Assembly (NCBI GenBank): GCA_964653365.1
Contig: CAZZER010000004.1
Location: 8,429-72,428 of the forward strand
Direction of reading: 5' to 3'
Source: an uncultured Candidatus Thioglobus sp.
Lineage (GTDB): Bacteria; Pseudomonadota; Gammaproteobacteria; PS1; Pseudothioglobaceae
Length of the DNA: 64,000 nt
The translations under genes and the position numbers were made by a program. Below are positions 1-64,000 of this stretch, piece by piece. The notes under the pieces are model-generated. The model saw nothing but the letters and a program-made list of their open reading frames with translations, ran no database searches and had not been told where the DNA came from. Position 1 is the stretch's first letter. Each line of letters starts with the position of its first letter.

Positions 1-2657
1 TCGTATTCTTCATTAATTTGTTTAAGTAGCTCAGGCTTTAAATCATTTGAAAGCAGCGAGGTAGCAACACCAACTGCTTTAGAGGCGTCTTGCACATGGA
101 TAACGCCGTTAGCATATTCGGGTTGTACTTTGACTGCGGTATGTGCTTTAGAGGTGGTTGCACCGCCAATCAGGAGTGGAATGTCAAACCCTTGTCGAGT
201 CAACTCTTTGCCGACAAATACCATTTCATCGAGCGATGGTGTGATTAAGCCAGACAAGCCGATAAGGTCAACGTTTTCCTTTGTCGCTGTTGCAAGAATC
301 TCGTCGGAGGGTACCATGACGCCAAGATCAATAACCTCAAAGTTGTTACATTGCAGGACAACTCCCACAATATTTTTTCCAATATCATGAACATCGCCCT
401 TAACTGTTGCCATAACAATTTTTGGTTTAACTGTGTCTCCAAAATCTTGCTTTTCTGCTTCTAAAAATGGATCTAAATAGGCGACTGATTTTTTCATCAC
501 CCGTGCAGATTTAACCACTTGCGGGAGAAACATTCTGCCAGCACCAAACAGATCGCCAACAACGTTCATGCCATCCATGAGTGGTCCTTCGATAACATAA
601 ATGGGGCGACCTAGTTTATCTAGCGCCTCTTGGGTGTCGGCATCGATGAATTCAGTAATACCTTTGACTAGTGAATGTTCTAGGCGTTTTTCAACCGACC
701 ATGTTCGCCATTCTAAATCACGCTTGTTTTCTTGGGCTTCGCCGCTAGTTGAGAATTTCGGTGCAATTCCAACCAGGCGCTCACCAGCCTCATCGTCTTT
801 GTTAAGCACGATATCTTCAACCGCTTTTTTTAGTTCCTCATCGATATCATCGTAAACTACCAGTTGCCCTGCATTTACAATACCCATGGTCATCCCTGCA
901 TTTACGGCATGGTATAAGAATGCTGAGTGGATGGCTTCACGCACTGGGTTATTGCCTCTAAAAGAAAACGAGACATTGGAAACACCACCAGAGACTTTGG
1001 CATAAGGCAGGGTGGTAGTGATGGCTCGTGTTGCCTCGATAAAATCAAGACCGTAGTTGTTGTGTTCTTCAATACCGGTGGCAATGGCGAAAATATTGGG
1101 ATCAAAGATAATATCCTCTGCGGGAAAATTAACCTCGTCGACTAGAATATTGTAAGCATTAGTGCAGATTTCTACCTTTCGTTGCAAAGTATCTGCTTGG
1201 CCTTCTTCATCAAAGGCCATCACAATAATTGCAGCACCGTAGCGTTTGCAAAGATTGGCATACTTAACGAAATTGTCTTTTCCTTCTTTGAGAGAAATAG
1301 AATTGACGACCGCCTTACCTTGTGAACATTTAAGGCCAGCCTCAATAATTTCCCACTTTGAAGAATCAATCATAAGTGGCACTTTGGCAATGTCTGGCTC
1401 AGAAGCAATTAAGTTAAGGAAGCGAATCATTGCCGCTTCCCCGTCAAGCATGCCTTCGTCCATATTAACATCAACCATTTGCGCACCGTCTTCGACTTGT
1501 GTTTGGCAAATATCAAGCGCTTCCTCGTATTCTTCGTTGAGGATTAAGCGCTTAAACTTGGCCGAACCAGTAATATTGGCGCGCTCACCGACATTGACAA
1601 ATAAAGAGTCATCACCAATATTAAATGCTTCTAAGCCAGATAAACGACATTCTGGTTTGATATCAGGTAGTCGCCTTGGAGGCAAGCCGTCGATAGCATC
1701 GACAATTGCTTTGATGTGTTCGGGTGTCGAGCCACAACAACCACCCAGGATGTTAACCAGCCCTGAAGTCGCCCATTCAGCTACTTGCTCACTCATGCTA
1801 ATAGCGTCGAGCTCATATTCACCAAATTCGTTTGGCAGCCCGGCATTGGGATGAGCAGAAATATAGGTTTCGCTAACACGAGATAACTCGGCCACATACT
1901 GACGAAGGGAATCGGGACCTAGTGCACAATTTAGTCCTATTGAGATTGGTTTAGCATGGCGCAAGGAATTGTAAAAAGCTTCGGTTACTTGCCCAGAAAG
2001 GGTTCGACCTGAAGCATCAGTTATAGTTCCAGAAATCATTATTGGCAATTCAACATAGTCTTCTGCAAAGACTTGCTGCACTGCAAAAATAGCGGCTTTG
2101 GCGTTGAGTGTATCGAAGATTGTTTCAATTAGTATAAGGTCTGACCCTCCTTCAATGAGTCCACGAGTTGACTCTGAATAGACTTCTACTAATTCGTCAA
2201 AAGTAACGTTACGAAATCCAGGATCATTGACATCTGGTGAGAGTGAACAGGTACGCGAAGTTGGACCAATCACACCTGCAACAAATCTCGGTTTGTCAGC
2301 AGTTGAGAATTCATTAGTAATGTTTTTGGCTAATTGTGCAGATGCAAAATTAATCTCGTAGGCAAGATTCTCCATCTCGTAATCTGCCATTGAGATGCGG
2401 TTAGAGTTAAAAGTATTGGTTTCAATAATATCTGCACCAACCTCAAGAAAGGACCTATGAATATCACTGATAATGTGCGGCTGTGTTAAAGTTAGAAGAT
2501 CGTTGTTGCCCTGAACCAAGGTATGCCAATCTTTGAAGCGTTCACCACGATAATCAGCTTCTTGTAATTTGTGCCGTTGAATCATGGTGCCCATAGCGCC
2601 GTCTAATACTAGTATTCGTTGACTTAGAAGGCTTTTCAATACTGTTTTTACACTCAT
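1..2657 (-). CDS. metH: Cobalamin-dependent methionine synthase, N-terminal ~885 codons (C-terminal part runs off the window start)
   Basis: Absent from the ORF track because it has no stop in the window. My minus-strand translation from the ATG (revcomp of cat 2655-2657) reads [27 protein letters not shown]... and stays open to base 1. Revcomp of ~361-400 encodes [13 protein letters not shown], the DxHxxG B12-binding motif. Confidence 0.9.
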
Positions 2658-2837
2658 GAAATGGTATGATTGATTCTAAAAATGAGTTGAAATGGCCTTA
2701 CAAGAGGCAATTCTTAGATTGAATTACTCGATAAACAAGATTAAAAAATCTATTTTAATTATTTTAATAATTGGAATAGCCCTATTTTTTAAAGTTTATT
2801 ATTTAAAAGACTTAAACAAAATTTAAAGCAAAAAAAT

Positions 2838-2872
2838 CTGGACTATTATTTTTCAACTTTCTGGTTCTATAG
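2838..2872 (+). promoter_or_regulatory. Candidate TauR (MocR) operator, box A: CTGGAC-N17-CTGGTTCTATAG, abutting a TTGCCA(2874-2879)-17 nt-TAGACT(2897-2902) promoter upstream of tauA
   Basis: 26 of 35 positions are identical to a box at 10209-10243, including an identical 15-mer TTTCTGGTTCTATAG. It contains an internal direct repeat of CTGG with a 23-bp period. Confidence 0.45.
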
Positions 2873-3038
2873 TTTGCCAAATCGTCTCAAATAGCTTAGA
2901 CTAGAATTCTCATTGCTAATAAGAGTTCATTATTAACACAAGAATATTGGATTAATTTTTTTTTAATCTGTGTTAGGCAATGAGTTTTCTATAGCTAAAT
3001 AGTGAAATAGTTCACTATAAAAATCTAAAGGAGAAACT

Positions 3039-4034
3039 ATGAAAAATATTTACAAAAAAATTGGCGTCACAGCTGTAAGTGCTATGGCTGCCGCAAACGT
3101 TATGGCTCTTGACGAGTTAAACGTTGCATATTTTGAAGAATGGCCGATGCCTTTTGAGTACGCAAAGCAAATTGGCGCGTATGACGAAGCCTTGGGCATG
3201 AAGGTAAACTGGAAGGCATTTGGTACGGGTACTGCAATGTCTGCAGCTATGGCCTCAGGTGATATTGATATTTCCGTGAGTCAGGGTGTCCCGCCATTTA
3301 TTGTGGCAGCATCAACTGGCCAGGATTTACAAATTGTTGACGTAGCAGTAAGCTATGCTGATAACGACAACTGTGTTGTTGCATCAGCTTTAGAAATTGA
3401 TGCAAGCAACGCTTCAGAGTTAGCCGGTAAGAAATTTTCTGTGCCAATTGGTACTGCCGCTCACTACGGCTTCTTAAAGCAAATGGAACACTTTGGTGTT
3501 GACGTTGCTTCATTGCAAGTTGTAGATATGGCGCCACCTGAAGGTGCAGCAGCTTTTGCACAAGGCAGTGTTGACGTATTCTGTGGTTGGGGTGGCTCAC
3601 TTCGCCGTGCTCTAGAGCATGGTAATGTTCTTTTGACTGGTGCAGAAAAAGTCGCGCTTGGTATCCTAGTGTGGGACGTAACCTCAACAACAGCTAGTTT
3701 TGCTGATGAAAACGCCGAAGTATTAACTACTTTCTTGGGCGTTACAGCTGCAGCCAATGCAATGTGGAACTCTGGTGGTTTTACATCACTAATGCTTCCT
3801 CATATTGCCAAAGATGCTGGTATGGATATCGCTGCAACAGCAGACACAATGGCTACCTTTGTATTCCCATCTGTTAGTTCTCAACTATCTAACGCATGGC
3901 TTGGTGGTAGTGGACAAGCCTTCCTTAAAGGTGTAGCAGATGTGTTCGTGAATGCGGGCGAAATCCCAAGCGCACGTGATTCATACGATAGTGCTGTCAA
4001 TACAAATGGTTTGCAAGTATTAGCTAATCAATAA
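3039..4034 (+). CDS. tauA: Taurine-type (NitT/TauT family) ABC transporter periplasmic substrate-binding protein
   Basis: Signal-like N-terminus MKNIYKKIGVTAVSAMAAANVMA. The pattern ASGDIDISVSQGVPPFIVAAS...GKKFSVPIGTAAHYGFLKQM...DMAPPEGAAAFAQGSVD aligns from memory with E. coli TauA. Context includes tauBC, tauR, tpa and xsc. Confidence 0.75.
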   Translation: MKNIYKKIGVTAVSAMAAANVMALDELNVAYFEEWPMPFEYAKQIGAYDEALGMKVNWKAFGTGTAMSAAMASGDIDISVSQGVPPFIVAASTGQDLQIVDVAVSYADNDNCVVASALEIDASNASELAGKKFSVPIGTAAHYGFLKQMEHFGVDVASLQVVDMAPPEGAAAFAQGSVDVFCGWGGSLRRALEHGNVLLTGAEKVALGILVWDVTSTTASFADENAEVLTTFLGVTAAANAMWNSGGFTSLMLPHIAKDAGMDIAATADTMATFVFPSVSSQLSNAWLGGSGQAFLKGVADVFVNAGEIPSARDSYDSAVNTNGLQVLANQ

Positions 4035-4089
4035 ACAACTTAAATCAGGCATGCAAACTGTCTGATAGTTTAAGTTTTTGTAAGACTCT

Positions 4090-4119
4090 AGGTGGCACAC
4101 TGTTGTGTGCCACCTTTTT
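4090..4119 (+). terminator. Intercistronic hairpin plus T-run between tauA and tauB (partial terminator or mRNA-stabilising element)
   Basis: The arms aggtggcacac / gtgtgccacct form an 11-bp perfect stem with loop tgtt, followed by ttttt. Confidence 0.6.
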
Positions 4120-4134
4120 AATAACATGAAATAA

Positions 4135-4950
4135 TTGGAGATTGATTTGAAAGGATTATCAATTGAAAACATTTCGATGCGCTTTGATCTCAAGAACGGT
4201 GATTCAATTCAAGCATTGAAAGACGTCTCTCTTGAAATAGAAGAAGGGCAAATCATTACTGTACTTGGGCCATCTGGTTGTGGCAAAACAACGCTTCTTA
4301 ATATTGTTGCAGGCTTTTTAGCGCCGACTGAAGGACGAGTTGTTCTCGACAATCAAACCGTTACTGGACCAGGCCCTGAGCGTGGTATGGTTTTTCAGCA
4401 AGGAGCGCTATTTGAGTGGATGAATGTCCGTTCAAATGTTGCCTTTGGGCCTAGAATGAAGGGCATGTCAAAAGCCGATCAAAATGAAAAAGTTGAGCAC
4501 CTTTTAGAGGTTGTTGGGCTGGCAGGCTTTGAAGACAAAGCGGTTTACGAATTATCAGGCGGTATGCAACAGCGCGTTGCCCTTGCGCGCTGTTTAGCCA
4601 ATGAGCCTGATGTTATTTTAATGGATGAGCCTCTTGGTGCACTGGATGCACTAACAAGAGAAAAAATGCAAGGATTGGTTTTAAAGCTTTGGAAAGAGAC
4701 AGGCAAAACCATCATCCTTATTACGCATTCAGTTGAAGAGGCTATTTTACTTGGTGAGCGCTTATTGGTCCTTGCTCCTAGACCTGGAAGAATACATAAA
4801 GAATACAGGTTGCCTTATGCTGAAATGGGCGTTACAACAGATTTAAGAGAAGTCAAAAAAACAGAAGGATATACAGAAACACGTGAAGAAATTCTCACCA
4901 TGATTTGGGATATGGAAGAAGAAATCATGGGTAAGGCGGGAGACAACTAA
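4135..4950 (+). CDS. tauB: Taurine-type ABC transporter ATP-binding protein
   Basis: Walker A GPSGCGKTT, signature LSGGMQQRV, Walker B ILMDEP. The start is uncertain: TTG at 4135, or TTG at 4147 six nt after GGAG. Confidence 0.8.
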   Translation: MEIDLKGLSIENISMRFDLKNGDSIQALKDVSLEIEEGQIITVLGPSGCGKTTLLNIVAGFLAPTEGRVVLDNQTVTGPGPERGMVFQQGALFEWMNVRSNVAFGPRMKGMSKADQNEKVEHLLEVVGLAGFEDKAVYELSGGMQQRVALARCLANEPDVILMDEPLGALDALTREKMQGLVLKLWKETGKTIILITHSVEEAILLGERLLVLAPRPGRIHKEYRLPYAEMGVTTDLREVKKTEGYTETREEILTMIWDMEEEIMGKAGDN

Positions 4951-6218
4951 TGGTTATTTTATTAATTTATATCGCTATTTTTGTTGGCGCTTTTTTTGCA
5001 GTCAGAACATTTGAAAAATTTAGAACTCAAAAGCAAGACTTTACCAGCCTTAAAACAGTAACCTTTGGTGATGAAAGTGCGGTTACTTCAAATCGTGCTG
5101 GTTCCATTATCTCAGTTTTGTCTATCTTCTTGATATGGGGAGCTTTTACAGGTTCAAAGCTTGTTCCTATACACGCTCCAGGTCCTTTTATTGGGGACTT
5201 TACATTTACTTATACTGCACAGAATGCAGCTGGTGAAACTGATGATGCCGAGGTGCATATTACTGTTTATGATGTACAGTCTGGCAAAACTCCTGCTAAA
5301 GCTAAAGTTGAGCCTGGCACAGGATTTGCAAAAAATGATAGCGCTAATATTGTAGCTTGGCGTAGTGGTCTAGTTAAAGTTAAGCGCAACGATACTGGCT
5401 ATAAGGAAGATGGTTATAAAGTCATTGCTATTAATGGTCAGAGCATTACACCTAGCTCGGAACTCTTTATAGAGAATGCTCGCATTTATATGACAGCTAA
5501 GGGCACTTTAAGCTTGACACCTGAAAAAGGTTGGCAGATGCAGCCGGTATGGCTACCTGCCCCTGAGACCGTTTGGGCAAGACTGATTACAGTGGCGTCA
5601 GATGGTTACAAAAATTTCACCCTAATGGAGCATCTTGGTTGGTCGCTCTTGCGGGTAGTTGTTGGGTTTTTAGCCGGTGCACTAATTGGAATTCCATTGG
5701 GTTACGCCATGGGCCTTTCTGGCTGGTTCCGTGGTTGGTTTGATCCAATTGTAGAATTTATGCGTCCAGTCCCACCGCTCGCCTTGATTCCACTGGTTAT
5801 TATTTGGTTTGGTATTGGTGAAGAGGGCAAGATAATTTTGCTATTCCTTGCTTCATTGTGGATTATGACTATATCTGCTCGAGCAGGCGTTTCTGGTGTG
5901 AAAATTAGTAAAATTCATGCCGCCTATTCGCTTGGCGCATCTAAAAAGCAAATCATGAGGCTCGTAATTGTGCCAAACAGCTTGCCAGAAATCTTCACTG
6001 GAGCGCGAGTATCCATGGGTGTTTGTTGGGGTACTGTGGTTGCTGCAGAACTTGTTGCTGCTCAAAAAGGCGCAGGTATGATGATTATTAATGCTTCGAA
6101 GTTTCAGATGACCGACCTTGTTATTATGGGTATCGTGCTGATTGGCGTGATTGGTTATGGAATCGATATCTTAATGCGAATTTCTGAGAATTATTTAGTG
6201 CCTTGGAAGGGTAAATAA
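4950..6218 (+). CDS. tauC: Taurine-type ABC transporter permease with an unusual ~205-aa N-terminal extension
   Basis: The C-terminal ~215 aa are a NitT/TauT-type permease (EFMRPVPPLALIPLVIIWFGIGEEGKI, AYSLGASKKQIMRLVIVPNSLPEIFTG). The ATG overlaps the tauB stop (TAATG). At 422 aa it is much longer than the roughly 275 aa I recall for canonical TauC. Confidence 0.75.
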   Translation: MVILLIYIAIFVGAFFAVRTFEKFRTQKQDFTSLKTVTFGDESAVTSNRAGSIISVLSIFLIWGAFTGSKLVPIHAPGPFIGDFTFTYTAQNAAGETDDAEVHITVYDVQSGKTPAKAKVEPGTGFAKNDSANIVAWRSGLVKVKRNDTGYKEDGYKVIAINGQSITPSSELFIENARIYMTAKGTLSLTPEKGWQMQPVWLPAPETVWARLITVASDGYKNFTLMEHLGWSLLRVVVGFLAGALIGIPLGYAMGLSGWFRGWFDPIVEFMRPVPPLALIPLVIIWFGIGEEGKIILLFLASLWIMTISARAGVSGVKISKIHAAYSLGASKKQIMRLVIVPNSLPEIFTGARVSMGVCWGTVVAAELVAAQKGAGMMIINASKFQMTDLVIMGIVLIGVIGYGIDILMRISENYLVPWKGK

Positions 6219-6257
6219 GATTACAATATCGGTTTTTTTGGTTGCCTTGGGGGGTAA

Positions 6258-8729
6258 ATGTCTAGCTCTATACCAACAAAAACGCAGATTGTTATTATTG
6301 GCGGCGGTGTTGTAGGCTGCTCAGTGGCTTACCACTTGTCCCATCTGGGTTATCGTGATGTTGTTCTTTTAGAACGCAAAAAACTTACTTCGGGAACAAC
6401 TTGGCATGCAGCCGGCCTTATTGGTCAGCTGCGTGCTAGTCAGAACTTGACCCAAATGGTGAAGTATTCTGGCGATTTGTACGAAACCCTTGAGGCAGAA
6501 ACAGGTGTTGCCACTGGCTTCAGGCGTTCTGGCTCAGTTGGTCTTGCCACCAATCAGGAGCGTTTTACAGAATTTAAGCGTAATGCTTCACTGGCAAAAG
6601 TTCATGGTGTTGAGGCGCACATACTTTCTCCGGCTGAGCTTAAAAATAAAATCGATTTATTTAACCTTGATGACATCGTGGGTGGTGTGTGGATCCCTCG
6701 TGATGGTAAGGCTGATCCCGCTAATATTGCTATGGCTCTTGCCAAGGGTGCAAAGAACCTCGGAGTTCAGATGTTTGAAGAGGTTAAAGTTACAGCCATC
6801 AACAAAAACCAAGGCAAAATCACTGGCGTAACAACCGATCAAGGTGATATTGAGGCTGAAATTGTTGTTAATTGTGGTGGTATGTGGGCTCGAGAACTGG
6901 GACTGATGGCAGGTGCTAATGTGCCACTTCATGCTTGCGAACATTTTTATGCACTAACCTCCCCAGTGGACAATTTAGGTGACATGCCAACCGTTCGAGT
7001 GCCTGACGAAAGTGCCTACTATAAGGAAGACGCGGGCAAAGTTCTTATTGGTTTGTTTGAGCCTAACGCAAAGCCATGGGGGCAAAACGGCATCCCTGAA
7101 GACTTCTGCTTTGATCAAATCCCTGACGATTTAGAGCATATGATGCCTTATCTTGAACTGGCGATGAATCGCCTGCCTGTGATGGAAAAGTTGGGCTTAG
7201 AGACATTTTTTAACGGCCCTGAAAGCTTTACTCCGGATGACAGTTTTCAGATGGGTGAATGCCCTGAAGTTAAGAATTTATTTGTTGCCGCAGGTTTTAA
7301 TTCAATTGGTATTCAAGCCGCTGGTGGTGCTGGTAAATATCTGGCCGAATGGATTGCTGGCGGTGAGCCACCATGCGATTTATGGGAAGTTGATATACGC
7401 CGCATGCAACCATTTCAAAACAATAAAGTCTACCTTGCAGATCGCGTCAGTGAATCTTTAGGGTATTTGTATGATAATCATTTTCCTTATCATCAATTTT
7501 CGACAGGCCGGGGTTTGCGACGCTCGCCTCTACATCGTTTTTTTGAAGAACGTGGCGCCTGCTATGGTGAAGTAGCCGGCTGGGAGCGCCCCAACTGGTT
7601 TCTATCACAGGAAGACCTTGATAAAGGTGTTGAAGCCAAATATGAATATTCTTGGGAAAAGCAAAATTGGTTTGATTATCACCGGGCGGAGCACATGGCT
7701 ATGCGCGAGACTGTTGGTATGTATGAAATGTTGTCTTTCTCAAAAATTCGCGTTAAGGGTACAGATGCAATGGACTACTTACAATATATTTGCGCGAATG
7801 ATGTAGATGTTCCAATTGGCAAGATTGTCTATACGCAATGGCTTAATCGTAAAGCTGGCATTGAAGCTGATGTTACTATTACTCGACTAGCAAAAGACGA
7901 CTACTTGGTTGTTGGTGGCTCAATGTGCGCTAATCGTGATATGAATTGGCTAGAAAAAAACTTGCCAGAAGGCGCTAATTGTGCATTTTTCGATGCCACT
8001 AATAGTGAAAACTGTTTAGCGATAATGGGGCCTAATTCGAGAGCACTATTGCAATCATTAACTGATTATGACCTGAGTCACGAGAATATGCCCTTTGGCA
8101 GCACTTGCCAGATGGCGCTTGGAATGGTCAATGTTCGTGCTCATAGACTGACTTATGTTGGAGAGCTTGGCTGGGAGATATATTTTCCCATTGAATTTTC
8201 TGAGTATGTGGCAGAGCTTTTGTTTGAAAAAGGTCAAGAATTTTCACTTAAATTATGTGGTATGCATGCCGTAGATAGCTGCCGAACTGAAAAAGCATAC
8301 CGACACTTTGGTCATGATATTACTGATGAGGATAACGTTCTTGAAGCGGGCTTGGGGTTTGCTGTAAAGCCTGACAAAAAGCCGTCAAAGTTTGGTAAAT
8401 TTATTGGTCACCAAGCTGTGCTTGAAAAGGAGGAGAAAGGTCTTGAGAAGCGCTTATTGCAGTTTCTATTGGATGATCCCGAGATTATGCTTTATCACAA
8501 TGAACCTATACTAATAGATGGCAAGGTTGTTAGTTATTTAAGTAGTGGCGCTTATGGTCATGCACTTGGGGCCTCTGTGGGTCTAGGTTATATTGATTGC
8601 GTGGCTGATGTCAGCGATGAGATGATTTTATCGAACAATTACACACTGGAAGTCGCGGGTGAAATTCAAACGGTAAAAGTATCAATAAAGCCAATGTTTG
8701 ATCCTGCTAATAGCAAAATCCGCATTTAA
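6258..8729 (+). CDS. FAD-dependent oxidoreductase fused to GcvT-like folate-binding aminomethyltransferase domains (dimethylglycine/sarcosine dehydrogenase family)
   Basis: 823 aa. N-terminal dinucleotide fold IVIIGGGVVGCSVAYHL. The C-terminal half has the GcvT-type layout (YEMLSFSKIRVKGTDA..., ...GELGWEIYFP...). Length and architecture match DMGDH/SARDH-type enzymes. Confidence 0.75.
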   Translation: MSSSIPTKTQIVIIGGGVVGCSVAYHLSHLGYRDVVLLERKKLTSGTTWHAAGLIGQLRASQNLTQMVKYSGDLYETLEAETGVATGFRRSGSVGLATNQERFTEFKRNASLAKVHGVEAHILSPAELKNKIDLFNLDDIVGGVWIPRDGKADPANIAMALAKGAKNLGVQMFEEVKVTAINKNQGKITGVTTDQGDIEAEIVVNCGGMWARELGLMAGANVPLHACEHFYALTSPVDNLGDMPTVRVPDESAYYKEDAGKVLIGLFEPNAKPWGQNGIPEDFCFDQIPDDLEHMMPYLELAMNRLPVMEKLGLETFFNGPESFTPDDSFQMGECPEVKNLFVAAGFNSIGIQAAGGAGKYLAEWIAGGEPPCDLWEVDIRRMQPFQNNKVYLADRVSESLGYLYDNHFPYHQFSTGRGLRRSPLHRFFEERGACYGEVAGWERPNWFLSQEDLDKGVEAKYEYSWEKQNWFDYHRAEHMAMRETVGMYEMLSFSKIRVKGTDAMDYLQYICANDVDVPIGKIVYTQWLNRKAGIEADVTITRLAKDDYLVVGGSMCANRDMNWLEKNLPEGANCAFFDATNSENCLAIMGPNSRALLQSLTDYDLSHENMPFGSTCQMALGMVNVRAHRLTYVGELGWEIYFPIEFSEYVAELLFEKGQEFSLKLCGMHAVDSCRTEKAYRHFGHDITDEDNVLEAGLGFAVKPDKKPSKFGKFIGHQAVLEKEEKGLEKRLLQFLLDDPEIMLYHNEPILIDGKVVSYLSSGAYGHALGASVGLGYIDCVADVSDEMILSNNYTLEVAGEIQTVKVSIKPMFDPANSKIRI

Positions 8730-8731
8730 CT

Positions 8732-10204
8732 TTATGCCATCATCATCTTGATTTGGTTGATGAGAATATCCATTCCACGATTGATTTTTCCGGTGTTAAT
8801 GGCCGAATAACCTACATGAAGATAGTTTATTGGATGATTGGCACCAAAGAATGAAGCGTGGCCAGGCCTCAGAACAACGCCTTTTTTGCTCAACTCTTCA
8901 CAGAGTAATTTGCTGTCGATAGATTCAGGAATTTTGATCCAGAAAGTGGAGCCGCCAAATGTTGGTGTGCATGAGAGCAAGGGCTCGTTTTTTATTTTTT
9001 CGTTGATGAGTCCCCAGCGTTCTTTATTTGTTCGTTGTATTTTGGCAAACATGTTGTGGTAATGACCAAGACCAATAAACAAAGCGACAGAGCGTTGATT
9101 ATTAGAGGGCACGTGTCTCATCATCAGTCGTCTAAGTGCTCTTGCTTCCTTGATAAGACTTTCGGGTGCCACGAGATAGCCTAAGCGCAAGCCTGGGGCA
9201 AATGCTTTGGAAAAACTGCCAACATAGACCACGTTGTTGTTTTTATCTAGGCTCTTGAGAGAAGGTTTGACTTTTTTAAGAAAATTGATCTCGGCTTCAT
9301 AGTCGTCCTCGATAATGACAGAGTTATGATTGGCAGCATGTTCTAATAACTGCTCTCGTCTTTCCATGCTCATAGTGACACCGGTAGGGTATTGGTGACT
9401 AGGTGTCGTATAGATTAGGTCACAATTTGGATTTATATCGTCTACAACAATTCCTTCTTTGTCGACAGCAACTGGCTCCAGTTTATCTGTTTTGTAGCTA
9501 AGAATATTGCGCACATCTGGATAGCCGGGGTTTTCAATTCCGACGGTGGTGTTATTGTCGACCAAAAGATTGGCTAGAATGTAAATGGCATTTTGGCTGC
9601 CTGAGGTAATAAGTATTTGATCTTTATTAGCCCAAATCCCTCTTTTCGGTAGCACTTTAGATTGAATTTGTTTTATTAGCGAGGGGTCGTCGGTATCTAC
9701 GTGGTCAACATTCCATTTTTTAATTTCCGGTACTGTTGAAGATAGTCTGACTACTTCCCGCCATTCATAAAAAGGAATTAAGACGTGGTCGAGTTGTCCC
9801 ACAGTAAATGGGTAAGGTTGTTTTTGCCAGTCCTCAGTTTTACTAATATTGGTTTTAGCTGAGGGTTTTTTAGTTATTAAACGGTCTATCCAGCTGGGTG
9901 CTGTATCGGCTTGTTCATGTGTGTTACCTAAAACTAGATTTTCGTAAGACGCATCACTAACAAAATAGCCCTTTCTCTCTTTTGCCTCAATATAGCCGTC
10001 ATACTCCAACTCCTTGTAAGCCGCGATCACTGTATTACGCGCTACTTTTAATTCTGCAGCCAAAGCTCTAGAGGAGGGCAGAGACTCTTTTGGACGAATT
10101 AAACCGGTGCTAATAGCATCAATTAGTTGTTGACGTATTTGCAACTGTAGCGTTCTTGGTTTGTCATGACGCAAGGAGAAGAATTGGTGCCACATTTCAT
10201 TCAT
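8732..10204 (-). CDS. tauR: MocR-subfamily GntR transcriptional regulator (wHTH plus aminotransferase-like PLP domain), TauR-like
   Basis: N-terminal GntR HTH LPSSRALAAELKVARNTVIAAYKELEYDGYIE. C-terminal fold-type-I aminotransferase-like domain with SFSKAFAPGLRLGY (PLP-lysine context). Divergent from tpa. Confidence 0.7.
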   Translation of the reverse strand: MNEMWHQFFSLRHDKPRTLQLQIRQQLIDAISTGLIRPKESLPSSRALAAELKVARNTVIAAYKELEYDGYIEAKERKGYFVSDASYENLVLGNTHEQADTAPSWIDRLITKKPSAKTNISKTEDWQKQPYPFTVGQLDHVLIPFYEWREVVRLSSTVPEIKKWNVDHVDTDDPSLIKQIQSKVLPKRGIWANKDQILITSGSQNAIYILANLLVDNNTTVGIENPGYPDVRNILSYKTDKLEPVAVDKEGIVVDDINPNCDLIYTTPSHQYPTGVTMSMERREQLLEHAANHNSVIIEDDYEAEINFLKKVKPSLKSLDKNNNVVYVGSFSKAFAPGLRLGYLVAPESLIKEARALRRLMMRHVPSNNQRSVALFIGLGHYHNMFAKIQRTNKERWGLINEKIKNEPLLSCTPTFGGSTFWIKIPESIDSKLLCEELSKKGVVLRPGHASFFGANHPINYLHVGYSAINTGKINRGMDILINQIKMMMA

Positions 10205-10208
10205 ATTT

Positions 10209-10243
10209 CTGGCTCATTAGTTCCATATTTTCTGGTTCTATAG
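10209..10243 (+). promoter_or_regulatory. Candidate TauR (MocR) operator, box B: CTGGCT-N17-CTGGTTCTATAG in the tauR/tpa divergent region
   Basis: Same geometry as box A, with an identical TTTCTGGTTCTATAG. It starts 5 nt from the tauR start codon and lies about 30 nt upstream of a possible -10 TACAAT (10272-10277) for tpa. Confidence 0.45.
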
Positions 10244-10317
10244 AAAGGGCAAACTTATAACTCTTATATCCTACAATTCCACTTATTGGTAAATTACACA
10301 AAAAAAAGGGGGGTGGT

Positions 10318-11679
10318 ATGTCTGAAAACACAATTATACAAAATGACAAGCAACATGTTTGGCATCATTTGACACAACACAAACCTTTCGAAACAGTTGA
10401 CCCAATTGTTGTTGTCAAAGGCAAGGGGTTGATTGTTACAGATTCAAAAGGTGATGAGTACCTTGACGCAACCTCAGGCGGTGTATGGACGGTTAATTTG
10501 GGCTTTGGTCGTGATGAAATGGTAGAGACTGTTGCCAATCAATTGCAAGAAATCCCATATTTTGCTGGCTCTTTTGGAACAGAGCCTGGTGCAGAGTTCG
10601 CGAAAGAATTAACAAGTCTGATGCCTGGACTTGATAGAGTTTATTACTCTAACTCTGGTTCTGAGGCGAATGAAAAAGGCTACAAAATGGTGCGTCAGCG
10701 TGCACACTCATACAATGATGGTAAGAAGCATAAAATTATTTATCGTGATCGAGACTATCATGGAACAACAATTGGCGCTTTAAGTTCAACGGGCCATGCA
10801 CAGCGGAAAAACCAATACGGCCCCTTTGCTCCCGGATTTGTTGAAATGCCACACTGTTGCTGCTACCGTTGTCCTTTTGGTAAAAAGTATGGTGAGTGCA
10901 ACATCGAATGTGCACATGCACTTGAAACGGTTATCCAGCAAGAAGGACCAGACACTGTTGGTTCGGTAGTGCTTGAACCAATCACTGCTGGTGGCGGTGT
11001 GATTCCACCAGTTCCGGAATACTTTCCAATTATTGAATCCATTTGTCGCAAGTACGATGTGTTGTTGCATATTGATGAGGTGGTATGCGGCCTTGGAAGA
11101 ACCGGTAAATGGTTCGGCTACCAAAACTACGAAGTACAGCCTGATATCGTTACCACAGCTAAGGGCTTAGCTGCTGGCTACGCTGCTATTTCAGTAACCG
11201 TTACTAGCGAAAAAGTATTTGAACACTTTAAGAAAAATGCTTCAGATCCAGAGGGTCATTTTAGAGACATCTCTACTTTTGGAGGTTGTACTGCTGGACC
11301 AGCAGCGGCAAGAAAAACCTTGAGTATTATCAAAGAAGAAAATCTTCTAGAGAACGTTAATACGATGGGTGATTACTTAAAAGAAAAGCTGTTTGAGCTC
11401 CAAGACAAACATCCTGTGATCGGTGAAGTTAGAGGCAAAGGTTTGTTTTGTGGTGCAGAGTTGGTCAAAAATAGAGAAACTAAAGAGCCACTTGGTGATG
11501 GGGCTGTTGCATCAATTGCCGGCCATTGTTTGAAAAATAAAGTGATGATTGGGCGTAGTAATAGTAGCTTTGTTAATTCTAATAACGTGCTCTTGTTTAG
11601 TCCTGCATTTATCACAACAAAATCTGATATTGACGCTATTATTGAGGCAGTTGACAACGCTTTGAGTGAGAATACTTAA
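10318..11679 (+). CDS. tpa: Class-III (omega) aminotransferase, taurine:pyruvate aminotransferase by context
   Basis: 453 aa. Motifs GGVWTVNLGFGRDEM, SGSEANEKGYKM and DEVVCGLGRTGKWFGYQ are typical of omega-aminotransferases. It sits between tauR and ald-xsc. Confidence 0.75.
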   Translation: MSENTIIQNDKQHVWHHLTQHKPFETVDPIVVVKGKGLIVTDSKGDEYLDATSGGVWTVNLGFGRDEMVETVANQLQEIPYFAGSFGTEPGAEFAKELTSLMPGLDRVYYSNSGSEANEKGYKMVRQRAHSYNDGKKHKIIYRDRDYHGTTIGALSSTGHAQRKNQYGPFAPGFVEMPHCCCYRCPFGKKYGECNIECAHALETVIQQEGPDTVGSVVLEPITAGGGVIPPVPEYFPIIESICRKYDVLLHIDEVVCGLGRTGKWFGYQNYEVQPDIVTTAKGLAAGYAAISVTVTSEKVFEHFKKNASDPEGHFRDISTFGGCTAGPAAARKTLSIIKEENLLENVNTMGDYLKEKLFELQDKHPVIGEVRGKGLFCGAELVKNRETKEPLGDGAVASIAGHCLKNKVMIGRSNSSFVNSNNVLLFSPAFITTKSDIDAIIEAVDNALSENT

Positions 11680-11703
11680 TTTTGATATTCAAGGGGGATT
11701 ATC

Positions 11704-12819
11704 ATGATTATTGGCGTACCAAAAGAAATTAAAAACCACGAGTATCGTGTTGGGCTCACACCGCCTAGTGTCAAAGAGTGCGTAAAGCACGGACACAGTG
11801 TATTAGTACAAACTAATGCTGGTAATGGGATTGGTGCAAGCGATTCTGATTATGAATCGGTAGGTGCAACCATTATCGACACTGCTGAAGCTATTTTTGC
11901 TAAGGCTGAGATGATTGTGAAGGTGAAAGAGCCCCAGGCCAATGAAAGAGCAATGCTAAGAGAGGGTCAAATTCTTTATACTTATCTTCATCTTGCTCCA
12001 GACCCAGAACAAACCAAAGACCTGGTTAATAGTGGCGCTATTTGCATCGCTTACGAAACTGTCACTGCTGAAAAGGGCGGCTTGCCTCTACTAGCACCAA
12101 TGTCAAAGGTAGCAGGCAGAATGGCTGTACAAGCAGGTGCGCATTTTCTTGAGCATCCAAATGGTGGCTTGGGCGCACTCTTGGGTGGTGTTCCAGGCGT
12201 TGAGCCTTTAAAAGTTGTTGTAATTGGTGGTGGTGTTGTTGGCTCGCATGCTGCACATATTGCTGTGGGTATGGGTGCAGATGTTTGGGTGTTGGATAAC
12301 AATCCGCAGACATTGGAAAGTCATTGGGAGCAATTTGGCAGAACTACAAACGCTGTCTTTTCAACGCAAAGCTCTATTGAAGAACATGTTACTAGCGCAG
12401 ACCTAGTAATCGGTGGGGTTTTAATTCCGGGCTCAGAAGCACCAAAACTGGTTACAAAAGAGATGATTAGTGCAATGAAGCCGGGTTCTGTTGTGGTTGA
12501 TGTCGCTATTGACCAAGGTGGTTGCTTTGAAACTTCAAAAGCTACAACGCACGCCGATCCAACTTATGTTGTTGACGATGTTGTGCACTACTGTGTGGCT
12601 AATATGCCAGGTGGTGTGCCAAAAACGTCTACTTATGCACTTAACAATGTGACATTACCTTTTGCGCTGAATATAGCCAATAAGGGTGTTAAGCAAGCCC
12701 TACTTGATGATGAGCATTTAAGAGCGGGTTTGAATGTTCATTCTGGAAAAGTAACATGTGAAGAAGTCGCTCACGATTTGGGCTATGAATATTTCGATGC
12801 GCTTGATGCGCTTAATTAA
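11704..12819 (+). CDS. ald: Alanine dehydrogenase
   Basis: MIIGVPKEIKNHEYRVGLTP at the N-terminus and the NAD fold VVVIGGGVVGSHAAHIAVGMGADV. 371 aa. Confidence 0.9.
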   Translation: MIIGVPKEIKNHEYRVGLTPPSVKECVKHGHSVLVQTNAGNGIGASDSDYESVGATIIDTAEAIFAKAEMIVKVKEPQANERAMLREGQILYTYLHLAPDPEQTKDLVNSGAICIAYETVTAEKGGLPLLAPMSKVAGRMAVQAGAHFLEHPNGGLGALLGGVPGVEPLKVVVIGGGVVGSHAAHIAVGMGADVWVLDNNPQTLESHWEQFGRTTNAVFSTQSSIEEHVTSADLVIGGVLIPGSEAPKLVTKEMISAMKPGSVVVDVAIDQGGCFETSKATTHADPTYVVDDVVHYCVANMPGGVPKTSTYALNNVTLPFALNIANKGVKQALLDDEHLRAGLNVHSGKVTCEEVAHDLGYEYFDALDALN

Positions 12820-14620
12820 CTAATTTATAACAGGAGAATCAAAAATGACAAGAATGACCTCAAGTGAGGCCTTTGTAGAAACAATGGTTGCCAATGGTGT
12901 TAAAGACATCTTTGGTATTATGGGCTCTGCCTTTATGGATGCTATGGACATCTTTGAACCGGCAGGCATTCGCCTTATCCCAGTGGTACACGAGCAGGGT
13001 GCTGGTCACATGGCAGACGGCTATGCTCGCGTTAGTGGCAAGCACGGTGTTGTGATTGGCCAAAATGGCCCGGGTATCTCTAATTGTGTAACTGCCATTG
13101 CAGCTGCTTATTGGGCACACTCTCCAGTGGTTATCATTACCCCTGAGGCTGGCACTATGGGCATGGGTCTTGGTGGCTTCCAAGAAGCTAACCAGCTACC
13201 AATGTTCCAAGAGTTTACTAAGTACCAAGGGCACGTTTGTAACCCAATGCGTATGGCTGAGTTTACTGGTCGTTGCTTTGACCGTGCCATGAGTGAAATG
13301 GCGCCAACACAGCTTAACATTCCAAGAGACTACTTCTACGCCGATGGTGAGTTCACTATCCCACAACCAAGAAGAATCGACCGTGGTACTGGTGGTGAAG
13401 AATCTCTTAACGATGCCGTTAACCTCATTGCGCAAGCGCAGTTCCCAGTAATTGTCTCTGGTGGTGGTGTAGTCATGGCCGATGGTGTTGACGAGTGTAA
13501 GGCACTTGCTGAGCGCTTAGGTGCGCCAGTAGTTAACTCTTATCTACATAATGACTCCTTCCCAGCTAGCCATGAACTATGGTGTGGTCCACTCGGTTAC
13601 CAAGGCTCTAAGGCTGGTATGAAGCTAATTGCTCAAGCCGATGTTGTAATCGCCTTAGGTACGCGTTTAGGACCTTTTGGCACATTGCCTCAACATGGTA
13701 TGGATTACTGGCCAAAAGACGCCAAAATCGTACAAATTGACGCCGACCATAAGATGCTTGGTTTGGTTAAATCAATTACTGTTGGTATTTGTGGTGATGC
13801 TAAAGCGGTTGCTGAAGCACTCACTGCCAAACTGGCAACAGCAGATCTTGCTTGTGATGCCAGCAAAGCTGAAAGAGCGGAAAAAATCGCTCAAGAGAAA
13901 GCCGACTGGGAAAAAGAATTGGATGAATGGATCCATGAAACTGACCCATACAGCCTAGACATGATTGAAGACCTTGAAGAGGGTTGGTTACACCCAAGAC
14001 AAGTTTTGCGTGAGCTTGAGAAGGCAATGCCTGAAGATGTGATGGTATCAACTGATATTGGCAACATCAACTCGGTGGCTAACAGCTACTTACGTTTTGA
14101 GAAGCCAAGAAGCTTCTTCGCACCAATGAGCTTTGGTAACTGTGGTTATGCGCTACCAACCATTATCGGTGCTAAAGCAGCAGCCCCTCACCGTCCAGCT
14201 GTCTCATACGCAGGTGATGGCGCTTGGGCCATGAGCATGGTAGAAACCATGACTTGTGTACGTCACGACATTCCTGTTACAGCTGTGGTCTTCCACAACT
14301 GCCATTGGGGTGCTGAGAAGAAGAACCAAGTAGACTTCTACGACAGACGCTTTGTTGCCGCTGAACTAACAGATCAACACTTTGTCAACATTGCTGAATC
14401 AATGGGTGCCGAAGGCATCCGTGTGGACAAACTTGAAGAGGTTGGTCCAGCGCTTAAAAAAGCCATTGACATGCAAATGAACGAAGGCAAAACAACCATC
14501 ATTGAAATCATGTGTACGCGTGAATTGGGTGACCCGTTCCGTAAAGATGCATTGAGCAAACCGGTGCGTTACTTGCCGAAGTACAAAGACTATGGTGTGA
14601 ATCAGCAGCATAGGTAGAAA
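12818..14620 (+). repeat. Copy 1 of a 1803-bp perfect direct repeat (27 nt of 5' leader with RBS, plus xsc, plus 3 nt)
   Basis: Every line I compared is identical to 32918-34720 at a constant offset of 20100. All six-frame ORFs in the two copies have identical translations. The first mismatches are t12817/a32917 and g14621/a34721. Confidence 0.9.
12845..14617 (+). CDS. xsc: Sulfoacetaldehyde acetyltransferase (ThDP-dependent), copy 1
   Basis: 590 aa. ThDP-enzyme layout (acetolactate-synthase-like) with the ThDP motif GDGAWAMSMVETMT...N. Located downstream of tpa-ald. Confidence 0.8.
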   Translation: MTRMTSSEAFVETMVANGVKDIFGIMGSAFMDAMDIFEPAGIRLIPVVHEQGAGHMADGYARVSGKHGVVIGQNGPGISNCVTAIAAAYWAHSPVVIITPEAGTMGMGLGGFQEANQLPMFQEFTKYQGHVCNPMRMAEFTGRCFDRAMSEMAPTQLNIPRDYFYADGEFTIPQPRRIDRGTGGEESLNDAVNLIAQAQFPVIVSGGGVVMADGVDECKALAERLGAPVVNSYLHNDSFPASHELWCGPLGYQGSKAGMKLIAQADVVIALGTRLGPFGTLPQHGMDYWPKDAKIVQIDADHKMLGLVKSITVGICGDAKAVAEALTAKLATADLACDASKAERAEKIAQEKADWEKELDEWIHETDPYSLDMIEDLEEGWLHPRQVLRELEKAMPEDVMVSTDIGNINSVANSYLRFEKPRSFFAPMSFGNCGYALPTIIGAKAAAPHRPAVSYAGDGAWAMSMVETMTCVRHDIPVTAVVFHNCHWGAEKKNQVDFYDRRFVAAELTDQHFVNIAESMGAEGIRVDKLEEVGPALKKAIDMQMNEGKTTIIEIMCTRELGDPFRKDALSKPVRYLPKYKDYGVNQQHR

Positions 14621-14671
14621 GTAACTCGAAGCACTTTTTAGCTCTTTAAGAGTTGTGTGGCTTTCACAATT

Positions 14672-14697
14672 AAGGCAGGTTTTATCCTGCCTTTTTT
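14672..14697 (+). terminator. Rho-independent terminator after xsc copy 1
   Basis: aaggcagg-ttttat-cctgcctt followed by tttt. Confidence 0.75.
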
Positions 14698-14726
14698 GTA
14701 CATATTTTCTTTGTTTGCAAACAAGG

Positions 14727-14779
14727 TTGACACACTAATGGGAAACATGATAAGATGCTCGAAACTCATATATATGAGT
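14727..14779 (+). promoter_or_regulatory. P(sat-apr): TTGACA(14727-14732)-18 nt-TAAGAT(14751-14756), followed 7 nt later by the 16-bp palindromic operator ACTCATATATATGAGT (14764-14779)
   Basis: Read directly. The architecture is nearly identical to 26877-26927 and, on the minus strand, to 25952-25894. Confidence 0.65.
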
Positions 14780-15006
14780 AATATAAAGAGTAATCTCAAT
14801 AAGATATAGCAAAGTTAAAGTCTTGGATCAATGGATTGAATAATCTGGCTCTAAAGATTCGGTTTGTGATAAGTAAGAACGTTTTACAATTGACAAGCTT
14901 TAAATGATTAACCCGATGCAAAAATAAATGAGAAGCCGTTTTAAGAAAAAAATAATCAAACTAAACCTTTGCGTTGATATGGCTCCCTTAAAGCCAAAAG
15001 TTGATT

Positions 15007-16215
15007 ATGTCTAATTTAGTGCCTGCGCATGGCGGCCTTGGTTTAAAGCCTTTAGGTCTTAATGATTATGAATTAACATCAGAGTTATCTAGAGCACAAG
15101 ACTTGCCATCTATTCCTTGCTCATCAAGAGAATTTGGCGATATTATTATGATGGGTATTGGTGGTTTTACTCCCCTTGATGGCTTTATGAATGAAGCAGA
15201 CTGGAAAAATGTCTGCTCTAATATGACAATGTCTGACGGCCTCTTTTGGCCAATCCCTATAACCTTGTCAACGAACGACGAAAGTATTCAAGAGGGTGAT
15301 GACATTGCCTTAACATTTGGCGACAGTGGAGATGTAATCGCTACGATGACAGTCACTCAGAAATACTGTATTGATAAAGATTTTGAGTGTCAATCAGTCT
15401 ACAAAACTACCGACCAAGAGCACCCTGGCGTGTCTATGGTGATGGCTCAAGGTAAATACAATCTTGCAGGCTCTATTAAAGTTTTGTCAGACGGGCATTT
15501 TCCCCAGACTTACGGTAGGCTTTATATGACCCCCAGTGAGACACGAACCTATTTTGAAGAAAAAGGTTGGTCAAGTGTTGCTGCCTTCCAAACGCGAAAC
15601 CCTATGCATCGTTCGCACGAATATCTGGCAAAAATTGCGATAGAAATCTGTGATGGAGTGATGATACATTCAACTTTAGGTGAGCTTAAGCCTGGGGACA
15701 TCCCAGCAGAAGTTCGCTCAAACGCGATAAGTGCTCTTATTGAGAATTACTTTACCGACAATAGTGTGTTGCAATCTGGCTATCCACTAGACATGCGATA
15801 TGCAGGGCCACGAGAGGCACTCTTGCATGCTCTTTTCCGCCAAAATTATGGCTGCTCACATTTGATTGTTGGGCGTGACCATGCTGGCGTTGGTGACTAC
15901 TACGGACCTTTTGATGCTCACAATATTTTTGATGAAATTCCAAAAGATGCATTAATTACTCAACCCCTTAAGATTGATTGGACATTCTGGTGTAATAAGT
16001 GCGCAAGTATGGCCAGTATGAAGACTTGCCCACATAGTTCTGATGATAGGTTGTTATTATCAGGTACTAAACTAAGACATATGCTAAGCGAGAATCTTGA
16101 TGTTCCTGAGAATTTTTCTAGAGCAGAGGTCTTAACCATATTGCGCGACTATTATGCGAAGCTAAAAGACGATGAAAAAGTCAAGGTGGAGTTAAAAGGC
16201 CACTCGGCGCAATAA
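15007..16215 (+). CDS. sat: Sulfate adenylyltransferase (ATP sulfurylase, Sat type)
   Basis: Motifs [13 protein letters not shown] and [12 protein letters not shown]. The track starts at TTG 15001; ATG 15007 ([10 protein letters not shown]) is more likely. Confidence 0.9.
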
Positions 16216-16273
16216 AAATGTAATAGCGATTTTTTAACGAAATTTATTATTTATTTAAGGAGAGATAAAAGAG

Positions 16274-17098
16274 ATGATTTCAACCAACCGAATTGCTGAA
16301 TTGTCGGCAGAGATACCTTACGAAGTGATGCAATACTATGTTGCAATCATGATTGCGCTTGTTGTTATCGCAACAATTGTTGATGTTACTCATAAAAAAA
16401 GCGCTAAATATTTCTTTGAGAACGCTAAAAAGGCTCAAAAAAATGCAACAAGAAAGGTTCCCAGTGGAGAGAAGGCAAGCATTGCAATAAAAACCGCCAT
16501 AGAGGATGTTGCTCTTTCAGGTGAATTTTGCAATACTAGGCGTAGAATAGCCCATTTGCTTACTATGTATGGTTTTATTCTCTTTGTGCTTTCAACGGCT
16601 ATCATGGTCTTTTGTGCAGAATCCGGTGAATCCTATACTATCCTCCCACAGTTGTGGCATTTAGGTGCTGGCATGCTGGCATTAGGTAGTTGGTGGTTTT
16701 GGTTATTTATTCGAGTCGACGTTGCTGCTGAGGGTAACAAGTGGTACAACATTGAACCGATGGATTTATTTAGCCTGTCATTAATGGCTACATCGGCATT
16801 TGCCCTAATTTGGTCCCTTAGCGGTGGTGGCGTTGGCCTCTTGTTTGTTTTGTTTGTGGCTGCCAGCACTATTCTATTTGGTGGTGTTCTATGGTCAAAG
16901 TTTGCACATATGTTTTTCAAACCTGCAGCAGCGTTTAACAAACGCATGATGAAGGCTGATGGTTCTATGGAAAATCTACCAGAACCAGCTGACAGATCAA
17001 ACCCTGAAACTCGTGATAGGCACTCAATGCTATTGCTTAAAGATGCGCCGATGGATATGGGCTTAGGTATTAAGCGTGAAGCGCCACGCCATTATTAA
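16274..17098 (+). CDS. aprM: Polytopic membrane protein, AprM-like putative membrane anchor and electron-transfer partner of APS reductase
   Basis: 274 aa with several long hydrophobic segments. It lies immediately upstream of aprBA, as aprM does in sulfur-oxidiser-type apr loci. I could not verify any diagnostic motif by eye. Confidence 0.5.
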   Translation: MISTNRIAELSAEIPYEVMQYYVAIMIALVVIATIVDVTHKKSAKYFFENAKKAQKNATRKVPSGEKASIAIKTAIEDVALSGEFCNTRRRIAHLLTMYGFILFVLSTAIMVFCAESGESYTILPQLWHLGAGMLALGSWWFWLFIRVDVAAEGNKWYNIEPMDLFSLSLMATSAFALIWSLSGGGVGLLFVLFVAASTILFGGVLWSKFAHMFFKPAAAFNKRMMKADGSMENLPEPADRSNPETRDRHSMLLLKDAPMDMGLGIKREAPRHY

Positions 17099-17118
17099 TT
17101 AGATTAAGGAGAAAGATT

Positions 17119-17589
17119 ATGCCAACTTTTGTATATATGACTCGTTGTGATGGCTGTGGACATTGTGTTGATATTTGTCCTTCGGATATTATGCACATTG
17201 ATAAGAAGTACCGTCGTGCAGTAAACATAGAACCCAATATGTGTTGGGAGTGTTATTCTTGTGTCAAAGCTTGCCCACAAAATGCAATTGATGTGCGCGG
17301 TTATGCCGATTTTGCACCGCTAGGACACAGTGTTAGGGTGTTAAGAGAAGAGGAAAAAGGCACCATTTCATGGAAGATTAAATTCCGTGACGGACGTGAA
17401 AAGAACTTTGTTTCCCCAATAACAACCAAACCTTGGGGCGAAAATATTCCAAAACTTAGTGAGTTGCCAATGCCCACTGAAGACGAATTTAAGAACCAAT
17501 TACTTTGTTATGAGCCTGATGCGCTAAACCTCGAAGAGGGTCTTCATACAATGAAAAATCTAACACTCAAAGAGGGAGTTTATTACTAA
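17119..17589 (+). CDS. aprB: Adenylylsulfate (APS) reductase beta subunit
   Basis: Two ferredoxin-type clusters, CDGCGHCVDICP and CWECYSCVKACP, plus a long C-terminal tail. Translationally coupled to aprA (TAATG). Confidence 0.85.
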   Translation: MPTFVYMTRCDGCGHCVDICPSDIMHIDKKYRRAVNIEPNMCWECYSCVKACPQNAIDVRGYADFAPLGHSVRVLREEEKGTISWKIKFRDGREKNFVSPITTKPWGENIPKLSELPMPTEDEFKNQLLCYEPDALNLEEGLHTMKNLTLKEGVYY

Positions 17590-19442
17590 TGGCAAAAGTT
17601 AAAACAATCTACGAAAATTGCGATGTGCTGGTTGTCGGTGGTGGCATGGGCGGCACGGGCGCGGCTTATGAGGCAAGATATTGGGGACGGGACATGAAAA
17701 TTGTTGTTGCCGAAAAGGCTAACATCGACCGCTCTGGTGCTGTTGCACAAGGCTTATATGCAATTAACTGCTACATGGGAACCCAGTGGCAAGAAAACAA
17801 TCCAGAGGATCATGTTCGCTATGCGAGAAATGATCTAATGGGCATGGTTCGAGAAGATCTCGCTTATGATATGGCTCGCCATGTTGATTCAGCTGTGCAT
17901 AAATTTGAAGAGTGGGGCTTACCATTGATGCGCAACGAAGAAACTGGTCGTTATCAAAGAGAGGGTAAGTGGCAAATTATGATCCATGGTGAGAGTTACA
18001 AGCCAATTGTAGCGGAGGCGGCGAAAAAATCTGCTGACAAAGTCTACAACCGCATAATGGTCACTCATTTGTTAATGGATGAAAATCAAGAAAATCGTGT
18101 TGCTGGCGCAGTTGGCTTTAATTGTCGCACGGGCAATTATCACGTTTTTAGAGCAAAAGCGGTAGTAGTTTCTGCCGGTGGTGCGTCTCACATTTTCAAA
18201 CCTCGTTCCGTAGGTGAAGGCATGGGTCGAACTTGGTATGCACCGTGGAGCAGTGGCTCAGCGTATGCGTTATCGATTGAGGCTGGCGCAAAAATGACAC
18301 AAATGGAAAACCGTATTGTATTGGCCAGATTCAAAGACGGTTATGGGCCAGTTGGTGCCTACTTTCTACACCTTAAAACATATACTCAAAACGGTTATGG
18401 TGAAGAATACGAGTCCAAATGGTACGAACACACAAAGGAAATTGTTGGCGAATATATAGATCACACACCAACGCCAACTTGTTTGCGTAATCATGCTTTT
18501 ATTGAGGAAGTAAAAGCGGGTCGTGGCCCTATTCACATGGTCACTATGGAAGCTTTCCAAGACCCTCATCTTGAAGAAGTGGGATGGGAAAACTTTCTTG
18601 GTATGACTGTTGGTCAAGCGGTAGTTTGGGCTTCGCAAAATATCGATCCTAAATACATCAATCCTGAATTAACAACCTCCGAACCTTATGTGATGGGTTC
18701 ACATGCAACTTGTTCTGGCGCTTGGTGTTCCGGACCAGAGGATCTCTCTCCGCCAGAATATTTCTGGGGCTACAACCGAATGATGACGGTGGATGGTTTG
18801 TTCGGCGCTGGAGACGCTATTGGTGGTACAGCGCATGCGTTTTCATCGGGTTCTTTTACTGAGGGTCGTTTGGCTGCAAAAGCTGCAGTTAATTACATTC
18901 TCGATGGTAAGGGTGAGGATATTGATGTATCAAAGAAAAAAATTGCTGAACTAAAAGAGGCGATATATAAACCTCTCGAAAATTACACAGTTGGACGCAA
19001 TGAAATTGTCGGTGGTACGGTTTCCCCAAGCTATCTTTTGCCAATCCAAGGGCTTCAACGCCTTGAAAAAATTATGGATGAATACTGTGGTGGCATTGGC
19101 GTTAATTATATGACCAATGATAAACTGCTTAACATGGGCTTAGAAAAACTAGCGGTCCTTGAAGAAGATTTAGACCACATCGGTGCTGAGGATACTCACC
19201 AATTGATGAGAGCGTGGGAATTGAAGCATCGTCACCGCACATCTGAATGTGTCATGCAACATACCTTATTCCGCAAAGAGACGCGCTGGCCAGGGTATTA
19301 CTATCGTGGGGACGCACTCAAACTGGATGACGAGAATTGGCATGTACTAACTGTTTCAAGACGTAACCCTGAGACAGGGGAGTACACGATGGAGAAAGCA
19401 CCGGTGTATCACTTGGTTGATGATGAACAGGGGGCTGGCTAA
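17589..19442 (+). CDS. aprA: Adenylylsulfate (APS) reductase alpha subunit (flavoprotein)
   Basis: 617 aa. FAD fold DVLVVGGGMGGTGAAYEA. Fumarate-reductase-like flavoprotein layout, paired with aprB and sat. Confidence 0.85.
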   Translation: MAKVKTIYENCDVLVVGGGMGGTGAAYEARYWGRDMKIVVAEKANIDRSGAVAQGLYAINCYMGTQWQENNPEDHVRYARNDLMGMVREDLAYDMARHVDSAVHKFEEWGLPLMRNEETGRYQREGKWQIMIHGESYKPIVAEAAKKSADKVYNRIMVTHLLMDENQENRVAGAVGFNCRTGNYHVFRAKAVVVSAGGASHIFKPRSVGEGMGRTWYAPWSSGSAYALSIEAGAKMTQMENRIVLARFKDGYGPVGAYFLHLKTYTQNGYGEEYESKWYEHTKEIVGEYIDHTPTPTCLRNHAFIEEVKAGRGPIHMVTMEAFQDPHLEEVGWENFLGMTVGQAVVWASQNIDPKYINPELTTSEPYVMGSHATCSGAWCSGPEDLSPPEYFWGYNRMMTVDGLFGAGDAIGGTAHAFSSGSFTEGRLAAKAAVNYILDGKGEDIDVSKKKIAELKEAIYKPLENYTVGRNEIVGGTVSPSYLLPIQGLQRLEKIMDEYCGGIGVNYMTNDKLLNMGLEKLAVLEEDLDHIGAEDTHQLMRAWELKHRHRTSECVMQHTLFRKETRWPGYYYRGDALKLDDENWHVLTVSRRNPETGEYTMEKAPVYHLVDDEQGAG

Positions 19443-19482
19443 CAAGCCCGCTGAAAAGCAAAACGTCAAATTTAATCAAAAG

Positions 19483-19512
19483 ACCGTTATACTTATTGTG
19501 TAGCGGTTTTTT
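19483..19512 (+). terminator. Rho-independent terminator after aprA
   Basis: accgttatac-ttatt-gtgtagcggt forms a 10-bp stem with two G-U pairs, followed by ttttt. Confidence 0.6.
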
Positions 19513-19524
19513 AATGTATAGAAA

Positions 19525-19875
19525 ATGAACTTATTAAATAAAACAGACGATGAGATTCTTGAGATTGCTAACCCAATGTGGCGCAATCTTATTAAGAATT
19601 CGAATAATCAAAACTACATCGGTTTCACCAAGAATTTTTCCAAAGAAATGTTGCGGGGAGCCAACGAAATCGAAGTTGGAAAACAATGGGCGAGAAACGA
19701 GTTAACCAAGAACTTATCCAAAGACATGGAATTACTTGGCATTCTTAGGCGAGGCGATCATGTCAGTATTTTATACAAGCAAACAAATAAGAAAATCCCT
19801 GGGGAATACTTGGGTCGTCTTGTGCTAGGTGTGGAGGATGGTATGGTTAGAATTTTTGGTGCAACGATATTTTAG
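19525..19875 (+). CDS. Hypothetical protein (116 aa)
   Basis: Clean ORF with an ATG start after the aprA terminator. No motif recognised. Confidence 0.45.
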   Translation: MNLLNKTDDEILEIANPMWRNLIKNSNNQNYIGFTKNFSKEMLRGANEIEVGKQWARNELTKNLSKDMELLGILRRGDHVSILYKQTNKKIPGEYLGRLVLGVEDGMVRIFGATIF

Positions 19876-19882
19876 CCATGTT

Positions 19883-20377
19883 ATGAAAGAAATTATTCAA
19901 GACGATAAATTTGTCGAATTAAACTACAAAATTACAGATCAAAAAACGGGTGAAATAATTGCTCAAGTGAATGTACCTTTGGGTTATGTTCAAGGCGATA
20001 AATCGCCATTATTGCCTCAAGTCATCCAGGCGCTTGAAGGAAAGTCGGTCGGTGATAAAATAGATGTGCCAATAGATTGCACTGAAATATTTGGCCCATG
20101 GGATAAGGATTTAACCTTTACAGACGACCTTGAAAACGTGCCAGAGGAGTATCGCTCGATTGGTACTAAAATCACGATGGAAAATAACGAGGGTGAGCCT
20201 AAAGATTTTTTTGTAACCAAGATTGAAAATAACAAGCTTACAGTAGATGGCAACAATCCTTTGTGCGGTAGGGAAGTGATTTTTTCCTTAAAGATTATTT
20301 CAATTCGCGATGCAACCGAAGCAGAGATTGAATCTGGTTGTGCCGTAGAGGTTGATCCAAACGAAACACGACATTAA
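19883..20377 (+). CDS. FKBP-type peptidyl-prolyl cis-trans isomerase, SlyD/SlpA-like
   Basis: From the internal ATG at 19883: MKEIIQDDKFVELNYKITD...; IF-domain-like insert; LTVDGNNPLCGREVIFSLKIISIRDATEAEIE matches the SlyD-family C-terminal motif (hPLAGk.L.F.v.v..vR.At.eE). No His-rich tail. Confidence 0.7.
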   Translation: MKEIIQDDKFVELNYKITDQKTGEIIAQVNVPLGYVQGDKSPLLPQVIQALEGKSVGDKIDVPIDCTEIFGPWDKDLTFTDDLENVPEEYRSIGTKITMENNEGEPKDFFVTKIENNKLTVDGNNPLCGREVIFSLKIISIRDATEAEIESGCAVEVDPNETRH

Positions 20378-20396
20378 TATCATTAATGCAATTATT

Positions 20397-20744
20397 ATGC
20401 CAATAGACTTCTCCCTTTTAGAAATAAACCTAGCAAAGAACCTTGTTAATGATCGATGGCGTGACGTAAAAATTGAGCTCGCTGATGTTGAAGTCTCAAG
20501 ATCATCGAAAAGCGAATCTTTGCCTTATCCAGCCCTTGTATGGGAGGCCTCAAAGTGCACGTTCGTTGTTATCAAGGTCGACGAATCCGCCTATAAGTGT
20601 ATTTTTTATTATTTAGGTACACAACGTTTTGATACTGGGGTCAATGAGTATGAAGATTTACACGATTGTGTTCTTTCGATCATGAAGCTTCAAGCCAACT
20701 TTTTGTTGACAAAAAACAACGATATCAGCGTTTCAAACACTTAA
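20397..20744 (+). CDS. Hypothetical protein (115 aa from ATG 20397)
   Basis: ORF only; no motif recognised. The track start at 20352 overlaps the upstream gene. Confidence 0.4.
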   Translation: MPIDFSLLEINLAKNLVNDRWRDVKIELADVEVSRSSKSESLPYPALVWEASKCTFVVIKVDESAYKCIFYYLGTQRFDTGVNEYEDLHDCVLSIMKLQANFLLTKNNDISVSNT

Positions 20745-20753
20745 AGAAATAAG

Positions 20754-21242
20754 CTAAGCAGAAAGGTCGTTAAAGACATGCGACTCAAACATCCAATTTT
20801 CTTTGTTGTCGATTGTTAGCGTTAAACATCTGGGCCCACCCTGGTTGCGAACACCACCTGAAGCTCCAGGGTTGATTATCCAAGGTTTGGTGTCATCGTC
20901 TATTGTTTGCACATGAGTGTGCCCATATACAACAGCCTTTGCGTCTGGATAAGTTCTTCTTAGTGAGTCATGGCACGGTTGGTAATGACCATGCTTATGC
21001 CCGTGCTCTATTACCAGGGTGCCACCAGGTAAATCAAGGCTCTCAACTTCTTTAAGGAAGAGCATGTGTGGATCATTGTTTCCTTGAACTGCAATAAGCT
21101 TTTGTCTTGGTGTAAGGTATTGCAGGATGGATTCATCAATAATATCTCCAGCATGAACAGCAAAATCACAGTTGTTAATCAACTCGACTATTTGCGGGTG
21201 GATTTCACCATGTGAGTCTGAAAGAATTGCAATAGTTACCAT
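20754..21242 (-). CDS. YfcE/MJ0936-family metallophosphoesterase
   Basis: Motifs DSHG, HAGD, GNND, EHGH and GHTH occur in canonical order. Lies 22 nt downstream of the soeC-like gene on the same strand. Confidence 0.8.
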   Translation of the reverse strand: MVTIAILSDSHGEIHPQIVELINNCDFAVHAGDIIDESILQYLTPRQKLIAVQGNNDPHMLFLKEVESLDLPGGTLVIEHGHKHGHYQPCHDSLRRTYPDAKAVVYGHTHVQTIDDDTKPWIINPGASGGVRNQGGPRCLTLTIDNKENWMFESHVFNDLSA

Positions 21243-21263
21243 ACAAAAAACCTTTATAAATTA

Positions 21264-22190
21264 TTATGCTTCTCTGCCATAGTATAAATTGACAACGTGT
21301 TTGGCTTCAGCAAAAAATAGCCATCTTTCCAACAGGGCGCCAAGGAAGCAAGTACATGTCGCACTAACTAATGTAACAAAATCAAAACCCTGTAACAAGC
21401 TGAATACTGGAAAAACTACCATCAAAATGAGAGAAGCATAACGAAGTACCTGCACTTTTTTTGCAGATACCTCAAAACCAAATTCACGCATTGAGAAGTT
21501 TTTGGCACTTTCACCCGTATGCAATAAGCGCACGGTTCTTGCAGAGAGACCTGTTGCTGTTTTGATACTTAGACCAGAGGGTTTGCCTATAAAGTAATAG
21601 TAAATGATTTTAGTAATAAGAACCAATGTGGGTAAAACAAGCAATATTTCAACGGGCATATTAGGCCCTTGATCAAAGAATTTGAAGATTGATAGGCATG
21701 CTAGGGAGCCAGAAAGTAGCCCAATTAATATGTAATTGCATGGTACTAGGGGTGAATTCCAGGCGCGAATAGTCTTAAGGCACGCATAAATCATTCCCGT
21801 TGAATAAATCGTGATTAATGAAATAGCCATGAGAGTAATTGCAATAGAACTAAACAACGTTTCGCTTGCTTCGAACAGATAGAATGAAGCGATAAAAATC
21901 AACGCGATAGGAAAACTTAACACCGCAAATACACCTTCTCTTGAAAGCCAAGATGAACGAAAACGCAAAAATGCTCGCCAAGCATTCTTTGGATTTGCCA
22001 AATGAAATGTTGATGAAATTAACCCCAGCACAACACAAAGTAAACCAAAGGACGTACTTGTGAATAGCGCATCAGAAAAGTGATTTACAGACTCTTTACT
22101 GAGCAGTGCAATTAACGCGGAGAAAACCAAAACGCCATATCCCATTCCTGAGGAGACCGTAAATAAGATAACTGAAAAAGCTGGATGCAT
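21264..22190 (-). CDS. soeC: DmsC/NrfD-like polytopic membrane anchor subunit, SoeC-like
   Basis: 308 aa, about 8 hydrophobic helices. Third gene of the molybdoenzyme operon. Confidence 0.6.
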   Translation of the reverse strand: MHPAFSVILFTVSSGMGYGVLVFSALIALLSKESVNHFSDALFTSTSFGLLCVVLGLISSTFHLANPKNAWRAFLRFRSSWLSREGVFAVLSFPIALIFIASFYLFEASETLFSSIAITLMAISLITIYSTGMIYACLKTIRAWNSPLVPCNYILIGLLSGSLACLSIFKFFDQGPNMPVEILLVLPTLVLITKIIYYYFIGKPSGLSIKTATGLSARTVRLLHTGESAKNFSMREFGFEVSAKKVQVLRYASLILMVVFPVFSLLQGFDFVTLVSATCTCFLGALLERWLFFAEAKHVVNLYYGREA

Positions 22191-22205
22191 AATTACTCCA
22201 ATTAG

Positions 22206-22898
22206 TTAGCGACTAATTAACTCATTCGCCCAGTTTTTAACTTGGCTAATGAGTGTTTTTGGTTTTTTGTCAATCTTGATATTGTTGGCAAGTCTTGGCG
22301 GTAAATATTGGTTTGTTGGGTTGTATCCAAGTTCACTCATTAAACCATCGCCATTTCTCTCACGAGTTAGCTTGCTAACATTCGAGTTAGGGTCATCGAA
22401 GTCGCCAAAATGGCGTGCACTGGTTGGGCAGGTCATAACACATGAGGGTTGGCGCTCAGCCTCTGGCAGTGATTCATCATAAATTCGATCAACACATAGG
22501 GTGCACTTTTTCATCGTGCCAGATTCTCTGTCTAGTTCTCTAGAGCCATAAGGGCAGGCCCATGCGCAATAATTGCAACCCATGCATTTGTCTTGGTCAA
22601 TTAAAACAATGCCATCGCTTTTGCGTTTGTAAGATGCACCTGTTGGACAAACAGTAACACAGGCGGCCTCTTCACATTGCATACAAGACATAGGGAAATT
22701 AACCGTTTTATCATGAGGGTAGTCGCCTTCTTCGTAAACACGAACACGGTTAAAAAAAACGCCCGAAGGATCTTTGTCATAAGGTTTATGATCGCTAAGT
22801 GAGCCTGTTGTTCCAGATGTGTTCCATTCTTTACAGGAAATGGCGCAAGCATGACAACCAACACAGGTGTCTAAATCAATAACTAATCCTAATCTCAT
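22206..22898 (-). CDS. soeB: 4Fe-4S ferredoxin-type electron-transfer subunit (DmsB-like), SoeB-like
   Basis: Cys clusters CVGCHACAISC, CMQCEEAACVTVCP, CMGCNYCAWACP and CTLC...C. Confidence 0.7.
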   Translation of the reverse strand: MRLGLVIDLDTCVGCHACAISCKEWNTSGTTGSLSDHKPYDKDPSGVFFNRVRVYEEGDYPHDKTVNFPMSCMQCEEAACVTVCPTGASYKRKSDGIVLIDQDKCMGCNYCAWACPYGSRELDRESGTMKKCTLCVDRIYDESLPEAERQPSCVMTCPTSARHFGDFDDPNSNVSKLTRERNGDGLMSELGYNPTNQYLPPRLANNIKIDKKPKTLISQVKNWANELISR

Positions 22899-22907
22899 AA
22901 TATCTCC

Positions 22908-25841
22908 TTAACGCGCTTTTTTGCCACGGGTTAATACGTCTTTTGTTGGGCGCACAATATTGACAGGGTCGTGAGTTTTGTATCTAAGAATGTCGGGTTG
23001 TAATGGTGCGTTAGGTATAGGCTTAATAGTGTCAAACTGCGGGAATGAAACCGGCGTTTGATCTTCAGCTCTTCGCACTTTGACTCGGGCGTCGTACCAA
23101 GCAGCTTGGCCAGTAATTGGGTCAGAATTTGTCAATTCTTTTCTGGAAGGTGAATTGGGTAACAATTCTGAAATTAAATGGTTAAGCAAAAAGCCTTTTT
23201 CCGATTCGTTAGAACCCGCTTTTAAGCCCCATGCGCCAGATTGCTTGCCAATAGCGTTCCAAGTCCAAACAGTGTGCTTTTCACAACCTTCCATCAACTT
23301 AGCTTGAACTTTAATTGCGCCACTTCTAGATTCGACCCATACCCAATCGTGCTCAGCAATACCCATCGATTCAGCGATTGTTCGATTAATATAAAGCCTA
23401 TTTTGAGCCATAATTTGACGCAACCAAGCGTTTTGTGAATCCCATGAGTGGTACATAAACATTGGTCTTTGAGTGGTGGTTGAGAAAGGATATTCATTTT
23501 CATCAATCATTTCCACCTCAAGAGGTTTGTAGTAACTTGGGCAGGGTGTAAAGTATTTGCTTAAACGTTCTTTATCAGTTTCGTTTGTGGGGCAAGGTCC
23601 GTCGTAAAGGCCCTTTCCAGCTAAGCGGAACTTTTGCAAGGTCTCTGAGTACAACTCCATGACAATGGGTTTGTCATTAAAATTTAAATGAGTCTCGGCT
23701 GCAAACTCAAGATACTCTTTATTAGCAAAACGATAGTACTTTTGTGAGTCCGGAATTTTGGTCTCGAAAAAACTTTCGTTTTCAATATATTTTTCCCACT
23801 GATCCGGGTTTGGCTCTCCAACAATACTTTTTTCACCGTTTTTACCTCTCCAGCCAGCTAAAAAACCTATTCCGGGGTGCTTTTCCCAATTGGTGATAAA
23901 TTCTTTGTAACCTGAGTATTTAGCGCTGCCATCCGCATTCGTGAATACGGGAAATTTTAACCTAGTGCCCAAGTCAACCATGACTTCTTGCCATGGCCTG
24001 ACATCGCGATCTAGTTCAACAATTGGGTGTCTGATTGAGTCAGCAATAACATGCGGCTCGGAAATAGGGCGGTCAAGGATAGAGATTGTGTCGAAGCGCT
24101 CTAGGTAGGTAGTGTCAGGCAGAATAAGGTCGCCAAAATTAACTGTTTCTGAGTGAAAAGTGTCCACAACCACCAAGTACGGAATTTTATATTCACCGTT
24201 TTCGTCTTTTTCTCGTAAAAGTTTTTGGGTGTCTCCGGGATTCATGCTTGAATTCCATGCCATATTCGCCATAAAGAAAATAAGCGTATCAATTGAGTAT
24301 GGATCTCCCTTTACTGCGTTGTTGACCACCATATGCATAAGGCCGTGGTTTGCAATGGGCGCTTCCCATGAATAGGCTTTATCAATTCTAAGTGGTTTTC
24401 CGCTCTTGTCGATACACAGATCTTCTGGACATGTAGGAAAGCCTAAAGGTGGTGTTTTTAAAGGCGTATTAGGCGACATCTCTTTTGCCGGTTTAATTGG
24501 CGGCGGTATCATTCTTGGGAAGGGAGGCTTTGCCAAGTGTGACCCCGGGCAATCAATGGCTCCTAACAGCACTTGCAAGATATGAATGGCGCGACAAGTT
24601 TGAAAGCCGTTCGAGTGTGCAGCGATACCACGCATCGCATGCATTGACACTGGTCTGCCAATAAATTTATCGTGTTTTCTGCCAGTCCAATCTGTCCATT
24701 CCGTTTCAATTTCTATGGTTTCTTGAAAAGCTACATGTGACATTTCTAAAGCATGTCTTTCGATATCTTCAACAGAGATACCAGTTTCTTTCTCAATCTT
24801 TTCTAAGCTGTATTCATCATCAAGGTAAGTTTCAACCAAAATAGTAAAAGAGGTTTTAACCATAAAACCTTCATCAGTTTGCCACTCACCAAATAAAGCA
24901 GGCTTTATATCTGCTTGACTCGCATCCACAAAGCTGTTTTCTTCAAGCTCCCAAGCCAGAGGCTTGCCTTCACTGTTTCGCCAAATAAGGCCGTCATTGC
25001 TTTGGCCTGGATTTTGAATAACCAAATGAGGCGCATTGGTGTAACGCACCAAAAATTCTTTGTCAAATTGATCGTTTTCAAGCAATACACGAGACATTCC
25101 TATTGCAAACAAGCCATCGGTTCCTGGTCGGATAGGAATCCACTCATCAGCAATAGCTTGGTAGCCAGTACGCACTGGGTTTACGGTGGCAAATTTAGCA
25201 CCATTTTTTTTCAGTTTTGAAAGACCGATTTTAATTGGATTTGACGAATGGTCTTCGGCTACACCCCAAAGCATAAAGTACTTGGTATTATCCCAATCAG
25301 GATCGCCAAACTCCCAAAATGACTGCCCTAATGTATAGAGACCCGCCGCCGCCATATTGACAGAGCAAAAGCCGCCGTGTGCAGACCAATTAAGCGTTCC
25401 AAATTGTTGTGCCCAAAGCCCCGTAAGCGCCTGCATTTGATCTCTGCCGGTAAAAAAAGCCAATTTTTTTGGGTCAGTATCACGGATTTTTTGTAAACGC
25501 TCTGTGAGTTCGTTCAGGGCTTCATCCCAGGATATAATCTCGAACTCCCCTGCACCTCTTTCTGTACCAGGCTTTCTGCGCATGGGAGAGTGGAGTTTAG
25601 CCATAGATTCATGCTTCATAATGCCAGCATTGCCTTTGGCACAAAGCACACCTTTGTTTATTGGGTGGTTGCGATTACCTTGTATGTAGCGAACTTTTTT
25701 CCCTTCAAGCGTCACTTTGATGCCACAACGGCAAGCACACATATAGCAAGTGGTTGTTTTTACTTCTTGATTTGATCTGTCTTCAAAAATCGGTAAAGGG
25801 TCTTCAAGATCAATATTTTGCGGGCATGTTTGTGTGCTCAT
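22908..25841 (-). CDS. soeA: Bis-MGD molybdopterin oxidoreductase catalytic subunit without a Tat signal, SoeA-like (cytoplasm-facing sulfite:quinone dehydrogenase)
   Basis: 977 aa. N-terminal FeS motif CYMCACRCG...C. There is no RRxF(L/K) motif in MSTQTCPQNIDLEDPLPIFEDRSNQEVKTTT. The three-gene A-B-C layout and sulfonate context fit SoeABC. Confidence 0.65.
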   Translation of the reverse strand: MSTQTCPQNIDLEDPLPIFEDRSNQEVKTTTCYMCACRCGIKVTLEGKKVRYIQGNRNHPINKGVLCAKGNAGIMKHESMAKLHSPMRRKPGTERGAGEFEIISWDEALNELTERLQKIRDTDPKKLAFFTGRDQMQALTGLWAQQFGTLNWSAHGGFCSVNMAAAGLYTLGQSFWEFGDPDWDNTKYFMLWGVAEDHSSNPIKIGLSKLKKNGAKFATVNPVRTGYQAIADEWIPIRPGTDGLFAIGMSRVLLENDQFDKEFLVRYTNAPHLVIQNPGQSNDGLIWRNSEGKPLAWELEENSFVDASQADIKPALFGEWQTDEGFMVKTSFTILVETYLDDEYSLEKIEKETGISVEDIERHALEMSHVAFQETIEIETEWTDWTGRKHDKFIGRPVSMHAMRGIAAHSNGFQTCRAIHILQVLLGAIDCPGSHLAKPPFPRMIPPPIKPAKEMSPNTPLKTPPLGFPTCPEDLCIDKSGKPLRIDKAYSWEAPIANHGLMHMVVNNAVKGDPYSIDTLIFFMANMAWNSSMNPGDTQKLLREKDENGEYKIPYLVVVDTFHSETVNFGDLILPDTTYLERFDTISILDRPISEPHVIADSIRHPIVELDRDVRPWQEVMVDLGTRLKFPVFTNADGSAKYSGYKEFITNWEKHPGIGFLAGWRGKNGEKSIVGEPNPDQWEKYIENESFFETKIPDSQKYYRFANKEYLEFAAETHLNFNDKPIVMELYSETLQKFRLAGKGLYDGPCPTNETDKERLSKYFTPCPSYYKPLEVEMIDENEYPFSTTTQRPMFMYHSWDSQNAWLRQIMAQNRLYINRTIAESMGIAEHDWVWVESRSGAIKVQAKLMEGCEKHTVWTWNAIGKQSGAWGLKAGSNESEKGFLLNHLISELLPNSPSRKELTNSDPITGQAAWYDARVKVRRAEDQTPVSFPQFDTIKPIPNAPLQPDILRYKTHDPVNIVRPTKDVLTRGKKAR

Positions 25842-25893
25842 TCTCGATTTGGCAATGCTTATATTAATTAAAAGGAAGTTTGTGATTTGAGTA

Positions 25894-25952
25894 ACTCATA
25901 TATATGAGTACATTCGGTGTTAATTTTACTTGGTTGTAAGTCTGCTTGGCAA
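25894..25952 (-). promoter_or_regulatory. P(soe): reading the minus strand, TTGCCA(25952-25947)-18 nt-TAAAAT(25928-25923), followed 13 nt later by ACTCATATATATGAGT (25909-25894)
   Basis: Read directly. Same palindrome and same 18-nt spacer as the other two promoters. Confidence 0.6.
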
Positions 25953-25989
25953 TAAATATAAGAGGTCTGATAATTTGCTGGGCAATAAA

Positions 25990-26709
25990 TTATTCTGGCA
26001 CACCAATAGTGGTTGTGTAACTGAACATATCAGCACGACCAGTTGTTATACGATATTCAACCAACCCTTTGCCTTTTGCATAAGAATGACGGTTTAGGAT
26101 AACAACAGGGTCTCCCTCATTAATATCAAGAATAGTAGCAGTTTTATTATCAGCAATGCTTGCAGTTAGTATTTCTTTAGATGAGGTAACATGGGTTCCA
26201 AATTGTTTGGATACCAATGCATATAACAAGTCTGGGATATGAACGCTAGATTTCTGCAAACCCTCAACTGTCTCAGCGATCCACCAAGATTTTTCAATTA
26301 TGATCGGGTGCTTTTTATCGATATATCCCATTCTTTCTAGGTAAATCACTTCGTCACCATGCTCAATTTCAAGTTGATGGCTGATTTCAGCGGTAGCAGA
26401 AATCTTTTTTCTAACCGGAGTTGTTTTATAGATGCGGATTGACGAGCCAGTGCTACTACCATAACTGAAAAAGTTAAACATACTATTGTCAAAGCCATAA
26501 TCCGAAACATAGGTGCCTTTACCATGATGGCGATAGAGTAATTTGTCTTGCTCAAGAATATCAATGGCCTTTCTGACTGTCCCAACACTGACGCCGAGTA
26601 ATTTTGACAGCTGTGATTCAGAGGGCACAAGGTCACCAACCATTAATTCACCACTAGTAATTCTATCCTTAATATGGTCAACTACAGTTTCGTAAAGTTT
26701 CTTTTTCAA
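25990..26709 (-). CDS. GntR-family transcriptional regulator, HutC subfamily (wHTH plus UTRA effector domain)
   Basis: 239 aa. N-terminal HTH ESQLSKLLGVSVGTVRKAIDILEQDKLLYRHHGKGTYV. The C-terminal ~160 aa have UTRA-like length and pattern. Confidence 0.8.
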   Translation of the reverse strand: MKKKLYETVVDHIKDRITSGELMVGDLVPSESQLSKLLGVSVGTVRKAIDILEQDKLLYRHHGKGTYVSDYGFDNSMFNFFSYGSSTGSSIRIYKTTPVRKKISATAEISHQLEIEHGDEVIYLERMGYIDKKHPIIIEKSWWIAETVEGLQKSSVHIPDLLYALVSKQFGTHVTSSKEILTASIADNKTATILDINEGDPVVILNRHSYAKGKGLVEYRITTGRADMFSYTTTIGVPE

Positions 26710-26876
26710 AGCAAGGCATATAATTGAATTTTGATATATGATAACACACTGATCATATCCACGAAGACTCGTATTGGTCCATTTAATTATAGTATGTCAA
26801 TTAAGGTGCAGTTATAACTAATTGTTTTTTATTGAAAAATATAATTTTTTGCTTTATATCAATATAAAAAATATAA

Positions 26877-26927
26877 TTGACAACCTGTAAGTTGCCATGG
26901 TAAGATGCATCACTCATATATATGAGT
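26877..26927 (+). promoter_or_regulatory. P(tct): TTGACA(26877-26882)-18 nt-TAAGAT(26901-26906), followed 5 nt later by ACTCATATATATGAGT (26912-26927)
   Basis: Read directly. It lies in the divergent region between the GntR gene and tctA. Confidence 0.65.
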
Positions 26928-26974
26928 ACTGGCGAATCATAAATATAATTAATTAATTTATTGAGTGCAATAGA

Positions 26975-28486
26975 ATGGAATATTTCGTATTTTTAGACTA
27001 CTTTGATAACGTTTTTACTTGGTATCACTTAGCACTACTTATTGGCGGTACATTTGCTGGAATTGTTTTGGGAGCATTGCCTGGCCTTAGCCCAACTATG
27101 TCTGTTGCTCTTCTTATTCCATTTACTTTCCATATGGAGCCAGCTAGTGGCCTAATTTTGTTAGGTGCTATGTACACAGCCACTGTAGCTGGTGGCGCGA
27201 TTAGTGCTATCTTGGTGAATGTGCCTGGCGCACCGGCTAATATTGCTACGGCTATGGATGGTCATAAACTAGCAAAGCAAGGCAAGGCAAAAGAAGCTCT
27301 TCACTATTGCTTTATGTCGTCATTTGTTGGCGGTATATTTGGTGTTATTATTCTAATTTTCTTTACCCCACCTTTGGCTGAATGGTCGCTAAAATTTGGC
27401 ACGACAGAGCTTTTTTGGGTTGCGATTTTAGGTATTACCATCATTGCAACAATTGACTCGAATTCTGTTGTCAAAGGCCTTTTATCAGGCCTTTTTGGTT
27501 TGATATTGGCGACAGTGGGTGACAATCCGGTTCTTGGCGTTGAAAGATTTGTGGTCTCAGATCACCTTACCGGCGGTGTTAATATTGTTGTTGGTTTGAT
27601 TGGTTTGTTCGCAATGCCACAAGTCCTAAGCCTGATGGAGGGTTATTATAAAGACAAACACGATGTATTAGAAGCCACAGGTTCTTCCACTTTGCTTCAA
27701 TCATTTAGGTATGTACTTAGCCGTATTAAAGCGTTGTCAATTGGATCTGTCGTTGGCTCTTTGATTGGCATCATCCCAGGTGCTGGCGGACAAATAGCGG
27801 GCCTAGTTTCCTACGATCAGACAAAAAAAGTAAGTAAAGTCCAGGACAATTACGGCAAGGGTGAGCCAGAAGGTGTTGTCGCAGCTGAAAGCGCAAACAA
27901 TTCGATGGTTGGGCCTTCTTTAATTCCGTTATTAACTTTGAGTATTCCAGGCAGCCCTACAGCAGCGGTTTTGTTGGGTGGTCTTCTTATTCATGGTATT
28001 TTTCCTGGCCACGAAATTTTTGTGTCAGAAAATACTAAAGAAGTGGTTTGGACATTTATTGATTCTTTAATTCTTGCGCAAGTGTTCATGCTTATTATTG
28101 GTCTTTTCCTAAGCAGACATAGTGGCTGGATTATGAAAGTACCTGACAACTATATGGCTGTCGGTATTTTTGTTTTGGCAGTTTTTGGTACTTATAGTAT
28201 CGGTAACTCGTATTCAGATGTGTTGATCATGGTTACTTTGGGCACTGTAATGTTTTTTGCCAGTAAGGCAGGTTTTAGCGCTGTACCTGTTGTGTTGGGT
28301 ATTATTTTGGGTCCAATTGCTGAGAATAACTTTTTATTGGGTAAATTAATTGGCGGTGCAAAATATCAAGGTGATTGGTGGCTGTACTTTGTTCGCGATT
28401 CTCTCAATATAACTTTGATTGCAATCTGTTTACTTTCAATCGCATGGGGTGTTTACTCCACAACAAAATCTAAGAATAAATCTTAA
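26975..28486 (+). CDS. tctA: Tripartite tricarboxylate transporter (TTT) large permease, TctA family
   Basis: 503 aa, highly hydrophobic. TctA-like pattern GALPGLSPTMSVALLIPFTF..., ...IIPGAGGQIAGLVSYDQ..., ...LSIPGSPTAAVLLGGL. Confidence 0.8.
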   Translation: MEYFVFLDYFDNVFTWYHLALLIGGTFAGIVLGALPGLSPTMSVALLIPFTFHMEPASGLILLGAMYTATVAGGAISAILVNVPGAPANIATAMDGHKLAKQGKAKEALHYCFMSSFVGGIFGVIILIFFTPPLAEWSLKFGTTELFWVAILGITIIATIDSNSVVKGLLSGLFGLILATVGDNPVLGVERFVVSDHLTGGVNIVVGLIGLFAMPQVLSLMEGYYKDKHDVLEATGSSTLLQSFRYVLSRIKALSIGSVVGSLIGIIPGAGGQIAGLVSYDQTKKVSKVQDNYGKGEPEGVVAAESANNSMVGPSLIPLLTLSIPGSPTAAVLLGGLLIHGIFPGHEIFVSENTKEVVWTFIDSLILAQVFMLIIGLFLSRHSGWIMKVPDNYMAVGIFVLAVFGTYSIGNSYSDVLIMVTLGTVMFFASKAGFSAVPVVLGIILGPIAENNFLLGKLIGGAKYQGDWWLYFVRDSLNITLIAICLLSIAWGVYSTTKSKNKS

Positions 28487-28487
28487 T

Positions 28488-28940
28488 ATGAAGCCCCAAA
28501 TCAAACTTTCCACTATTGTTGTCACATTACTTACCATTGGTTTACTGATAATCTCCTTTGACGAGGTTCTCAACCCGAACAAATGGACTGAAAACGAAGA
28601 CTACCTATTCCCACGATTTGTAGCTTGTGGAATCGCATTTTTGACTCTACTCTTATTTTTTGATCAAACAAAAAATAAAAAAACCCTATTAAAAGACTTA
28701 TTGCCAGGCCTGGGCTTAATAATTGTCTACCTTGTCGTCATGAAAACCATTGGTTTTTATGTGACCTCCCTAATTATGTTCTTCGCAGTTGTGATGATTT
28801 ATCAAAAGCGTGAAGAATCTACTGACTTTTGGCGTGCGAGCATTTATAAACTCGCAATATCAATAGTTTTTACAGTTGTACTGTACTTGCTATTTACTGT
28901 GTTATTGAATGTTTACCCGCCAAAGGGGTTGTTTTTATAA
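28488..28940 (+). CDS. tctB: TTT small membrane subunit, TctB family
   Basis: 150 aa from ATG 28488, one nt after the tctA stop. Four hydrophobic helices. Located between tctA and tctC. Confidence 0.65.
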   Translation: MKPQIKLSTIVVTLLTIGLLIISFDEVLNPNKWTENEDYLFPRFVACGIAFLTLLLFFDQTKNKKTLLKDLLPGLGLIIVYLVVMKTIGFYVTSLIMFFAVVMIYQKREESTDFWRASIYKLAISIVFTVVLYLLFTVLLNVYPPKGLFL

Positions 28941-28963
28941 CTAACTCATATAAGGAGAGAAAA

Positions 28964-29923
28964 ATGAAAATTAAACAATTAACAAAAGTTGCATTACTTG
29001 CAGCGGCATCAATGATGGCGTTTCAAGCTTCTGCAGCATACCCTGATGGTAAGCCAATCGGTACTATGGTTGCTTATGGTCCGGGCGGTGCGACAGACTT
29101 CCAAGCACGTATTGCAACTTTAGCAGCGGGCAAAGAGGCGTTTATTGGCTCGCCAATTTACATCGTTAATAAGCCGGGTGCTGGTGGTCGTACTGGTTGG
29201 AACTGGTTCGCTAGTGAGGCGCCTAAAGATGGCTTTATGCTTGCTGCATACAATGTGCCGCATTTCATTGCCCAATCAATCGTATTTGACACTGCATACA
29301 ATATCGATACTTTGGAGCCATTAGGTAACTGGGGTGCAGATCCTGCGGTATTAATCGTGGGTAAAGATAGCCCTTTCAATACAGTTGAAGAGTTACTTGC
29401 ACACGCTGATGCAAATCCTGGTGCTGTAACAATCAGTGGTGCTGGTAAATTTGTTGGTCACCATATTGCATACTTGCAGTTTGCAAAAGCCTCCGGCAAA
29501 GACATGACATACATCCCAGCTAAGGGCGGTGTTGATGCTCTTAGAATGGTTAAAGCGGGTGAAGTATCAGCTGGATTTAACAACTTGTCTGACTCTGCAA
29601 GAAGTGCTGCTGATCTTAAGATCTTAGCTGTTGCAGACCTTACAAGACATGAATACCTTCCAGATGTTCGCACATTAATGGAAGCTGGTGTTGATGTAGA
29701 TGATTCAAGTGTTAACTTCCGTGGATTGATGGTTCCTGCTGGAACACCTCAAGACGTTATCGATTACCTAGCAAGCAAAGTGCCTGCTATGTTTAACGAT
29801 AAGAAGACACAGGGCAAGATGAAGTCGACTAACTCTCCTTCTCGTATCATGAGTAGAGATGAAGTCGTTTCCATGTGGTCAGAAAGACAAGCTTACTTGA
29901 CTGAGCTACTAGCTGGTCTTTAA
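28964..29923 (+). CDS. tctC: TTT periplasmic substrate-binding protein, TctC/Bug family
   Basis: 319 aa. Signal peptide MKIKQLTKVALLAAASMMAFQASA. Bug-family pattern VNKPGAGGRTGWN. Confidence 0.8.
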   Translation: MKIKQLTKVALLAAASMMAFQASAAYPDGKPIGTMVAYGPGGATDFQARIATLAAGKEAFIGSPIYIVNKPGAGGRTGWNWFASEAPKDGFMLAAYNVPHFIAQSIVFDTAYNIDTLEPLGNWGADPAVLIVGKDSPFNTVEELLAHADANPGAVTISGAGKFVGHHIAYLQFAKASGKDMTYIPAKGGVDALRMVKAGEVSAGFNNLSDSARSAADLKILAVADLTRHEYLPDVRTLMEAGVDVDDSSVNFRGLMVPAGTPQDVIDYLASKVPAMFNDKKTQGKMKSTNSPSRIMSRDEVVSMWSERQAYLTELLAGL

Positions 29924-29945
29924 TAGTTAATATTTAAGCTTTACC

Positions 29946-29974
29946 GACTAGGGCGTCGTTTAGGCGCCTTAGTC
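29946..29974 (+). promoter_or_regulatory. Intercistronic hairpin between tctC and the fusion gene (no T-run)
   Basis: gactagggcg-tcgtttagg-cgccttagtc forms a 10-bp stem with one G-U pair. Confidence 0.35.
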
Positions 29975-30007
29975 AACTCAATGTATATTTTCTTTTAGAT
30001 TACAATA

Positions 30008-32914
30008 ATGAAATCCAAAACCGATTCCTTGATTGATGAATTAATCAGTCGAGCCAGAATAGCTCAATCCATAATTAATGATTTTTCTCAGGAACAAATC
30101 GATGAAATGCTCCTAGCTGTTGCATGGGAGGTTATCAAACCTGAAAACAATCACCCTTTGTCCGAAATGGCTGTAGAGCACACAGGCTGTGGCAAGGTAG
30201 AAGACAAAATGCGAAAGAATCAGCGCAAAACAATGGGTTTGCTTCGCGATTTAAAAGATGTTAATACTGTTGGTATTATTAATGAAGATACTGATAATGG
30301 AATAATAGAGATAGCAAAACCGGTTGGCGTTATTGGTGCGATAGCACCCTCAACCAATCCAATTGCAACACCACTCAATAAAACCATTAATGCACTCAAA
30401 TGCCGCAACGCAATTATTCTTGCACCTTCACCAAAAGGTGCTGTAGTTTGTCAAAAAGTGGTCTCACTTATGCAAGATGCTTTACGTAGAGTTGGCGCGC
30501 CTGTTAATTTAGTGCAAGCGCTACCTATGCCAATAAGTAAAGAAAATACCAATGAATTAACCGAGAAAGTTGACTTGGTGGTTGCAACCGGCTCACAAAA
30601 CAATATTAAAAGGGCGTTGGCCACAGGAACACCAACCTTGGGCGTGGGTGTTGGCAATGTACCTTCTATCATTGATGATAGTGCAGACTTAGCTGATGCT
30701 GCAGCAAAAATAAAAGCATCAAAAACTTTTGATAATGCCACCAGCTGCTCATCAGAAAATAGCGTTGTTATTCTTGATTCGATATATCAAAAAACATTAG
30801 ATGCACTTTCTGCCGAGGGTGGTGTATTGCTTAACGAGAAAGAAAAAACATCTCTTTGTGAGCAAATGTGGGACGAAAATCACGTTATTAATCGCAATAT
30901 CATTGCCAAGAGATCGGCTGAAATTGCTCGATTAGTTGGTTTTGAGAAACAAAAATTTGAATCTTCAGAGTTTCTAATGGTCGAAGAAACAGGAATCGGC
31001 AAAGATTATCCTTTTTCTATGGAAAAGCTTTCACCCATATTAACAGTCTATCGTGCACAGGATTTTGACGATGCTGTTCGCCTGACTACCAAAATTCTTA
31101 AAAACCAAGGCCAAGGACACTCGTGCAGCATCCACAGTAAAACGGATGCTAATATTGACAGGCTTGGTCTTGAATTGCCTGTATGCCGTGTCATCGTTAA
31201 TCAGGCACACTGTTTTGCTACTGGTGGTAATTTCGATAATGCCTTGCCATTTTCACTGTCAATGGGTTGTGGCACCTGGGGGAATAATGTTTCAGGTGAA
31301 AACTTAAACTACAAACAATACCTCAACATAACCAAAATTGTAAGAACTATTAAGCCTAATGAGCCAACTGAAGAAGAGCTTTTTGGTGAGTACTGGGAAA
31401 AACACCTGCTACCAAATTCAAAGACAATTACAAACTTTGTAGATAAGTTTGCATTAAGCACACCAGAAAAAACTTATCTGATAGAAGCTGACACTGACAA
31501 CCATATTAGCTACAAACAACTCAAAGACGATATTCTAAAACTGGGATCTTACTTTAACCAAAACTCGATTAAACCTGGAGATAAAGTGGGTTTTTTATTG
31601 GACAACAGTTACCCAACAACGCTCTTATTTTTAGGGGCAATGTACCATGGAGTTATCGTTGTTCCAGTTAACATTGTTGCAGGCAAAACGCAGATTCAGT
31701 ACACAATAGAGCATTCTGGCTGTAAGAAATTGTTCGTCTCTGCCGACTATATAGAGAAGTTTAGCGATATTCTTACCGAGGTCAGTGCTGAAACAATAAA
31801 GTACGAAACTCTAAATGATCTTGGTAGCTTAGTAGCCTCAAATAAAGCTCCGGATTTAACTTCTGAAACACCTGGCGTATTAATATATACCTCGGGCACT
31901 ACTGGAGTCCCTAAAGGAGTGCTTCTTAATCATGGCAATGTTTTAGCAGGCGGGGAAAATACTGCTATCGCGCACCAAATTGATAGCGACGATATTTCTT
32001 TATGTGTACTACCACTTTATCATATTAATGCCGAAATGGTTTCTGTTTCATCCGCTTTGGTTAGCAACAGTTGTGTGGTAATGATGAGCAAGTTTAGTGT
32101 TTCCAATTTTTGGCAAACCATTGAACAGTATCGATGCACGTGGTTTAGTGTTGTGCCAACGATTATCAACTATCTAATTGGTGATGATTGTGATGTCTCT
32201 AAATTGGACTTGAGTTGCGTCCGCTTTGGCCGCTCTGCCTCTGCACCTCTTTCGCCGGAAGTTCATAAAAACTTTGAGAAAATTTTCAATGTTCATCTTG
32301 TTGAGACAATGGGGTTGACTGAAACTTCTGCGCAAATATTGTCCAATCCACTTGGTAATCGCAAGCACGGCTCTGCAGGCATTGCATACGGCAATGAAGT
32401 GCGAGTTGTTAATGATGCAGGTGAATACGTGAAACCGGGCGAGATTGGTGAGTTGGTCATCAAAGGCAACAACGTTATGCATGGTTACTATAATAATGAA
32501 GAGGCTACAAAATCAGCATTTAATGATGATGGATATTTACTCACTGGAGATCTTGGCCGTGAAGACGATGAGGGCTTCTTTTATATTACCGGCAGGACAA
32601 AAGAGTTGATTATTAAAGGTGGTGAAAATATTTCTCCACGGGAGATTGATGATGCGCTCTATCAGCACAATGCCATCCTTGAAGCATGTGCTTTTGGCGT
32701 GCCTGATGACAATTACGGAGAAGAGATTGCAGCCTTTGTATTGCTAAAAGACAATTGCCAAACCAATGAAGAAGAGCTTAAAGAGTTATGCATTTCATTG
32801 CTGGGTAATTTTAAAACACCTAGTCGAATAGTATTTGTTGACGAGCCACTTCCAAAAGGGCCGTCCGGCAAGATTCAGCGCTTAAAAATTGCCGAAAGTT
32901 ATTCACAAAACTAA
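30008..32914 (+). CDS. Bifunctional fusion: N-terminal CoA-acylating aldehyde dehydrogenase (SauS-like) and C-terminal AMP-forming acyl-CoA ligase (SauT-like)
   Basis: aa 1-~445 match EutE/PduP/AdhE-N-type motifs: KPVGVIGAIAPSTNPIATPLNK, GVGVGNVPSIIDDSADL, and the catalytic-Cys context KTFDNATSCSSENSV. aa ~470-968 match adenylate-forming ligase motifs: LIYTSGTTGVPKGVLLNH, TGDLGREDDEGFFYITGRTKELIIKGGENISPREID, PKGPSGKIQR. It is a single uninterrupted 968-codon ORF. Confidence 0.7.
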   Translation: MKSKTDSLIDELISRARIAQSIINDFSQEQIDEMLLAVAWEVIKPENNHPLSEMAVEHTGCGKVEDKMRKNQRKTMGLLRDLKDVNTVGIINEDTDNGIIEIAKPVGVIGAIAPSTNPIATPLNKTINALKCRNAIILAPSPKGAVVCQKVVSLMQDALRRVGAPVNLVQALPMPISKENTNELTEKVDLVVATGSQNNIKRALATGTPTLGVGVGNVPSIIDDSADLADAAAKIKASKTFDNATSCSSENSVVILDSIYQKTLDALSAEGGVLLNEKEKTSLCEQMWDENHVINRNIIAKRSAEIARLVGFEKQKFESSEFLMVEETGIGKDYPFSMEKLSPILTVYRAQDFDDAVRLTTKILKNQGQGHSCSIHSKTDANIDRLGLELPVCRVIVNQAHCFATGGNFDNALPFSLSMGCGTWGNNVSGENLNYKQYLNITKIVRTIKPNEPTEEELFGEYWEKHLLPNSKTITNFVDKFALSTPEKTYLIEADTDNHISYKQLKDDILKLGSYFNQNSIKPGDKVGFLLDNSYPTTLLFLGAMYHGVIVVPVNIVAGKTQIQYTIEHSGCKKLFVSADYIEKFSDILTEVSAETIKYETLNDLGSLVASNKAPDLTSETPGVLIYTSGTTGVPKGVLLNHGNVLAGGENTAIAHQIDSDDISLCVLPLYHINAEMVSVSSALVSNSCVVMMSKFSVSNFWQTIEQYRCTWFSVVPTIINYLIGDDCDVSKLDLSCVRFGRSASAPLSPEVHKNFEKIFNVHLVETMGLTETSAQILSNPLGNRKHGSAGIAYGNEVRVVNDAGEYVKPGEIGELVIKGNNVMHGYYNNEEATKSAFNDDGYLLTGDLGREDDEGFFYITGRTKELIIKGGENISPREIDDALYQHNAILEACAFGVPDDNYGEEIAAFVLLKDNCQTNEEELKELCISLLGNFKTPSRIVFVDEPLPKGPSGKIQRLKIAESYSQN

Positions 32915-32917
32915 ACA

Positions 32918-34720
32918 AACTAATTTATAACAGGAGAATCAAAAATGACAAGAATGACCTCAAGTGAGGCCTTTGTAGAAACAATGGTTGCCAATGGTGT
33001 TAAAGACATCTTTGGTATTATGGGCTCTGCCTTTATGGATGCTATGGACATCTTTGAACCGGCAGGCATTCGCCTTATCCCAGTGGTACACGAGCAGGGT
33101 GCTGGTCACATGGCAGACGGCTATGCTCGCGTTAGTGGCAAGCACGGTGTTGTGATTGGCCAAAATGGCCCGGGTATCTCTAATTGTGTAACTGCCATTG
33201 CAGCTGCTTATTGGGCACACTCTCCAGTGGTTATCATTACCCCTGAGGCTGGCACTATGGGCATGGGTCTTGGTGGCTTCCAAGAAGCTAACCAGCTACC
33301 AATGTTCCAAGAGTTTACTAAGTACCAAGGGCACGTTTGTAACCCAATGCGTATGGCTGAGTTTACTGGTCGTTGCTTTGACCGTGCCATGAGTGAAATG
33401 GCGCCAACACAGCTTAACATTCCAAGAGACTACTTCTACGCCGATGGTGAGTTCACTATCCCACAACCAAGAAGAATCGACCGTGGTACTGGTGGTGAAG
33501 AATCTCTTAACGATGCCGTTAACCTCATTGCGCAAGCGCAGTTCCCAGTAATTGTCTCTGGTGGTGGTGTAGTCATGGCCGATGGTGTTGACGAGTGTAA
33601 GGCACTTGCTGAGCGCTTAGGTGCGCCAGTAGTTAACTCTTATCTACATAATGACTCCTTCCCAGCTAGCCATGAACTATGGTGTGGTCCACTCGGTTAC
33701 CAAGGCTCTAAGGCTGGTATGAAGCTAATTGCTCAAGCCGATGTTGTAATCGCCTTAGGTACGCGTTTAGGACCTTTTGGCACATTGCCTCAACATGGTA
33801 TGGATTACTGGCCAAAAGACGCCAAAATCGTACAAATTGACGCCGACCATAAGATGCTTGGTTTGGTTAAATCAATTACTGTTGGTATTTGTGGTGATGC
33901 TAAAGCGGTTGCTGAAGCACTCACTGCCAAACTGGCAACAGCAGATCTTGCTTGTGATGCCAGCAAAGCTGAAAGAGCGGAAAAAATCGCTCAAGAGAAA
34001 GCCGACTGGGAAAAAGAATTGGATGAATGGATCCATGAAACTGACCCATACAGCCTAGACATGATTGAAGACCTTGAAGAGGGTTGGTTACACCCAAGAC
34101 AAGTTTTGCGTGAGCTTGAGAAGGCAATGCCTGAAGATGTGATGGTATCAACTGATATTGGCAACATCAACTCGGTGGCTAACAGCTACTTACGTTTTGA
34201 GAAGCCAAGAAGCTTCTTCGCACCAATGAGCTTTGGTAACTGTGGTTATGCGCTACCAACCATTATCGGTGCTAAAGCAGCAGCCCCTCACCGTCCAGCT
34301 GTCTCATACGCAGGTGATGGCGCTTGGGCCATGAGCATGGTAGAAACCATGACTTGTGTACGTCACGACATTCCTGTTACAGCTGTGGTCTTCCACAACT
34401 GCCATTGGGGTGCTGAGAAGAAGAACCAAGTAGACTTCTACGACAGACGCTTTGTTGCCGCTGAACTAACAGATCAACACTTTGTCAACATTGCTGAATC
34501 AATGGGTGCCGAAGGCATCCGTGTGGACAAACTTGAAGAGGTTGGTCCAGCGCTTAAAAAAGCCATTGACATGCAAATGAACGAAGGCAAAACAACCATC
34601 ATTGAAATCATGTGTACGCGTGAATTGGGTGACCCGTTCCGTAAAGATGCATTGAGCAAACCGGTGCGTTACTTGCCGAAGTACAAAGACTATGGTGTGA
34701 ATCAGCAGCATAGGTAGAAA
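32918..34720 (+). repeat. Copy 2 of the 1803-bp perfect direct repeat
   Basis: See copy 1. Offset is exactly 20100 nt. Confidence 0.9.
32945..34717 (+). CDS. xsc: Sulfoacetaldehyde acetyltransferase (ThDP-dependent), copy 2
   Basis: The 590-aa translation is identical to copy 1. It is followed by pta, the classical xsc-pta pairing. Confidence 0.8.
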   Translation: MTRMTSSEAFVETMVANGVKDIFGIMGSAFMDAMDIFEPAGIRLIPVVHEQGAGHMADGYARVSGKHGVVIGQNGPGISNCVTAIAAAYWAHSPVVIITPEAGTMGMGLGGFQEANQLPMFQEFTKYQGHVCNPMRMAEFTGRCFDRAMSEMAPTQLNIPRDYFYADGEFTIPQPRRIDRGTGGEESLNDAVNLIAQAQFPVIVSGGGVVMADGVDECKALAERLGAPVVNSYLHNDSFPASHELWCGPLGYQGSKAGMKLIAQADVVIALGTRLGPFGTLPQHGMDYWPKDAKIVQIDADHKMLGLVKSITVGICGDAKAVAEALTAKLATADLACDASKAERAEKIAQEKADWEKELDEWIHETDPYSLDMIEDLEEGWLHPRQVLRELEKAMPEDVMVSTDIGNINSVANSYLRFEKPRSFFAPMSFGNCGYALPTIIGAKAAAPHRPAVSYAGDGAWAMSMVETMTCVRHDIPVTAVVFHNCHWGAEKKNQVDFYDRRFVAAELTDQHFVNIAESMGAEGIRVDKLEEVGPALKKAIDMQMNEGKTTIIEIMCTRELGDPFRKDALSKPVRYLPKYKDYGVNQQHR

Positions 34721-34783
34721 AACATCCTGAGGTTATGTTTCTAGCCTCTTCTCCATATGGGTAGGTTGATGGCTACCAAACCA

Positions 34784-34811
34784 AAGCAGGGCTAATATAG
34801 CCCTGCTTTTT
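34784..34811 (+). terminator. Strong hairpin plus T-run between xsc copy 2 and pta
   Basis: aagcagggcta / tagccctgctt form an 11-bp stem around a 3-nt loop, followed by a T-run through 34811. It lies 36 nt upstream of the pta ATG. Confidence 0.65.
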
Positions 34812-34847
34812 AATGTAAACTGGCTAGTTCTTAATAAGGCTTATACA

Positions 34848-35843
34848 ATGACATCACTAGATAAACTGACGATTAATGCAAGGCAGAACTGTCCAAGAAT
34901 TTTATTACCCGAATCCACTGATGACAGGGTTTTAAAAGCAGCTTTATTGATAGATGAACAACGTCTTGCTCAAGTTGTCCTACTGGGTGATAAAAAACGA
35001 GTAAATCTCAAACTTTCGCAACTAGGCAGTACTGAAAACACTTCTATTGAATTTATTGACTCTGATGATGTATTGATGCAGCAAGATTATGCTCATACTT
35101 TGTATGAGTTGCGTAAGAGCAAAGGTTTGAGCCTTGAAGAGGCAACTGATTTTGTTAAACAAGGCGTCGTGTTTGCCATGCTTGCTCTGCAACGTGGCGA
35201 AGTCGATGGCATAGTGACTGGCGCCATCACACCAAGCCAACAGGTCTTGAGCAACGCATTGAAAATTGTTGGTGTTGCCCCAGGATCACGGTTGGTTTCC
35301 AGTTTCTTTTTGATGTTATTTGATGAAAATCATCAAAAGTACGGCAGTGAAATGTTGTTCTCCGATTGTGCAATGAATATCAACCCAAGCGCTGAAAACT
35401 TGGCCGAGATAGCAAAAAGCACCATCCGCTCTGCCAATGATCTTTTAGGAATAAAACCTAAAGTTGCCATGCTTTCCTTTTCAACAAATAAAAGTGCTGA
35501 ACATGAGCAGGTTGAGAAGGTGAGTCAAGCAACCAGTTTGTGTCATAAGGCAAACTTGAATGCTGATATTGTTGGCAACATTCAATTAGATGCTGCGCTT
35601 GATAACGAGGTGCTGAATCTTAAATTTCCAGAGACATCTTTTGTTGCGCCTGCCAATGTATTGATTTTCCCAACCTTAGACGCAGGAAATATCGGCTACA
35701 AGCTTGTTCAGAGATTTTCAGGTGCAGATGCTGTTGGGCCAATACTGCAAGGTTTAGAAAAACCAGTAAATGACTTATCAAGAGGTTGTAGTGTTGATGA
35801 GATCGTCAACACCGTTATTATTACTGCCAATCAATGCGCTTAG
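34848..35843 (+). CDS. pta: Phosphate acetyltransferase (short PTA_PTB form)
   Basis: 331 aa. N-terminus ...CPRILLPESTDDRVLKAA... and C-terminal ...FPTLDAGNIGYKLVQR... are typical of Pta. Lies downstream of xsc. Confidence 0.85.
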   Translation: MTSLDKLTINARQNCPRILLPESTDDRVLKAALLIDEQRLAQVVLLGDKKRVNLKLSQLGSTENTSIEFIDSDDVLMQQDYAHTLYELRKSKGLSLEEATDFVKQGVVFAMLALQRGEVDGIVTGAITPSQQVLSNALKIVGVAPGSRLVSSFFLMLFDENHQKYGSEMLFSDCAMNINPSAENLAEIAKSTIRSANDLLGIKPKVAMLSFSTNKSAEHEQVEKVSQATSLCHKANLNADIVGNIQLDAALDNEVLNLKFPETSFVAPANVLIFPTLDAGNIGYKLVQRFSGADAVGPILQGLEKPVNDLSRGCSVDEIVNTVIITANQCA

Positions 35844-35850
35844 CGCATAG

Positions 35851-37470
35851 TTACATACTGATATAGTTTGGCCCACCACCGCCTTCAGGTGGTGTCCAAG
35901 TTATGTTTTGTGCTGGATCTTTAATGTCGCATGTTTTGCAATGCAGGCAGTTTTGAGCGTTAATCTGAAAACAATCTTGGCCTTCTTTCTCAATAATCTC
36001 ATAAACACCAGCTGGGCAAAACCTTTGTGCAGGTTCTGCGTATTTCGCCAGATTCTCACCTAACGGAATGCTTAAATCGCTTAGCTTTAAATGTACAGGC
36101 TGATCTTCTTCATGATTAGTGCCTGATAAAAACAGCGAGGAGGTAATATCAAAAGTTAATTGATTGTCTGGGGCAGGGTATTCTTTAATTGTTGCCTTGT
36201 TGGCTAAATTTAGGCTCTCTGAGTCCTTTTGTTTGTCCTTAATTGAGAAGGGCAATTTGTTTTGAAAAACATTAGAGTCGATATAGTTGTAAGCCGAGCC
36301 AAGATAAAAACCAAATTTATGTAATGCAGAACTGAAATTTCTTGACTGGTAAAGCTCTTTATAAAGGTTGCTAGACTTAAATAAATCATCAAAGTCACAA
36401 ACTTCTTCATTTAGTACTTTATTGATGTATTCAGCTGCAAGGATGCCGGATTGCAAAGCGCAATGGCTACCCTTAATTTTGCCCGGATTCAATGTGCCAG
36501 CATCACACCCAATAATCATGCCACCTTCGAAATCCATTTTCACCAATGAATTTAGGCCGCCCTTGCTTATCGCTCTAGCGCCATAAGAAATTCGCTTACC
36601 ACCCTCTAAATATTTCTTAATAACAGGGTGGGTTTTATACTGCTGAAATTCTTTAAAGGGATTTTGATGTGGATTGCTATAGTTTAGGTCAACTATCAAA
36701 CCAACAGAAATACGGTTTTTATCCGCATGATATAGATAGCCACCACCCGAAGCGCCTTGAGTTAAAGGCCAGCCAATGGTGTGTAGCACATCACCCTCAG
36801 CGTGCTTGTCGTTTTCCACTTCCCAAATTTCTTTGAAGCCAATGGCAAAATGTTGTGGTGTTTTGCCCTCGTCAAGATTAAAGTCTTTTATCAATTGCTT
36901 ACCAATATGACCACGCGCACCCTCTGCGAAGATGGTTTGTTTGGCCATAATATTCATACCGGGTGCCCAGGTGCCTTTTTCATTACCCTCTTTGTCAATG
37001 CCCATGTCTGGTGTTACAATGCCGCAAACTCGTCCACTTTCATCAGTTAAGTAGTTTTCAGCAGGAAAGCCTGGAAAAATATCCACACCCAATTCCATTG
37101 CTTTTTCACCAAGCCATTGACACAACTCACCTAAGGAGATGATGTAATTACCATGATTATGAAGACCTTTCGGTGTAAGCCACGATGGCACCTTGATGCT
37201 TTTGGCATTATTTCTTAGAAAATAAACATCATCCCCTTTCACCTTATTATTTAATGAAGGGCAGCTTTGAGCATCTTCTGGGAAGAGATCAAATAAGGCT
37301 CCTGGCTCAAAGACGGCGCCAGAGATAATATGAGAGCCAATCTCAGAGCCTTTTTCAAGCAAACAGACCGAAAGGTTAGGATTAAGCTGCTTTAATTTGC
37401 AAGCCGAAGCAAGGCCTGAAGGCCCGCCACCAACAACAACAACATCGTATTCAATCGATTCTCTTTCCAT
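35851..37470 (-). CDS. Electron-transfer flavoprotein:ubiquinone oxidoreductase (ETF-QO)
   Basis: 539 aa. FAD fold YDVVVVGGGPSGLASA. C-terminal FeS region CPAGVYEI...CLHCKTCDIKDP...PEGGGGPNY. Confidence 0.9.
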   Translation of the reverse strand: MERESIEYDVVVVGGGPSGLASACKLKQLNPNLSVCLLEKGSEIGSHIISGAVFEPGALFDLFPEDAQSCPSLNNKVKGDDVYFLRNNAKSIKVPSWLTPKGLHNHGNYIISLGELCQWLGEKAMELGVDIFPGFPAENYLTDESGRVCGIVTPDMGIDKEGNEKGTWAPGMNIMAKQTIFAEGARGHIGKQLIKDFNLDEGKTPQHFAIGFKEIWEVENDKHAEGDVLHTIGWPLTQGASGGGYLYHADKNRISVGLIVDLNYSNPHQNPFKEFQQYKTHPVIKKYLEGGKRISYGARAISKGGLNSLVKMDFEGGMIIGCDAGTLNPGKIKGSHCALQSGILAAEYINKVLNEEVCDFDDLFKSSNLYKELYQSRNFSSALHKFGFYLGSAYNYIDSNVFQNKLPFSIKDKQKDSESLNLANKATIKEYPAPDNQLTFDITSSLFLSGTNHEEDQPVHLKLSDLSIPLGENLAKYAEPAQRFCPAGVYEIIEKEGQDCFQINAQNCLHCKTCDIKDPAQNITWTPPEGGGGPNYISM

Positions 37471-37493
37471 CTTGTTTGCCTCAAACGAATATA

Positions 37494-38417
37494 TTAAGTA
37501 TTATCGATTAATTCCTGAACAGCGCCAAACAAATCAGTATTCCATACAAGATCTGCCATTCTAGCCATTGGCGCATCTGCATCGTTATTAATAACAACAA
37601 TCACTTGCGAATCTTTCATGCCAGCTAAATGTTGAATGGCTCCGGAAATACCAACGGCCAAATACAATTTGGGCGCAACCACCTTACCTGTTTGACCTAC
37701 TTGATAATCATTAGAGATAAATCCTGCATCAACAGCTGCCCTAGATGCACCAACCGCGGCATCGAGTTTGTCTGCTAATTGCTCAATCAAAGAAAAGTTC
37801 TCCTGCGAACCAAGTCCTCGACCACCAGAAACAATACGGTCTGCTGTAGTTAATTCTGGACGCTCAGATTGAGACTCCTGAAGTGAAATAAAAGTGGAGT
37901 TTGAGTCTGGAACAGAAGTGGACAACACATCAATGGAGGCCGAACCACCATCTTCTGTGTGATCAAATGCCGTTGGGCGAACTGTCATTAGGATTGTTTC
38001 GTCACTGCTCTCAACTGTCGCCATGATGTTGCCAGCATAGAGAGGGCGTACGAAGGTGTTAGCTGATTTAATTTCACAAACATCCGATATCGGTTGAACA
38101 TCAAGCAGAGCACCAACAACAGGCACAATATTTTTACTGTAGGTCGCAGAACCTGCAATTAGATATTGATAAGAGCCCATAACCTCAGCAATGAGTTTAC
38201 TTGCGATACCTGCAGACACATGTTCAAGCACCGGGTCAGCTATAACTTTGACATTGCTGATCCCGCTTAGTGAAGCTACTGCGTCAGCGTTTGCAGCATC
38301 GTTAGTTAATACAAGTGCATCAACAGTATCCGATAATTGGGTAGCAGCAGTCACTGCAGCACGTGAGTTGGCGCTGATTTCTGCACCATGTAATTCGATT
38401 AAAACTAAGGCTGACAT
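37494..38417 (-). CDS. etfA: Electron transfer flavoprotein alpha subunit
   Basis: 307 aa. C-terminal FAD-binding region VSGGRGLG...QVGQTGKVVAPKLYLAVGISGAIQHLAGM. Confidence 0.9.
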   Translation of the reverse strand: MSALVLIELHGAEISANSRAAVTAATQLSDTVDALVLTNDAANADAVASLSGISNVKVIADPVLEHVSAGIASKLIAEVMGSYQYLIAGSATYSKNIVPVVGALLDVQPISDVCEIKSANTFVRPLYAGNIMATVESSDETILMTVRPTAFDHTEDGGSASIDVLSTSVPDSNSTFISLQESQSERPELTTADRIVSGGRGLGSQENFSLIEQLADKLDAAVGASRAAVDAGFISNDYQVGQTGKVVAPKLYLAVGISGAIQHLAGMKDSQVIVVINNDADAPMARMADLVWNTDLFGAVQELIDNT

Positions 38418-39178
38418 TAGAGTACTCCCATTTGGTTTAATTCATTAAGCAATTCTTTTGCCGATGACACTTGTTTCGCTGCTCTGTCCTTGGTACCAGA
38501 TTCCTCAACACTAACGACTTTAACTCGAGGACTTACATCAATGTCAAGACTCGACAACTCCACGGTTTCGAGCGGTTTAGATCTTGCCTTCATAATATTG
38601 GGCAAAGAGGCATATCTTGGCTCATTTAAACGCAAATCGACGGTTACAATTGCTGGAAGGTTAAGCCCTCTTTGTTCAATTCCTGAATCAATTTCTCGAC
38701 TCACTTCAACACCATGCATATCTTCACTTAAAGTGAATTTTGAAATGAAAGTGCCCAAGGAATAATCAAGAAGACCCGAGAGCATTTGCCCGGTTTGATT
38801 ATTGTCGTTATCGACAGCTTGCTTGCCCATGATGACCAATTCTGCTTCTTCACGTTTAACAACGTTAGCAAGGATTTTGGCCAAATGCAGCGGTTGCAGA
38901 TCAGCATCGACTTCAGTCTTAATAAAAATAGCACGATCTACACCCATTGCAAGTGCTGTTCTAAGTGTGTCAACTGTTTTATCAGAGCCAATGCTTACAG
39001 CGATTGTCTCACTTGCTTTGCCGCTTTCTTGCAATCTAAGCGCCTCTTCAACAGCAATTTCACAAAAAGGGTTCATCGCCATCTTGGCATTGGTTAAATC
39101 AACCCTTTGTGTTTGCTTGTCAACGCGAGCTTGTGTGTAAGGGTCAAGTACACGCTTGATTGGTATAATGATTTTCAT
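38417..39178 (-). CDS. etfB: Electron transfer flavoprotein beta subunit
   Basis: From the internal ATG at 39178: MKIIIPIKRVLDPY..., MNPFCEIAVEEALRL. Its stop overlaps the etfA start (TAATG). Confidence 0.9.
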   Translation of the reverse strand: MKIIIPIKRVLDPYTQARVDKQTQRVDLTNAKMAMNPFCEIAVEEALRLQESGKASETIAVSIGSDKTVDTLRTALAMGVDRAIFIKTEVDADLQPLHLAKILANVVKREEAELVIMGKQAVDNDNNQTGQMLSGLLDYSLGTFISKFTLSEDMHGVEVSREIDSGIEQRGLNLPAIVTVDLRLNEPRYASLPNIMKARSKPLETVELSSLDIDVSPRVKVVSVEESGTKDRAAKQVSSAKELLNELNQMGVL

Positions 39179-39329
39179 CTGTCGTAGCGTCCTAACTATA
39201 AAATCTGCGAATAATACCATATAAGTATTGATTGTTCATAACTCGAGTAACGATATTTTTTCGACTTGTCGATTGGAAAAATCGATAGTTTTTTGCGCGC
39301 TAACAGGGTGGCAATATAGATTGAAATAT

Positions 39330-40766
39330 CTACCGTATCGGAAAGCGCAATCTTGCCTCAGCGCCGCCCTGTAAAAAGCGATTTTGCAGTGTTATTTCCC
39401 CGCCGTGAAGCTGCATGATTTTCTTAACAAAGCGCAAGCCCAAACCATTTCCTCGCTTACCTGTGTCTGGCCTAGAAACTGAAAAAAATCGCGTAAATAA
39501 TTTGCGCATCACATGTTCGGGAATACCTGGGCCTTCATCCAAAACAACTATGTTAACTGCCGTATTGGTTTCAGTTGCTTTAATTGTAATAGTGCCCTCG
39601 ATTGGGCTGAAATCAAGGGCATTATTAAGAATATTGCCAATAGCCTGTTCTAGTAACAATTTCTCAGCAATTATTTTTCCATCTTGCTCAATTTCAAACT
39701 CTACACTAAGATTTTTATTGGCAATTGCGCGAACGCGGCTTGGTGCCTTTAAAACATTTTCGACAATAGTTTTGATATTAAGCGTGGCTACATTTTTTAA
39801 ATTCTCCCTTCTTTCAATACGCGAAAGCTCCAACAATCTAGTTACCAATTTATCCATCTGTTTGTTTGAGTCAAGAATATTTTGGATAAAGTGCTTCCTT
39901 TGCTCGTCATCCATTGGTAAAAGTAGGTTTTCTGCTGTTGCTCGTACACCAGTAATTGGTGTTCGTAATTCGTGAGCCAAGGTGTTTATATATTCTTCTA
40001 CGTTGTCTTTGAGCTCTAGATCACCACGCAATTTTTCAATGGCTTTAGTGAGCTTGATAAATTCATCGTTCTTAATATGAGGTTTGGGCGCATTTTCACC
40101 TTTGGAAAGTTGAGTTGTGTATCTGACCAAAATATTGGTATCACGAGAGACAATATAACTTGCAAAACCACCAAAGATTAAGGAGACAAACAATATATAC
40201 AGGGCGTACTCATATATTTGCACAGCGCCTTTGTCAAAATAGGGTGTTAGTAGAAGCATGGGTTTTACAACAACAAGCACACCAACAATGTTCTTTTTTA
40301 AGTCGAAAACCGGGCTTGAAACATACAGAGCCTTTGCGGCAATTAATGGTTTTTCATTGTTAGGATCATAAGGTATTTTGCGAATACCGTGATTACCCTT
40401 AAGTGCATTGACTACTTCTTTGTGCTGGCTCATATCTTTTCCAAGCGACGAACCACGTGAATCATAAATAACCTTACCGGACTCATCCGTAAGATAGACC
40501 TCTAAGTTGGTGAGAAAATGATCTTTATGGGGGCCAATTTGGGGATTGAGGTAACCGGAAATAACATTGCTAAATGTATCCACATCAATGCCATCATTAA
40601 CAATATGATGCGCGGCTATTTGGCCCAACAGATTTGAGGCGTCAATCATCACCTCTTCTGCAGACTGTTCGCTTGTTCGGTGCGCGATAAGCCAAACAAT
40701 TGAGCTACTAATCAAGAAATATAGAATAAAGAGCTTGGTGCCGATATTGAATTTGAAAGGCTTCAT
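39330..40766 (-). CDS. Sensor histidine kinase (two TM segments flanking a periplasmic domain, plus HisKA and HATPase_c)
   Basis: H-box AHELRTPITGVRA. G-boxes DEGPGIP and GNGLGLRFV. Confidence 0.85.
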   Translation of the reverse strand: MKPFKFNIGTKLFILYFLISSSIVWLIAHRTSEQSAEEVMIDASNLLGQIAAHHIVNDGIDVDTFSNVISGYLNPQIGPHKDHFLTNLEVYLTDESGKVIYDSRGSSLGKDMSQHKEVVNALKGNHGIRKIPYDPNNEKPLIAAKALYVSSPVFDLKKNIVGVLVVVKPMLLLTPYFDKGAVQIYEYALYILFVSLIFGGFASYIVSRDTNILVRYTTQLSKGENAPKPHIKNDEFIKLTKAIEKLRGDLELKDNVEEYINTLAHELRTPITGVRATAENLLLPMDDEQRKHFIQNILDSNKQMDKLVTRLLELSRIERRENLKNVATLNIKTIVENVLKAPSRVRAIANKNLSVEFEIEQDGKIIAEKLLLEQAIGNILNNALDFSPIEGTITIKATETNTAVNIVVLDEGPGIPEHVMRKLFTRFFSVSRPDTGKRGNGLGLRFVKKIMQLHGGEITLQNRFLQGGAEARLRFPIR

Positions 40767-41431
40767 TCAATCAAGCTGTAACCAATACCGCGATGCGTTT
40801 CGATGTATTCATTTTTACTATCAATCTCGTGCAAGCGCTTGCGAATCGATTTGATGTGTGTGTTAATGGTTTTAACATCCGAACCATGAGGTCTATCCCA
40901 AATAATGCTCAGTAAATATTCGCGGGAATGCACTCGATTTGGATGCTTTATTAAATGAGAAAGTATTTTAAATTCAGCAGGGGTTAGGGTTAAATCCTGA
41001 GCACAAAAAACGACTTTTTGCATGGCATCGTTAATGCTAAAGCTAGACTGTGAGACGTTAATATCGGTGCGAAGATGTCTCAGTTGGGCGCGAACGTGCG
41101 CCACCACCAATCTTGGGCTTAGCGGTTTCGTTACATAGCCATTCGCCCCTAATCCTTCTAAACCCAAAACTTGGTCGGCTTCATCATCTCTAGCAGATAT
41201 GATTACCACGGGTAGTTCTGATTTAGTGCGAATCTTGCGCAAGACATCAAAACCACTCATGTCTGGAAGTCCTATATCGAGCAACACTAAATCAACCGTA
41301 TTGTTGTCAATATAATCAAGCGCCGCATGGCCATTGTCAAACCATTGACAAGTAAAAGAATCTTTTTCTAAAATGAATTCAATGCTTTCAGCAATGGTTC
41401 TATCATCTTCAACAATCAGAATATGTTGCAT
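40763..41431 (-). CDS. OmpR-family response regulator
   Basis: Receiver domain ILIVEDD...DLVLLDIGLPDMSGF. C-terminal winged-helix ...VKTINTHIKSIRKRL...GIGYSL. 4-nt overlap with the kinase gene. Confidence 0.85.
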   Translation of the reverse strand: MQHILIVEDDRTIAESIEFILEKDSFTCQWFDNGHAALDYIDNNTVDLVLLDIGLPDMSGFDVLRKIRTKSELPVVIISARDDEADQVLGLEGLGANGYVTKPLSPRLVVAHVRAQLRHLRTDINVSQSSFSINDAMQKVVFCAQDLTLTPAEFKILSHLIKHPNRVHSREYLLSIIWDRPHGSDVKTINTHIKSIRKRLHEIDSKNEYIETHRGIGYSLIE

Positions 41432-41744
41432 ATTTATATAGGAGTCTTAAAAGGCATTATTGTAGTTAAAAATCAGATAAACAAAACAACCTTCATACAA
41501 TCTTCACCAAAACTTCACTTATAAAACATTTGACATTGGAATCAATAGCCTAAACTAAGAATCATTGTTTTTGGTCAATTAGGGCGAAGTGTTTCACATT
41601 CTCCTTTTTGTTGGCAATCGTAAGATGGCGATAACTTAGCACGTTAAGCTCGATGTTATCACAGGCTATAAGCAAGCGAACGCCCTAATGGCTAAAAACA
41701 CCATTATTTAGGCTTTTAATTTATAACCTTGAAGCTACTGAATT

Positions 41745-41870
41745 ATGAAAAAACAAATTACAAAGAACCTCGAACATTTCTACCACAATCCTCTCCTTGG
41801 GGTAGATGAGGTACCGGCTGATGCTGGTGGTCTCTCCTTCCGCCAGCAGCACCTTTTTGCTAAGGCATAA
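41745..41870 (+). CDS. Possible 41-aa small ORF (below the ORF-track cutoff)
   Basis: My translation: MKKQITKNLEHFYHNPLLGVDEVPADAGGLSFRQQHLFAKA. The stop lies 3 nt before the ATG of the next ORF. No obvious RBS checked. Confidence 0.25.
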   Translation: MKKQITKNLEHFYHNPLLGVDEVPADAGGLSFRQQHLFAKA

Positions 41871-41873
41871 TCA

Positions 41874-42320
41874 ATGTCTGCCCAAGCAAACAATAAACAC
41901 TGGTCAAGTATTAACGCTGTTCCAGTATTGCACTTAACATTAAAAAAAAACAATCAGCATTTTGTTGTTTTAGAAGGAGTTAGCGACGAAGTGTTGGAGG
42001 TCGGACTTGGTAGATTATCTGCCAGTTACTTTCCCTCAGATTCAGGCACTGTTGTCATTTATGTCAGTCAATCATTTAATTTTTTACAAAATTTACAACT
42101 TAACGATCAAATTATTCTAAACGAACAAAAAGGAGGGCAGTTTAATTATGCCGTTTGCAAAATGGAAATTATCGACATAAAAGACAACCCTATCAATATT
42201 CAGGAAGATATTGACGAGTTAAAGCTGTTCACGGCTTGGCCGTTTGGTTCAGATAAAGATCAAACCACTCTTAGATATATTGTTCACTTAACTCAACTTA
42301 GCAAACCTGCTTTGCATTAG
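41874..42320 (+). CDS. Sortase-fold-like protein lacking the catalytic His and Cys and lacking a membrane anchor
   Basis: 148 aa. From memory of sortase family motifs: VLEGVSDEVLEVGLGRL resembles v.EG.s...L..GpGH; TVVIYVSQSFNFLQNLQLNDQIIL resembles n.viaGHRdt.F..L..L..GD.I.l; LKLFTAWPFGSDKDQTTLRYIVHL resembles LtLvTC.PF.......RyvV.a. Confidence 0.4.
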   Translation: MSAQANNKHWSSINAVPVLHLTLKKNNQHFVVLEGVSDEVLEVGLGRLSASYFPSDSGTVVIYVSQSFNFLQNLQLNDQIILNEQKGGQFNYAVCKMEIIDIKDNPINIQEDIDELKLFTAWPFGSDKDQTTLRYIVHLTQLSKPALH

Positions 42321-42340
42321 GCATTGGGAAATTGTCAACA

Positions 42341-42502
42341 ATGAAAGAAATTCAAAGCCAAGCCGATAAATCTAAATCCAAAAACGATAAAGAGAAGATC
42401 TTTTGCAGACATCTTAATGTCAATGAATCTCAGCTTCATAAAGCACTAGCTTGGTATCACAGTGCCATGCAAAGCACACAACAAAGAAAGCTTCATCACT
42501 AG
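42341..42502 (+). CDS. Possible 53-aa small ORF
   Basis: My translation: MKEIQSQADKSKSKNDKEKIFCRHLNVNESQLHKALAWYHSAMQSTQQRKLHH. Starts 20 nt after the sortase-like ORF. Confidence 0.2.
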   Translation: MKEIQSQADKSKSKNDKEKIFCRHLNVNESQLHKALAWYHSAMQSTQQRKLHH

Positions 42503-42842
42503 CTTTTAAGAACAATTTCCACCTATAGCTCTAAATAACGACAAAAGTAAGCATTTAGTTCGAGTGCAAAAAATTTGGAAAATTTTCACTTTTAAGCTTT
42601 TCATATTGAAAAAATACACCTAAGTGGTTATTATTAGCCAAAAACAGCTTGTTTTTCTCAGTTTTTTACAGAAAACACTCATTTAAAGAGAACCCTGAGG
42701 AAAAAATGAGTTTGATGACTTCAGATGCATGAATCTTCATTTTCACTATAAAAGACTGTAATAACTACCTTGTAATCATTGGGTAAACTCATTGTCTTAT
42801 GTATACTAGCCTCAATTATCTTGCGCTAAGCTGGGAAGAAAA

Positions 42843-43973
42843 ATGGATTTAATCAAAGCACTTTCGATTGTTGGCGATGAGTTGTTAATTGATTGGCACG
42901 ATGGCATGCAGAGTCGTCTATATAGCCACTGGTTGCGCGATCATTGCCAAATGCCAACTTCTCGTAATTCGGCCAACGGTCAGCGCCTGCTCAGTGTAAT
43001 AGAAATTCCACAGGACACTTTTATTGAGAAAGTTGAGCAAGATAAAGACGGCAATGTGCGTGCACTCTTTCAACCAGAAAACCATTTATCCGTTTTTACC
43101 GAACAATGGTTGAGAGATAATTGTTATAACCTGAATCAACAATTTGATGATCGAAGTGCAGTAAATAAGAAACTGTGGCAAAAGAGTAGCTTTTCGGGCA
43201 ACCTGCCAAGAGTTGATTTTGATGATATGCGCAAAACCAAGCAAGGAAAAATTGACGCCTTGACGTGCGTTAGAGATTTTGGTTTTTGCATCTTGGAAAG
43301 TGTGCCTTGTATTGAAGGACAAGTGCTGAAAGTAATTGCAAAAATAGGATTTACCCGCGAAACAAATTACGGCGCAATCTTTGAGGTACGCACCGAGGTA
43401 AACCCAAATAATCTTGCTTATACAAATATGGGGCTCGGATCGCATACCGACAATCCATACCGCGACCCAGTGCCCACCGTACAATTATTACACTGCCTAG
43501 AAAGCTCGACAGAGGGTGGCGATTCAGTACTTGTTGATGGCTTTCAAGCTGCGCAAGTTTTGCGTGAAGAAAGCCCAAAAAATTTTGAAACCTTGGCTAA
43601 TACATGGATAAATTTTCGGTTTTCTGATGAAAAGACCGATCTACATTCTCGCGTGCCAATGATTGAGGTCAACGATAAAAACGAAGTGATTAAAGTCAGG
43701 TACAACAACCGCTCCATTGATACCATTAAGCTGCCCTTTGAAAAAATTCGTGATTATTATCAAGCCTATCGTCATTGGGGGGAAATTATTGAAAGGGAGG
43801 ATTTAAAGGTGACTTTTAAGTTAACGCCTGGAGACCTAATGCTGTTTGACAACACACGAGTTATGCATGCCAGAACTGCTTTTTCAAAGGATGGTAAGCG
43901 CCATTTGCAAGGAGCTTATACCGACTTAGATGGCTTATACAGCCTTTTAAATGTATTGGAAAAAGACCCGTAA
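42843..43973 (+). CDS. Fe(II)/2-oxoglutarate dioxygenase of the gamma-butyrobetaine-hydroxylase/TauD family (TmpA- or PhnY*-like)
   Basis: 376 aa. N-terminal DUF971-like domain LIDWHDGMQSRLYSHWLRDHC. Facial-triad context GSHTDNPY (HxD) and ...NTRVMHARTAF. Confidence 0.7.
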   Translation: MDLIKALSIVGDELLIDWHDGMQSRLYSHWLRDHCQMPTSRNSANGQRLLSVIEIPQDTFIEKVEQDKDGNVRALFQPENHLSVFTEQWLRDNCYNLNQQFDDRSAVNKKLWQKSSFSGNLPRVDFDDMRKTKQGKIDALTCVRDFGFCILESVPCIEGQVLKVIAKIGFTRETNYGAIFEVRTEVNPNNLAYTNMGLGSHTDNPYRDPVPTVQLLHCLESSTEGGDSVLVDGFQAAQVLREESPKNFETLANTWINFRFSDEKTDLHSRVPMIEVNDKNEVIKVRYNNRSIDTIKLPFEKIRDYYQAYRHWGEIIEREDLKVTFKLTPGDLMLFDNTRVMHARTAFSKDGKRHLQGAYTDLDGLYSLLNVLEKDP

Positions 43974-43974
43974 T

Positions 43975-44538
43975 ATGACTGAAGTGAATGCCAATAATAT
44001 AGTTAATCATATCGAGGATGTGTTTGATCGTCGTGGCGCAGAATCGTATCTGGGCGAACAAGTAACTATGGCACAACACATGCTGCAAACTGCAGAGTGT
44101 GCTGAAAAAGCTGGCGCCGATAACAGCTTGATTGTTGCAAGCTTGTTGCATGATATCGGCCACTACAAAAATGAAATTCCCGAGAGTGTACTAGCCAAAG
44201 GTACAGATAATTACCACGAGGAAGCTGGCGCTAACTTTTTGCAAGATTTCTTCCCTCAATCCGTTGTTGAGCCAATTCGTCAACACGTAGCCACAAAGCG
44301 TTATTTATGCGCTGTTAAACCCGAATATTTTGATCGGCTTTCACCAGCTTCCGTTCACACACTTAACTTACAGGGCGGACCAATGAGTGCCAAAGAGGTC
44401 GAAGAATTTGAAAAGAATGATTTTCTCGAGCAATGCATTGCTTTGCGCTATTGGGATGAAGAGGGCAAAGATCCAGATCGAACACATCCACCATTTTCTT
44501 ATTATCGGCATTTAGTCGAATCTTTAATTGTACGTTGA
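43975..44538 (+). CDS. HD-domain protein (TmpB/PhnZ-like diiron oxygenase candidate)
   Basis: 187 aa from ATG 43975, one nt after the upstream stop. Motifs QHMLQTA, LLHDIGHY and a later H...H/D pattern. The size and pairing with a TauD-family gene match the PhnY*/PhnZ and TmpA/TmpB pairs. Confidence 0.6.
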   Translation: MTEVNANNIVNHIEDVFDRRGAESYLGEQVTMAQHMLQTAECAEKAGADNSLIVASLLHDIGHYKNEIPESVLAKGTDNYHEEAGANFLQDFFPQSVVEPIRQHVATKRYLCAVKPEYFDRLSPASVHTLNLQGGPMSAKEVEEFEKNDFLEQCIALRYWDEEGKDPDRTHPPFSYYRHLVESLIVR

Positions 44539-44566
44539 TGCTGCGCAACAATAATCGGGGAGGGAA

Positions 44567-45397
44567 ATGTTTAAAGTAATTTTAGTGATAGTTGATGGAC
44601 TCAAGTACGAAACAGCCATTGATCAATGTGGCTATTTAGAAGCTCTCGTGGAATCCAATCAAGCCAGGAGAATGAAAATGCTGGCTGTTTTGCCAACGCT
44701 CTCAGCGCCAATTTATGAAACACTTCATACCGGTCTTGAGCCCCATGAGCACGGCATCACGTCGAATGACAACTTGCGCCAATCAAATTTTGACAATATT
44801 TTTTCAATTTCTAAGGCGCATGGCCTTGTTACAGCTGCTGCTGCACACAGCTTTTTTTCCACTTTGTATAATACCGATCCATACAATCCAGTAACAGACC
44901 AAGAAGTTAACGACCCAAATAAACCAATACAACACGCAAGATTCTATTCTGAAATTGGCGCTACGTCATTTAATATTTCACTACTTTCTGAACATGATTT
45001 AATGAATCAAGCCAGCATGTTGATTCAGCGCTATCAGCCAAACTATTTAATGATCCACTCTTCAAGCTGCGATGCTATTGGACACAAATATGGTGGTGAC
45101 TCCCCCGAATACTCAAAACAAGCTTGGATGGTGAATGATCAGCTGGCTCAACATATACCTCTTTGGATAAGTGCGGGATATCGAATTCTTGTTACGGCGG
45201 ATCATGGTTTTACAGATCTGGGTACTCACGGAGGAACCAGTGACGTCGAACGCTGGACTCCTTACTATGATATCGGTCATCCACGCCCCGGCATTGAGGA
45301 GTCAATAGTCTCTCAACTTTCTGTCGCACCAAGTATCTTGGGGTTGTTAAATCTGCCAATACCCAACCAGATGAAGGCAAAGCAATTGCATGTCTGA
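44567..45397 (+). CDS. Alkaline-phosphatase-superfamily enzyme (type I phosphodiesterase/nucleotide pyrophosphatase-like)
   Basis: 276 aa. Metal and nucleophile motifs in order: VIVDGL, LPTLSAPIYETLHTG, SSCDAIGHKYG, VTADHGF..GTHGG. Confidence 0.65.
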   Translation: MFKVILVIVDGLKYETAIDQCGYLEALVESNQARRMKMLAVLPTLSAPIYETLHTGLEPHEHGITSNDNLRQSNFDNIFSISKAHGLVTAAAAHSFFSTLYNTDPYNPVTDQEVNDPNKPIQHARFYSEIGATSFNISLLSEHDLMNQASMLIQRYQPNYLMIHSSSCDAIGHKYGGDSPEYSKQAWMVNDQLAQHIPLWISAGYRILVTADHGFTDLGTHGGTSDVERWTPYYDIGHPRPGIEESIVSQLSVAPSILGLLNLPIPNQMKAKQLHV

Positions 45398-45656
45398 AGC
45401 CCAAATTAACTGGACAGTTTATTTGCTAGAATGCGGGGATAAAAGCCTTTACTGTGGGATAACAAACAATCTTGACAAACGACTAAGACAACACAATGGA
45501 GAACTTAAAGGTGGAGCTAAATATACCCGAACTCACCAGCCCTGTCGGCTAGTATACCAAGAGCAATCAGTAAATCGCAGTGAAGCGTTAAAGAGGGAAG
45601 CTGAAATTAAAAAAATGCCAAAAAGTGAAAAACAAAATTTGGCGAATCAAAACTAA
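45390..45656 (+). CDS. GIY-YIG domain protein (UPF0213/YhbQ-like)
   Basis: WTVYLLEC...LYCGITNNLDKRLRQHN...SEALKREAEIKKM. 8-nt overlap with the upstream gene. Confidence 0.8.
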   Translation: MSEAQINWTVYLLECGDKSLYCGITNNLDKRLRQHNGELKGGAKYTRTHQPCRLVYQEQSVNRSEALKREAEIKKMPKSEKQNLANQN

Positions 45657-45663
45657 GTCGGTT

Positions 45664-46218
45664 TCAATCAAGAGCTTTTTGTAATACACTTAAATCGTCA
45701 AGCACCATTTTCGAATGGCTATTTGGGTCAACCGAAAGATAAATCTTAGCAATATTCCCTTTAGGGTCAATAATAAAGGTGTTGCGTTTGGCAAGTTTGA
45801 TTAAGTAATAGTTTCGTAAAGAATCATAGGACTCTGATACCTCGCCACTGGCATCTGAAAGCAGAGAGAAGGGCAGTTTGAATTTATCGGAAAACGCCTT
45901 ATGTGACTCGATACTATCAACACTAATGCCAAACACAATGGCTCTTGAGTTGATAATTCGCTCTACAGCATCTCTAAAATCACAGGCTTGGGTTGTGCAA
46001 CCTGGGGTGTCGTCCCTTGGGTAAAAATAAAGAACAAGCCATTGCCCGTAGTAATCACTTAAGTTGTGATTACTGCCGTATTGATCTGGCAGATTGAAAT
46101 CGGGCGCGGGGTCACCAATTTCTAGGTTCGCATTGGTGTTTGAAAATATCGAAAGTAAGACAGCCATAATGATTGTTTTTAACATCGTTTTTCGGCGTAT
46201 GATGCTCATGAAAAACAC
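45664..46218 (-). CDS. bcp: Bcp-type peroxiredoxin with N-terminal signal peptide
   Basis: GDPAPDFNLPDQYG...WLVLYFYPRDDTPGCTTQAC. The true start is probably the internal MLKTIIMAVLL. Confidence 0.85.
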   Translation of the reverse strand: MFFMSIIRRKTMLKTIIMAVLLSIFSNTNANLEIGDPAPDFNLPDQYGSNHNLSDYYGQWLVLYFYPRDDTPGCTTQACDFRDAVERIINSRAIVFGISVDSIESHKAFSDKFKLPFSLLSDASGEVSESYDSLRNYYLIKLAKRNTFIIDPKGNIAKIYLSVDPNSHSKMVLDDLSVLQKALD

Positions 46219-46342
46219 TTTATCATAATTGTTTATTTGCGGTTGAATAATACATTAAAATTCGCGCTTTAAATTTTCTAGCCCGCCTTTTTGTTGTTAA
46301 TACTACGTAAAGGGTTTGCCTTAATTAAGATCGGAAATCATT

Positions 46343-47605
46343 ATGCTTAGAACCGTTATGCTTGCAACTTGGCCCTTGTTTTTGGGCGTTTTGTTTATCA
46401 GCCTTGGTAACGGGCTACAAGGTACGCTTAGTAGCTGGCGAGCTGAATCCGAAGGTTTTGCAGTTCTCACCATTGGTTGGGTTATGTCGGGCTATTTTAT
46501 TGGCGCTCTAACCAGTGCACTTGTGTCGCCAAAACAAATAAATAAAACTGGCCATATCCGTACTTATGCTGCATTTGCCTCAATCGCTTCAACAGCAATT
46601 TTGTTGCAAATCATTTTTATTGAACCACCAGTTTGGTTTATCGCGCGATTGTTATCGGGTTTTTGTGTCGCAGGAATAATGATTATTGTTGAAGGCTGGC
46701 TTAACGCTATATCCAACAACCAAAATAGAGGGCAGATATTCTCTATCCATATGGTGGTTGTTTGGGGTGGTCTTGCTCTAGGACAAGGTTTGTTTGTGGT
46801 TGATGATCCATCTGGTGTTAATTTGTTTTTATTAGCCTCTATCTTGCTTTCAGTCTCGTTAATTCCCATACTTTTGACAAAAATAGAATCGCCTGTTATT
46901 GAAGATCAAGAGTCACTTGGTGTTATAGCTTTATGGAAAGCATCTCCTTCTGGCATGGCAACTTTTGGTATCTCAGGCCTTGCTTCCGCGGCATTTTTTG
47001 GTTTAGGCACGATTTACGCCATTAAAAAAGGCCTGAACATTCCAGAAACAGCACTTTTTATGACTCTTTTTGTGGGTTTTGGTGCTGCATTCCAGTGGCC
47101 CCTCGGTTGGCTTTCCGATAAAATTGACCGCAGAAAGGTGATTATTCTATGCTGTGCAAGTGTGGTTGCAATATGCTTGGTGCTTCATTTTGTTGATTTT
47201 TCAACCCCTGTCTTTTTGGTGTTTAGTGGCTTAATAGGTGGTTGCACTTTGCCTTTGTATGCTTTAGGTGTTGCACAATCCAATGACCGACTAGAACCTA
47301 AGCAAATGGTTAGTGCTAGTGGCACCATTGTTCTTGTATATGGCTCTTTTGCAGCACTTGGCCCTTTTACAATGAGTTTCTTTCTTGATGTCTTTGATGC
47401 AACGGGATTTTTACTCTACTTGGGTCTTATCCATTTAGCCATTGCCCTCATTGTTCTGTTTATGATGTTTATTCATGAGGATGTTGAAGAGGCTGAACAA
47501 GCACACTTCCAAGTTATGGCGCACAGGCCAACGGCTGTTGCTATGGAGGTTATTGCTGAAGAAGCAATCGAATCTGCTGATACAGAAGAGGGTGACAGCG
47601 TTTAG
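46343..47605 (+). CDS. MFS transporter
   Basis: 420 aa, about 12 hydrophobic helices, acidic C-terminal tail. Confidence 0.7.
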   Translation: MLRTVMLATWPLFLGVLFISLGNGLQGTLSSWRAESEGFAVLTIGWVMSGYFIGALTSALVSPKQINKTGHIRTYAAFASIASTAILLQIIFIEPPVWFIARLLSGFCVAGIMIIVEGWLNAISNNQNRGQIFSIHMVVVWGGLALGQGLFVVDDPSGVNLFLLASILLSVSLIPILLTKIESPVIEDQESLGVIALWKASPSGMATFGISGLASAAFFGLGTIYAIKKGLNIPETALFMTLFVGFGAAFQWPLGWLSDKIDRRKVIILCCASVVAICLVLHFVDFSTPVFLVFSGLIGGCTLPLYALGVAQSNDRLEPKQMVSASGTIVLVYGSFAALGPFTMSFFLDVFDATGFLLYLGLIHLAIALIVLFMMFIHEDVEEAEQAHFQVMAHRPTAVAMEVIAEEAIESADTEEGDSV

Positions 47606-47612
47606 CTAATAT

Positions 47613-48227
47613 TTAAACGCTTGCCGGATTGTCTACGTCGTGACCCAGATCCTTAAGATCTTGATAACGATCACCGATACGATGGTGAGGCCTCCCGCCG
47701 ATTGAAGCGCCTAGAGCAATAACAATCTCATCATCTGCTGGTGCATCAGGAATTGCCAGCTGAATGGTTAAATAGTGCGATCGACGACCGGCATCGTTTT
47801 TATCCATCAGTGGGATTAAAATTGGTGCATTGGCGCCAGCACGAGTATTGCAAAATGACAAATACGATTTTGCACCAACTGCTTCCCGGTAAAAATTGCC
47901 AAAACGTAATGTGTGAATAAGTGCAGAAGCATGCTCAACCTCACCACGCAAACCAACAACGGCGGATTTGCCATAACCCTCAATTACTTCTCCAGAGCCT
48001 GCTTCTTTAATTACCATATCAGAAAGCATTTTTCCTAAACCAGGGGCAACGTCGTGAATACCGGGCTTTAAATCTTCTACAAAAACATCATTGCCGTCTT
48101 TGGACAACCAAGGGTTCTTAACAACAGCAATGGCTGCAATAAGTGTTAAAGGTGTAGCTGCAACTTTACCGCCTTCGATAAGAGTTTGTTCAACATGAAG
48201 TAGGGTTTTTCGTATTTCTGCTGGCAT
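47613..48227 (-). CDS. Amino-acid-synthesis family protein (AA_synth/DUF1185-like)
   Basis: MPAEIRKTLLHVEQTLIEGGK...IAAIAVVKNPW...GYGKSAVVGLRGEVEHASALIH...RRSHYLTIQLAIPDAP matches my recollection of this family. Confidence 0.6.
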   Translation of the reverse strand: MPAEIRKTLLHVEQTLIEGGKVAATPLTLIAAIAVVKNPWLSKDGNDVFVEDLKPGIHDVAPGLGKMLSDMVIKEAGSGEVIEGYGKSAVVGLRGEVEHASALIHTLRFGNFYREAVGAKSYLSFCNTRAGANAPILIPLMDKNDAGRRSHYLTIQLAIPDAPADDEIVIALGASIGGRPHHRIGDRYQDLKDLGHDVDNPASV

Positions 48228-48335
48228 GATTAATTGGTAATTAAATCGGAATTGGATTATATCAGTGTTGAATGTTTAGATGATAATTTCAAATTCTCAT
48301 ACAACAAGTGAGTTGTGGCCAATAATTTTTTCGAT

Positions 48336-48689
48336 TTAATCTTTTATTGCAGCAATAACTGAGATTTCAACTAGTAAGGCTTCACGTGCCATTGAAGCGC
48401 GTACACACGCTCTCGCTGGTGCAAAACCTTTGGGTACCCAAGCATTCCAAACAGCATTCATGGCGGCAAAATCATCCATTGATTTGAGGTAAATAGTTGC
48501 CGAGAGAAGATGTTCCATGGAGCTGTTATAGGTGTTGAGCAAACCTTCAACCTTATCCAGCATGCTCTGAGTTTGCCCACTAATGTCAGCGTTAGGGTCT
48601 TCAGCGACCTGCCCTGTAAGGTACAAGGTGTGGTTATGGATAACTGCACGACTCGAGCGGTCGTTAGTTTCGAATCTAGATATTTTCAT
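48336..48689 (-). CDS. RidA/YjgF-family protein
   Basis: 117 aa with a YjgF-like pattern (LYLTGQV..., ...ARACV.A.....LVEI). Lies downstream of dadA-alr. Confidence 0.7.
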   Translation of the reverse strand: MKISRFETNDRSSRAVIHNHTLYLTGQVAEDPNADISGQTQSMLDKVEGLLNTYNSSMEHLLSATIYLKSMDDFAAMNAVWNAWVPKGFAPARACVRASMAREALLVEISVIAAIKD

Positions 48690-48697
48690 AGTGATTA

Positions 48698-49777
48698 TTA
48701 TTTAAGGTAATTTTTATAAACTCGCTTGGTGATTTTTGTAAGAATTTCATAAGATATGGTGTTTGAAAATTCTGCAACTTCATTGATGGTAATATTTTCA
48801 CCAAACATCTCAACACGATCGCCTATTTTCGCATTGGGTACATGGGTTAGATCAATCGTTGTCATATCCATTGAGACTCTACCGACTACTCTTGACCTGG
48901 TGTTGTTAATATAAACCGGGGTGCCGTCTTTAGCGTGGCGTGAGTAACCATCAGCGTATCCTACTGCAACCACGCCAATTTTCATATCTTGCTCACAAAT
49001 AAAACGTGATCCATAACCAATGCCTTGGCCTTTTTTAAAATCTTTAATTGAAATTAACACCGAAGAAAGTGTCATGGCAGGAGTAAGATTTTTTTGATAT
49101 CTAGCCTCAATGAATGGGGATGCGCCGTAGAGCATAATGCCAGGGCGATTATATTGTTTATGAGAGTTTCGCCAAGCAACAATCCCAGCAGAATTGGCTA
49201 TTGAAGAAGGATGACCAGACTCTTTAGCGATACGATTAAAGTTGTCGATTTGGTTTTGGGTAAAAATATCGTATGGTTCGTCCGCTTTTGAGAAGTGAGT
49301 CATCAAAACAATGTCAGCAACATTGTTGCTTTTCTCCAAAGCATTTAGGGCAAGTTTAAAGCCACTTTCATGAAAACCGAGACGACACATACCAGAATCG
49401 TATTTTAGAAATACAGTAATTGATTCTTTGAGTGATGCATTTAAAACCCATTGAAGCTGTAGGTCGCTACTTACAACAACCATCAGGTTGTGTTTTTCTA
49501 CCAATGCAAGCTCTGATTCTTCAAAAACACCCTCCAAGAGAAGGATGGGCTTTTGTTGAATGCCAGCTCCTCTTAATTCAATAGCTTCCTCTATGCATGC
49601 TACTCCATAGGCGTCAGCAACATCTTCAAGGTAGGATGCGACTTCTATTGCTCCATGTCCATACGCATTGGCTTTGACAATAGCTATAGCTTTAGAGTTG
49701 GGTGCTATTTTTTTTGCATACAAGTAGTTGCTTTTAACCGCCTGTAAGTTGATAGTTGCAATGCATGCCCTGGACAT
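48698..49777 (-). CDS. alr: Alanine racemase (catabolic, DadX-like by context)
   Basis: PLP-lysine motif AIVKANAYGHG. 359 aa. Confidence 0.9.
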   Translation of the reverse strand: MSRACIATINLQAVKSNYLYAKKIAPNSKAIAIVKANAYGHGAIEVASYLEDVADAYGVACIEEAIELRGAGIQQKPILLLEGVFEESELALVEKHNLMVVVSSDLQLQWVLNASLKESITVFLKYDSGMCRLGFHESGFKLALNALEKSNNVADIVLMTHFSKADEPYDIFTQNQIDNFNRIAKESGHPSSIANSAGIVAWRNSHKQYNRPGIMLYGASPFIEARYQKNLTPAMTLSSVLISIKDFKKGQGIGYGSRFICEQDMKIGVVAVGYADGYSRHAKDGTPVYINNTRSRVVGRVSMDMTTIDLTHVPNAKIGDRVEMFGENITINEVAEFSNTISYEILTKITKRVYKNYLK

Positions 49778-49781
49778 AAAT

Positions 49782-51053
49782 TTAAACCACCTTGTTAGAA
49801 TACGGATACCTAGTCATCTCAAGACCGTCTAGGGGTATAGCAGTTTCGTTATCAGAAACAATATCGGCGATTAATTTACCAGACCCAGTTGACATGGTCC
49901 AACCTAGAGTGCCATGCCCGGTATTTAAAAACAGGTTTCCAATGGGTGTTTTGCCAATAATTGGCGTACCATCAGGCGTCATTGGTCTAAGTCCTGTCCA
50001 AAATTGATCTTCACTCATGTCAGCTGCATGCGGAAACAGGCTTTCTACTGAATGCCTAACTGTTGCTCTAGACTTTTCTCTTAACGACAGATCGAATCCA
50101 GTCAATTCTGCAGTACCTGCGGCTCGAACGTTATCGCCAAGACGCGTAATAGCCACTTTGTAAGTCTCATCCATAACAGTGGATTGCGGGGCATCTTTGT
50201 CACTAATAACAGGCACAGTAATTGAATAACCCTTAACAGGGTAAACAGGGATATCAATACCAACAGGTTTTAGAAATTGAGAAGAATAACTACCCATGGA
50301 TACAACAAACTTATCTGCGTCCATTTCGCCTTGATTTGTGTTAATTGATATGACCTTGCCCTTACTAATGTTTAAACTCACGATTGTTGTATTAAATTCA
50401 AATTTAACACCTAATTCAAGGCACTTTTTTTGAAGTTCGTTGGCAAACTTAAAGCAGTTGCCAGAAGCATCTCCCCTAAATTGCAGCCCTCCGGCAATTT
50501 TGTGTTTCACATGCCTCAAGCCGGGCTCTGCTGATAGACACTCTTCAACATCCAAAGCCTTGTATTCGGTACCAAACTTGTTTAAAACGGCAATGTCTTT
50601 TTTAGTTTCAAGTACTTGCTTAGCAGTTCTTAGAATTTGCACAAAACCTTGTTTTCGCTGTTCATATTGTATACCAGTATCTCTTTCAATTTCACTTAAG
50701 CATTCTCTAGCGTAGTTAGATATTCTAAGCATACGGCCTTTGTTAATATCGTAGCTTTTGTGGTTGCAATTTTTTAGCATTCTATAAGCAAATTTGATCG
50801 TTTCGCTACTCATCATTGGGTTAATGACTAATGGAGAATGTTTACTAAATAACCATTGAATGGCTTTCAGTGGAACTCCTGGAGCAGCCCATGGAGAAGA
50901 GTAGGCAAAGGAAACTTGGCCAGCATTGGCATGGCTCGTTTCAAGTGCGACACTTTTTTGGCGCTCAACAACGCTTACTTGATGGCCTTGTTTAGCCAAA
51001 AAATATGCAGAAGTGGTGCTAATTATGCCTCCACCGAGTATTAATACCTTCAT
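49782..51053 (-). CDS. dadA: D-amino-acid dehydrogenase
   Basis: MKVLILGGGIISTTSAYFLAKQGHQVSVVER...ETSHANAGQVS. 423 aa. Confidence 0.9.
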   Translation of the reverse strand: MKVLILGGGIISTTSAYFLAKQGHQVSVVERQKSVALETSHANAGQVSFAYSSPWAAPGVPLKAIQWLFSKHSPLVINPMMSSETIKFAYRMLKNCNHKSYDINKGRMLRISNYARECLSEIERDTGIQYEQRKQGFVQILRTAKQVLETKKDIAVLNKFGTEYKALDVEECLSAEPGLRHVKHKIAGGLQFRGDASGNCFKFANELQKKCLELGVKFEFNTTIVSLNISKGKVISINTNQGEMDADKFVVSMGSYSSQFLKPVGIDIPVYPVKGYSITVPVISDKDAPQSTVMDETYKVAITRLGDNVRAAGTAELTGFDLSLREKSRATVRHSVESLFPHAADMSEDQFWTGLRPMTPDGTPIIGKTPIGNLFLNTGHGTLGWTMSTGSGKLIADIVSDNETAIPLDGLEMTRYPYSNKVV

Positions 51054-51332
51054 TTATTTTAGGTGTGCAATATCAAAAAAGTTGAATTTTACCATTCACA
51101 GAAATAACATAATTTTACAAATATGGAGCCATATCAGAACATTATCTCTACCAATAATACGAAGAAGAGAATTACTTAGAAGTTATTGAAGTTCAATTAA
51201 TATTTTAAAATATTCGGCCTTACTTTGTATTATGAAAACGATTGTTATATATTGATAAGTTTGTTTGCCTAAATTGTATTATCAGTTTAAAATAATTCAC
51301 TTTCGTTATTCATTTATTAATAGGAGAAGGGT

Positions 51333-52586
51333 ATGTTTGATAAATCTCAAACTTTGTCTGTCGTTGACACTGAAATCGCTGATGCAGTAAATGCTGAAGT
51401 AGGACGTCAAGAAGCACATATTGAATTAATTGCTTCAGAAAATTACACGTCACCTGCTGTCATGGAGGCTCAAGGTTCACAATTGACTAATAAGTATGCT
51501 GAAGGTTATCCATACAAACGCTACTACGGTGGCTGTGAGCATGTAGATGTTGTTGAGCAATTAGCCATTGATCGTGCAAAAGAATTGTTTGGCGCTGATT
51601 ACGCCAACGTTCAACCACATTCAGGCTCTCAAGCCAACGCTGCAGTTTTTCAAGCGCTTTTGGTTCCAGGCGATACAATTCTTGGCATGAGTTTAGCTCA
51701 CGGTGGTCATTTGACACACGGTGCGGCACCCTCATTTTCTGGTAAAAACTTTAATGCAATTCAATATGGTTTAAAGCCTGAAACTGGTGAAATTGACTAC
51801 GATGAAGTTGAACGTTTAGCTAATGAACACAAACCCAAAATGATTATTGCTGGTTTCTCAGCATACTCTCGTGTAATTGATTGGAATCGCTTTAGAGAAA
51901 TTGCTGATGCAGTTGGCGCTTACCTATTTGTTGATATGGCACACGTTGCAGGTTTAATTGCAACTGGACTTTACCCTTCACCAATGGCTATTGCTGATGT
52001 TGTTACAACAACAACGCACAAAACATTAAGAGGCCCAAGAGGTGGTTTGATTCTTGCCAGAGCCAACGAAGAGATTGAGAAAAAACTAAATGCAGCGATT
52101 TTCCCGGGCATCCAAGGTGGGCCGTTAATGCACATTATTGCTGCTAAAGCAGTTGCTTTCAAAGAAGCCCTAGGCGAAGAGTTTAAAGCTTATCAACAGC
52201 AGGTAGTTGTAAATGCTCAAGCAATGGCTGAGACATTTATCTCTCGTGGTTATGATGTTGTTTCAGGTGGTACAGATGACCACTTATTCTTAGTTAGCTT
52301 TATTTCACAAGGCCTAACAGGTAAGGCGGTTGACGCCGCTCTAGATTCGGCCCACATTACTGTTAATAAGAATGCTGTACCAAACGATCCGCAATCACCA
52401 TTTGTGACGAGCGGGATTCGTGTGGGTACACCAGCCGCGACAACAAGAGGTTTTGGCGAATCTGATTGCCGTGACCTAGCTACTTGGATTTGTGACATTT
52501 GTGATGATATTGAAAACCCTGCAGTAATTGACGAGGTTAGAGTAAAGGTTGAAGCGCTTTGTGCACAACATCCAGTTTATAAGTAA
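51333..52586 (+). CDS. glyA: Serine hydroxymethyltransferase
   Basis: [19 protein letters not shown] and [14 protein letters not shown]. Confidence 0.95.
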
Positions 52587-52600
52587 TAATCTCGCTTAAA

Positions 52601-53053
52601 ATGCGCTGTCCATTTTGTCAATCTGATGATACAAAAGTACTGGACACGCGACTTCTCGACGATGGTTCACAAGTGCGTCGTCGTCGGGAATGCCTCTCTT
52701 GTGGAGAGAGGCACTCTACCCGTGAAACAATCGACTTAAATCTACCACGATTAATTAAAAGCGATGATTCAAGACAGTCATTCAGTGAAGAAAAACTTCG
52801 TTCTGGCTTACTCAAAGCCTTAGAAAAAAGACCGGTTGAAACAGCAAAAATCGAAACAGCCATCCAAAGGATTGAACGACGCTTGATGGCACAAAATGAT
52901 CGTGAAGTTCATTCTTCTAAAGTAGGCGAATGGGTAATGGAGGAGTTGCAAGCCCTTGATGAAGTTGCTTATATTCGTTTTGCTTCTGTTTATCGCCAAT
53001 TTCAAGACATTGAAGCCTTTAAAAGCGAAATAGATAAATTGATGAAAAAGTAA
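52601..53053 (+). CDS. nrdR: Transcriptional repressor NrdR
   Basis: MRCPFCQSDDTKVLDTR...RRRECLSCGERHST (zinc ribbon) plus an ATP-cone. Confidence 0.95.
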   Translation: MRCPFCQSDDTKVLDTRLLDDGSQVRRRRECLSCGERHSTRETIDLNLPRLIKSDDSRQSFSEEKLRSGLLKALEKRPVETAKIETAIQRIERRLMAQNDREVHSSKVGEWVMEELQALDEVAYIRFASVYRQFQDIEAFKSEIDKLMKK

Positions 53054-53164
53054 CCTTTAACTTTACCAGATAGGCATAATGCCTTGATATGCATCTTTCT
53101 TTCGCTCACACTAAAAAACACTCCGAAAATACTCAGTCTTTAGGCAGTATTTATTCTTTAAATC

Positions 53165-54526
53165 ATGGCTAAAACAAAAGTAGAATATGTGTGTGCTAAC
53201 TGTGGCGCAAGCCATTATCAATGGGTGGGGCAATGCCTAGAATGCAAAGAATGGAATACTTTAGAAGAGGTGTTTGTAACACCTACTAAAGCTGCCAAAT
53301 CTGAGGCTTTAAGGGACTTACCCGCTTCAAAAGTGCAAATGCTTAATGAAGTAAGTGCACAATCTAACAGAAGGCTATCAACCGGACTCAGCGAACTTGA
53401 TCGAACTTTGGGTGGCGGCCTAGTCGAAGGATCTGTTGTCTTAATTGGCGGCGACCCAGGTATTGGAAAATCAACTCTCATTTTACAAGCCCTTGCTTTT
53501 ATCAACACTAGCGAAAATACTCTATACATCAGTGGTGAAGAATCTGCCCAGCAAATAAGTGAACGAGCTCACCGACTCGCTATTGATTCAGATGTTCAAT
53601 TGCTGAGTGAAACCTACCTTGAAAAAATACTTAAAACGGCAAAAAATCTGAATCCAAAAGTCATTGTTATTGACTCCATTCAAACTCTGGTGAGCGATAG
53701 CTCAACTTCAGCACCTGGCTCGGTAACCCAAGTTAGAGATTGCGCAGCACAGCTGACTCAATTTGCAAAACAAACCAATACCATCATGCTTATGATCGGG
53801 CATGTGACAAAGGGTGGTGCATTAGCAGGACCTAGAATATTGGAGCATATGGTTGACACCGTGCTTTACTTTGAGGGCGATGCCGGTGGTCGTTACCGAG
53901 TCATTAGGGCGGTGAAAAATCGCTTTGGTGCAGTAAATGAAATCAGTGTTTTTGCAATGAGTGAAAAAGGCCTGCAACAAATCACTAATCCTTCGGCTAT
54001 TTTTCTTTCAAATGAAAACCTATCCTCACCTGGTTCAATGGTGATGGTCACCAGGGAAGCAACTAGGCCAATACTAATTGAGGTGCAAGCTCTTGTTGAC
54101 CAGTCTAATGGCGCACCAAAACGAGTGAGTGTTGGCATGGACCAAAATCGCCTTGCCTTGCAATTAGCCATTCTGCACAAACATGGAGGTATTGCAACTT
54201 TTGATCAGGATGTTTTTATCAATGTTGTGGGCGGCATTAAGGTTAGTGAAACAGCCTCTGATTTGGTGGTGATGTTAGCTATTGTCTCCAGTCTTCGTAA
54301 TAGGGTAATCCCTAAAGATTGGCTTGCTTTTGGTGAAGTTGGACTGGCCGGAGAAGTCAGACCAGTGTATAACGCACAAGAGAGACTTTCAGAGGCTCAA
54401 AAACAAGGCTTTAAACTGGCTATTGTACCCAAAGCAAATGCACCAAAAAAACCGTTAAAAGGGATGAAAATCGTAGCTATAGACCGCCTATCTGAGGCGC
54501 TAGATTACTTAGCAGAGCATATTTAG
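53165..54526 (+). CDS. radA: DNA repair protein RadA
   Basis: Zinc finger YVCANCGASHYQWVGQCLECKEWNT, Walker A GGDPGIGKST, KNRFG motif, Lon-like C-terminus. Confidence 0.95.
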   Translation: MAKTKVEYVCANCGASHYQWVGQCLECKEWNTLEEVFVTPTKAAKSEALRDLPASKVQMLNEVSAQSNRRLSTGLSELDRTLGGGLVEGSVVLIGGDPGIGKSTLILQALAFINTSENTLYISGEESAQQISERAHRLAIDSDVQLLSETYLEKILKTAKNLNPKVIVIDSIQTLVSDSSTSAPGSVTQVRDCAAQLTQFAKQTNTIMLMIGHVTKGGALAGPRILEHMVDTVLYFEGDAGGRYRVIRAVKNRFGAVNEISVFAMSEKGLQQITNPSAIFLSNENLSSPGSMVMVTREATRPILIEVQALVDQSNGAPKRVSVGMDQNRLALQLAILHKHGGIATFDQDVFINVVGGIKVSETASDLVVMLAIVSSLRNRVIPKDWLAFGEVGLAGEVRPVYNAQERLSEAQKQGFKLAIVPKANAPKKPLKGMKIVAIDRLSEALDYLAEHI

Positions 54527-54552
54527 TGTTCAGAGAAGTTGTGTTGTTCGAG

Positions 54553-55143
54553 TCAATAATCAATGCCTTTTTGTGCTCTGATATTGTCTCTAAAAGCGTG
54601 CTTAACGTCTTTGATGTCGCTAACAGTATCAGAAATATCAATTAAACTCTGGCTTGCAGCCCTACCAGTGATAACAACATGTTGTTTTTCTGGACGTTTC
54701 TTAAGTGCCAAAAGAATATCGTCTTCGTCAAGATAGCCGTAGTTAATCATATAGGTAAGCTCATCAAACACAACTAAGTTCGTATCTTTATCTTCTAAAA
54801 AGGCCTTGCCTTTTTCCCAAGTTGAGCGAGCCTTTTCGGTGTCCAATTCCTTGTCTTGAGTGTCCCAAGTGAAGCCACTCTCCATCAAGGCTGTGGAAAT
54901 ATTTGGGTGGTTATTAAGAAACAAATCTTCGCCCGTATCTTGCACACCTTTTAAAAAGCGTACCAGGCCTACTTTTAGATCATAGCCCAAGGCCCTACAA
55001 ATCATACCCATAGCTGATGAGGATTTACCTTTGCCATTTCCCGTTAATAAAACAATAATACCTTTGTCAATATTGGCAGCATCTATCCTAGAATCAATAT
55101 AGGCTTTCTTCTTCTGCATGCGTTTTTTGTATGAGCTATCCAT
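54553..55143 (-). CDS. btuR: Cob(I)yrinic acid a,c-diamide / cobalamin adenosyltransferase
   Basis: GIIVLLTGNGKGKSSSAMG...VVFDELTY...VITGR. Confidence 0.85.
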   Translation of the reverse strand: MDSSYKKRMQKKKAYIDSRIDAANIDKGIIVLLTGNGKGKSSSAMGMICRALGYDLKVGLVRFLKGVQDTGEDLFLNNHPNISTALMESGFTWDTQDKELDTEKARSTWEKGKAFLEDKDTNLVVFDELTYMINYGYLDEDDILLALKKRPEKQHVVITGRAASQSLIDISDTVSDIKDVKHAFRDNIRAQKGIDY

Positions 55144-55321
55144 GGTAATTATTATAGAGATTAATTGTTTGGCTTGCTCCTTGAGAAGGTGTATATGTCA
55201 ACATGCTCAAACTCCTGATTGACAGTCGTAAAAAGCCTATTAAGTTGATGTACAAATCTTGTTGGAGCAGTTGCAAGGCAAGGGGCTGTCCTTGCCGCCA
55301 CTCCAAGACAATAATGTTTTT

Positions 55322-57079
55322 TTAGAAGTTATAGATAGTGCCCAATGTTATTGTGCGACCCAAATTGTTATAACCTTTAGCCATTTCATAATCTTTATCC
55401 AGAGCATTATTAATGTTAAGAGAAATACTCATATAGTTATTGTAATGGTAACGAGTCGATAAATTTAAGAGACCATAACCACCCAACTTTACATTGTCTG
55501 TATGCGCATCTTTATCCCATGCCCATGACTTGGCACTTAAGTTGACTTTATGGTCAAAATTGTCAGTGCTTTTGGTCAAAGTTAAGTTAATAAAATGGTT
55601 TGGTCTTCTACCTTTTTGCAAACCTGTAGATTTCGCAACCGCTGTATTGTAATCGTAGCTGGAGTTAACATCCCAACCTGCCAGATGAGTATTAACAGCC
55701 AATTCAGCCCCCTTAATATCCACAGTGCCTTCATTAATATAATGATCATCAACACTCCATGTGCCTGAATATTTAAAGGCATTGCTTAATTTGCTTTTGT
55801 AAATCTTTGTGTCAATGTTTCCCCAGTCGTATTGCTTATTTGCACCAATTTCAAAGGTAATGGAATGTTCAGGTTTAAGGTTGGTCTTGTTACGAGTGAT
55901 ATTCAAATTATTTTGATAGTGACTTGGTAAATTCGTTGCTTTACCAAAGGCAGCGTTTACCCTGGTGTTGGCCGAATAATTTTTGGCCCAGTTTAGGTTA
56001 TAGGTGGTATGGGTGCTAAACTTATCATGGTCCACCAATCTAACGCCAAATGACAACTCATTGTCACCAACATTGCCTTGCCACTGGGTAAATAGGTCTG
56101 TGTGCTTTATTTGTTTACTGTTGTCAACATCTTTGTCAATAACGTCAGAAAAACCAATTGAAAGCTTGGCATTTTCAAGTGATAACTCGTTTATAAGAGT
56201 GAGTGTATTTAGCTTGTATTTATCACCTCTACGTTGTGTTTTTTGACGCATAACATCAAGCCTTGTGTTTAGCTTTTCACTAAATTGATGTGTTGTTTCT
56301 AAATTAAATTGCGTAAGATTGTTATCGGGTTTTGGCGTACTCCAAGAATCATCATATTCAATATCAGCCTCAGTTTTTAAAACATTCAGCTTAACATGAG
56401 TTTTATCGGTGATAACCGTGCCAAAATTTACGCTACTTGAAGTTCTATCGACCGGGTCTAAATCACCATTACCGGTAGCGTCAATACCATCAGTATGATA
56501 ATCACTCATTGATAAATTAAGGTAATTTTCGCCACTCTTAAAATGGGAGGCAAGACTGACTTTTTTACTGTTATGCGTGCCGTAAGACAATTTAATTGTG
56601 CTTTGTTTTTCTTTTGTTGATTCTTTATTGGTAAATACGTGAATCACACCGCCAATTGCTCCGGGACCATAAAGTGACGAAAAAGGTCCTTTAGAAATTT
56701 CAATACGTTCAATTTGATCGAGCGGCACAACGTCAAAGTTGGGTTGTGTCGCAGTGATTGAAACCACACTTCCATCAACCAATAATAAAGTATGGCTCGC
56801 TTCATTGCCTCGAATACGCAGCGCCCCTAAATTTCCTTGTCCACCTTCAAAGGTGACAGATGGAACAGTAGCCAACAACTCTGTAAAAGTATTTACGCCA
56901 GTTTGTTGAATTTCACCTTTTGTCATTTTGATGGTTGAAGCAATGGAACCAATAACTGGGGAGGCTGTCCTATACTCGGTGTTTAAATAAATGGGTATTG
57001 GGCCCAATACCGCATTGGCGGTTGTAGCAAAAGCAAGAATTGAGGTTGCAGTAACCAGGGCAATTTTATTAAGATTCAT
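55322..57079 (-). CDS. btuB: TonB-dependent outer-membrane receptor, cobalamin receptor by riboswitch context
   Basis: 585 aa. Signal peptide, plug and beta-barrel pattern, and the C-terminal ...GRTITLGTIYNF. Preceded by a cobalamin riboswitch. Confidence 0.75.
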   Translation of the reverse strand: MNLNKIALVTATSILAFATTANAVLGPIPIYLNTEYRTASPVIGSIASTIKMTKGEIQQTGVNTFTELLATVPSVTFEGGQGNLGALRIRGNEASHTLLLVDGSVVSITATQPNFDVVPLDQIERIEISKGPFSSLYGPGAIGGVIHVFTNKESTKEKQSTIKLSYGTHNSKKVSLASHFKSGENYLNLSMSDYHTDGIDATGNGDLDPVDRTSSSVNFGTVITDKTHVKLNVLKTEADIEYDDSWSTPKPDNNLTQFNLETTHQFSEKLNTRLDVMRQKTQRRGDKYKLNTLTLINELSLENAKLSIGFSDVIDKDVDNSKQIKHTDLFTQWQGNVGDNELSFGVRLVDHDKFSTHTTYNLNWAKNYSANTRVNAAFGKATNLPSHYQNNLNITRNKTNLKPEHSITFEIGANKQYDWGNIDTKIYKSKLSNAFKYSGTWSVDDHYINEGTVDIKGAELAVNTHLAGWDVNSSYDYNTAVAKSTGLQKGRRPNHFINLTLTKSTDNFDHKVNLSAKSWAWDKDAHTDNVKLGGYGLLNLSTRYHYNNYMSISLNINNALDKDYEMAKGYNNLGRTITLGTIYNF

Positions 57080-57099
57080 GGCAGCTCCTAAGAAAAAGT

Positions 57100-57262
57100 A
57101 AATGAGCTAAAGGAAAGCGAATCAAGAGGATAAGACGCCTTACTTACCACCCATCGTAGTTAGTAAAAAAGTTGATTGAATATGTCTCGGGCTAATCTTT
57201 AAAAGAAATACCGTTGCGAGGGCAGCGTTGGATTTTAACCAACTTCCAGAGATTCAAAAATC
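57100..57262 (-). promoter_or_regulatory. Cobalamin riboswitch in the btuB leader (boundaries approximate)
   Basis: On the minus strand, CTGGAAGTTGGTTAAAATCCAACGCTGCCCTCGCAACGGTA (57250-57210) matches the conserved GGAA..GGT.AAA.TCC...GCTG.C.CGCA.CGGTA core. AGCCCGAGACAT (57193-57182) matches the B12 box AGCCCGAAGACC of E. coli btuB. A TATAAT lies just upstream. Confidence 0.8.
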
Positions 57263-57396
57263 GCGTTATTATACTGATGATTCTAGTTCCTGTTAAGCGA
57301 AACAAATCGATGGTATTGATTAAGAAATACAATACTCAAAGTAATAGATACGCTTGGGTAAAATTAACGCCATAAAAATTTACAACATATCACCTC

Positions 57397-58476
57397 ATGA
57401 GTCAAATTTTCAATTTTAGTGCTGGCCCATCTACACTGCCTAAACCCGTTTTGCAAAAAATTCAGCGTGACCTGCTTGAGTTTGGGAATGCAAAAGCCTC
57501 TGCAATTGAAATATCACACCGAGGGGTGGATTTTATGGCTCTGGCAAAAAAGGCAGAGCAGGATTTAAGAGATTTAATGGCAATCCCTGACAATTACAAA
57601 GTATTGTTCTTGCAGGGGGGTGCCTCTCAGCAATTCTCAATGGTCCCAATCAATTTACTGTGTGGCAAGAAAACAGCTAATTATAGCCATACTGGACATT
57701 GGTCGGATAAAGCGATTAAAGAGGGTGCTCGCTACTGTGATGTGAACATTTGCACCAGTAGTAAAGATAGTGGCTTTACGGATATTCAAGATTACTCTGA
57801 TTGGAATATTGACGAAAATGCGGCTTATTTACATTTCACGCCGAATGAGACGATTGCAGGCCTGGAGTTTGATTATGTTCCTTCAGTCAACATGCCGGTA
57901 GTTGCTGACATGTCTTCCTCAATACTCTCTCGACCAATTGATGTGTCAAAATTCGGCGTTATTTATGCAGGTGCACAAAAAAATATCGGTGCTGCCGGCT
58001 TGACCGTTGTCATTGTTAGAGAAGATTTAATTGGTAATTCAATGCCCAACCAACCCATACTTTTTGATTACGGTTCGCAAGCATACAATGATTCAATGTA
58101 CAACACCCCTTGTACATTTGCTTGGTATGCTGCAGCTTTGGTTTTTGAGTGGTTAAAAGACTTGGGTGGCATTGAAGCAATTGCCAAACAAAATGAGAAA
58201 AAATCTCAACTATTGTATCAAACCATTGATCAATCTGATTTTTATTCAAATAATATCAACCCTCGTTACCGCTCATGGATGAACGTGCCATTTTTTCTAG
58301 CCGATGATAAATTGAATACTAAGTTTATTGAGCTTGCGTTTGATGCAGGTCTGTTGGCACTAAAAGGCCATAAAGCTGTTGGTGGAATGAGGGCCAGTAT
58401 CTATAATGCTATGCCAACTGAAGGTGTAGAAGCTTTAGTGAACTTTATGAAAGAATTTGAGAGATCAAAAGCTTAA
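57397..58476 (+). CDS. serC: Phosphoserine aminotransferase
   Basis: MSQIFNFSAGPSTLP... and GAQKNIGAAGLTVVIVRED. Confidence 0.95.
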   Translation: MSQIFNFSAGPSTLPKPVLQKIQRDLLEFGNAKASAIEISHRGVDFMALAKKAEQDLRDLMAIPDNYKVLFLQGGASQQFSMVPINLLCGKKTANYSHTGHWSDKAIKEGARYCDVNICTSSKDSGFTDIQDYSDWNIDENAAYLHFTPNETIAGLEFDYVPSVNMPVVADMSSSILSRPIDVSKFGVIYAGAQKNIGAAGLTVVIVREDLIGNSMPNQPILFDYGSQAYNDSMYNTPCTFAWYAAALVFEWLKDLGGIEAIAKQNEKKSQLLYQTIDQSDFYSNNINPRYRSWMNVPFFLADDKLNTKFIELAFDAGLLALKGHKAVGGMRASIYNAMPTEGVEALVNFMKEFERSKA

Positions 58477-58521
58477 AGAGGACACATAAGTCGCTCAAAT
58501 CTAATAAAATTCACAACTAGC

Positions 58522-59601
58522 ATGAAAGAACAAGCCTTAAAAGACTTAAGAAAGAAAATTGACGACCTGGACGAACAAATTCAGGCGCTCATTTCAGCGC
58601 GCGCTGATCTAGCAGCCGAAGTTGCAAAGGTTAAAAAAGAAACCAACACGCAAAGTGTTTTTTATAGACCTGAAAGAGAGGCGCAAGTTTTATCTCGGGT
58701 GATTGAGCGCAACCAAAGTCTGCTAAAAGATAGGGATGTTGGCCACATATTTCGGGAAATAATGTCTGCATGTCTAGCCCTTGAGCAACCCCTTAAAATT
58801 GCATTTCTAGGGCCTGAAGGCACCTTTACACAAGAGGCTGCATTAAAGCATTTTGGCCACGCTGTTTCTACGCTTGACTGTGGCAATATTGACGAAATCT
58901 TTCATCAAGTTGAAACAGACAATGCCCACTATGGTGTTGCCCCGATTGAAAACTCATCAAACGGTGTTATTGGTGGCACTCTTGACCTTCTATACAGCCA
59001 CAAACTAAATATTTGTGGAGAGGTTGAGATTGCAATCGCCCATCAGTTGATGATGCAAGATCAGACACAAGAAATTAAAGTGATTTATGCTCACCAACAA
59101 GCGCTTGATCAATGTCGGCGTTGGCTTGCTAATCACCACCCAAATGTAGAATTGAAGGCTGTAGCCTCAAACGCGCTTGCGGCACGTTTGGTCAAGGATG
59201 AGGCAAATTCAGCAGCGATTGCTTCTGAAGCAGCTCTTGGCCTGTATGGTTTGCAACGGGTGGCAAAAAATATTGAAGACAAGGCGGGCAATGTAACTCG
59301 ATTTGTTGTAATTGGCAAAGATACTGTGCCTGCCGGTGGTACGGATAAAACCTCACTGTTAATTGCTACCAAACACAAAGCTGGTGCACTTTTTGACTTG
59401 CTAGAACCATTTAAAGCACAAAATATTAATTTACTGCAATTGGCACGGCATCCGATTCCTGGCGTCAAATGGGAATACCTATTCTTTATAGATGTTGAGG
59501 GTCATCAAAATGATATGAATCTTAGTGCCGCCCTGAAAGAAGTTGAGAGTCGTGTTTCTGAACTTAATGTTCTTGGCTCATACCCAGCAGCCGTTTTATG
59601 A
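58522..59601 (+). CDS. pheA: Bifunctional chorismate mutase / prephenate dehydratase
   Basis: N-terminal CM helix LRKKIDDLDEQIQALISARADLA, a PDT domain IAFLGPEGTFT, and a C-terminal ACT domain. Confidence 0.9.
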   Translation: MKEQALKDLRKKIDDLDEQIQALISARADLAAEVAKVKKETNTQSVFYRPEREAQVLSRVIERNQSLLKDRDVGHIFREIMSACLALEQPLKIAFLGPEGTFTQEAALKHFGHAVSTLDCGNIDEIFHQVETDNAHYGVAPIENSSNGVIGGTLDLLYSHKLNICGEVEIAIAHQLMMQDQTQEIKVIYAHQQALDQCRRWLANHHPNVELKAVASNALAARLVKDEANSAAIASEAALGLYGLQRVAKNIEDKAGNVTRFVVIGKDTVPAGGTDKTSLLIATKHKAGALFDLLEPFKAQNINLLQLARHPIPGVKWEYLFFIDVEGHQNDMNLSAALKEVESRVSELNVLGSYPAAVL

Positions 59602-60662
59602 AGATTCGACAATCCATTATTGACTTGCAAGCCTATCAAGGAGGTAAGCCAACCACTGAGTTGAAGCGCGAACTGGGCCTTGAAAGGATTATAAAGCTCG
59701 CTTCTAATGAAAATCCAATGGGTGTTAGCCCACTTGTATCCGAAGCAATGGTTGCATCTATCGCTGACTCCAACCGATACCCAGATGGCAACAGTTATGC
59801 ACTTAAAAACGCGCTCTCTAATCACTTTGGCGTATCGCCAGAAACGTTAACACTTGGCAATGGATCTAACGAGTTGCTATGCCTGATCGCGAAGGTATTT
59901 GTTGAAAACAAACAAGACGAGGTCATTTTTTCACAGTACGCCTTCCCAGTCTACGCTATGGCAACAAAGACGTTAAGCGCAACTGCTGTTGTTATCCCTG
60001 CACGAAACTTTGGCCATGATTTACAAGCAATGCTCGAGGCAATAACCGACAATACCAAACTTATCTTTGTTGCTAACCCTAACAACCCGACTGGCACATT
60101 GCTTTCCGATGACGAGCTACATTCATTCCTCGAGAGAGTTCCTGGGGAGATTCCAGTTGTTTTGGATCAAGCTTATATTGAATATTTGAATAAAGAAGAC
60201 GTCGCAATTGATTGGCTTAATGCATTCAGCAACTTAATAATAACAAGGACTTTTTCCAAAGCTTATGGACTTGCAGGCCTTCGGGTAGGTTATGCAATAT
60301 CAAGTTCAGAAATTGCTGATTTAATCAACCGTGTGCGAGACCCTTTTAACGTCAACAGCATTGCACAAAGTGCTGCTATTGCTGCCCTAAATGATTCTGA
60401 GCATTTGCAAAAGGCAGTTGGGTTAAATTCTGCTGGACTAAAACAACTCGAACGTGGCTTTGAAAAACTGGGTATAAATTTCATTCATTCTTTTGCAAAC
60501 TTTGTTGCCATTGAAGTCACTAATGCCATTGATACTTACAAGAAGTTGTTAAGAAAAGGCGTGATTGTCCGCCCAGTTGAAATGCCAAACTACCTAAGAG
60601 TTTCTGTTGGCACCGAGGCAGAAAATGACTGTCTTTTGGAGGCCTTAGCAACAGTATTATGA
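59598..60662 (+). CDS. hisC: Histidinol-phosphate/aromatic aminotransferase
   Basis: KLASNENPMG and TFSKAYGLAGLRVGY. 4-nt overlaps with pheA and tyrA. Confidence 0.9.
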   Translation: MKIRQSIIDLQAYQGGKPTTELKRELGLERIIKLASNENPMGVSPLVSEAMVASIADSNRYPDGNSYALKNALSNHFGVSPETLTLGNGSNELLCLIAKVFVENKQDEVIFSQYAFPVYAMATKTLSATAVVIPARNFGHDLQAMLEAITDNTKLIFVANPNNPTGTLLSDDELHSFLERVPGEIPVVLDQAYIEYLNKEDVAIDWLNAFSNLIITRTFSKAYGLAGLRVGYAISSSEIADLINRVRDPFNVNSIAQSAAIAALNDSEHLQKAVGLNSAGLKQLERGFEKLGINFIHSFANFVAIEVTNAIDTYKKLLRKGVIVRPVEMPNYLRVSVGTEAENDCLLEALATVL

Positions 60663-61510
60663 TGAATAAAGTTTGTATTATTGGTGTTGGCCTAATCGGT
60701 GGCTCTTTGGCTAAATCGATGATTAAAACCCAACAAGCCAATCATGTTATTGGCTTTGGCCGAAGCCCAAAAAGACTACATGAAGCTCAAAACAACGGTG
60801 TTATTACCGACTATACCACCGACATTAAAGATGCGCTTGATGGCGCAGATTTAGTTGTGATTGCGACACCAGTTGGTAGTTTTGAGTCTATTCTCAGAGA
60901 TATCCATCCTCATCTTAATCCTTCGACAATTATTACTGATGTTGGCAGCACAAAAGAAAGCGTTATTAAGGTTGTAGAGTCTGTTTTTGGTAATTTACCT
61001 GACAACTTTGTGCCGGCCCACCCAATTGCGGGCAAAGAAAAGAGTGGCTTTGAAGCAAGTGATAGTGAGCTCTTTGCCAATAGAAAAGTGATTATCACTC
61101 CCACCGAATGTAGTTCGAGTGAAGCTGTCGAAACAGTATCACATATCTGGCAAACAACAGGAGCAACTGTCGATATGATGAGTGCTACTTCCCATGATGA
61201 ATTATTAGGAATGACATCTCATTTACCTCATATGCTTGCATTCTCCATTATGAATTATCTTATCTCTCAAAACCCAAATGCCAGCTTATATGCTGCAGGG
61301 GGCTTTAGGGACTTTTCTCGAATCGCTTCTGGCGACCCAATTATGTGGCGTGATATTTGTCTTAACAATAAAGATGCTATCATTAAACATATAAAGGGCT
61401 ATAGGGCTACTCTGGATAATTTAATTGATGCTATTGAAGCTGAAGAAGCTACAACCATCGAAACCTTGTTTACAGATGCAAAAACCACTCGCGATAAGTG
61501 GTTGGTTTAA
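60659..61510 (+). CDS. tyrA: Prephenate dehydrogenase
   Basis: VCIIGVGLIGGSLA, DVGSTK and AHPIAG. Confidence 0.85.
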   Translation: MMNKVCIIGVGLIGGSLAKSMIKTQQANHVIGFGRSPKRLHEAQNNGVITDYTTDIKDALDGADLVVIATPVGSFESILRDIHPHLNPSTIITDVGSTKESVIKVVESVFGNLPDNFVPAHPIAGKEKSGFEASDSELFANRKVIITPTECSSSEAVETVSHIWQTTGATVDMMSATSHDELLGMTSHLPHMLAFSIMNYLISQNPNASLYAAGGFRDFSRIASGDPIMWRDICLNNKDAIIKHIKGYRATLDNLIDAIEAEEATTIETLFTDAKTTRDKWLV

Positions 61511-61531
61511 TAGAGGCAGTAAAAGGAAAAT

Positions 61532-62836
61532 ATGAGTAGTTTTGTAGTATCACACGCGCAGTCGTTAAAAGGCTCAGTCAAGGTCCCTGGCGACAAATCA
61601 ATATCTCACCGCTCAATCATGTTGGGTTCAATAGCCGATGGCATTACTCATGTAAAAGGTTTTTTACAGGGCGAGGATGCGTTATCGACCCTTAAGGCGT
61701 TTCAAGATATGGGTGTTGTCATCGAACGAGAGGACTCTAATGTCACTATTCATGGTGTTGGCATGGATGGACTTAAAGCACCCAACCAACCTCTTAATCT
61801 CGGCAATTCTGGTACTTCAATACGCCTAATATCAGGACTACTCAGTGCCCAAAACTTTAGCAGTGAAATGCATGGTGACGAATCCCTTTCAAAAAGACCA
61901 ATGGGCAGGGTTATTGATCCCTTAACAGCTATGGGCGCTGAAATAGAATCTCAAGATGGCAAACCACCGTTAATAATTAAAGGCGGGAAAAACCTTAAAG
62001 CCATTGACTATAGACTGCCTGTAGCTTCTGCGCAAATTAAGTCTTGTCTGCTACTGGCTGGCCTTTACGCCAAGGGCACAACTTCTGTCACAGAAGGTGG
62101 AATAACTAGAGATCATACTGAAAGAATGTTAAGAGGCTTTGGCTATGAAGTATTAAGTAAGAACGGTCGAATATCACTAACAGGCGGCAAATCATTGACT
62201 GCTTGCGATATTGAAGTACCTAGTGACATCTCATCTGCAGCATTTTTTATGGTGGCTGGCTGCATTGCTAAAGATTCTGACATCACCCTTGAAGCAGTAA
62301 ATATCAATCCAACCCGAACCGGTGTGATTGACATCTTAAAACTAATGAACGGCAAAATCGAACTAAGCAATGAGCGCCTATCCGGTGGTGAATTGGTGGC
62401 TGATATTCGCGTACAATCTTCAAATTTGAAAGGGATCCACATTCCGGAAAATTTAGTGCCGCTTGCTATTGATGAATTTCCATCACTCTTTATTGCCGCA
62501 AGTTGTGCAGAGGGAGAAACTGTCTTAACTGGCGCAAGAGAGTTGCGTGTTAAAGAGTCCGATCGTATCCAAGTGATGGCTGATGGTTTAGATATTCTGG
62601 GCATTAAAAATGAAGTCCTGGATGACGGTATCCGTATAGAGGGTGGTATATTTTCTAAACCTCAATCGCCCATTGAATCACACCATGACCATCGTATTTC
62701 TATGTCTTTCGCTATAGCATCTGTGGCTTGTGAACATGACATTGAAATTAGCGGGGTAGATAATGTAAAAACATCTTTTCCAAATTTTGCTGAGCTGTGT
62801 ACACAAATTGGCATGAATATCAGCGAAATAAATTGA
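61532..62836 (+). CDS. aroA: 3-phosphoshikimate 1-carboxyvinyltransferase (EPSP synthase)
   Basis: VPGDKSISHRSIMLG, LGNSGTSIRL and RVKESDRI. Confidence 0.95.
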   Translation: MSSFVVSHAQSLKGSVKVPGDKSISHRSIMLGSIADGITHVKGFLQGEDALSTLKAFQDMGVVIEREDSNVTIHGVGMDGLKAPNQPLNLGNSGTSIRLISGLLSAQNFSSEMHGDESLSKRPMGRVIDPLTAMGAEIESQDGKPPLIIKGGKNLKAIDYRLPVASAQIKSCLLLAGLYAKGTTSVTEGGITRDHTERMLRGFGYEVLSKNGRISLTGGKSLTACDIEVPSDISSAAFFMVAGCIAKDSDITLEAVNINPTRTGVIDILKLMNGKIELSNERLSGGELVADIRVQSSNLKGIHIPENLVPLAIDEFPSLFIAASCAEGETVLTGARELRVKESDRIQVMADGLDILGIKNEVLDDGIRIEGGIFSKPQSPIESHHDHRISMSFAIASVACEHDIEISGVDNVKTSFPNFAELCTQIGMNISEIN

Positions 62837-62874
62837 TAAGAATTGCCAAATAAATTACCTAAACAAATCATTAC

Positions 62875-63795
62875 ATGAGCAGCGATATTAATTCAAGAGT
62901 ACTAGCAAATGCAGAACCATTTTTTGCTTGGGATGTGGTTGCTTATTTGTTTGTTGCTCTTTTGTTAGCGTTTGTTATTGTTGTTCTTGATTTGCTTTTA
63001 TTTTCAAAAAATAGAAGTGCGATTAAGTCACAAGAAGCGGGGCAACGCAAATTACAAAACTGGGTGTATTTTCTTGTTTTTTTAAAGTTTTCCAAAGATG
63101 AAAAATACAATAATCGTCCAAAAATTGTACAGTGGTCAATTGAATTCTTCCCAATTTTGTTGTTGGTGATATTTATCCGTGGCTTTGTCTTTGAACCTTT
63201 TCGTGTACCCTCTAATTCTATGATGCCAACCTTATTAACTGGTGATTTTATTGTTGTTAATAAGTTTGATTATGGATTAAGATTACCGGTTACAAACACC
63301 CAATTAATCGAATTTTCAAAGCCAGAACGTGGCGATGTTGTTGTTTTCAGATATCCCAACTACGAGCGAAACAGGGTCTACCTTGGTGCGGATTTTATTA
63401 AGAGAGTCGTTGGGCTCCCCGGTGATAAGATCTCTTATCAAAAAGATAAGCTAATTATTAATGGAAATGCCGTCGAGTACAATAACATCGGACCTTACAA
63501 GGGGGTCGATTCAGGTCGCGCTATGAGTGGCTATAATCATGTTAGGGAGAACATCGAAGGTGGTAACCATGATGTTTTGCTCAGTCCAATTAAATTCTCA
63601 GTTCAATTCCCAGAAATAACCGTACCCGAGGACCATTACTTTGTGATGGGGGATAACAGATCAAACAGTGGCGATTCTAGAGCTTGGGGCTATGTGCCAG
63701 AAAGTTATATTATTGGTAAAGCGGTAGGTATTTGGATGCATTGGGATTGGAACTACAATGCTATGCAATTGTCCAGAATCGGTGGATTTGACTAA
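62875..63795 (+). CDS. lepB: Signal peptidase I
   Basis: SNSMMPTL (catalytic Ser), FIKRVVGLPGD (Lys box) and GDNRSNSGDSR. Confidence 0.9.
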   Translation: MSSDINSRVLANAEPFFAWDVVAYLFVALLLAFVIVVLDLLLFSKNRSAIKSQEAGQRKLQNWVYFLVFLKFSKDEKYNNRPKIVQWSIEFFPILLLVIFIRGFVFEPFRVPSNSMMPTLLTGDFIVVNKFDYGLRLPVTNTQLIEFSKPERGDVVVFRYPNYERNRVYLGADFIKRVVGLPGDKISYQKDKLIINGNAVEYNNIGPYKGVDSGRAMSGYNHVRENIEGGNHDVLLSPIKFSVQFPEITVPEDHYFVMGDNRSNSGDSRAWGYVPESYIIGKAVGIWMHWDWNYNAMQLSRIGGFD

Positions 63796-64000
63796 GATAT
63801 AAGCTTCAAATAAATATCCTTTAACGATTGCTTGGAATCGAAATGAATGATGATTTTCCCCGAGTCATTTTTACCAGGCTTAATTTCTACTTTTGAATTC
63901 AGTCTTTTGGAGAACGACTCTTTCATCTCTAGCCACTGAGGATTTAACTTTTTGATATTTTTTGGACTTGGATTTAGTGCCTGACGAACCAATACTTCAG
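63792..64000 (-). CDS. C-terminal end of a ParB-like protein (N-terminus beyond the window end)
   Basis: The frame stays open to base 64000; the track M is a TTG. The tail ...WLEMKESFSKRLNSKVEIKPGKNDSGKIIIHFDSKQSLKDIYLKL resembles the ParB C-terminal dimerisation segment. Only 69 codons are visible. Confidence 0.35.
   Translation of the reverse strand, partial: EVLVRQALNPSPKNIKKLNPQWLEMKESFSKRLNSKVEIKPGKNDSGKIIIHFDSKQSLKDIYLKLIS

Follow-up and report, generated by a model that had tools for sequence, protein, structure and literature searches.

In this study, we found that a single open reading frame encoding 968 aa (positions 30008-32914, plus strand) very probably unites SauS and SauT end to end in a natural fusion protein that would turn sulfoacetate into sulfoacetaldehyde, with one evolutionary origin and with probable regulation by a protein of the GntR/HutC type. 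It lies in a 64,000-nucleotide stretch of DNA from an uncultured Candidatus Thioglobus sp., which is referred to here as the window. The host is a marine SUP05-type bacterium, and the fusion joins both known enzymes of the route from sulfoacetate to sulfoacetaldehyde. The sulfoacetate pathway that the initial annotation had proposed for this protein is supported by homology and genomic context. While the sulfonate-degradation pathway is otherwise known, the SauS-SauT fusion has apparently not been described so far. A text search of two papers that handle SauS and SauT as separate proteins (PMC10413351, PMC12625764) gave no mention of it.

The fused reading frame and its junction

The frame begins with ATG in the ORF listing and its translation has no internal stop, as the initial annotation had stated. 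Pfam found three domains in the protein, Aldedh (aa 4-403), AMP-binding (aa 480-828) and AMP-binding_C (aa 879-955). The dehydrogenase and ligase motifs that had been read from the letters were all found in the translation of 30008-32914, namely KTFDNATSCSSEN at aa 239-251, which contains Cys247, YTSGTTGVPKG at aa 627-637, GDLG...GRTKELIIKGGENISPREID at aa 847-881 and PSGKIQR at aa 952-958. In RefSeq, the fused protein is named "acylating sulfoacetaldehyde dehydrogenase", that is, for its N-terminal half alone.

Comparison with unfused relatives located the junction at residues 466-469 (HLLP, 31403..31414, plus strand). In the alignment with four unfused SauS/SauT pairs, the similarity to SauS ends at residue 465 and the similarity to SauT begins at residue 470, so that HLLP stands in place of the last SauS residues and the first SauT residues. 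The sauS stop and the sauT start overlap by 4-14 nt in each of these four pairs. Because of this overlap, a single-base error could merge the two genes, and the frame might be taken for a sequencing or assembly artefact in an organism that truly has separate sauS and sauT. This explanation is extremely improbable and can be regarded as effectively refuted. The same protein, 100% identical, is coded on an ENA scaffold and a JGI contig, which are independent assemblies, and the best 120 database matches are all full-length fusions (965-980 aa, 67-99% identity) with the three Pfam domains. These matches include the cultured Ca. Pseudothioglobus singularis and contigs of 1.71-1.77 Mb from Ca. Pseudothioglobus genomes. 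Moreover, the junction peptide is conserved and in frame in 11 aligned fusions, length differences there are whole codons, and the residues on either side of it are not those found at the ends of unfused SauS and SauT. The concern about a frameshift or stop at the junction was thus settled from assemblies and homologues, without reads.

The fusion is real and conserved. In marine metagenomes the fused gene is widespread, with numerous clusters at 90% identity that hold as many as 573 members, and the fusion is preserved intact in hundreds of sequence clusters, at identities as low as 63%. Among the 50%-identity representatives, one other matched over the full length (P0121, 967 aa, 63% identity). 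From N to C terminus, the domains stand in the same order as sauS and sauT do in all unfused clusters that were examined, in agreement with what had been claimed earlier for this protein. In neighbour-joining trees of each half, which are rough and have no bootstrap support, the fusions were monophyletic with the same internal order in both trees, their sister was an unfused tctABC-sauS-sauT locus (L017), and both halves nested among proteins of sauS-sauT clusters. We suggest that a single event fused the overlapping sauS and sauT genes of a tctABC-sauS-sauT operon, probably in a lineage of marine gammaproteobacteria that includes Ca. Pseudothioglobus.

Identity of the two halves

The N-terminal domain (aa 1-465, 30008..31402, plus strand) is assigned to SauS, the acylating sulfoacetaldehyde dehydrogenase. 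The NCBIfam equivalog model for SauS, NF047625, scored 705.9 bits against a cutoff of 600, with aa 6-465 covering model positions 3-461 of 464. With the SauS of an IclR-sauS-sauT-MFS cluster from Caballeronia, this half shares 52% identity in an alignment that reaches residue 465. The predicted catalytic residue Cys247 (nt 30746-30748, plus strand), in the motif TSCSSEN, is invariant in the 11 aligned fusions, and the same motif is aligned in the Caballeronia SauS. Two other assignments were rejected. The AdhE model NF010378 reached 382.6 bits, far from its cutoff of 951, and matched aa 3-446 alone, and the C-terminal half is of the AMP-binding type, not an iron alcohol dehydrogenase; models of the EutE type scored far under their own cutoffs.

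The evidence supports the C-terminal half (aa 470-968, 31415..32914, plus strand) as an intact SauT-type AMP-forming ligase, a putative sulfoacetate-CoA ligase. Pfam scored AMP-binding at 254 bits and AMP-binding_C at 59 bits. The motifs of the ANL family are invariant or nearly so in the 11 aligned fusions: the P-loop YTSGTTGVPKG (nt 31886-31918, plus strand), TGD, GRxKELIIKGGENISPREID, and PSGKIQR with the motif-A10 lysine, Lys955 (nt 32870-32872, plus strand). The alignment to the Caballeronia SauT starts at residue 470 and gives 403 bits with 39% identity. In a plasmid search with this half, 11 of the 12 top matches were ligases encoded directly after sauS (39-42% identity, 361-403 bits), and the remaining one adjoined a sulfonate ABC transporter. 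Scores then fell from at least 361 bits to at most 279 bits, and the ligases below this gap had at most 34% identity. The Caballeronia ligase has a Paraburkholderia relative at 67% identity, which carries the name "putative sulfoacetate--CoA ligase" in its source.

The follow-up by HMM, BLAST and phylogeny that had been proposed for the two halves grouped both of them with sulfonate enzymes and apart from propionaldehyde dehydrogenases and fatty-acyl ligases. Orthology to the SauS and SauT of Cupriavidus necator H16 and the SauS of Bilophila wadsworthia is argued here from a curated HMM, the architecture of the clusters and the pattern of best hits, with proteins of sauS-sauT clusters such as that of Caballeronia as the reference.

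A different substrate has to be weighed at this point. The true substrate could be another small anionic acid (malonate, giving malonate semialdehyde; oxalate, giving glyoxylate; succinate, giving succinate semialdehyde; or 3-sulfopropanoate), with the position of xsc being incidental. The solved structures closest to the ligase half are those of oxalate-CoA and malonyl-CoA ligases; these act on such acids, which is also in keeping with a SauT-type ligase. The best structural matches of the dehydrogenase half include AdhE structures and an acetylating succinate-semialdehyde dehydrogenase. In the NCBIfam scan every ligase model stayed under its cutoff, and there is no curated SauT model. Against this, the SauS equivalog was passed where the AdhE and EutE-type models failed, and both halves nest with proteins of sauS-sauT clusters. 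The SauZ-type binding protein of B. wadsworthia binds sulfoacetate with a Kd of 0.13 uM and rejects 3-sulfopropanoate and isethionate (PMC10413351). Taken together with the neighbouring genes described below, we consider a substrate other than sulfoacetate improbable.

The locus, its regulation and the predicted pathway

Upstream of the fusion, on the plus strand, are three genes of a tripartite tricarboxylate (TTT) transporter: a TctA-family large permease resembling SauX (26975..28486, Pfam TctA 428.6 bits), a TctB-family small membrane subunit resembling SauY (28488..28940, Pfam TctB, its coordinates agreeing with those of the gene called on L006, an identical contig) and a TctC-family periplasmic binding protein resembling SauZ (28964..29923, Pfam TctC). 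The TctC of the window shares 58% identity with its counterpart in a Ruegeria tctABC-sauS-sauT cluster. TTT transporters are already known as sulfoacetate importers. SauXYZ has this role in B. wadsworthia, and in alpha- and gamma-proteobacteria homologues of SauZ, whose family is UniRef50_Q165A0, occur beside SauT, SauS and Xsc (PMC10413351). The tctABC genes adjoin sauS and a ligase gene in the window and in the related loci L008, L009, L011 and L017; the order GntR-tctABC-fusion is kept in L008, L009 and L011. L019 holds tctBC, tctA fragments and the fusion, with no GntR gene listed.

Downstream, on the plus strand, xsc for sulfoacetaldehyde acetyltransferase (32945..34717) starts 30 bp after the fusion, and no hairpin was found in this gap. 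It is the second xsc copy of the window; its TIGR03457 score is 1036.5 bits, and both copies exceed the equivalog cutoff of 676.4. The gene pta for phosphate acetyltransferase follows (34848..35843, TIGR00651 336.6 bits against a cutoff of 311.2). The initial annotation placed the fusion between a TTT transporter and xsc-pta, under a palindromic operator. The neighbours and the palindrome were confirmed, but a terminator-like hairpin (34783..34809, plus strand) splits xsc from pta; it has a perfect 12-bp stem (100% complementary in the repeat search), a 3-nt loop and a T run, and the consensus terminator scan did not list it. The closeness of xsc argues for sulfoacetate against the other acids. 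The gene arrangement elsewhere is less uniform, as xsc and pta lie side by side in the window, L011 and L019, whereas xsc does not stand beside the fusion in Ca. P. singularis (L008) or in the P0005 lineage (L009), a point in favour of the other acids. Completion of the sulfoacetate pathway in these two lineages would depend on an xsc copy elsewhere.

A gene for a GntR/HutC-type regulator with a winged helix-turn-helix and a UTRA effector domain (25990..26709, minus strand; Pfam GntR, UTRA) is divergent from the operon and is found at the corresponding place in L008, L009 and L011, which also carry the fusion. Upstream of tctA is a promoter-like site (26877..26906, plus strand; TTGACA-18-TAAGAT with TG before the second hexamer), which is a consensus match only, at 10 of 12 positions. 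A perfect 16-bp palindrome, ACTCATATATATGAGT, follows 6 bp after it (26912..26927) and is a putative operator. A second exact copy (25894..25909), conserved in L011, lies 52 bp upstream of the start of a SoeA-like gene on the minus strand, and a third (14764..14779) follows a TTGACA...TAAGAT site upstream of sat. Three exact copies in the window compare with 0.2 expected even when three mismatches are permitted. The palindrome also precedes tctA in the related loci L008 (two copies, with 1-2 mismatches), L011 (1 mismatch) and L009 (exact).

Both other copies precede genes for sulfite oxidation. By domain matches, the minus-strand operon at 21264..25841 encodes a molybdopterin subunit of 977 aa, an Fe-S subunit of 230 aa and a DmsC/NrfD-type membrane subunit of 308 aa. 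From these sizes and the context we take the product to be a SoeABC-like, putative cytoplasmic sulfite:quinone oxidoreductase, and no twin-arginine motif was found at the N-terminus of the SoeA-like subunit. The plus-strand genes at 15001..19442 are sat, a 274-aa ORF, aprB and aprA, of the APS route from sulfite to sulfate (NCBIfam sat 516.7, aprB 195.8 and aprA 1015.4 bits, all above their cutoffs). Because the same palindrome precedes both sets of genes, we infer that the fusion operon is co-regulated with the SoeABC-like operon and sat-aprBA. The divergent regulator probably represses the fusion operon through the putative operator at its promoter, and it may also repress the sulfite-oxidation operons. 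The shared putative operator likewise argues against the other acids as substrate.

From this homology and context, a pathway for sulfoacetate can be proposed. TctABC, of the SauXYZ type, would import sulfoacetate, which the C-terminal ligase would adenylate and transfer to CoA, giving sulfoacetyl-CoA, AMP and PPi. The N-terminal domain would then use Cys247 and NAD(P)H to reduce the thioester to sulfoacetaldehyde, regenerating CoA. Overall, the fused enzyme would thus catalyse sulfoacetate + ATP + NAD(P)H -> sulfoacetaldehyde + AMP + PPi + NAD(P)+, with CoA acting catalytically. Xsc would convert sulfoacetaldehyde to acetyl phosphate and sulfite, Pta would form acetyl-CoA, and the SoeABC-like enzyme and AprBA/Sat would oxidise the sulfite.

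Related systems and the benefit of fusion

The fusion has the S-then-T order of the C. necator H16 sauRSTU genes (Weinitschke et al. 2010, cited in PMC10413351). The likeness to H16 is drawn through Caballeronia, whose IclR-sauS-sauT-MFS cluster, which we take to have the sauRSTU layout, encodes proteins 39-52% identical to the fusion halves. In H16 there are two polypeptides, an IclR-type regulator and the MFS importer SauU, whereas the window has one polypeptide, a GntR/HutC-type regulator and a TTT transporter, and holds xsc and pta within the same locus, unlike sauRSTU. With respect to transport, the window resembles SauXYZ-SauS-SauCD of B. wadsworthia, where a TTT importer, its binding protein being of the SauZ type, stands beside SauS and a CoA ligase, and likewise the alpha- and gamma-proteobacterial TTT-SauT-SauS-Xsc clusters (PMC10413351). 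B. wadsworthia differs in its ADP-forming SauCD ligase and in its isethionate/IseG route in place of Xsc, which is the enzyme that desulfonates in aerobes (PMC10413351). Hybrid TTT-sauST clusters have been reported in sponge symbionts (PMC12625764), and the unfused TTT-sauS-sauT examples that we retrieved are those of Ruegeria, Sulfitobacter and the metagenomic locus L017.

Other multidomain enzymes offer partial parallels. In AdhE, an N-terminal acylating aldehyde dehydrogenase of the same family is joined to the enzyme of a neighbouring step, but that partner is an iron alcohol dehydrogenase that acts after the dehydrogenase step, whereas the ANL ligase of the fusion acts before it. Carboxylic acid reductases (CAR) consist of adenylation, carrier and reductase domains. 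They are functional analogues only, in that one polypeptide takes a carboxylate to an aldehyde via a thioester, splitting ATP into AMP and PPi and consuming NAD(P)H; in the fusion, free CoA would carry the thioester, and reduction would fall to an ALDH-fold enzyme with a catalytic Cys. Membership in the CAR family was rejected, as Pfam found only Aldedh, AMP-binding and AMP-binding_C, with no PP-binding carrier and no SDR-type reductase. Propionyl-CoA synthase of the 3-hydroxypropionate bi-cycle is a ligase-dehydratase-reductase fusion that sequesters CoA-ester intermediates. Like the window protein, it has an AMP-forming CoA ligase fused to the consumers of its CoA-ester; it differs in partner domains and domain order.

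The likely benefits of the fusion would be a fixed 1:1 stoichiometry and a short-range hand-over of sulfoacetyl-CoA, of which channelling is purely an inference. The chemistry may also proceed as proposed with no channelling, the fusion doing no more than fixing 1:1 expression and saving a translation start in small, streamlined genomes, while sulfoacetyl-CoA equilibrates with the bulk CoA-ester pool. In line with this, the junction spans about 4 residues and includes neither a dedicated linker nor an additional domain, and the genomes of the named hosts are small (contigs of 1.71-1.77 Mb). Since sauS and sauT overlap in unfused relatives, they are probably translationally coupled there, and fusion would thus be a small step that requires no new function. 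The predicted structure of the fusion (mean pLDDT 60, pTM 0.43), which is too poor for inter-domain geometry, offers no evidence of a shared chamber. On the other hand, Weinitschke et al. 2010 reportedly described sulfoacetyl-CoA and SauT as labile, a property that would favour direct hand-over, and retention of the fusion down to 63% identity in hundreds of clusters suggests a benefit of whatever kind. We regard the absence of channelling as quite plausible, if short of an even chance.

A stronger proposal is tentative and, in our judgement, rather unlikely as a whole. The protein would be a self-contained CoA-dependent "sulfoacetate reductase", in which the thioester, perhaps with the CoA moiety, passes from the ligase site to the dehydrogenase site unreleased, which would protect sulfoacetyl-CoA. 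The fusion would then mark sulfoacetate as a quantitatively important source of carbon and energy for the abundant heterotrophic SUP05/ARCTIC96BD-19 clade, with expression tied to sulfite oxidation by one regulator.

SauT is the poorly characterised step of the pathway, and a natural SauS-SauT fusion would offer a one-protein system for the activation and reduction of sulfoacetate, in which the hand-over of a CoA-ester could also be tested. Another possible use is as a compact catalyst that turns acids into aldehydes with ATP and NAD(P)H. Current annotations, "acylating sulfoacetaldehyde dehydrogenase" or "aldehyde dehydrogenase family protein", cover one half of the protein, and pipelines that seek separate sauS and sauT may therefore score the pathway as incomplete. 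In the literature library searched, no article linked Thioglobus or Pseudothioglobus to sulfoacetate. As the fusion is common in marine metagenomes and is present in the cultured Ca. P. singularis, it provides a specific and testable substrate prediction for an abundant ocean clade.

Integrity and conservation of the fused gene

The reading frame at 30008-32914 (+) begins with ATG and extends over 968 codons with no internal stop in either the ORF listing or the translation. Pfam placed an aldehyde dehydrogenase domain at aa 4-403 of its product, an AMP-binding domain at aa 480-828 and an AMP-binding C-terminal domain at aa 879-955. The initial annotation had described one uninterrupted gene joining an aldehyde dehydrogenase to an AMP-forming ligase, and this description held, with every motif quoted for it being found in the translation. 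The GC content is near-equal across the two halves (0.399 vs 0.402).

A frameshift or an assembly artefact could also produce a single reading frame of this kind. The 74-kb ENA scaffold ERZ23498828 and the JGI contig 3300013116 both encode the identical protein, and a homologue search in a collection of 5.8 billion proteins gave 120 best matches that were all 965-980 aa in length, carried the three domains each and showed 67-99% identity. Ca. Pseudothioglobus singularis and Ca. Pseudothioglobus sp. Uisw_086 are represented among them, with genes on contigs of 1.71-1.77 Mb. Moreover, the junction region is kept across 11 aligned fusions, and the indels found there are whole codons. Because the same protein recurs in the ENA and JGI assemblies, the 120 matches are full-length and the junction indels preserve the frame, a frameshift or assembly artefact was ruled out for practical purposes.

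Published work already covers the sulfoacetate pathway and both of its enzymes, as well as the TTT importer and clusters of the hybrid type. RefSeq and IMG contain proteins with the fused architecture, under names that describe one half or under generic COG names. Our literature search, in which most subscription journals were outside the scope, found no account of a SauS-SauT fusion, so an earlier mention is possible; within the same scope, no paper tying Thioglobus or Pseudothioglobus to sulfoacetate was found.

Assignment of the two halves and origin of the fusion

The N half scored 705.9 bits against the NCBIfam model NF047625, "acylating sulfoacetaldehyde dehydrogenase", for which the equivalog cutoff is 600. 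The AdhE model (382.6 vs 951 bits) and the EutH-type acetaldehyde dehydrogenase model (349.3 vs 620.1) both stayed below their cutoffs, and these identities were rejected. In BLASTP, the SauS of Caballeronia pairs with residues 2-465 of the fusion at 52% identity and 477 bits. Acetylating aldehyde dehydrogenases and AdhE were the nearest matches of the N half among solved structures.

The C half matched no curated SauT model, and all NCBIfam ligase models remained under cutoff; therefore, the genomic context was used to identify it. When the whole fusion was compared by tblastn with 72,556 plasmids, 11 records were found in which neighbouring aldehyde dehydrogenase and ligase genes, in that order, jointly span at least 96% of the fusion at 44-46% identity. 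The order in Caballeronia sp. NK8 is IclR, aldehyde dehydrogenase, AMP-binding protein and MFS transporter, the arrangement that has been characterised as sauRSTU in C. necator H16. The dehydrogenase/ligase pair follows LacI and tctABC in Ruegeria sp. THAF33 and precedes tctCBA in Sulfitobacter alexandrii. With the C half alone as the query, sauS-adjacent ligases made up 11 of the 12 top plasmid matches (39-42% identity, 361-403 bits), the remaining one adjoins an aliphatic sulfonate ABC transporter, and everything below them fell to at most 34% identity and 279 bits. A plasmid of Deltaproteobacteria bacterium Smac51 (locus L015, 5492-9500) encodes a ligase of the SauT clade, with 40% identity to the C half, beside aliphatic sulfonate ABC transporter genes; sauS is not listed in the annotated stretch of this locus, for which the PLSDB gene table is incomplete.

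The SauT of Caballeronia pairs with residues 470-964 of the fusion in BLASTP (39% identity, 403 bits), and a Paraburkholderia protein 67% identical to this Caballeronia ligase carries the source name "putative sulfoacetate--CoA ligase". C. necator was absent among the 120 matches listed for the Caballeronia SauT query. The nearest solved structures of the C half are oxalate-CoA ligase and malonyl-CoA synthetase, which act on small anionic acids. A scan of genome contigs with fusion peptide patterns that were over-specific returned distant Oscillospiraceae and Bacteroidaceae ligases only. Taken together, the model score, the BLASTP pairings, the plasmid neighbourhoods with their drop in score and the trees of each half upheld the proposed reading of the N half as a SauS-type acylating dehydrogenase and of the C half as a SauT-type ligase.

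The sauS stop runs into the sauT start in each of the four unfused pairs that were compared. Three of these pairs (Caballeronia, Ruegeria and Sulfitobacter) share the overlap ATGA, and the fourth, from the metagenomic locus L017 with unfused tctABC-sauS-sauT, overlaps by 14 nt. In the fusion, HLLP (aa 466-469) takes the place of two or three residues at the end of SauS and of a few at the start of SauT. When 1.84 billion representatives at 50% identity were searched exhaustively with HMMER, a single full-length match was obtained, the database protein P0121 (967 aa, 63% identity), and the other best matches were stand-alone SauS-like proteins, stand-alone ligases and multi-module NRPS-type proteins. 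The nearest stand-alone ligase (P0123/P0272, 56% identity) sits in L017. In neighbour-joining trees of each half, which are rough and without bootstrap support, the fusions form one clade whose sister is the L017 pair, nested among the SauS or SauT of Roseobacter and Burkholderiaceae, and the internal branching order is the same in both. These observations fit one fusion event in a tctABC-sauS-sauT operon, probably followed by vertical descent as a single gene.

A 971-aa protein, P0214, was considered as a fusion in the reverse order and rejected as unrelated. In this haloarchaeal family (Halorussus spp., 969-975 aa), an N-terminal LLM-class flavin oxidoreductase precedes a C-terminal SauS-like acylating aldehyde dehydrogenase, which is 39% identical to the N half described here.

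Operon context and proposed reaction

The locus order in the window is a GntR/HutC regulator (25990-26709, -), tctA, tctB, tctC, the fusion, xsc, a hairpin and pta. Pfam and model matches thus agreed with the earlier placement of the fusion between a TTT transporter and xsc-pta. The hairpin between xsc and pta was shown by the repeat search and was not among the terminator-scan results. Synteny with P. singularis extends to the ETF-QO, ETF and two-component genes on the flanks, so the host is probably related to Ca. Pseudothioglobus, within the SUP05/ARCTIC96BD-19 group.

The GntR-tctABC-fusion core was found again in three other lineages. In Ca. P. singularis PS1, pta directly follows the core and no xsc was found within 10 kb of it; in the P0005 lineage, neither gene adjoins the core; and in the P0003 lineage, both are arranged as in the window. 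In L019, the fusion locus that diverges most, the order is a fragmented tctA, tctB, tctC and the fusion, followed about 2 kb later by xsc and pta, and no GntR gene is listed in it. At 6421-8785 of L019, the gene calls split tctA into pieces of 144 and 284 aa and give a short tctB of 99 aa, which reflects either transporter decay or sequencing errors in the assembly.

The window TctC is 58% identical to that of the Ruegeria tct-sauST cluster. The TTT binding protein SauZ of Bilophila was reported to bind sulfoacetate with a Kd of 0.13 uM and not to bind isethionate or 3-sulfopropanoate, and its alpha- and gamma-proteobacterial homologues adjoin SauT, SauS and Xsc (PMC10413351). Hybrid TTT-sauST clusters have also been noted in sponge symbionts (PMC12625764).

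Homology and context support a fusion of putative SauS-type and SauT-type domains, with catalytic motifs intact, between a SauXYZ-type importer and Xsc. The ligase domain would form sulfoacetyl-CoA, and the dehydrogenase domain would reduce it through a thioester intermediate at Cys247, setting CoA free; CoA would therefore be catalytic in the net reaction. Channelling of sulfoacetyl-CoA within the fusion is plausible. In ANL enzymes, the small C-terminal subdomain rotates between the two half-reactions. The C-terminal placement of SauT would leave this subdomain free, and we speculate that the S-T order is tolerated perhaps for this reason. An AlphaFold model from the 11-sequence alignment (mean pLDDT 60, pTM 0.43) was too poor for the linker and the domain packing.

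The palindrome and the surrounding sulfonate genes

The window holds two xsc genes, at 12845-14617 and 32945-34717, in direct orientation and 20.1 kb apart. Over 1803 bp, comprising 27 bp upstream with the ribosome-binding site, the coding sequence and 3 bp after it, the two show 100% DNA identity, which indicates either recent duplication or gene conversion. Their GC content is 47.8%, vs about 40% in the neighbouring genes. Two independent contigs (L007 and L012) both stop about 100 bp into xsc, as is usual for assemblers at repeats. The first copy ends a taurine-type module (8732-14617) with a MocR-family regulator (8732-10204, -), a Tpa-like class-III aminotransferase (10318-11679) and an alanine dehydrogenase (11704-12819).

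The stretch at 15001-19442 carries sat, a 274-aa ORF (16274-17098), aprB and aprA; the 274-aa product had no Pfam match and might be a candidate membrane anchor for APS reductase. A three-subunit molybdoenzyme (21264-25841, -; 977, 230 and 308 aa) has a DmsC/NrfD-type membrane subunit, and no twin-arginine signal was found on its catalytic subunit. From the subunit sizes and context, we take it to be a putative cytoplasmic sulfite dehydrogenase, SoeABC. Further along, a small sortase-domain ORF (41874-42320) lies upstream of a gene for a gamma-butyrobetaine hydroxylase-like/TauD-family dioxygenase (42843-43973, +), and a cobalamin riboswitch aptamer (57184-57247, -), barely over the Rfam gathering threshold (32.1 vs 31.5 bits), lies upstream of a 585-aa ORF (55322-57079, -).

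The perfect 16-bp palindrome ACTCATATATATGAGT lies ahead of tctA, 6 bp past a promoter-like site (TTGACA-18-TAAGAT). It has exactly three copies in the window, vs 0.2 matches expected even with three mismatches allowed; these exact copies stand before sat-aprBA (14764-14779), 52 bp upstream of the SoeA-like gene (25894-25909) and before the tct-sauST operon (26912-26927). Ahead of tctA, it is exact in the P0005 lineage, has one mismatch in the P0003 lineage and occurs in P. singularis as two neighbouring copies with one to two mismatches. The P0003 lineage also keeps it ahead of the SoeA-like gene. The palindrome was not found in L019, in the unfused L017 or in L014 and L016, two Roseobacter loci with LacI regulation. 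The GntR protein is predicted to act as the repressor of a small regulon linking sulfoacetate uptake and conversion with sulfite oxidation. With the taurine-type module and the sau operon, the window is a sulfonate island converging on sulfoacetaldehyde, and the shared palindrome suggests that the two routes of sulfite oxidation are both coupled to sulfoacetate catabolism by one putative regulator.
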